A model generated the notes under the pieces. It saw only the letters and a list, made by a program, of their open reading frames with translations. It did no database searches and was not told the DNA's origin. The position numbers and the translations under genes were made by a program. A stretch of 37,783 bases of DNA. It comes from Octopus bimaculoides (taxonomy: Eukaryota). This document shows, in pieces, positions 1 to 37,783 of the stretch (position 1 is its first letter; every line of letters starts with the position of its first letter). The stretch covers positions 33,670,349-33,708,131 of the forward strand of contig NC_068989.1 in assembly GCF_001194135.2 (NCBI RefSeq). The letters are read 5' to 3'.

Positions 1-37
1 ATATATATATATATATATATATATAATATTCTTTTAA

Positions 38-140
38 TTGTTTCAGTCATTCATTGCAGCCATGCTGGAGCAAACCGAACCCAGGACTTATTCTTTGTAA
101 GCCTAAAACTAATTCTATCGGTCACTTTTGCTGAACCGCT
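38..140 (-). mobile_element. 3' part of an octopus-type tRNA-derived SINE (fragment)
   Basis: ttgtttcagtcatt...ccatgctggagca...cccaggacttattctttgtaagcct matches the copies at 1840-1938 and 12020-12140. Confidence 0.75.
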
Positions 141-398
141 GGGTTCATAGAAAAATGAATGTTAAAACAATGATGATGATGCCGATACATTGTGTACATA
201 ATTTCGTCACACTGGCTACAGAACATCAATCATATGATATGCACTGATTTTTCATTAATTTATATAATATATGGATAAAGGAGCATTTTCCCCCAAATTT
301 ATTGCTATTGCTTACAACTGTTACATGATGTCAGAGACAGTAACATACATTCACACACACAAGCATGCACACATACATACTCTCACTTTCACTCCCTC

Positions 399-429
<31 letters not shown>

Positions 430-430
<1 letters not shown>

Positions 431-578
431 TTTCCTTCAGTTTCCATCTACCAAATCCACTCACAAGGCTTTGGTTGGTCTGAGGCAATACTAGAAGACA
501 CTTGCTCAAGATGCCACAGATTGGAACTGAACCCAGAACCCTGTGGTTGTGTAGCAAACTTCTTAACATACAGTCACA
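430..578 (-). mobile_element. tRNA-head (5') part of the same SINE family
   Basis: cttcagtttccatctaccaaatccactcacaaggc...agaagacacttg...gaactgaaccc matches 2300-2450; abuts a (CT)n tract at about 399-427. Confidence 0.75.
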
Positions 579-758
579 CATGCACTGTGTAGTAAGATGT
601 TTGCTTAAAGAAAACATTAATACTATCGGCTCTCTTTTTATGATTAGGTCCTTCATTAAAATGTAATGTACATCTATGCATAAAAAAACTCAGTTTTCTC
701 ATTTAATCTAAGTCTCTCATTTAAAGGCTCATTGCTGTTGTTTTTGTTTTGATTTTAG

Positions 759-812
759 TTTGGATTTAATGACTAACCCAGTTTCTACAACATGTAATCA
801 CCACTTCTGCAA
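759..812 (+). CDS. BRCA1: BRCA1 orthologue, RING exon (equivalent to human 54-nt exon 3)
   Basis: Acceptor tttgttttgattttAG at 757-758 and donor GTAAGT at 813. The 54 nt read T/TTG GAT TTA ATG ACT AAC CCA GTT TCT ACA ACA TGT AAT CAC CAC TTC TGC AA = LDLMTNPVSTTCNHHFCK, versus recalled human LELIKEPVSTKCDHIFCK. Phase 2-2. The first coding exon lies upstream of the window. Confidence 0.92.
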
Positions 813-903
813 GTAAGTATTATGCCTTTTAATGATCAGTTCTTGACATTCGTATAAAATCTGAATATATCTTTAATAAAGAATTTATTTTGCTGTATCC
901 TTG

Positions 904-1297
904 TCATGTCATCATCATCGTTTAACATCCACTTTCCATGCTAGCATGGGTTGGACAATTTGACTGAGGACTGGCAAGCCAGAAGGCTGCACCAGGCACC
1001 AATCTGATCTGGCAGAGTTTCTACAGCTGGATGCCCTTCCTAACACCAACTACTCCGAGAGTGTAGTGGGTGCTTTTACGTGTCACTGGCACGAGGGCCA
1101 GTCACACAGTACTGGCAACAGCCACGCTCAAAAAGGTGTTTTTTATGTGCCACCTGCACGGGAGCCAGTCCAGCAGCACTGGCAATGACCTTGCTCAAAT
1201 GATTTTCTAACGTGCCACCAGCACAAGTGCGAGAAGGCAACGCTGGTAACAATTACGCTCTAATGGTGCTATTTACAGGCCACTAGCACGGAAGCCA
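904..1297 (-). mobile_element. RTE 3'-tail retroposon copy with about four 65-bp internal repeats
   Basis: (CAT)n tail, palindrome CCATGCTAGCATGG at 936-949 and a gctggatgcccttcctaac core shared with 7610, 13285, 26940 and 30371. Confidence 0.8.
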
Positions 1298-1318
1298 CTA
1301 ATAATAGCCAATGTACAC

Positions 1319-1598
1319 ATGGAATACTTTGAGAATTTGGCTTTAGGATCAACACCACTAAAACCAACCCTATGGCTGCGATATGTTGATGACATCTTCA
1401 TACTCTGGCCCCACCAGGAAGATGTCCAAGTGCTGTTAGATCATGTGAACTCAATAAAACCATCCATACAGTTCACAATGAAAAAAGAAAAAGACAATCA
1501 GCTAGCATTCCTGAACATATTAATAACACGCACCAAGCATGGATTCAGGAATCCGTATACTGCAGGACGTCAATATACTGGACGATACTTCAACTTCA
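1319..1598 (+). mobile_element. Penelope-like element (Poseidon-like), reverse transcriptase fragment
   Basis: LWLRYVDDIFILWPH...LDHVNSIKPSIQFTMKKEKDNQLAFLNILI is the PLE RT YVDD motif and the following 'IQFT.E.E...L.FLD' block. Confidence 0.85.
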
Positions 1599-1665
1599 TC
1601 TGCCCCCTTGGGTCCTCTGGATACTAATACCTCTCGTTCATACATACATACATACCTGTCATACC

Positions 1666-1705
1666 GGCCATGACGAAGGGAAATAGCCCTGAAACTCGAG
1701 TCGCC
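1666..1705 (+). ncRNA. Minimal type-I hammerhead ribozyme motif (variant core)
   Basis: GGC C(A)TGACGA AGGG aaatag CCCT GAAAC TCGA GTC|GCC: stem I GGC/GCC, 4-bp stem II, palindromic stem III ACTCGAGT, GUC triplet. One extra A in the CUGANGA core. Confidence 0.6.
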
Positions 1706-1827
1706 TTTATATATTTATATTTATATATTTGATCCTTTATATTGAACACTCAATATTTCATCTACATTCAATACTTTATTTCATGGTGCCATCCATTTTT
1801 ATTTTATTTTATATTATATATTCTCTT

Positions 1828-2453
1828 TTACTCTTTTACTTGTTTCAGTCTTTTGACTGGCCATGCTGGAGCACCACCTTTAGTCGAGCAGATCGACCCC
1901 AGGACTTATTCTTTGGAAGCCTAGTACTTATTCTATCGNNNNNNNNNNNNNNNNNNNNNNNNNNNNNNNNNNNNNNNNNNNNNNNNNNNNNNNNNNNNNN
2001 NNNNNNNNNNNNNNNNNNNNNNNNNNNNNNNNNNNNNNNNNNNNNNNNNNNNNNNNNNNNNNNNNNNNNNNNNNNNNNNNNNNNNNNNNNNNNNNNNNNN
2101 NNNNNNNNNNNNNNNNNNNNNNNNNNNNNNNNNNNNNNNNNNNNNNNNNNNNNNNNNNNNNNNNNNNNNNNNNNNNNNNNNNNNNNNNNNNNNNNNNNNN
2201 NNNNNNNNNNNNNNNNNNNNNNNNNNNNNNNNNNNNNNNNNNNNNNNNNNNNNNNNNNNNNNNNNNNNNNNNNNNNNNNNNNNNNNNNNNNNNATACGAC
2301 AGGCTTCTTTCAGTTTCCGTCTACCAAATCCACTCACAAGGCATTGGTCGGCCCGAGGCTATAGTAGAAGACACTTCCCCAAGATGCCACGCAGTGGGAC
2401 TGAACCCGAGGCCATGTGGTTGGTAGGCAAGCTACTTACCACACAGCTACTCC
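1828..2453 (-). mobile_element. Full-length tRNA-derived SINE spanning an N-gap (internal microsatellite unresolved)
   Basis: Minus-strand head TAGCTGTGTGG (A box) and GGTTCAGTCCC (B box) at about 2450-2395; 3' part at 1828-1938; gap 1939-2293. Confidence 0.8.
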
Positions 2454-2711
2454 TATTGTATATTATATTATATATTGTATATTCCATATTCTATACCCCA
2501 CATTGGTTCTGCAGGAATATAAATAAAACATAAAAAACAGAGTGTTGGAACTCTTTTAAACAAAATAATATATTCCTCTATACACAATCATACAAAAAAA
2601 ACCCCTTTTTTGTATTTATTGTTACTCGCATATATATATATATACACACACACATATAAACATATATATATATATATACATATAAATACATACATACATA
2701 CATACATACAT

Positions 2712-3131
2712 AGCTTCTTCCCCAACCCAACCTCCCAACCTGGCTCGTTCCCTTGCTCCTACCCATGCTGCCGCACTTGCCCTTACCTCTCCAACACCAC
2801 CCTCCTCACCAGCACCCATCACCGACCCTATCGCATCACCGACTCCTTCACCTGCACTTCTACCAACATCATCTCCTGCTCTCTCTGCCATTCTCTGTAC
2901 ATCGGACAAACGGGACGCCACCTGGCCGACCGATTCGCGGAACACTTCCGGGACATCGACGTTGGCAATGACACCCCGGTGTCACGCCACTTCCGCTCTG
3001 CCGGTCACTCCTTGCAGCAACACCTGTCCGTGTTTGGATTGTCCATGCACAGGGGCCATCCGGACTCCCGTTTGCGCCGTGAACAGGGATTAATCTACTC
3101 GCTTCGCTCCTTTGCGCCACATGGGCTCAAC
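2712..3131 (+). mobile_element. Penelope-like element (Neptune-like), Cys-rich finger plus GIY-YIG endonuclease C-terminus
   Basis: PCSYPCCRTC...FTCTSTNIISCSLCHSLYIGQTGRHLADRFAEH...PVSRHF...APHGLN; open up to the gap at 3132; GC- and CpG-rich. Confidence 0.85.
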
Positions 3132-4084
3132 NNNNNNNNNNNNNNNNNNNNNNNNNNNNNNNNNNNNNNNNNNNNNNNNNNNNNNNNNNNNNNNNNNNNN
3201 NNNNNNNNNNNNNNNNNNNNNNNNNNNNNNNNNNNNNNNNNNNNNNNNNNNNNNNNNNNNNNNNNNNNNNNNNNNNNNNNNNNNNNNNNNNNNNNNNNNN
3301 NNNNNNNNNNNNNNNNNNNNNNNNNNNNNNNNNNNNNNNNNNNNNNNNNNNNNNNNNNNNNNNNNNNNNNNNNNNNNNNNNNNNNNNNNNNNNNNNNNNN
3401 NNNNNNNNNNNNNNNNNNNNNNNNNNNNNNNNNNNNNNNNNNNNNNNNNNNNNNNNNNNNNNNNNNNNNNNNNNNNNNNNNNNNNNNNNNNNNNNNNNNN
3501 NNNNNNNNNNNNNNNNNNNNNNNNNNNNNNNNNNNNNNNNNNNNNNNNNNNNNNNNNNNNNNNNNNNNNNNNNNNNNNNNNNNNNNNNNNNNNNNNNNNN
3601 NNNNNNNNNNNNNNNNNNNNNNNNNNNNNNNNNNNNNNNNNNNNNNNNNNNNNNNNNNNNNNNNNNNNNNNNNNNNNNNNNNNNNNNNNNNNNNNNNNNN
3701 NNNNNNNNNNNNNNNNNNNNNNNNNNNNNNNNNNNNNNNNNNNNNNNNNNNNNNNNNNNNNNNNNNNNNNNNNNNNNNNNNNNNNNNNNNNNNNNNNNNN
3801 NNNNNNNNNNNNNNNNNNNNNNNNNNNNNNNNNNNNNNNNNNNNNNNNNNNNNNNNNNNNNNNNNNNNNNNNNNNNNNNNNNNNNNNNNNNNNNNNNNNN
3901 NNNNNNNNNNNNNNNNNNNNNNNNNNNNNNNNNNNNNNNNNNNNNNNNNNNNNNNNNNNNNNNNNNNNNNNNNNNNNNNNNNNNNNNNNNNNNNNNNNNN
4001 NNNNNNNNNNNNNNNNNNNNNNNNNNNNNATATATACATACACATAAACATATATACATACAGATATACATATGTACAAACACA

Positions 4085-4845
4085 TAATAACATGCACCAA
4101 GTATGGATTCAGGACATCCGTATACTGCAGGCGTCCGTATACTGGACGATACCTCAACTTCAACTCCCACCATCCATACAGTGTAAAGAGAGGAATTGCT
4201 CAGTGCCTAAAGCATCAAGCAATGAATACAAGCAGCGATCTTGATACCCACCACGAAGAAATGGTCAAGCTCAGTAACAATCTGTTAAGCAACAACTACC
4301 CCAAAAGCATAGTCTCCACTCCAATTATAAAGAAAAGAGAGGATGAAACTAATGAACTGTCCACAGTCTGTCTACCCTATGTGAAAGGCCTCTTCTAACA
4401 GATACAATAGATATGCTGCCCATATGACGTCAGGACAGCATTCAAAAGTAATACAACACTTCGCAAATATCTCCTTCAAGTAAAACCACCAATAGAAGAG
4501 AACATGACCAAGAACTGCGTGTACTCCATTCCATACAGCTGTGGTAGGTTATACAAAGGCGAAACATGTCGCCCCCTCAAAAGAAGGGTAGAGGAACATC
4601 GCAAAGCAGTGACATGAGAAGATATTGATAAATCGGTTATAGCTGATCATGTATGGAGAAATGGAGACCACCTTACCCCGTGGGATGAAGTTAAAATAAT
4701 AGACAGAGAACACCACCAGAAAATACAAAAACTAAAAGAAGCAGCACATATGCTAGGACACAACTTCCTAAGCAGACCGAGTGCAGATATGAACAGCATA
4801 TGGGAACTGGTATTAAGGAAGGATAGGGGAATATTAGATTTATAA
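4085..4845 (+). mobile_element. Penelope-like element (Poseidon-like), RT thumb plus GIY-YIG endonuclease, degenerate
   Basis: One frame with a few stops: TGRYLNFNSHHPYSVKRGI...VCLPYVKG...CVYSIPYSCGRLYKGETCRPLKRRVEEH...IADHVW...KEAAH; terminal TAA at 4843-4845. Confidence 0.85.
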
Positions 4846-4871
4846 GCCCTAAAGTTCACTCTATAATTGCC

Positions 4872-4944
4872 CACTGGCATATAGCATAATGGTTAAGAGC
4901 ACAGGCTACTAACCCCAAGATTCTGCGTTCGATTCCAGGCAGTG
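4872..4944 (+). ncRNA. tRNA-derived (SINE-type) Pol III head; not a functional tRNA
   Basis: A box TAGCATAATGG (4882-4892), B box GTTCGATTCC (4927-4936), acceptor-like CACTG/CAGTG, anticodon-like loop CTACTAA. T-arm pairing is imperfect. Confidence 0.65.
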
Positions 4945-4945
4945 A

Positions 4946-4949
<4 letters not shown>

Positions 4950-4984
<35 letters not shown>

Positions 4985-4988
4985 CAAC
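4950..4988. repeat. (AAT)n/(AAC)n microsatellite
   Basis: ataataataataataataataataataataataacaacaac seen directly. Confidence 0.95.
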
Positions 4989-5036
4989 ATCGAAAAATAC
5001 CTTAGGAATGAGAGACCAGGTTCGAAATTTCCCCAA

Positions 5037-5082
5037 GACACCTGATGAAGGCTGGAGGGTATATCAGCTGAAACATTGTGTT
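5037..5082 (+). ncRNA. Minimal type-I hammerhead ribozyme motif lacking a real stem III
   Basis: GACAC CTGATGA A GGCTG gagggtatat CAGCT GAAAC ATT|GTGTT: stem I GACAC/GTGTT, 5-bp stem II. AACATT is one change away from the palindrome AACGTT. Confidence 0.7.
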
Positions 5083-5466
5083 AACAACAAACAAGATGAG
5101 GACAAATATCCATCAAATGTAAATAATGTATATTAAATCTCACTGAAGATATCTCCCTTGCTAATGAAGAATTTCCAACTTGTTTTTGTTTATCTTAATA
5201 AAAAAAATTGAAATGCCAAAGAAAGTTCATGTTATATATTATTTAAAATAATTGTTCAAGATGCTTGTTTCTTTTCACTCTGTGTCTTTACACTTCACCA
5301 GAAAATCTTTTTATTTTATGAGTCCTGACTACTATTAAAAGTGAATCATTTTAAAGAATGTGATTCAAAGTAATCCAAACATTTTTCTGTAACATACTGA
5401 TGCTGCTATTCCTACTACTTCTTTTGATTGTCTCTTTATTGTTTTCTTTATATTGTATTTTCATAG

Positions 5467-5541
5467 ATTTTGCATCAATGAGTTTATTCACAAGAAAAGA
5501 CAAGTACCTTGTCCAATGTGTAATGTTGCTTTAACAAAGAG
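5467..5541 (+). CDS. BRCA1: BRCA1 orthologue, second RING exon (equivalent to human exon 5)
   Basis: Acceptor ttgtattttcatAG and donor AG|GTAAAT. The 75 nt read FCINEFIHKKRQVPCPMCNVALTKR, versus human [26 protein letters not shown]. In frame with 759-812 (AA+A = Lys). All six Zn ligands encoded in these two exons are intact. Confidence 0.92.
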
Positions 5542-6602
5542 GTAAATTTCATTTTAAATAACTTCCTAGACTATTTTTAGCCATAAGCACAAGCTTATTT
5601 AAATTCTTTTTAACTTTCATCAACTTATTGTTTCCCTTTTAATAATGTTTGAATCCATTGGTAATCCCCCCTGTGTGATGTTCTCTTGAAAATAAGCAGC
5701 TTTATTTGAAGAGCAATTTCTATCCAAGATATTTCCTTCAGTACTATTTCATTCAGTTTTGAAATTCAACATTGTTTTATCTGTTGAAATAATTTACTAC
5801 ATCAGAGTTGTGTTTTTGGCAGGACTGCATTGTTTTTTTTTGACTTTAATCACTTCTATAAAAGTTAGCCAACTTTTTTATGCATGATGCTGTAGACTTC
5901 AGTACCATTTGGGTATATATTGTAAAGGTTATAAATGTGTAATTTCACGCATAGCCCTGTCCAGTCTGGAGGAGTAAGATTATTTGATGGTATTGCTGTC
6001 AATGTTTAGGACCTGATAAGATAAAATGTTGTAGGTGGATGCATTATATGAAGAATGATTTGGAGAAGTATGGTTAGTATGAGGTCAAGAAGAGAGTCAA
6101 TATAGATGAATGGAAGAAAAAATGTCACAGGTATGAGTGTGAAAGTGTGCACAAGTTTTAAGAAGCAGTAGTAACTTAGAAAAAGGAGTAGTGTCTTGAA
6201 GTAGATTTGAATAATGGAAGCTAGTCTGTAGATGAAATTTTAATAATTTAGGTGACAGATATAGTCATGTTTTTACAGATATGGGAACATTGCCCTATGA
6301 TCAATCAAACAAATTATTTTGTGCTGCAAGCAGGAAGCACAAATTTCCAAGTTATAACTACATCAAGTATGTGAAAGGCATGTGATGATTTTAGATGTTG
6401 GTTCAGCATTCCTCTGGATTGGCTGGAGGTGCTGCACAATTCTATTTTATGAAGTTGAGCAATATTTTGGTTTCCTGGAAATGTCAGTACTGTATGTAAC
6501 ATATCTCCCTTCAGTTGCTAAAGTCACTGGAGTAAAAGAAAGAAAATATTTCTGCATATATGCTTGAATGTATGTTCATATATATAAGACAATATTTAAA
6601 TC

Positions 6603-7178
6603 TAACATTGTGGATGTCCTGTTAGAACTCCAAATACTGCGGTATTCAGCTTGAGAGGTCCTCTCTTATAGATGCATGGTGCATATATTATAGCATACAA
6701 GAACTGTCTTGCATGTGTGTCAGAACTAGATCATGTGATTTCAGCATACTGTGCTTCTTCAGTAGCATGCATCCAGTGACCGCATACAACCGAAATATCA
6801 TCACCAACAATATACAGAAAACAGTGTGTTTTCAGCCATTGATGTTGCAAATAGCCAGCAGGCTTATTAAGAATAATTATTAGGGATGGAAGCAGTATTA
6901 ACACCAAAAAGCAATCTTTAAATCCAACTTAACATGGATGTCTTGTTAGAAAATCAAATATTACAGTATTTGCCTTGATGATGATGATGACATGGTGTAT
7001 AAAAGCATAGACATATATCATAGCAGACAAGAACCATCTAGCATGGGCGCTGGAACTGCATACTGTGCTTCTTCTGTAGCATGTGACCAGTGGCCACATA
7101 CCAGTTAAATCTTGCTGCTAACGATATATAGAATAACTGTGTCGTTTCAGTCATTGCATATAGCCTACAGGTTTATTA
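6603..7178. repeat. Old tandem duplication, period about 327 bp
   Basis: 6603-6869 and 6930-7178 share ordered blocks: taacat..ggatgtc.tgttagaa, catactgtgcttcttc.gtagcatg, ccagtg.cc.cata, tttcag.cattg, atagcc...cagg.ttatta. Confidence 0.7.
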
Positions 7179-7609
7179 TTCTGACACAGTATTTGGTGTT
7201 CTAACGAGACATGTGTGTTTAGTTCAGTGGCATATGATGGTTGTCGTTATTGGGTGTGCTGCCACACTGACCATACTATGACTAACATTAGTATATACTC
7301 AAATTAGGCATAGAAACTGTGTATTTCTATTCAAAATGCGGGATTCAAAATGTAAATAATGTAAACTTAATTCAGTTGGGATATAGATATATGGCACTAA
7401 GGTTAATTGAATTAATAATACCCTATAAATTGTAAGCATTCTAAAATAAGCTGTATTTTTCTTATGTGCACACTGTAAAATAAGAAACCATATAATTTTG
7501 CTTACTTAAATTAGTTATATGTGTAAGTTCTATTCTTCTTTAATGATGTAATATGTTCAATAACCTCATCGTACAATGAACCACTTTATTATTAGTTTTG
7601 AAAACATTA

Positions 7610-7817
7610 AACATCCGCCTGACTGGCCTTCGTGCGGGTGACACATAAAAGCACCCACTACACTCTCTGAGTGGTTGGCGTTAGGAAGGGCATCCAGCTG
7701 TAGAAACTCTGCCAAATCAGATTGGAGGCTGGTGTTGCCATCCGGTTTCACCAGTCCTCAGTCAAATCGTCCAACCCTTGCTAGCATGGAAAGCGGATGT
7801 TAAACGATGATGATGAT
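7610..7817 (+). mobile_element. RTE 3'-tail retroposon copy without a VNTR array
   Basis: gcacccactacactctctgagtggttggcgttaggaagggcatccagc...gctagcatggaaagcggatgttaaacgatgatgatgat; nearly identical to 26940-27118. Confidence 0.85.
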
Positions 7818-8687
7818 ATGTTTGAAGGTATGAATGAATGTTATAGTTAGGTCACTATGGGACCAATTCGGAAGTTGTTTCTTGTCACAAAATCTTTCTA
7901 GAAGAGGAGTGGATAGAGCTCCTTAATGGAGATAGTGTGTGCTATCTCTGTTGCTCAGCTGCCTTGTGAATGAGTCCAATAAGACAAAGGTTGAGAGGGT
8001 ACACTTTAATAGAAAGAACTTTATACAGTCAACACTATATCAGTACCAAAGTAAAAGCACTAAGATGACACTGATTCTGAATTTCAAGTTTAAAGTTTGA
8101 CAGCAGCTCAAGATGAGTGTTGATCCAGCAAAAAAAATTACTTATAAGGAAAAAGAATTTGCAATTGTTCGTTATGTACAGTACACAAAGAAATAATTGA
8201 CTATGTGATCTTAGAGTGCCATTCTTAACAAAAAAAGAAAGGAAAAGAATCAGCAGGCTCAACAAAATGGGTAGATGTGTACAATGAAAACGGTTCTAAT
8301 ATTCCAAAACTGGAAGAGAAAAACATGCTACAAACATGCCAGAGAAGAAAAATGTTCTTAATAGTAATTTCAGTTCCAAACATATCAATTCATCTTCCTG
8401 AAAGAGTTTGAGAAATTGCCTAAGTATGAAGACTTAGAAATAAATAGAAGAATATGAGGATTGAAAGCTAACAGAAAATACAGTGATGACTATTAATAAC
8501 GATGATTTCTAACATTGTCACAAGGTCACATAATTTGAGGTAGGAAACAGTTACTTGCCTGAATATTTGACCAGTACTTATATTTACATTTAACATGCCA
8601 GTCATGTTTATTCCTCTCCACATCAATGTAATCTATATACTACTAAAACTTTCTAATTGATTGTTGCTTGCTTGCCTGTCATTTAAT

Positions 8688-9752
8688 ACAGCCAAACTGG
8701 TGCATAATGGGAAAATACTATGAATTAAAGTACCTCTGAAATGTGAAATACACACAGAATAAAACAAGTTTTGCCATGGATTCCTGAGATATGGGGTGGT
8801 TTTTGGGGGTATTCATAAATACCCAAAATGGTGCACAATGGGAAAATACTCTGAAAGTAACATAGCCCTGAAAGGGAAGAAACTTTAACCTTTCGATTAG
8901 AGACATTATGATCAATGTCTTCTGTATTTTGAAGACAAACTTCACAACCTGGGCAAAAGTCTTAGAGATTTTAACTTGCCTACGAAAAATACGAGTTGTT
9001 TTTACAGTAAATGTTTCTATTTTCGCTTTTGCTAAACACAATATTTTAATCATTTAGAAATATTTTGAAGTGAATGTGATTTTAAAAACACAAGTTGTTT
9101 GTACAGTATTTATATTTAACTTTCTTTAAACAGACAATATTTTAATTTAAAAAAAAATTATTTTCAAGTGAATACCATTACAAAAATTTTTTGGCATATT
9201 TAAAAGATTTTTAAGTGAAAATGACTTTAAAAATATGGTAAACATTTTGTAAAAGAACCGTTCATGCCTTGGTGTGAAATAATTTTTTTCCATGGTTTTT
9301 TTCAAGTGCATTCAACGTATTTGACCTCCAAACCTGCCACAAGCAACTTCTTTTCTGGAAAAGAAAGGAGTGGAGGTGTGGTGGGGACCTTGGAGTTTTG
9401 TTTCACAGTTTTTTTTTCTTTTCCAGGTTATTTTGCATGCTTTCACCGAAACTCTGAGTTTCCCCACCAACAGAGTTTTGTTTCACAAGTTTTTTTTGTG
9501 AATACAAATGGAATAAAACAAGTTTTGTGTAAATTGGACCAAGATATGCATTTTTTGGGGTACCTTTATAAATAGCCAAACTGGTGTATAATGGGGTAAA
9601 ATGCTTTGAAAGTAAGGTACCATTGAAATGTGAATACATACAGAATAACACAAGTTTTGCGTAAATTGGACCACGGATTCCTGAGAAACACATTTTTTCG
9701 TGTACCTTGAACTATTAGTGACCCAATGGGTCATGGGTAGTCTAGTTGTCAT
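8688..9752. repeat. Unclassified element with 130-140 bp sub-repeats (possibly a decayed DNA transposon)
   Basis: The block (a/c)agccaaactggtg(c/t)ataatggg..aaaat recurs at about 8690, 8820 and 9573; cagaataa.acaagttttg recurs at about 8755, 9510 and 9640. Confidence 0.5.
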
Positions 9753-10288
9753 TTAAATATATATACAGAGGCTAATACTTAAGATATATGGTTGCATTTC
9801 TACACCACATATCTTTCATATTTGCATTATGCAGTCAATTGATCAGTGACAGTTTATTAAGTTGCTGCAAATTCTTCATGTAAAATGTCTACCGTTTAAG
9901 CTGACACATTCACATACACATCAAACTGTCAATTTTACTGGGAAAGTATTTGCCTTAACTAACCTTCGATACATGTCTATCACTTGCTCTATCAAGAATA
10001 TTCTCTTTCCTCTACTTAATTACTTTTATTTCTTTACTGCTCTACCATTAACCACACTAAGAAATATGGCATTTACATTTTAAAGTTTTGTAAACCAATA
10101 ATAACTAAATTAATAATGTGTTCTTTGAAATTATATACTAATACTGAGTCAATCTTGAATACCAAACACAAAGATTTTTAAAAAAATGTTAAAAATAAAA
10201 TGATTATAAGGAACTTGACATTTAAGACCCCATGAATATTGTAATTTCTTTATTTTTCTTCTTCTTTTACTTTCATTCATTTCGAAAG

Positions 10289-10377
10289 AAGTTTTCAAGA
10301 AAATGGTAAACTGAAAAACATCATTGAGAAACTGAAGAATCTGATGTCTGCTGTGGCAAAAGATACACATTATACAC
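10289..10377 (+). CDS. BRCA1: BRCA1 orthologue, post-RING helix exon (equivalent to human 89-nt exon 6)
   Basis: Long polypyrimidine tract then AG, donor GTAAGA. 89 nt, phase 2-1, reading SFQENGKLKNIIEKLKNLMSAVAKDTHYT versus human [29 protein letters not shown]. Confidence 0.9.
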
Positions 10378-10644
10378 GTAAGAATTTTCTTAAAATCAAC
10401 ATTATCATTAAATAAAATTTACAGAGTGATCATTATTTTGTTTGTCGTAGCTAACTGTAATGTTTTGTTTGTCATAGCTAACTGTAATGTTTTATTTGTG
10501 TGTGTGTGTGTGTGCATGTATATATATGTATATTGATGCTTGTTTTTTTGTTCAGATATAAAAAAAAAATACAATTTTACATTAATCTGAAGGATTATGC
10601 CATACTTCTGTAGAGTACAAATTTATTATTCTTTCACAAGAATA

Positions 10645-13250
10645 GTATTGACAGTGTCTTCGAAGTTTCATTCAGCTAAGCCATCATCAGACTTGGCTTT
10701 ATACAGTCTCTGTTTCGATGAAATTTTTCTGGGGTTTGTGGGGTTTAATGAAAATTTGGTTGTAAGGTGAGTTATGATGGAAAGGTTTTGTGAAGGATTT
10801 TTTATTGATTAAATTGGGGGTTATCTTTTTGTTCAGAACTTATTCATGTGTGTAGGACTTTGTAAACTGGTGTGAATATTTAGGTGTCAGTTTCAGGCCA
10901 TGGCATTGTTTTTTTAGTTGTTCACAAAAAGGAGTAGGTAGAGAAAGTTTTTTAGTCAACAGGTGTGTCATTTGGTTTTAGCTATTTTTAGTTTTATTGG
11001 ATTTAATCCTTTGCTTTGGCAATGTAAAGTTCAAAGTTTAATCCTGCATTTAAAAACTCAGTAATTGGGTGTTAGCATTTTTTGTAATAGAATTTTTAAG
11101 GGTTCACAAAAGAATGTAAGTAGGTGTTGCATTTTAGCTGGTCAGTGAGCTTCTTTACTTGCTGTTGATGTTATTGAGGGTATTTCCTGTTTGTATTTGG
11201 AAGGTGTAGGTTATTAGTCAAACATGTCATGGTGTTAGTATAAAAATTTGCTTATCTTGTTTCAATGTTCTCAAGAGGGCGTGGATAGGTGTAAAGGTTG
11301 TTGATCAGTATATTTCTCTCTTGGAGTTCTTTATCCTATAAACAATGTGATTAGTATGTAAAAATTTTAACCATAAATGTAGGATTTATGGGCCTCCATT
11401 CTGTTTCAAATGTAGGTATTTTATAATATAATTTTAGGCCTATGGATATATGTGAAAGTGGGATGTTATAAAAAAGTGTTTTTAAAAATGTGGAAAAAGT
11501 AAAATTTAATTTTAGAAATATTTAATATTTAAAAACTTAAAAGAAGAAAGGGAAAATAAATAAAAGTTTTCTAACTTGCCTGCATATAATATATATGAAT
11601 GCATTGTAGGTTTCTGCACTTATGTTTTTTTTTTTGAGATTTTAGTTGGAGATTGGAGAAATTTTAGATAATTTCTTAATGTTTGTTTAGTGTAAATCTT
11701 TAAAAATTGTTTTTTTCGTCTATATCATGAGGATAATTGATGGTGAAGGTGGAAGGAAAGAAGTTTGTGAGATATCTTTTAGCTATTAGAAAAAACTATT
11801 GCTTTGAAATGGTGTAGTGTTTTTAAGATTTTGTGCTTGCATGAAGAGACTAGCTCAGAGTTTCAGTTCAGAAGTTAGTTCTTGAAAGTGAGAATATAGT
11901 CAAAGTTATTAGTACAAAGTCGGGAGGGTTTGTTGTTACCTTGGTATGATTGTGCATGTGAGAGTATTTTCCAGTTGTTCTAAACGGGTTATTTTTTTTT
12001 ATTTTAATACTCTTTTACTCGTTTCAGTCATTTGACTGTGGCCATGCTGGGGCACCACCTTTTAGTTGAGCAAATCGACCCCAGGACTTATTCTTTGTAA
12101 GCCTAGTACTTATTCTATTGGACTCTTTTTGCCGAACCGCTAAGTTACGGGGACATAAACACACCAGCCTTGGTTGTCAAGCGAAGTTGGGGGGACAAAC
12201 ACACACACAAACATATACATACACATACATATATATATATATANNNNNNNNNNNNNNNNNNNNNNNNNNNNNNNNNNNNNNNNNNNNNNNNNNNNNNNNN
12301 NNNNNNNNNNNNNNNNNNNNNNNNNNNNNNNNNNNNNNNNNNNNNNNNNNNNNNNNNNNNNNNNNNNNNNNNNNNNNNNNNNNNNNNNNNNNNNNNNNNN
12401 NNNNNNNNNNNNNNNNNNNNNNNNNNNNNNNNNNNNNNNNNNNNNNNNNNNNNNNNNNNNNNNNNNNNNNNNNNNNNNNNNNNNNNNNNNNNNNNNNNNN
12501 NNNNNNNNNNNNNNNNNNNNNNNNNNNNNNNNNNNNNNNNNNNNNNNNNNNNNNNNNNNNNNNNNNNNNNNNNNNNNNNNNNNNNNNNNNNNNNNNNNNN
12601 NNNNNNNNNNNNNNNNNNNNNNNNNNNNNNNNNNNNNNNNNNNNNNNNNNNNNNNNNNNNNNNNNNNNNNNNNNNNNNNNNNNNNNNNNNNNNNNNNNNN
12701 NNNNNNNNNNNNNNNNNNNNNNNNNNNNNNNNNNNNNNNNNNNNNNNNNNNNNNNNNNNNNNNNNNNNNNNNNNNNNNNNNNNNNNNNNNNNNNNNNNNN
12801 NNNNNNNNNNNNNNNNNNNNNNNNNNNNNNNNNNNNNNNNNNNNNNNNNNNNNNNNNNNNNNNNNNNNNNNNNNNNNNNNNNNNNNNNNNNNATATATAT
12901 ATATACATACATACATACATACATACATATGTGTAGATATAGTAGTTGGTGTCATGTTTGTAGTTACCATTTTGCTATAAACATATTGCTTGAGAGAATT
13001 TCCTTTAAGAAGGCAGGATAAAGGTGTTATACGATTGCAACTGTTATTATGTGTATGATTTAGGTTTTCCCTTTTAGACAATTTTTGGTGGTTGTAGTTG
13101 GCTACAACTTTTGCAAAGTTGTTGGTTGTGAAATATGACAGTTTTATGTTGTTTGTTAATTTGTAGTGGTTGTGGTGGAAATGTTTTAGCAGTATTTTGA
13201 AAAATAATTTAGGTATTGTATGTTGAAGGCAGGAGGTTTAAACATTTTTC
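10645..13250 (-). mobile_element. Heavily decayed Penelope-like element, interrupted by a SINE and a gap
   Basis: Minus strand is A/C-rich with remnants KLSYFTTNNFAKVVANYNHQK...NSCNRITPLSCLLKGNSLKQYVYSK (about 13170-12960) and LNAGLNF (about 11035-11055). It ends in a degenerate hammerhead (CTGATGA...GAAAC TTCGAA GAC) at about 10655-10695. Confidence 0.5.
12008..12243 (-). mobile_element. tRNA-derived SINE, 3' part plus microsatellite, running into a gap
   Basis: Same family as 1828-1938; continues gccgaaccgctaagttacggggacataaacacaccagc...ggggacaaacacacac. Confidence 0.85.
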
Positions 13251-13284
13251 TATTTTTATGTTTTTTTATTTATTGTACGAAATT

Positions 13285-14365
13285 TCATCATCATCATCAT
13301 TTAATGTCTGTTGTCCATGCTGACATGGGTTGGGCAGTTTGACCAGGGCTGGCAAGCTGGGGAGCTGCACCAAACTCCAGTCTGATTTGGTATGGTTTCT
13401 ATGGCTGGATGCCTTTCTTAACACCAACCACTTTACAGAGTGTGCTGGGTGCATTTACATGGTACTGCATTGGTGCTTTTATGTGGCAGTGAACAAGCAC
13501 TTTTACATGGCACAGCATGGGTGCTTTTATGTGGCGCTGCATGGACACTTTTATGTGGCATTGCATAGGCAGTTTTACATGGCACTTCATGGGCACTTTT
13601 ATGTGACACTGCACAGGCACTTTTACATGTCGCTGCACGGGTGCTTTTATGTAGCATCGCCATGAGTGCTTTACACCACCAGAAGGATCGGTCTTAACAC
13701 TTCAGCAAGGTACCAGGCATCTCAGTCCTTTATCATCTCACCTGAACATTTCAGCATCCTCAGGTCGTTCTTCAGTACTTCATCCTATGTATTCCTGGGT
13801 CTTCATCTATTTCCATGTGTTCTATCCACTTCCGTGTGTTGCATCCACTTCCATATGTTTCATCCACTTCTTTATGGAGCTGTCAGCATCCATCGGCATC
13901 ACATGACCAAACCAGCATAGTCTTCTCTCTTGCACTCAGCAACCAATTCCTCTTATGCCTAACTTTCAATACACTAGCACTCTGTCGAACATGTACACTT
14001 ATATTACACATCTAGTAGAGCATACTAGCCTTATTCCTTTCTAGCCTTTGCAAGTCCTCTGTATTCAGGGCCCATGTCTCACTACCATGTAGAATTGCTG
14101 TCCATATGCATGCATCATACACTCTTCCTTTCACTCAGAGAGAGAAACCTTTCATGACTGACACAGGTAACAACTCTCTGAATTTCCTCCATCCTATTCT
14201 TATTGTAGCTGTCACACTCACCGTGCATCCCCCACTACTAATTTGGTCCCCAAGACAGCAGATATCTGCTACCTCTAATGAGCCACTGCGGCATTTAAGA
14301 GAATCAATTCCATGAGTCTGTAAATTTTTTAGGGATCCTGTGCATCTTCTACATACAAAAGCCAT
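13285..14365 (-). mobile_element. 5'-truncated RTE-clade LINE: RT C-terminus plus 3' UTR with a 24-bp VNTR and (ATG)n tail
   Basis: YLGDQISSGGC...RIGWRKFRELLP...KGRVYDAC...HGSETWAL on the minus strand (14365-13740). About nine 24-bp units cttttatgtggcactgcatgggca at 13452-13670; (CAT)n at 13285-13300. Confidence 0.85.
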
Positions 14366-15135
14366 CTTTCTCTGATAACTTTTTTATTTATCCACTGCAC
14401 CTCTTGTGTGCCCATAGCTTACACTGGGTACACTGTATCCAAAGCAAAGTTAGGGATAAAATGACCAATACTTTTTTAGTACACGAACATGCTGTTCAAC
14501 TTACTAAAAATGTGGGATTGCGTAAAATCATGTAAAAAGAAAAAATTTAAACCAGGAATAGTTTCCCAAAAGTGGGGAGACCTCTGAGAGCCATAAAACT
14601 GTGGTCATCCTGACCACTAAGGCACATGCCCTGTATCAATTGTCCTCCAATCAACAGGCACAACTTCAGAGGAAGCCTGTTCACATGGACCATGCTCCTC
14701 TCTCTCATCCATCTTTCAACAAATTTGCTGGAAAGCAGCACATCTTTCTCCACTGTCACTTTCCTTTTGAAGCAATACTTAAAAAATTTTGAGGGCTTGG
14801 CTAAAGAGGAATGTGTTAATTCTCAGCCCTTTCAATTTCGTCCACCACCCAACCCCTTTCCCTAAAACACCAAACTAATAGACTTCTTGTCCTTGGGCTA
14901 TGGCAGATGTGAGACCCTAGCCCTAACTTTAATTTCCACAAGGGACACAGCTGATAGCTGGATCTGCCCCATACATTCAACAATGTATCCAGTAACATTT
15001 CCCATTTGATGATCAAAGAATACCAATTACATAATTTTATTAGCATATTATTTTATACTAGAAATCATATTCAAATTTTATTTAGATTATGAGTTTTGTT
15101 GCTTTATTGTTTCTTTCCAATGGCTTATTTCATAG

Positions 15136-15233
15136 TAACAGTGTGCAGAGAAGACACATCATTACCAAATCGTTCTTTAGCTGTTGTGAAGAAAGGAATC
15201 AAACGCAAAGTACATTTTAATCATAAATCAGAG
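15136..15233 (+). CDS. BRCA1: BRCA1 orthologue, internal exon
   Basis: Acceptor ttattttcatAG, donor GAG|GTTAGT. 98 nt, phase 1-0, open: (L)TVCREDTSLPNRSLAVVKKGIKRKVHFNHKSE. Phase matches both neighbours; no recognisable homology. Confidence 0.72.
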
Positions 15234-15895
15234 GTTAGTATAATTTCCCATTTTGCAGATTTTTCTAAAGTTATGTTCATGTTATGTTTTAATGTGTTCA
15301 TCCTTGATGTTAAATACATTAATGTCAAAACTAAATTGAGGAATCTCGATTAGAGGCTCTATTGGAAATTCAATTTTATGAAATAAAATATTCATTGTTG
15401 AACCAATGACACCAAATTTATTTTGAAATTAAATTAGTTCTGTAGGAGTAAATGCAGTGAGATAATTATAACACTGAAATAGATACTTTTAGTATTTACA
15501 GTGTTCTTCATCTATATACAGTGAATGAATGCCTGATTTGAAATTTAATGGTTCAGAGCAACTCAGACACCTATACTTTTTATAATTCAAATTAATTTGG
15601 TCTTACCTGTGTGGATTTAATGGAATACAAGCTGCATGAGTTAAATGAAGAGGTACAGTGTATACATTTGGTGTTAAAATGATGGGATACTTCGGATGTA
15701 ATGTTTTAAGCCACCAAATCATTAAAAAGAATTTTTTTAAACCCTTCATATGGTGTAACAGACATTTTGAAAGAATATCATCTAAGAGAATAAGACATGT
15801 TGTAAAACGTTTAACAGAATAATATTAATTGATAGGACTTTAGTATTTGTATAAATTGTTCATGTATTAAGCATGTGTCTTTAATTTTTTATTAG

Positions 15896-15959
15896 GTGCG
15901 AGATGTTACAAAAGTAGAAAATACACAGTTGAATGGTGAAAAATTAGCTAAAGTAAAAG
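15896..15959 (+). CDS. BRCA1: BRCA1 orthologue, internal exon
   Basis: Acceptor ttaattttttattAG, donor AAG|GTATTG. 64 nt, phase 0-1, reading VRDVTKVENTQLNGEKLAKVK. Phase-compatible with 15136-15233 and 29163. Confidence 0.72.
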
Positions 15960-16268
15960 GTATTGTAAGAAAAAATATATTTATCTATCAAAGGTTTCGT
16001 GAAGATATCCAAAAACATTGAACTAAAGGCATTATTCCATAGGATTGATAAACTTCTATATTTGAGTCTATCCAATCAGAACCTTAGCAAAAGAAAATAT
16101 CTGATATTGTATCAGTAAATTCATAACCATGTAAAAGACACATAAATGGTTTTATTATATTATTTTTTATAATTGCATTTCGTCAGCTTGCCTATGTTTG
16201 GCTTTAATCTCAGTAAAATGAACTAAAGGAAAAAAGTGGATCAGTGGCATGAATTTTAGGTATGTTAA

Positions 16269-16492
16269 CCCTTTTGATACTAATGCACTTGATCGTTGGT
16301 GATTACCCCTGGTCCTAGGATACAAACCTTTAAAATGATCTAATTTTAAACCTTCTATCAAAACTTTATCTCAGTTTATATTTCAAACACTAATTTAATA
16401 ATTATGAAGTTATTATACTAAATTCTTCATTATTTTCAAAATTAACTAAAGCCAATGTAGTGTATTTAAACAAAAATATGGTAACTAAAGGA
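16269..16492. mobile_element. piggyBac-type MITE (TTAA target)
   Basis: TTAA at 16265-16268 and 16493-16496 flank imperfect TIRs CCCTTTTGATAC / GTAACTAAAGGA (9/12 match). Confidence 0.65.
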
Positions 16493-18018
16493 TTAAAGGA
16501 TGATGTATTGAAAAAAGTTTGCAAATATTTCTCAGTTTATTTAAACTATCAATTAAAGTTGAAGAAAGAAAACAAAAATTCAGAAGTAATTGACAGAGGT
16601 TTCCAATGAAACGAAATTGTTTTTTATCAGTAAATGTTTTTGTTGACTGTTCAAGCAGGCTTCAGTAGACTACGCTTTGAGGCTAAGATCCAATAGCACC
16701 AAAATATGGCGATAGCTTTTCACCTTGCCTCATTAGGCATATAGATTAATTTTCAATTTTCTTGAAATTATCTCCCTTCTACTTCTGGCATAATAACAAT
16801 TGCAGGAATTTTGTTTTCTTTCTCCAAGTGAGAAATTTCAGTTTGATAATTTGGTGTGTACCTCATTCAGTTCATCATCTCTTATCTTTGATTTATGACA
16901 AGTCAGTTCTTGGTAATTTTTTAAAGGCTGTGGGTTGTTTTGATTATTTTTTTTTCTACTGAAAGACACTAATTTTTTTCAATCTTTTTCATTCTTATAA
17001 AATCTTTTTTGTTTTCAGTGTCATATATTCACTTTTCTTCAATGACATTATTTTGTTTATTTTCTTAGTTTTTACTGTTCATTTTGCTGCTTTATCATCT
17101 TGTTGTGATGTTTGTTGTGTATATTTAAATTTTTCCTTGCACGAAACTCTCCTCAATCTCATCCTCACATTCTAGTGTTGATCATATTTTTATATCAGGA
17201 ACTACTGGGGTTAGTAAGGTGTGTGGTGTTTAGTACTTATTCCCATACTTTGATTTCTTGTCTTTGTTTTGTAAAATCTTATTTGGTTACCATGATGACT
17301 CCTTTTCTAATGGTTATGTGGTTCTTTCATGCATGGAAACAGACATTTTTCAAAATATATTTTCTTACTATAAATATTAATTTGCTTATCGNNNNNNNNN
17401 NNNNNNNNNNNNNNNNNNNNNNNNNNNNNNNNNNNNNNNNNNNNNNNNNNNNNNNNNNNNNNNNNNNNNNNNNNNNNNNNNNNNNNNNNNNNNNNNNNNN
17501 NNNNNNNNNNNNNNNNNNNNNNNNNNNNNNNNNNNNNNNNNNNNNNNNNNNNNNNNNNNNNNNNNNNNNNNNNNNNNNNNNNNNNNNNNNNNNNNNNNNN
17601 NNNNNNNNNNNNNNNNNNNNNNNNNNNNNNNNNNNNNNNNNNNNNNNNNNNNNNNNNNNNNNNNNNNNNNNNNNNNNNNNNNNNNNNNNNNNNNNNNNNN
17701 NNNNNNNNNNNNNNNNNNNNNNNNNNNNNNNNNNNNNNNNNNNNNNNNNNNNNNNNNNNNNNNNNNNNNNNNNNNNNNNNNNNNNNNNNNNNNNNNNNNN
17801 NNNNNNNNNNNNNNNNNNNNNNNNNNNNNNNNNNNNNNNNNNNNNNNNNNNNNNNNNNNNNNNNNNNNNNNNNNNNNNNNNNNNNNNNNNNNNNNNNNNN
17901 NNNNNNNNNNNNNNNNNNNNNNNNNNNNNNNNNNNNNNNNNNNNNNNNNNNNNNNNNNNNNNNNNNNNNNNNNNNNNNNNNNNNNNNNNNNNNNNNNNNN
18001 NNNNNNNNNNNNNNNNNN

Positions 18019-18052
<34 letters not shown>

Positions 18053-18474
18053 GTTTGTCTCTCTGTAATAATTATTGTGGCATTTACTGTTAAATTAGCA
18101 GTTCCATACCTGTGCTTCTATTTCGTTCATTTGCTTATATTTTGCATACAAAAATGCAGACATACTATATACATACCACACAGTAAGCCATTATGCCTTA
18201 TTTTTTCAAGTAATTCATTACTACATATTCTTATGTGACTGCATAGGCTCACTTTGTTTCTTATTCTACAGCCACACCAGCAACTCAATGTCAACTCTTT
18301 GCCTTCTGCAAAATTTCAACAGTTCACTTCTCTGTTGCCGTCTCCCATTGCAGCCCATTTCCAGAATGTACCCATTTACGTACAATATCTCCATTACACT
18401 TCCATTCATTTGACTGTCAACTATATGATGGGTCATGTTACACACAGCGCTGACCGCCTCAAAGACGTGTATAT

Positions 18475-21400
18475 CTGCCCAATGTTTGAAGGTCATGCTT
18501 CACCACCTCATCCCAGGTCTTCCTGGGTCTACCTCTTCCACAGGTTCCCTCAACTGCTAGGGTGTGACGCATTTTCACACAGCTGTCCTCATTCATTCGC
18601 AACACATGACCATACCAGCGCAGTCGACTCTCTTGCACACTACATTTGATGTTTCTTAAATCCAACTTTTCTTTCAGGGTGCTTACACTCTGTTATGTAT
18701 GCACATTGACACATCCAGCGGAGAATACTGGCTTTATTCCTTGCAAGTTTACACATGTCCTCAGCAGTCACGGCCCATGTTTCACTGCCATGTAGCATGG
18801 CTGTTCATACACATGTCATACGGTCTACCTTTTACTCTGAGTGAGAGGCCCTTTGTCATCAGCAGAGGTAGGAGCTCTCTGAACATTGCCCGGGCTATTC
18901 TTATTCTAGTAGCTACACTTTCAGAGCACCCCCTCCCCGCTACTGACTTGGTCTCCTAGGTAATGGAGGCTATCAAATACTTGTAGTTTTTCTCCCTGGA
19001 ATATGACAGAAGCTGTTCTCTGTACATTTTCAGTGTTTATAGCACCTGAGCATTTTCCACAGAGAAAAACTATCTTCCCAGTTAGCCTTCCTTTGATATT
19101 GCTGCACCTCTTATGTGTCCATAGCATATACTGGATACATCTTATGGAGTTTCTACCTATGCCTTTTCTACAGTTTGAGCTGGGCCATCTACCTGAATGG
19201 ATTTGTGGTTTGTCTGCCTTCCTACTTATTAAGACTTTGGTTTTAACTAAGTTGACTCTAAGGCCCTTCGATTCTAATCCTTGCTTCCACACCTGAAACT
19301 TTTCCTCTAGTTCTGATAGTGATTCAGCAATTAGAGCAAAGTCATCAGCATAAAGGAGCTCCCAGGGACATCCTGTCTTGAATTCTTCTGTTATTGCCTG
19401 GAGGACTATGATGAATAGGAGGGGGCTGAGGACTGATCCTTAGTGGGCCCATACCCAGAATTCTTCACTGTACTCGTTGCCAACCCTCACCTTACTGACA
19501 GCATCTCAGTATATGGCTTGCACAGCTCTCACTAACCATTCATCTATCCCTAGTTTCCTCATTGACCACCAGATAAGGGATCGGGGGACCCTGTCAAAGG
19601 CTTTCTCCATGTCAACGAAAGCTAGGTACAGAGATTTATCTTTGNNNNNNNNNNNNNNNNNNNNNNNNNNNNNNNNNNNNNNNNNNNNNNNNNNNNNNNN
19701 NNNNNNNNNNNNNNNNNNNNNNNNNNNNNNNNNNNNNNNNNNNNNNNNNNNNNNNNNNNNNNNNNNNNNNNNNNNNNNNNNNNCTCTCTGTGACCTTCAT
19801 TACCTGATCCAACAACTTGATACCTCTGTAATTATTTGTATCTAAAGCGTCACCTTTGCTTTTGTAACAGTTGACTAAGGTGCTGCTACACCAGTCATTG
19901 GGTATGACTCCTTTGTGTATAACCTGGTTAACAATACGGATGACTAGGCTATAGCCGACACTGCCAGATATTTTGAGCATCTCTGCAGTGATTCCTGATG
20001 GGCTGGGGGCTTTCCCTGTCTTCATACTCTTAATTGCTTTATCTACCATAGTATTGTCAACTCGGATAGCTGGTCCCTCTGTTGGGTCGACATTTGGCAG
20101 ACTCTCTTTCTCCCATTCATCCTCTTTATTGAGCAACCTTTCATAGTGGCATCTCCAAACCTCTCTCATTGCAGCCTCGTTTAGTGCAAGTGTATCATCA
20201 TCCATGCTGACACATTTCTCTCCTACAACATCACGATTCTCTCTCACATGCTGTCTTGCAACACGAAATACTTCAAGTCTTTGGTCCTCACAGTGCAGAA
20301 CATTGACAAATTTTTTCTTATCTGCTTCCCCTCTGGCTAAATAAACCTGTCTCCTAGCTTCCCTTCTGGCAGTCTGATACAATTCCCTGCTACCACCGTT
20401 CTTTCAGTCCTTCCAAGTCTGTTTCTTTTCCCTAATAGCCCTGTCAACCACATTATTCCACCACTACGTTATTATGGATCAAGAGGGGACTTTGCACCAT
20501 CCACTGATCTGGTCAGTGGCTCTCAGCAGGTTGTCCCGTAGAAACCTCCAGTTGTCTTCCACATCATGTGATGTTGTATCCCCCTCTATTTTGTCAAAAG
20601 CTTTGAGTAATATGTCTCTAAATCTCTGTGCATTTGCAGGATCTTTAAGCTTCTAGACTCTTCTCCTCCATGCTTGTCGTCTTCTGGGCATCCATTTAGC
20701 CCTGATCCTGAAGTCGCTAACTACTAGTCTATGTTGTGGGGTACATTCTTCGCCTGGGAAGGTTTTGGCATTTATAAGCAGCCATCTTTCCTTTTTTTCT
20801 GGCGAGGATCTAGTCAATTTGGCTAGTGTGTTGAGCAGATCAGTAGGTGACTAGGTGACTGGCAGGTTTCCTGAAGTTAGTATTGCAAACCATAAGATCA
20901 TTTGCATTGCAGAACTCCAGCAGCCTGGTTCCCTCCTCATATCCTCCATGTATGCCATTGAAGCCCCCTGCATGTTGTCCAATATGTCCATTGAAGTGAC
21001 CAGTCACCAAGAAAAGGTCCCTATCATTCTTCAGCGAGGTAGTTTGCAAGAGGATGTCATAAAATCGGTCTTTCTGTCCATCAGGTAGCCCTGGCTGAGG
21101 GGCATAGGCCGAGATAATGGTTGCTAACCCATGATGTAGCCCTAATCTAATCTTAAGTATTCTATTGCATACTCTAACTACCTCGATTACCTTATCAACC
21201 CATTTTTCCGCAAGAAGTATACCTACACCCCCACCATCCCGTCAGTGTTCCCTGCCCAGAAAATCTTGTACCTGTGTTCTTTGCCTGTGAGGAACCTAGC
21301 AGAACCTCCTATCCACCTTACTTCTTGGATGCATCACAAATCTACACGTCTCCGTTCAAGCATCACAACAATCTTACCAGAGCTACCTTTCAGTGTGCCA

Positions 21401-21690
21401 ACACTGAGGGTGTGGGAGGTGTGGGCCCATGAGACCCTGGGATGGGGGACAGCAGTGTCATGTACCTGAAAAGAAAGCTCGCATTTGACTGAATTTATAA
21501 GTAAACAATAGCCTTCAACCTGCATACTCTACACCATTTTTATGTGCTATATAATTACTACCTTACATAGGGGATAAACCCTAAGTAGGGGTGGGGATGG
21601 CGTTAAGCCTTTAGATGTGTTCATGGGAGACAATCAAAGGATGACAGAGGATAGGGACTTCCGGTACAGGTGGTGTGGGTGGGTGGGCCA
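18475..21690 (-). mobile_element. Near full-length RTE-clade LINE, degenerate, 3' tail missing
   Basis: Minus-strand fragments in order: endonuclease (TLSVGTLKGSSGKIVVMLERRRVDL; GHFNGHIG; LMVCNTNFRK), linker, RT (KTGKAPSPSGITAEMLK...NYRGIKLL; WKQGLESKGLRVNLVKTKVL; YLGD) and C-terminus (RLRWYGHVLRM...GRGRPRKTW). About 3.2 kb. Confidence 0.9.
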
Positions 21691-21713
21691 ACGTACTACA
21701 AAATAGCAAAATT

Positions 21714-21754
21714 AGAATACGAATCCAGAAGAGCATCTTCTGGATTCGTATTCT
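21714..21754. other. Perfect 19-bp inverted repeat with a 3-nt loop
   Basis: AGAATACGAATCCAGAAGA-GCA-TCTTCTGGATTCGTATTCT. Confidence 0.95.
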
Positions 21755-24017
21755 TTTGGCGAAGTTATTAAAATGAAGTAGTGGAATCTAAGTCCGTGCG
21801 CTAGTTTATATAGGGTGGGGTGATGGAGGAGGAGGAAGTGTTGGCAAAGCAAGTGGTTATAGAAACAGAGAGAGAGGGGGCCAGAATTAGGCTTGTCAAG
21901 GATAGAATATGAGGGAGAAAAATATTTTTTGGGGATTTTGGGTAACATTATTTCATGAAACAGCAAATGCTTATAATAGTGAAATAGAATTGAAAAATCT
22001 TAGAATTTCCGGTCAGCCAATCTGTTACAAAGTTAGAGAAGTAAGTGATGATGTGACAAACTAGAATAAATGAATAGGTGGCGAATAGTAAATGCGCGTG
22101 AAGGAACTTAAGCTTATTTTAAGACAACAGCAAGGAAGATGAAACTATGTTTACATGGTAATGAAATAGATAGAATAATGAAAAGAACTAATAAGGGGTT
22201 AATGATCTGCGCGAGAAAAAAAACAAGATTTATCTGAGCATCTTCTGGATTCGTGCTCAGTGAAAACAAGCTATCAGCAAATATATTTTGCTTCAGTCTT
22301 TGGCCTGTTGTTATACTGGGACACCACATTGAAGGGTTTTTTGTCAATCACATTGGCTCCAACATTACTTTTATGTTTGGTGCTTATCTTTGTGATATTT
22401 TTGTTGCATTGCTAGTTACAGAACATAAAGAAAGACACTGTGTTTTTTTTTTAGAGGAATCTAATATTTATTTGCTTCCATTATGGCCTGCATATTTTGG
22501 TGAACTACATCTACCATCATTAAGATGCATCTCTGAGTCCCCAGAAACAGCTGTTGAACTTACCTCTTTCCCTTTAATATTCTCTGTCATTTGTAAGTTT
22601 GATCTATTAATATAAATAATTAATGAAATATATTCATACTTAAATATTCATCGTCTGAAAATCTGTCTTTGCTTTCTTTTTGTTTGCATGTATACATATG
22701 TATTTTGTATATCAAACCATGGCTAATATATTTAATTGGTTTATGCATGTGTGTGTGTTCTTTTTTTTTTTTCATATTAGTCTGTTTTTTCATTCTTGCC
22801 TCTCCTGAACTAACCCATATTTATTTTTCTGACTAAAGGATAATACATTCAAACATGGCTACAGACATGCATACATATGTATGCACATTGATCGTGTATA
22901 TATATGTGTATGAGAGTGTGTGTGTAAGGCTGTATGGTTAGAAGTTTGCTGCTCAATCACACTATAACCCTGGGATGACGAAAGTTTTGTGAGGGTTGAT
23001 AATGGGAATGGTATCTAGCTACACAAAATTTGTCTGATCTGTGCGAGCATAGAAAAGTGGATGTCTTGTGTGTGTGTGTATTACATGGATAATATTTTCA
23101 TCTGAGACATTATAACTGTATCTTATTGTTTAAGTGCTGCAATTTTGTCATGCACATATATTTTTTTGATTGCTGACATTTATCAATGGTTTCTCCCATT
23201 GTTTTGATGAGCTGTTGGTATTGTTGATGACACAGGTATGCTAGTCACTTAATTAAAAGTACAAGTAAAATGTAATGACCACGCTGTCATCTCCAGCCAT
23301 CACAAAAAAGTTATAAGGTATATTAGAATCAGATATGAATCTGTATGTATGTGCATAGCTGTGTATTGCTGAGGCATAACACCATGCATAAGTATCTTAA
23401 TATTAAATTGGTCAATGAACAAAGTATCAATCAAATACTGTGGCTGACATGTTAGACCACCCCTACCACTACCATCACCAAAAAGAGAAAAAAATTATAG
23501 ATCCATAAGTTGATGTGTTTGTGTGTCTTTATATGCTTTGCAAATGTGTAAAATATTTTGTAGATAAATCATTTATCCTCTTGTCTTAGAGTGAAAGATG
23601 ATGAAATTCTAATATGATCTGTACCACACCCAAAGACAAAACACCAACGATAAAAAAATAAATTTTCAACCACTCACAACTTTCACAGAACCTACACTAC
23701 ACACATACACAAGTCTACATACATTCTCTCTTTCTCTCTTTCTCTGTCTCTCAAACTCAGAATCCACACCATGTACATACAAGTGCACAAATACATACTT
23801 TTTCTCTTTTACATTTTCACTCACAATGCTGTAAGTATATACAGAATCTGAAAATTAGGAGACGGGCAAACCTGAAATAGAAAGGGCATGTCATAGATGA
23901 GTTTGTAAATGGTGTTGAAGGGACTAACAAATGAAGCTGATTGATTGACTGAATGATTAATCAAACAATTAATTACTTAATTGGTTAAATGGTTAACTAG
24001 TTAACTTATATTAATAA

Positions 24018-25246
24018 CTAGCAGAAATACCCGGCGTTGCCCGGGTTAAAGAGAATAATGAAATCTAAAAACGCCGTCTAGACTACGCATCATCTTTATA
24101 TATAGAGATGTATATACACACACGCACCCAAACACACGTATATATATGTATATCAATATAAATATATGAAAGTCAATGAAGTTTCGTAAAAGAAGGTGAT
24201 CATGTACATACTTTCTTGCTGTTGTGATTATAACACCTCATTGTAAACTATGTTCCTTGTTTTCCCTTGTGGAGCATATACAAATAGGTTTTTTGTTGCT
24301 GCCCACTCTTGAGCAGCCAACATACAGTTGTCCATGTGAGAAGTAGGGCTCTTNNNNNNNNNNNNNNNNNNNNNNNNNNNNNNNNNNNNNNNNNNNNNNN
24401 NNNNNNNNNNNNNNNNNNNNNNNNNNNNNNNNNNNNNNNNNNNNNNNNNNNNNNNNNNNNNNNNNNNNNNNNNNNNNNNNNNNNNNNNNNNNNNNNNNNN
24501 NNNNNNNNNNNNNNNNNNNNNNNNNNNNNNNNNNNNNNNNNNNNNNNNNNNNNNNNNNNNNNNNNNNNNNNNNNNNNNNNNNNNNNNNNNNNNNNNNNNN
24601 NNNNNNNNNNNNNNNNNNNNNNNNNNNNNNNNNNNNNNNNNNNNNNNNNNNNNNNNNNNNNNNNNNNNNNNNNNNNNNNNNNNNNNNNNNNNNNNNNNNN
24701 NNNNNNNNNNNNNNNNNNNNNNNNNNNNNNNNNNNNNNNNNNNNNNNNNNNNNNNNNNNNNNNNNNNNNNNNNNNNNNNNNNNNNNNNNNNNNNNNNNNN
24801 NNNNNNNNNNNNNNNNNNNNNNNNNNNNNNNNNNNNNNNNNNNNNNNNNNNNNNNNNNNNNNNNNNNNNNNNNNNNNNNNNNNNNNNNNNNNNNNNNNNN
24901 NNNNNNNNNNNNNNNNNNNNNNNNNNNNNNNNNNNNNNNNNNNNNNNNNNNNNNNNNNNNNNNNNACTACAGTATCGAAATGTGATTGTATCAGTTAGTG
25001 GAATAGTTTCATTTTTAAAGTGAAAGTATTTGACATGAGTGTTTTTGTTTCACTTTTGACACGTAATACTTAAATAGTGGAGGAGATATTATGTTGCCGT
25101 GTGCTCAAACTCTGCAAGAAGTTAATAATTTTTTTTTGACTAAAACACAACTGGAACCCTAAGTAAGGCATGTGTAAAATTTGAATGAAATTGGTTGCGT
25201 AGTTCTCGAGTTTTAGGGATTCACACACACAGACAGACAGACCGAC

Positions 25247-25279
<33 letters not shown>

Positions 25280-25305
25280 CACATTCTCATTTTTATATAT
25301 ATAGA
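24018..25305 (-). mobile_element. Non-autonomous Helitron with a RepHel helicase C-terminal remnant
   Basis: Minus strand starts A|TCTATATATATAAAAATGAG with (CTGT)n at 25305 and ends with hairpin CCCGG-GCAACG-CCGGG and CTAG|T at 24018. Helicase remnant EPYFSHGQLYVGCSRVGSN/KNLFVYAPQGKTRNIVYNEVL* at 24351-24228 with one frameshift. Linkage across gap 24354-24965 is inferred. Confidence 0.78.
25226..25282. repeat. (GACA)n microsatellite inside the Helitron 5' end
   Basis: acacacacagacagacagaccgacagatagacagacag... seen directly. Confidence 0.9.
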
Positions 25306-26309
25306 TAGAAAAAATGAAATAGAGCCATTATGTGTTTTTATTTGCCTAATGACCTTTCCTAGATACAGCAAAATTTAATTCATTGCTTTTCATAATTTAT
25401 TTAATTTGTTTTCATAATTCATTCAGTTCATTGTTTTTCATAATTTATTCAGTTCATTGGTTTTTCATAATTCTCCTGCTAAAACTACTCTACTGTCCAT
25501 TTCTCACAAATTTGGCAGCTTTGACAATCTCTCTTTATCATTCAACTAGGTTTTGCTTTCTCCAAGGTATTTTAATTTTCCTTATCTTAGAGTGTATATA
25601 CATCAATATGGAATTTATCATACTTTTTCATTTGATTTTAAAGACATTTGATACCATGAAGAATGTTTAGCCTTATCACTAAGTTCAAGCAGTTTGGTTG
25701 ATTCAGGAATTTGTTCTTATTATATGCTAAGACATTTTTTATTTTGAAGCATTCTTTCAGTATTGTTTATTTTCAATTTCCTTAATTAGAATATCCTATG
25801 TGTTTCAATTCCAATGTAAGTGTGAATATAGACTGGTTTCAAAAGTCACATGTAGCTTCTTGTTTATTGGTATATTGAAAGTGTTGTTTGGAACCCAACA
25901 TGAAGGTTCTAACAAAAATCTATAACAGGATTTTTTTGAGTATGGGTAAGTACAGTAAAATTTAAAATCATTAAAATTTTGTTTTTTTTATCACCATATA
26001 AAATCAGTTGCTAGTCAATATTTATTTGGAATAAATAACAGGTTTGTGGTAAATGACTCCAATGAAGAATATTGCACATTATTGAATTTTCAATTAAACT
26101 TGAATACATTTTCAACAAGTACACAAAGTAAAAATAACACAAAATAGTTATATGTGTATGAATTTATTTCAAAATGAAATACATTCTCCTACAAAAATAT
26201 ACTCACAAATAGTGATAAAAAGATCCACTAAAGAATTCACTACTCACTTTACAGGAAATTAAAAATTGGAAATGAAATAAATTTGAAAATAAAGTTATTA
26301 AAATTAAAT

Positions 26310-27118
26310 TCTGTATCTTTCGAGTGGGATCGTTTGCCAGTGCCCCTGGGCCGGCTTGCGGGTGACACATGAGGTTTTTCGAGCGGGATCGTTGCCAGTG
26401 CCCCTGGACTGGCTCTTGTGCGGGTGACACATGAAATCTTTCGAGCGAGATCGTTGCCGGTGCNNNNNNNNNNNNNNNNNNNNNNNNNNNNNNNNNNNNN
26501 NNNNNNNNNNNNNNNNNNNNNNNNNNNNNNNNNNNNNNNNNNNNNNNNNNNNNNNNNNNNNNNNNNNNNNNNNNNNNNNNNNNNNNNNNNNNNNNNNNNN
26601 NNNNNNNNNNNNNNNNNNNNNNNNNNNNNNNNNNNNNNNNNNNNNNNNNNNNNNNNNNNNNNNNNNNNNNNNNNNNNNNNNNNNNNNNNNNNNNNNNNNN
26701 NNNNNNNNNNNNNNNNNNNNNNNNNNNNNNNNNNNNNNNNNNNNNNNNNNNNNNNNNNNNNNNNNNNNNNNNNNNNNNNNNNNNNNNNNNNNNNNGGGAT
26801 CGTTTGCCAGTGCCCCTGGGCCGGCTTGCGGGTGACACATGAGGTTTTTCGAGCGGGATCGTTGCCAGTGCCCCTGGACTGGCTCTTGTGCGGGTGGCAC
26901 ATAAAAGACACCATTTCGAGTGTGGCCGTTTTCGTGCAGGTGACACGTAAAAGCACCCACTACACTCTCTGAGTGGTTGGCGTTAGGAAGGGCATCCAGC
27001 TGTAGAAACTCTGCGAAATTAGATTGGAGCCTGGTGTTGCCATCCGGTTTCACCAGTCCTCAGTCAAATCGTCCAACCCATGCTAGCATGGAAGGCGGAC
27101 GTTAAACGATGATGATGA
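26310..27118 (+). mobile_element. Young RTE 3'-tail retroposon copy with a CpG-rich 59/62-bp VNTR spanning a gap
   Basis: Units start tttcgag at 26318, 26377 and 26439; the array resumes after the gap; tail ...ccatgctagcatggaaggcggacgttaaacgatgatgatgat. Confidence 0.85.
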
Positions 27119-29162
27119 TACAAAAGTTAGTTAATATTTCTTTTGTGGGGAAAAAAGTAAAGCATCCTACTTTACATTATGTAATCTTCATCCACTTAAA
27201 GCGTTTCTGGTGTTGGCACTCTTGATCGTTTGTCTTTTCTGTTTTGTAGAGATATCTGAATTCAAGCAAATGTCTCTCCCACACAATTTTACTTTTCTCT
27301 CATTACATTTTGAAGGAATAACCTACTCTGAATTGTGTTGGGACATTTGCTCAGCACTATTAAAAGTTACTAAATTTTGGGGCCTCTTGCAGTTTGGGAT
27401 ATAGTAGGAAAAAAATCCTGACAGTATATTTGATATTTATATCTAACCAAGTATCACCACTGTTTATTACCTGGTCTACTACTCGTTAATAGTTCATCAT
27501 CTAACTCAATTTATTTACATCACCTGTAGAATTGTTGTAATTGTTATAAAGGGTGGTCCATTTCTGTGTATATTGTTGAGAATAAATGGACAGGAAATTA
27601 ATTAATCAGTCTGAAGTGGTTACCTAGCAAATTTCTTTTCAGCTGTTAGATTATTTCATCTGTTTTCAATTTTGATTTCTTTTTTTAATGCTTTTATTCA
27701 TTTTTACAATGAATGTGGCACATATATATGTTCTGCAAGTTTGACTATACTGACATACCAGTCAAAAAATAATATTCAGCTTTGGTTTTAGTATAGAGAC
27801 AATAATTTCCTTACCACATCATCACTGGGCCATGCTGACTTTCACCACTCTCTCTTTTTCTTGTATAAAAATTCCCACTTCACATATTTTCCATTGTTTC
27901 ACATCCTGTTTTGTAAGCTTGCCTGGCATATATTGCTGGAAGTGTCCAAGAGGAGTCTTATTTTAAATAATTTTCTTCTACATGTTGTGATATACTACTA
28001 TTTGCCTAATATGAAAATACTGATACAGCATTAAAAATTATATCTATGTTAGGATACTAGAAAGACAGAAGTCACCTATGAGTTCATTTGTGCTTTACTA
28101 ATTACTAATTTTGGTTAATTTCCTAAATCCCATTATCATAGTTCTTTTAAGAAAAAAAAAAAAAAAAAAAAGAAACCCATTATTTTATCCAGGATTGTAG
28201 AAGTCTGTATTTTGTACTCTAGTTTCTTTTGTTTATATCCTATGCAGTGATTATCCCTGACAGTTATATGAAGGATTAGAGTTGGATTAAACAAAAGAAA
28301 ATAGTCAATGGGATTCAGCTATCAAGAAGATTGTGATTGGGCCTAGTTTTTAAGTTTCCTTCCTTTTTGAAATTAGTCCACTGGTGCTGTCACTATTGGC
28401 ACAGGAATTAGTTTCACTAGTAGAAATAGAAACATTCAACTCCAAGTTTTTGTTGCATTTTTCATTTGCTGCAACAGTTTCTTCCTTCCAAAATTTCTAA
28501 AATTTGGTTTCACTCCTACTTCTTAATTGGAAGGTGCTATTAGTTTTTAAAAAGGCAAAAAATTCTGGAAATAAGAATTAAAAAATGTGAAAATTAGCCA
28601 GAACATTCGGTGAACACAAAATTCACATTATAGTAATGTCCGGCAGTATATAACAAGTATTACTACTAATGTAGTAATGAAATTTATGTTGATGTTTTGG
28701 TTTTAAAATGTTTAGGCAAATACATGTGGTAACATATGATCAAAAGTAGTCTCAGGCAGCTTACTAATGAAAGAGTTTAGTGATTGTTTTAGCTAATAAA
28801 AACAATAGATTTGACAAATTGAAGTTTAGTTAATTGGTAGAGAATTTGGGCTTTTCAGCCAACTTGGACGTAATCAGGATTATATTTCTTACTTTCCCCA
28901 CCTCAATTATCTGATTTTTTTTTTCAATATTTTGTCCGAAGCTTATTTGATTATGAGCAAATAGTTTAATGTTTTATTGCAAACTTCATTACAACAATTT
29001 TCATGCTATTTAATGTAGATAATGTGGAGGAAATTGGGGACGTATTTAAATGAGATAATTTTAATGATCTTTTGAGTACATTAAAAATATAATTGTAAAA
29101 GCATTTCTCAATGCATTCTAATTTCTTCTGATTCTGATATAGATCTTTCTCTGTTGTCATAG

Positions 29163-30148
29163 GTCATGAATTATATAAGAGTCTGAAAAATTACAGTAGA
29201 GAAAATGATATACGTAACAATAGAAAGAGAATAGTTGAGTGGCTTCAACAGCTTCCTCTTTTTTTTAATGATTGGAATGAAGATAACTTTGGAGTAGAAA
29301 ATAGTAACTGTAAGGAGTTTCAACCAGCTGAGAATAATATGAAGAGGATGCCAACACAGTGCATTTCTAATTTTCCTCTAAAAGAAAATGTTTGTGCTCA
29401 TTATGATCTCATTTCTGTATCAGAGACTTATTCAATTCATTCTGAAGTTGTCAACAGTGACTGCATTTACTCAAAAAAATGCTTGAGGAAAGAACAAAAT
29501 ACCTTTCTTTCTACAACAGCATCAAACTCCATATGCGATGTTACCAAAAGAACATTGAATCCAAGAAAACAATCAACTTCTTATAAAAGACTTCAACAGC
29601 AAATATCAAAAAGTATTGAAAAATTTAAAAAGTTCAGAGCCAAAAGAGAAAGAAATGTTTCCTCAAGTGTAAACATAACTCCAAAGAATTATGTTATTGA
29701 CTTAACTTCTCGTAAGTCAGTCTCTCTTCAGCAAGCATACACTACTGATGCATTTAGTAAAAAAAGAAAAAGCAACAAAATACTTGGAACTGAAAAATTC
29801 TTAATGAATTTGAGTGATGATAAAAGTAAAAACCAGGAGAATAAATCCAAAGTTTGGGATGACTCAAAACTGCCGAACATTGAGAGTATACAAACAAGAA
29901 GCAAGCAGAATCTGTATGAATTGAGAAGTAAGAATTCTGAAAGTGCAGTTACTTTGCCACCAGCTTTCATAGCTGGAACTCCTTTTCTAAATATACATCA
30001 TGGCCAGTTAGCAAAATACATTAAATGCAATAAAAACCAGTCATCTTTGTATGATATTCATAAGAAATTTGAAAATGGAATAGATGTTATAGACATCACT
30101 AGTGATCTTTCTTCTCAGTTTAATTTGAATAATTTTAAAAGCAGATAA
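29163..30148 (+). CDS. BRCA1: BRCA1 orthologue, large low-complexity exon (exon-11-like); 3' boundary uncertain
   Basis: Acceptor ctttctctgttgtcatAG at 29161-29162, phase 1. The frame is open from 29165 and extends the ORF-track 29339-30148 ORF by 58 codons. It contains RIVEWL (29228-29245), resembling the KVNEWF motif of vertebrate BRCA1 exon 11, and is S/K/N-rich. In-frame TAA at 30146-30148. Confidence 0.75.
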
Positions 30149-30370
30149 TTTTGTCATTAAGGGGAACATTTCCCATGAGCAATTAAATGCTAATCTGATG
30201 TACTCTACAAGATATCAAGGTATCAGGTGTCTACTCTTTGCAATATTCATGGTGAGTTTATCAACTGTTAAGCCATGAGGAATTACTTGCAAGATATACA
30301 AAAGTAACAAGAAGGACATACATATATAAGACTTACAAAGGTGTATGTATGTTTATGCATTTGTATTATA

Positions 30371-30556
30371 TCATCATCACATAACATCCATTTCCTATGC
30401 TGACATGGGTTGGACAGTTTGATAGGAGCTAGCAAGACTTGGGAACCACACCAGGCTCCATTGTCTGTTTTGACATGGTTTCTACAGCTAGATGCCCTTC
30501 CTAATGCCAACCACTTTACAGAGTGTACTGGATGCTTTTTACATAGCACCAGCACC
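30371..30556 (-). mobile_element. Older RTE 3'-tail retroposon copy
   Basis: tcatcatcac...ctatgctgacatgggttggacagtttga...ctacagctagatgcccttcctaatgccaaccactttacagagtgtactgg. Confidence 0.8.
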
Positions 30557-30946
30557 AACAGGGTTACCAAGCAACTTACAAGACAAAATTTTTTGGCTGG
30601 GGAGGCAGGTAATATAAGGCAGGGGTGGCTTTTTGCCAGTTGAGAGATTAATGGTAAAGAAGGATAAGGATAAGTGTCTTGTTGTAGAGTAGCTTCATGG
30701 ATGTCCCAGTTGGAAAAGAAAGGAGAGAAAGTTAGTAAGATAAAGAGAACAGATGAATGAGAGAGTAAGATAAAGCGAGTAATAGTGAGAGAGATGGTGG
30801 TGAAGATGTGTCAAGGGATGCTCTTGAGGGACATTGGGGGTGGTGAGAATAAGTGAGGTGATACAGAGGTTTGGAGTGGATGAGCGGGCAGGAAAGAGGT
30901 GACTAGCAAATGATGGAGAGAAATACAGGAGGGGCGGGTGGGAGGA

Positions 30947-31022
30947 GTGTCTTCTATTATAGCTCTGGACCAACCAATGCTTTGTGAGTGAATCTGATAG
31001 ACAGAAACTGCACAAAGCCCAT
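30947..31022 (+). mobile_element. Degenerate SINE body fragment
   Basis: gtgtcttctattatagctctggaccaaccaatgctttgtgagtgaatctgatagacagaaactg resembles the reverse complement of 2300-2375. Confidence 0.6.
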
Positions 31023-31514
31023 TGTGTGTATATGTGTATGTGTCTGAATGTTTACATTGTGTGCTTCACATGAAAAAGCACTGCAGACAGTGAAGTCAGT
31101 TTATATTTCCCTTTTAATATATCATCCAGTAGTTCTGCATTTTCAAAGGCAAGTGGTATGTAAGTTCTTTTACCTGAAGAATGGATGAGGGTTAGCAACA
31201 GCAAGGACAGTATTGTTTGAAAGAAAATCACTTTTTGATGTTGCTGCTACAAGCACCTTATTTCACCTTAAAATAACTACCTACAATTTTCTTATATTAG
31301 TGTTTTCATACACATAAAGTAACTCTTTTCCAAAAGTGCTGTTTTAAATGGAAGAAGTTTTAGTCAATAATTCATATACCAGGATTATACCAAAAGTAAT
31401 GCAAAGGCTGTCTTAACTTTTTTTATTAACTGACATAGGTCCTTTAAATTGCTTATGCTGGTAGAATACCTCTTCCTTTCTAGTAACTTTTCTCTTCCTT
31501 ATATAATAATAGGT

Positions 31515-32715
31515 TTCAAAGAGAAAGCAATATGCCATTACTGAGTTTTTGATGAAGGAATGGTACAATCTGTCTGACCTCTACAGAAGGTTACATGGTG
31601 TTTATAGAGATGACACCATTGACAAGAGTAATGTGCATGGATAAATAAGGAGGTTTAAAGAAAGGAAAACCAATACTGATGACAAACCACAGAGTGGGAG
31701 ACCACCAACTGTGACCTCTGACATGAATCACCAGTGAGTGGAGGAATTGGTTTGGGCAGACAGACAAGTTGCAATCTATGAGATTACTTCTCAGCTGGAT
31801 TGTGGTCAAAATGCATTACAGAAGATGGTGAAAACTTTGGGTTCAAAAGCCAGCAATTGGCAAACAAAGTCTTTGATGGTGAAAGACTTTGGGTATCAAA
31901 AAGTATGTACAAAGTGAGTACCTCAACAGCTTCCACCTGATTTACAGGAGAGAAGGGTGGAAATTTGCTCTGATCTGCTGGAGACATTTAAAAGCCAGTG
32001 AAGATATGTTTTTTTTTTATGATCTAGAAATGAAGGCTCAGTCTGTAGAATGGTGTTACATTTCTTTTCCAAAGCCCAAGAAGTTCAAAAGCCAGCAGTG
32101 GGCAAAGAAAGTCTTTGATTTTCTAGAATGTGATGTACTATGAACAGCAAGTTGTACATTGAGAAACTATTGCAGATCAGAGCAAATTTCCATCCATCTA
32201 TCCTTTAAATCAGGTGTCAGCTGCTGAGGTACTCACTTTGCACATGCTTTTTGATACCCAAAGTCTTTCACCATCTTCTGTAATGCATTTTGACCACAAT
32301 CAGTGGAGAAGTAACCTCATGGTTTGCGACTTGTCTGTCTGCACAAATCAATTTGCCCACTCATTGGTGATTAGGAAGAAGAGACCAAACAAGAATCTGA
32401 AAATGATCTACATTCACCAAGATAATGTATGACCACATCATATTTGGCAACAAATCAAAGAATCAGCAAACTGGGCCTGTCAGTGGTCCACCATCCAGCA
32501 TACTGCCTTCATCTGACATTCTGAGACTTCTATCTGTTTTTTTTTTCCCATGAAGGACAGTGTTTGGAGACAATGATTTGATGACACAGATGAGGTGAAA
32601 ATGGCTGTTAAGAATGGGTACAACAGTGCTTGCCTAATTTTTTTTAAAGAGGATTCAATTGTTACTTCAATCATGGTGCAATCACTCCTCTTGTAATGTA
32701 GATTGTGTTTTGTAA
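31515..32715 (+). mobile_element. Decayed mariner transposase with an internal inverted duplication
   Basis: KQYAITEFL...DDKPQSGRPPT...GYQKVCTK*VPQQL (WVPHEL-type motif), then HQDNV*PH and HPAYC...DFYLF (C-terminal DD34D region). 32172-32372 is an inverted copy of 31726-31978. TIRs not identified. Confidence 0.75.
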
Positions 32716-33049
32716 TACTTTTGTATAGAATAAGAATTACTCTACCAACGTGCAATTTGAACAACCGGTATCAGTTAATGATAATGTTATACCCACTTTT
32801 GTATTACTTCTGGTACAATTCTTTATAATTTATTGATATTAATTAAAAGTGTAAGCTGAAGCAAAATACTCTACTTTTCTTTTACTTCAAGAGCTATACA
32901 AACAACTCAATTTTTAGGATTTCTTATTAATCAGCTATAGCTTATTTTTTTCATTTTAAATTGTTATACATAAAATATACATATGTTGGGCTAGGTTTTT
33001 GTTAATAGTGATTTCTTTTTCTCACATAATCCCTCTCCTGATGTAACAG

Positions 33050-33127
33050 AGAAAGATGAGAAAAAAGATGGTACAGATGGTCTCAAGAGCTGTTCAGATA
33101 TTAAAGAATGCGAACCTGCTGATTTAG
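33050..33127 (+). CDS. BRCA1: Probable further BRCA1 exon
   Basis: Acceptor ccctctcctgatgtaacAG, donor TTAG|GTAATT. 78 nt, phase 1-1, open: KDEKKDGTDGLKSCSDIKECEPADL. An alternative acceptor at 33007-33008 (phase 2) is also open. Confidence 0.6.
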   Translation, partial: RKMRKKMVQMVSRAVQILKNANLLI

Positions 33128-33461
33128 GTAATTTTTAATCTCTCTCTATATATAAAAGAGTTTGTGTGCATTTAAAAACTGAGTTGCTGATTTTGACATA
33201 TGGTTACCAAATAAACTTTATTTTAATCAACATATTTTTTATGTTATCTAACAACCAGCTTTAGTTATTTGAAAGACACTGCTCTACAGCAACGAGGTTT
33301 CATTAGAAAGTGAAAATAGTTTCACACTTTCAATTTGAACCAAAATTACAAAGTGTTGCATTACAACTGATGATGTGTGAATAATGAAAGTAATGTTTTT
33401 CCGAATTAGTCACATCTGTACTATAATAAAGAAAGCTGCTTATCATCTATCTATATATATA

Positions 33462-34175
33462 TTGGGTCACCCCATAAGTAATGTGGTTTTTTCAATTGCA
33501 TGAACCAAAATTTGGAGGGGGATGGAATAAACTACCTGAATCAACTTGTTATTAAAGCAGTAGTAATTTTACCTTGTTCCTTATTCTTAGTGCAAGTTTT
33601 GAAGAGTGCAGTTCGATTTTAGCAGTTATTTTTTTTCAAACCTATGATGGAAGTGAGCATATTCGGCATACTTTGCTTTATGAGTTCAATGAAGGTAACA
33701 ATGCATTGGAAAGTGTGAGGAATATTAATGCAGAATATAGTGATCGGACAATAAGTATAAACCAGTGTCAACAGTGGTTCCAGAAATTCCAAGCTGGAAA
33801 CTACAGCCTAGAAGACTAGCCTTGTCCTGGAAGATTTGTAGAGCTTGACAAGGATGTCCTGCAAACCCTGGTGGAACAAAATCCCTTTGTAACTGTTGAG
33901 GAACTTGCAGAGAAGCTTGGATTTGGTCGTTCAACCAGTCGTTCAAGTCAGTGCTAGAACAACAAAATAATCATCTTTGGTTTCAAGGCAAAAGATGTTC
34001 TTCCATCAGGATAATGCTCGGCCACATACAGCAAAGATGACATTCCAAACGCTGGAGCAGTTTGAATGGGAAACGATGCCCCTGCCACCATATTCGCCGG
34101 ACATTGCCCCATCTGATTATCATTTATTCTGCAGTCTTCAAACTCATTTGGATGGAAAAAGTATGAATTCTGCTC
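33462..34175 (+). mobile_element. Internally deleted mariner element
   Basis: TA|TTGGGTCACCCCATAAGT TIR-like start; HIRHTLLYEF...QWFQKFQAGNYSLED*PCPGR; then HQDNARPHTA...PPYSPDIAPSDYHLF. 3' end truncated. Confidence 0.85.
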
Positions 34176-36289
34176 ATAAGAAAGGAACAAATAATGCAAT
34201 GTAGCTGTAGGTCATAACACCTGGGCAATGCTAGGATGCATTGCTAGGACTTAATAAATTACTCCTAATTTGATGATGAAGAAAAAAGATATAATTTATG
34301 GCTATATGCCATAAGTTACTGTATACCTCTTGATAAAGCAACAGATGTAGAGAGAAAGATTTTCTTGTGTTTTTTACTCAGCCAATCTTTGGAAGGAGTT
34401 ACTTCAAAATAAATGACTAATTGTGCAGTATCTATTAATGAATGTGTCTCAAATACAAATCCTTGCAAGCCCTATGACTTTGATCTATTTTGAATTTCTT
34501 GCAGTTATTTCACTTACATCATTAATTTCCTTGGAATAAATATGTATGTTGATATTTCATTATCCTCTCGATAAATGTAATATTTTCTACCTACATAAGA
34601 AATCTATATTTGTTGGGATAAAAACTATTGGAGTACTGATCTATGTTTGATAAGTTCAAACCCAACAGAGTTATTGTGTTATGTTCCTCTCAGTATTACA
34701 TTACATTCCTTTGTGTATTTAGCTTTAAAACTAGCTACTTTTTAATTATATATTCAAGAATTATATGAATTTCTAAATTTGCTGAAATATCTAAGAAATC
34801 TTATTTTGAGAAAACAATATTAAATCAACTTCTATTTACTCGCCTATGAAAAAATAAAATACATTAAAAATGATAAAAGAACCTAACTATTAGGTCATCT
34901 TGCAGGCACCATTATTTTTTTTTTGTAATTATTCTGAATTAGGTATCATATTATCTTAGTATAACTTCTTTTCTGTAAAGTAGCATCATTTTACAAGTTG
35001 GAGATGAATCAAGCCATATGTCTGACATTGTCTGAGTACTTGGTTGTTGTCTATCAGTGGTCTGAATATATCTATTTTATCAGTCAACAACAGTTGTAAT
35101 GAAACATTTTGACCTCACTCCACTATTTAGAAAATACTGTTTTATAGATTCTTACATAAAACAACTGTAGTATCTTTTGTGATTCTCCATAAGTATATTA
35201 TTTTGTATTACATTGCAATGATATCTATTATTATGAATTGTATTTTATTGATTTTGACTTCATATTGTCTCTAGATGAGTTGAAATTTGAATTTAAAAAA
35301 AAAGTGATGGTCACATTTGGAATGCTTATTAATGTATAAAAAAATCTCTGGTTTCATAAAAAGATGGGATGGTTTTAGGATGCTTTTGTTTGCACTAATG
35401 TTTGAGGAATTGATTAATAAATTGTGATTCCTTGCTAACCTGTTGGTTTAAGTTTGAAGAAAGAAATTCATCAGACTGGTTTGCTTAGCAAGTAGAGGAG
35501 TCTAACAAAATACTTTTTATTTTTTCTTTATTTTTATTGCAACAATAAATTTTGGCTGCTTTGTGTTCAGTTTTGTTTTATTGTACTTAAATATTAATTG
35601 TAACAAATTTCATTACAAAGAGACTTAGTGTTTTTTCAATAGGATTAAGGCCAAGGATTGAAACAAATTTCATCTGTAAATACAATTATTGATCTATATT
35701 CAAATTCATGTTTTTGTTGTCTTCAAAACACATGTTAATATAACTCTCTTACTAAACCTACCACTACCAAGATTGTTGAAATATTACCTGTCACTTCATT
35801 CTGACCCTAGTGTCTCTTAGATTGTCTTTTCATACTTTCATCCCGTATTCTTATTTTCCTGTCTTAAACACATATTATTGTCAAATTTACTTCTAGTGTG
35901 TAATGTACTCTCCACTTTTACTTTCTTTACTGCTATCTAGCTCTCTTTCAATGCTTAATTCATTCCTACATTTGAGCAACACGATAAAATTCTTCGTAAC
36001 TGTGACAGGTGCATCGTCTCTGATAATCTGCATCATGATGTCACATATATAATATTACCAAACTTGTATTTCAGCTTCTATGACCTCTTTTGAAGTACTG
36101 TGTTCATGTCTGGCATGGTACTACTGATAGACATAAATTTAAGATATTTATTTTAGACTGTAGCAACAAAGTTGATTGGAAAAGATTCATTCACTACAAC
36201 AAATGATTCTTTAATGCTGCTGCTTTTACTATTACTACAGCCTTTACTTCTCTGAACCAGCAAGCTGCACACCACCTTCACCCTAGACT

Positions 36290-36470
36290 TTTTTCTATTT
36301 CATTACTTCCATTGTGTCTTGCTCCACCCTCGAATTCTTCACTAAACACTTTTCAATCCTTCTTCCCCAGAACTTCAATCCTCTGGAGACTCCTCTCCAC
36401 ATCATATTTCTCATATAGGTATCAATCTACAGAAGTTCAAATTGACTGTCAAAAGCATTGGTCTTACTTG
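36290..36470 (+). mobile_element. 3' remnant of a CR1/L2-type LINE
   Basis: NTFQSFFPRTSILW matches the SFFPRT..xWN.LP C-terminal motif of CR1/L2/Jockey-group RTs. Confidence 0.45.
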
Positions 36471-36863
36471 GTTGAAAGGACCTACAAAGGTCATGTGTGC
36501 AATTCCTATTCTGTGCATATGAATAATTTAAAAAATTAACATTTACAGATATGATTTTGTTTGGTTTCTCCTTAGAGGCTTATCTCATATAGCTAGACCT
36601 CATTGTCATGGTACATGAGCTTAATTTTTACTGAACTGCCTGGAAAAGGCAAAAGAAAGCATGATTTCAGTGGCTCAGTTGATGAAATTCTACATCAGTC
36701 AATTTTTATTCTTTTTATTTCAAGAAAGATAAATGTAAGCAGAGAAAGTTGTACTAAAGAATTGAAGTACTGAGGAAGAAAGTTTGAATAGAATATTTGG
36801 TACAAGGAATGGGAAGTAGTATACAGGTGTTAATGTTAGAATCAAAATTAGATTTAATAAAGG

Positions 36864-37783
36864 TGTAGTGAAATCTCTCTCACGGGCATTCAATCACAAA
36901 TGATAACGAAGCTGCTAACATCTAGTCTTCGGCTGCCTTGGACCCTTCTGTGCACCATCCTGATTGGTTCTTATTTGCGTGGCAATTGTCCCCATGTTCT
37001 GCTTGTTAAGGGTGCATTACGTCCAATCGTGGCCTTCAGATAAGGTCACGTGAGAGAGAGTTTTTCTGGGTTTCCGGTGAGCCCTATTTCAGCTATAAAT
37101 AAGCCCGATCCAATGATGATAGTAGTCTTCGATTCCAGATCTCTCACAGGTCTGGTCGCTGACCACACATACAGAACACAGCTACAGCCAGTTTCAGCGC
37201 CGACGTCTTCACCACCTATGTACTGACTACCACAATGTCGTGCGCCAGCAACCCCACCACCAGGTGCACACCAATATCAACACACTCGGTTTTATATCGA
37301 CACTGTTTGAGTGGATTGTTTCCACCACGAGCAACAGTCAGAACTAACCAGTGAGAATATTCCATATCAGGTAAACGGTCACAGCATTTGACGCTCAACA
37401 CACATATTGTGATACCACAGCTCTGCTACTTGGCCACAACTTCCTGCATATGAACATTCTAAATCTTGTGTAACTCTTATACGAACTGGTTTTCTCTATC
37501 TCAGTGTTTGAAGACTTTTTACAGTCTATGTTACAGACACTCTTTCTATGTTCTGTGTTCCTCTCACACACACACTTGTACACTCACATATTGTACACAC
37601 ACTATTGCTTATACGACTGTCCGTTATTCCACATTGTTGTATACATTCTCTTGTACACGAAGGACTGACTTATCTACTGTGTTATATATGTCGCATGCAC
37701 GCACACAGACACAAATTTTCACTATGTTAATAAACTTACTCCCTCTCTCTCTCTCCCTCTCTCTCTCTCCCTCTCTCTCTCTC
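36864..37783 (+). mobile_element. LTR-like sequence (3' end beyond the window)
   Basis: Starts TGTAGTGAAA with a step up in GC/CpG. CCAAT-like and CACGTG motifs, TATAAAT at 37094-37100, AATAAA at 37729-37734, then (CT)n. No second LTR or internal ORF visible. Confidence 0.5.

Follow-up and report, generated by a model that had tools for sequence, protein, structure and literature searches.

The large central exon of the BRCA1 orthologue of Octopus bimaculoides is followed by an open reading frame that runs far into the annotated downstream intron. We propose that the ancestral exon ended at position 30251 and that O. bimaculoides now uses a weaker, lineage-specific donor 324 nt upstream, at 29927, leaving behind an abandoned exon tail that carries two deletions. 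Based on comparison with a genomic contig from a related octopus and on the available gene models, we put the probability of this reading at about 0.58. The window analysed here is a stretch of 37,783 nucleotides (contig NC_068989.1, 33,670,349 to 33,708,131); positions given below are those of the window, and the features described lie on its + strand.

Gene identity and annotated exons

The window is base-identical to chromosome CM046609.1 (GCA_001194135.2) and contains the RefSeq gene LOC106871917, which carries the label "uncharacterized protein" with isoforms X1–X5. The RING, the BRCT and the exon structure identify this gene as the BRCA1 orthologue, bearing out the preliminary description, which had recognized a BRCA1-like gene. 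The window covers the first seven annotated coding exons and thus the 5′ third of the orthologue; the remainder extends up to 62 kb past the window and includes a second large exon of approximately 2.5 kb as well as the BRCT exons.

The RING is encoded by exons 759–812 (54 nt) and 5467–5541 (75 nt), the latter placed by its PDB alignment to BRCA1. The best matches of the spliced RING peptide are the human BRCA1 RING structures 8grq_K and 1jm7_A (E ∼ 3e-9), about 1000-fold better than the RINGs of TRIM proteins or RNF8. The alignment covers BRCA1 residues 22–66 with a one-residue gap. In Pfam, the peptide matches zf-C3HC4 with 6.7e-9 and the BARD1-type RING only with 0.017. RefSeq isoform X1 contains one BRCT_2 match above cut-off (residues 1647–1740, E 8.5e-8); a second BRCT was not detected by Pfam in X1. 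Since the locus has 19 N gaps, the RefSeq model probably lacks some exons. Its coding sequence starts at ATG 769, inside the first RING exon, and because the acceptor of that exon is phase 2, the model lacks an upstream coding exon with the first Cys pair, and its N-terminus is truncated.

Human BRCA1 exons 3, 5 and 6 measure 54, 78 and 89 nt. The octopus exons of 54, 75 and 89 nt run parallel to them, the third (10289–10377) being colinear with human exon 6, and the 3-nt size difference between the second pair corresponds to the one-residue gap in the PDB alignment. A tandem NAGNAG acceptor at 10289/10292 separates isoforms X1 and X2. Two further coding exons of the RefSeq model follow at 15136–15233 (98 nt) and 15896–15959 (64 nt).

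The large exon is annotated at 29163–29927 (765 nt, or 3 × 255). Its acceptor, ttgtcatAG/GT at 29162/29163, is phase 1, and the exon has phase 1 at both ends, as does human exon 11 (c.671–c.4096). We found no Pfam domain in the large exon and no detectable sequence similarity to human exon 11, and the homology between the two is therefore positional only. The next coding exon, 33050–33127 (78 nt), again has phase 1 at both ends and is open in phase 1 only. It is preceded by an AG acceptor that is used in the RefSeq models, so that its preliminary identification as the next, phase-1 exon was correct. This acceptor, ACAG/, is found only in the window; a second acceptor, AAAG/, which likewise gives phase 1 and lies 6 nt downstream (exon start 33056), is common to the window and the related octopus.

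Within the window, isoform X1 joins 769–812, 5467–5541, 10289–10377, 15136–15233, 15896–15959, 29163–29927 and 33050–33127. Every model that contains the large exon (X1, X2, X3 and an older model of 1620 aa) splices 29927 to 33050, giving the junction peptide ...QNLYELR/K/KDEKKDG from AGA A/gtaaga at 29927 and acag/AG AAA GAT at 33050. X4 omits the large exon in-frame, splicing 15896–15959 straight to 33050, and X5 omits both the large and the 78-nt exon. Together, the five isoforms comprise the NAGNAG variant, an alternative 5′ end and two exon-skipping forms. NCBI's Gnomon normally needs RNA-seq support for isoform variants of this kind, and the junctions are therefore unlikely to be purely ab initio. 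In these models 29927 is a productive phase-1 donor, as had been anticipated, and it is probably the donor actually used in vivo. It should be noted that gene models must keep the frame open and would thus choose 29927 even if the downstream stop were an assembly error. An intron further downstream in the model, suspected of being an artificial intron of 3n length, turned out to be an ordinary T-rich intron with stops.

Searches with the large exon against a set of 5.8 billion proteins returned a single match, P0001, and the spliced N-terminal query returned none; the window's own RefSeq proteins came up only in a search of representatives and a cluster look-up. Proteins P0003–P0008, obtained in a search of representatives, match only the intron-encoded end of P0001 (CNIHGEFINC), have the look of unrelated repeat proteins and were discarded. 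A literature search on cephalopod BRCA1 yielded nothing relevant.

An open frame beyond the annotated donor

The exon frame (codon starts at p mod 3 = 2) is open over 29138–30148 and is closed by TAA at 30146–30148. The preliminary description had the large exon running into this stop, which is the case in no annotated product: the TAA sits 219 nt within the annotated intron. Four candidate donors surround it, namely CTC/GTAAGT (29711, GT at 29712), GAA/GTAAGA (29927, GT at 29928), AAG/GTATCA (30219, GT at 30220) and ATG/GTGAGT (30251, GT at 30252), along with an AAAA run at 30137–30140 and an ATTAAA hexamer at 30182–30187. The sequence check located all of these, as well as the exon piece at 33050, exactly where they had been reported, and the reported phases are also right: read in the exon frame, 29711, 29927 and 30251 have phase 1, whereas 30219 has phase 2 and becomes phase 1 in the +1 frame only, which is open from 30129 to approximately 30275.

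The four donors differ considerably in strength, scoring 2.2 (29711), 2.1 (29927), −1.0 (30219) and 6.5 bits (30251). The last is the strongest donor of the exon region, where no other exceeds 2.7 bits, and the score of 29927 lies within the range of the gene's other annotated donors (−0.5 to 4.6 bits). Two of the motifs occur at chance level: both GTAAG and ATTAAA are found once per 1.1 kb in this AT-rich window (31% GC). All three GTAAG sites of the large, Ser/Lys-rich exon are phase 1, being read as a Ser/Arg/Cys-Lys codon pair (xGT AAG), which is unsurprising because an open frame excludes the G-TAA-G reading.

The open frame, by contrast, is longer than chance would predict. It extends 73 codons past 29927, compared with 1, 1, 12, 39, 20 and 3 codons past the six other annotated donors; for a run of this length the probability is 0.003 by composition and 0.034 by the empirical estimate.

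The exon tail in a related octopus

We compared the window with L001, a 3.4-kb genomic contig of a related octopus taken from the Logan assemblies of SRR11869391 and four sibling runs. L001 is collinear with window positions 28916–30273 and 31238–33160; the intervening 30273–31238 is an interspersed-repeat insertion of approximately 965 nt, present in the window only, which starts about 22 nt downstream of the donor at 30251. The comparison rests on this one other octopus, and the direction of change is read from function, not from phylogeny.

The GT of 30252 is the sole one conserved between the two sequences. At the positions corresponding to 29712, 29928 and 30220, L001 has TG, AT and AT, respectively, and the GT at 30227 is lost as well. 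With their low scores, their absence from L001 and their absence from all annotated models, 29711 (proposed as a second productive donor) and 30219 are not supported. In L001, the exon frame stays open for 109 codons past the equivalent of 29927 (P = 0.0002 by composition, 0.009 empirically) and stops six codons after the conserved donor ATG/GTGAGT (30249–30257), which is in phase 1 and thus matches the next exon. The segment between the two donors, 29928–30251, measures 324 nt (3 × 108) in the window, where it is annotated as intron, and 327 nt in L001, where it is in-frame and open. We infer that L001 keeps the ancestral state; that the frame runs 73 codons into the annotated intron would then be due to the first 324 nt of that intron being a former exon tail.

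Two small deletions separate the window tail from that of L001. At 30143–30148, AG is missing (AGCAGAGAT in L001, AGCAGAT in the window), which creates the in-frame TAA at 30146–30148. At 30191–30193, a single A is missing at 30192 (GCTAAATCT in L001, GCTAATCT in the window), and the original frame is restored. The net change is −3. The 16 codons between the two sites are frameshifted and contain four stops in the exon frame (30146, 30158, 30173 and 30191); since the original frame resumes after 30192, the donor at 30251 is again phase 1. When the window tail is read in the frame of L001, it has no stop anywhere. L001 has neither the stop nor the two frameshifts. We take the two deletions to be probably real. 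The preliminary description had thus been right that a frameshift relative to the ancestral sequence adjoins the stop; its version of the lesion, one surplus A in the AAAA run, came near in effect and was wrong in detail. As for conservation of the frame past 29927, the tail is indeed open in L001 as far as 30251, whereas the TAA is not conserved.

Several ways of translating through the lesion were considered and dismissed. A compensated coding frameshift is ruled out by the four stops within 16 codons. Programmed frameshifting, +1 at AGA-TAA-T and then −1, finds no slippery site for the return, and a ribosome remaining in the +1 frame would reach 30251 in phase 0 and meet a TAG where the 33050 exon ends. 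A-to-I editing of the four stops was likewise considered from the sequence and rejected.

The pattern of divergence suggests that the tail was coding. In the exon core (29163–29927), window and L001 differ by 8.6% substitutions and in the tail (29928–30251) by 7.9%, compared with 11.4% in the flanking introns; the tail is therefore exon-like and lies below the intron level. All three indels in 29163–30142 (12, 12 and 6 nt) are multiples of 3, and none of them falls into 29928–30142. The two indels in the 324 nt of the tail are not multiples of 3. The flanking introns contain 37 indels in 2041 nt (1.8 per 100 nt), and of the 35 in the downstream intron only five are multiples of 3. Read in the frame of L001, dN/dS is 0.58 for 29928–30142 and 0.40 for 30143–30251; the value for 29165–30142, a stretch that overlaps the first part of the tail, is 0.58. 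At the intron rate, 2.9 indels of non-3n length would be expected in the tail if one lineage had evolved in this way, and the two deletions fit such neutral decay. It is scarcely credible that the tail was never coding and that the frame stays open past 29927 by coincidence: 3.4% of the 73-codon stretches in the window's non-coding sequence are open, but L001 is open over 109 codons and ends at a conserved consensus donor of the right phase, the divergence of the tail is exon-like rather than intron-like, and 29928–30142 is free of indels.

Proposed history and competing explanations

In the history we favour, the ancestral large exon would have ended at ATG/GTGAGT (30251). In the O. bimaculoides lineage, AAT would have changed to AGT, an A-to-G substitution that supplied the phase-1 donor at 29927, at a distance from 30251 (324 nt) that is a multiple of 3, and the tail, now intronic, would have come to bear the 2-nt deletion at 30143 and the 1-nt deletion at 30192, which produce the TAA at 30146. 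Either the frameshift was the earlier event and was bypassed through a latent donor, by the intronization route of Catania and Lynch (compare the bypass by delta-11q in human BRCA1, below), or the new donor preceded it and the tail decayed neutrally afterwards; the two orders fit equally well. If the deletions are real, the locus offers a clean and datable shift of a 5′ splice site, by which 108 codons were lost from the disordered central part of BRCA1 in one octopus lineage. More generally, a long open frame past a weak donor can be the fossil of a former exon end and is then no evidence of a switch. Two observations speak against this history. The donor at 30251, supposedly abandoned, has stayed intact and is far stronger than 29927, and it is hard to see why it should be ignored. 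It is also mildly suspicious that both deletions fall within the last 109 nt of the tail and add up to exactly −3.

Consensus errors in the assembly, combined with a gene model driven by open reading frames, would leave the same picture. The true sequence would then contain both the AG and the A, the exon would still end at 30251, and 29927 would have been picked owing to a false stop. We regard this as rather unlikely, although the reference is a gap-rich short-read draft with seven N gaps in the window and 19 in the gene, and the RefSeq model is visibly imperfect, starting inside the RING and having one BRCT only. The lesions lie 81–130 nt from the junction of a high-copy repeat, where, as we would reason, draft contigs are often stitched together. 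Their sum of −3, the stop-free window tail in the ancestral frame and the intact, strong and conserved donor at 30251 also count in its favour. Nevertheless, two independent indel errors within 50 nt would be needed next to approximately 980 nt of adjoining exon without any, and neither deletion is situated in a long homopolymer. Small indels between the two sequences are symmetric, 13 being missing from the window and 12 from L001, so that the window assembly shows no bias toward small deletions. Exact look-ups of the window ORF and of the hypothetical repaired ORF gave no match, and control ORFs gave none either, so that these look-ups carry no information on the point. Moreover, two annotation efforts agree on 29927, and by Gnomon's usual rule the five isoforms imply RNA-seq input. 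If the deletions did prove to be assembly errors, the RefSeq protein would be short of 109 residues and in need of correction.

A further explanation is that both donors are in use, 29927 giving the productive mRNA and 30251 an mRNA with its stop 105 nt upstream of the junction, which would be degraded by nonsense-mediated decay (NMD), as a switch of regulated unproductive splicing or one that lowers dosage, or translated into a RING-only protein. This dual use overlaps with our preferred reading, of which it would be the transitional phase, and it is the form in which the earlier idea of a switch survives. It is unlikely, but it has points in its favour: 30251 remains intact and, at 6.5 bits, well outscores 29927 (2.1 bits), a transitional phase of alternative splicing is predicted by intronization theory (PMC2586383), and human BRCA1 uses internal and terminal exon-11 donors side by side (PMC10055590). 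However, the tail is retained in no annotated protein isoform, and the read-through products of 450 and 451 aa are not found in a collection of 15 billion proteins, a weak negative given that the search needs an exact match and covers deposited products only. Since the stop is not conserved in L001, any switch would also be young and without demonstrable selection. It is improbable, in our estimate, that the intact donor at 30251 still takes a substantial share of the O. bimaculoides BRCA1 pre-mRNA, as an NMD sink or as a source of RING-only protein, with 29927 setting the level of the full-length form; if such a sink did exist, intronization would have been caught in its alternative-splicing phase in a genome-maintenance gene. 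More improbable by far is a stable RING-plus-exon protein ending in ...NNFKSR, made by reading through 29927 and polyadenylating after the ATTAAA at 30182. With a frame that runs 73 codons into the intron and a stop 34 nt before the ATTAAA, the architecture is formally the same as that of BRCA1-IRIS. Yet the hexamer is as frequent as chance predicts and forms part of ordinary coding sequence (Q-L-N) in L001, the stop is absent from L001, and the protein collection contains no such product. Thus, the IRIS-like or poison-exon switch initially suspected here is without support, as L001 lacks the stop and three of the four donors, and the truncated RING-only isoform that went with it did not turn up in the (weak) exact-match search of the protein collection.

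Comparison with known systems

BRCA1-IRIS consists of exon 11 and 34 intron-encoded residues. The octopus locus resembles it in that an open frame leads from a large exon into the next intron and ends at an in-frame stop; the difference is that the octopus run-on would be a decayed former exon and not a conserved intron-encoded tail. Poison exons and NMD switches based on alternative 5′ splice sites, known for example from splicing-factor genes, are typically highly conserved, including the stop. If the donor at 30251 were still used, it would likewise bring in a segment with a stop that lies more than 50 nt upstream of a junction, but the octopus stop is lineage-specific.

The arrangement is closer to that of human BRCA1 exon 11, which is bounded at c.670/671 and c.4096+1 (PMC10055590). 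Both are large, domain-poor central exons with phase 1 at both ends, the octopus counterpart being either 29163–29927 or 29163–30251. The internal '11p' donor that gives rise to delta-11q has the phase of the terminal donor, so the distal part of the exon is removable in-frame, as in the octopus. In human tumours, this internal donor bypasses frameshifts in exon 11 (PMC10055590), just as the frameshifted tail would be bypassed in the octopus, and the in-frame skipping of the whole exon in delta-11 has its parallel in octopus isoform X4. The two systems differ in that the human donors occur in one species with the full exon as the main form, whereas the octopus annotation has the internal donor only, and this donor is not conserved in the related octopus. 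In addition, the octopus gene has a second large exon of approximately 2.5 kb downstream.

The process that the octopus locus most likely represents is related to intronization through latent splice sites (Catania and Lynch 2008, PMC2586383). In the octopus, where the case is known from sequence and gene models, no new intron is gained; instead, an existing intron would have been extended 324 nt upstream. In other respects the likeness is close: a relative has the segment as coding sequence, and its length is divisible by 3; the lineage that splices it out has a premature stop in it and does so through a splice site that is new and weaker; and the segment belongs to a fast-evolving part of the protein without a Pfam domain.

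Gene identity and extent of the model

The RefSeq gene LOC106871917, labelled 'uncharacterized protein', is the BRCA1 orthologue. Its annotated coding sequence starts at ATG 769, within the RING exon (window 759–812). The acceptor of this exon (758/759) is phase 2, indicating that a first coding exon carrying the first Cys-x2-Cys pair is absent from the model. The 1990 nt that precede the acceptor (positions 1–1990 of L003, a longer stretch of CM046609.1 around the gene) yielded no candidate for this exon.

Beyond the window, at L003 40711–43197 (window-equivalent 39479–41965), the gene has another low-complexity exon, which at about 2.5 kb (829 aa) is larger than the first, and the region that forms the single 'exon 11' of vertebrates is thus split in octopus. 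Further downstream, at about L003 69448–69705, we found a coiled-coil-like stretch, LENDLVEMKRQIALLEAKLG, which resembles the human PALB2-binding coiled coil.

The representative search also returned distant hits (P0003–P0008), which align only to the final 40 or so residues of P0001, the sole protein match of the large-exon query, including its intron-encoded CNIHGEFINC. They carry a repeated ICKIHGEF motif and are unrelated to BRCA1. The end of P0001 is not real protein.

The intron between the large exon and 33050, and repeats in the window

An interspersed-repeat insertion of about 965 nt (window 30273–31238) is absent from L001, the collinear contig of a related octopus. The ancestral donor at 30251 lies just 22 nt or so upstream of its start, and the insertion could have reduced the use of this old donor. 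SINE-like core copies of the same repeat are located at 911–1077 and 13290–13460 and, on the reverse strand, at 7647–7819 and 26931–27120. The intron after the 78-nt exon contains a Mos1/mariner transposase remnant (33556–33816; Pfam HTH_48, E 8e-18).

At the 3' end of the intron, the ACAG/ acceptor in use at 33049/33050 is not found in the related octopus, owing to a 4-nt difference (window 33040–33056 versus L001 about 3220–3235), and the intron therefore differs at both ends between the two species. An AAAG/ acceptor 6 nt further downstream, also phase 1, is common to both.

Isoforms and comparison with human BRCA1

Isoforms X1 and X2 differ by one residue (Arg) because of a tandem NAGNAG acceptor, aaAG/AAG/T, at window 10286–10292. 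Isoform X5 is spliced from 15959 to a site beyond the window, skipping both the large exon and the 78-nt exon (33050–33127).

A third phase-1 GTAAG (ACT/GTAAGG) is situated at 29310, 148 nt into the large exon, and is kept in both species; its position is reminiscent of the human 11p/delta-11q donor, but its score (1.9 bits) is at chance level. In isoform X4, which joins 15959 to 33050, the large exon is skipped in-frame, and this isoform is a counterpart of human delta-11.
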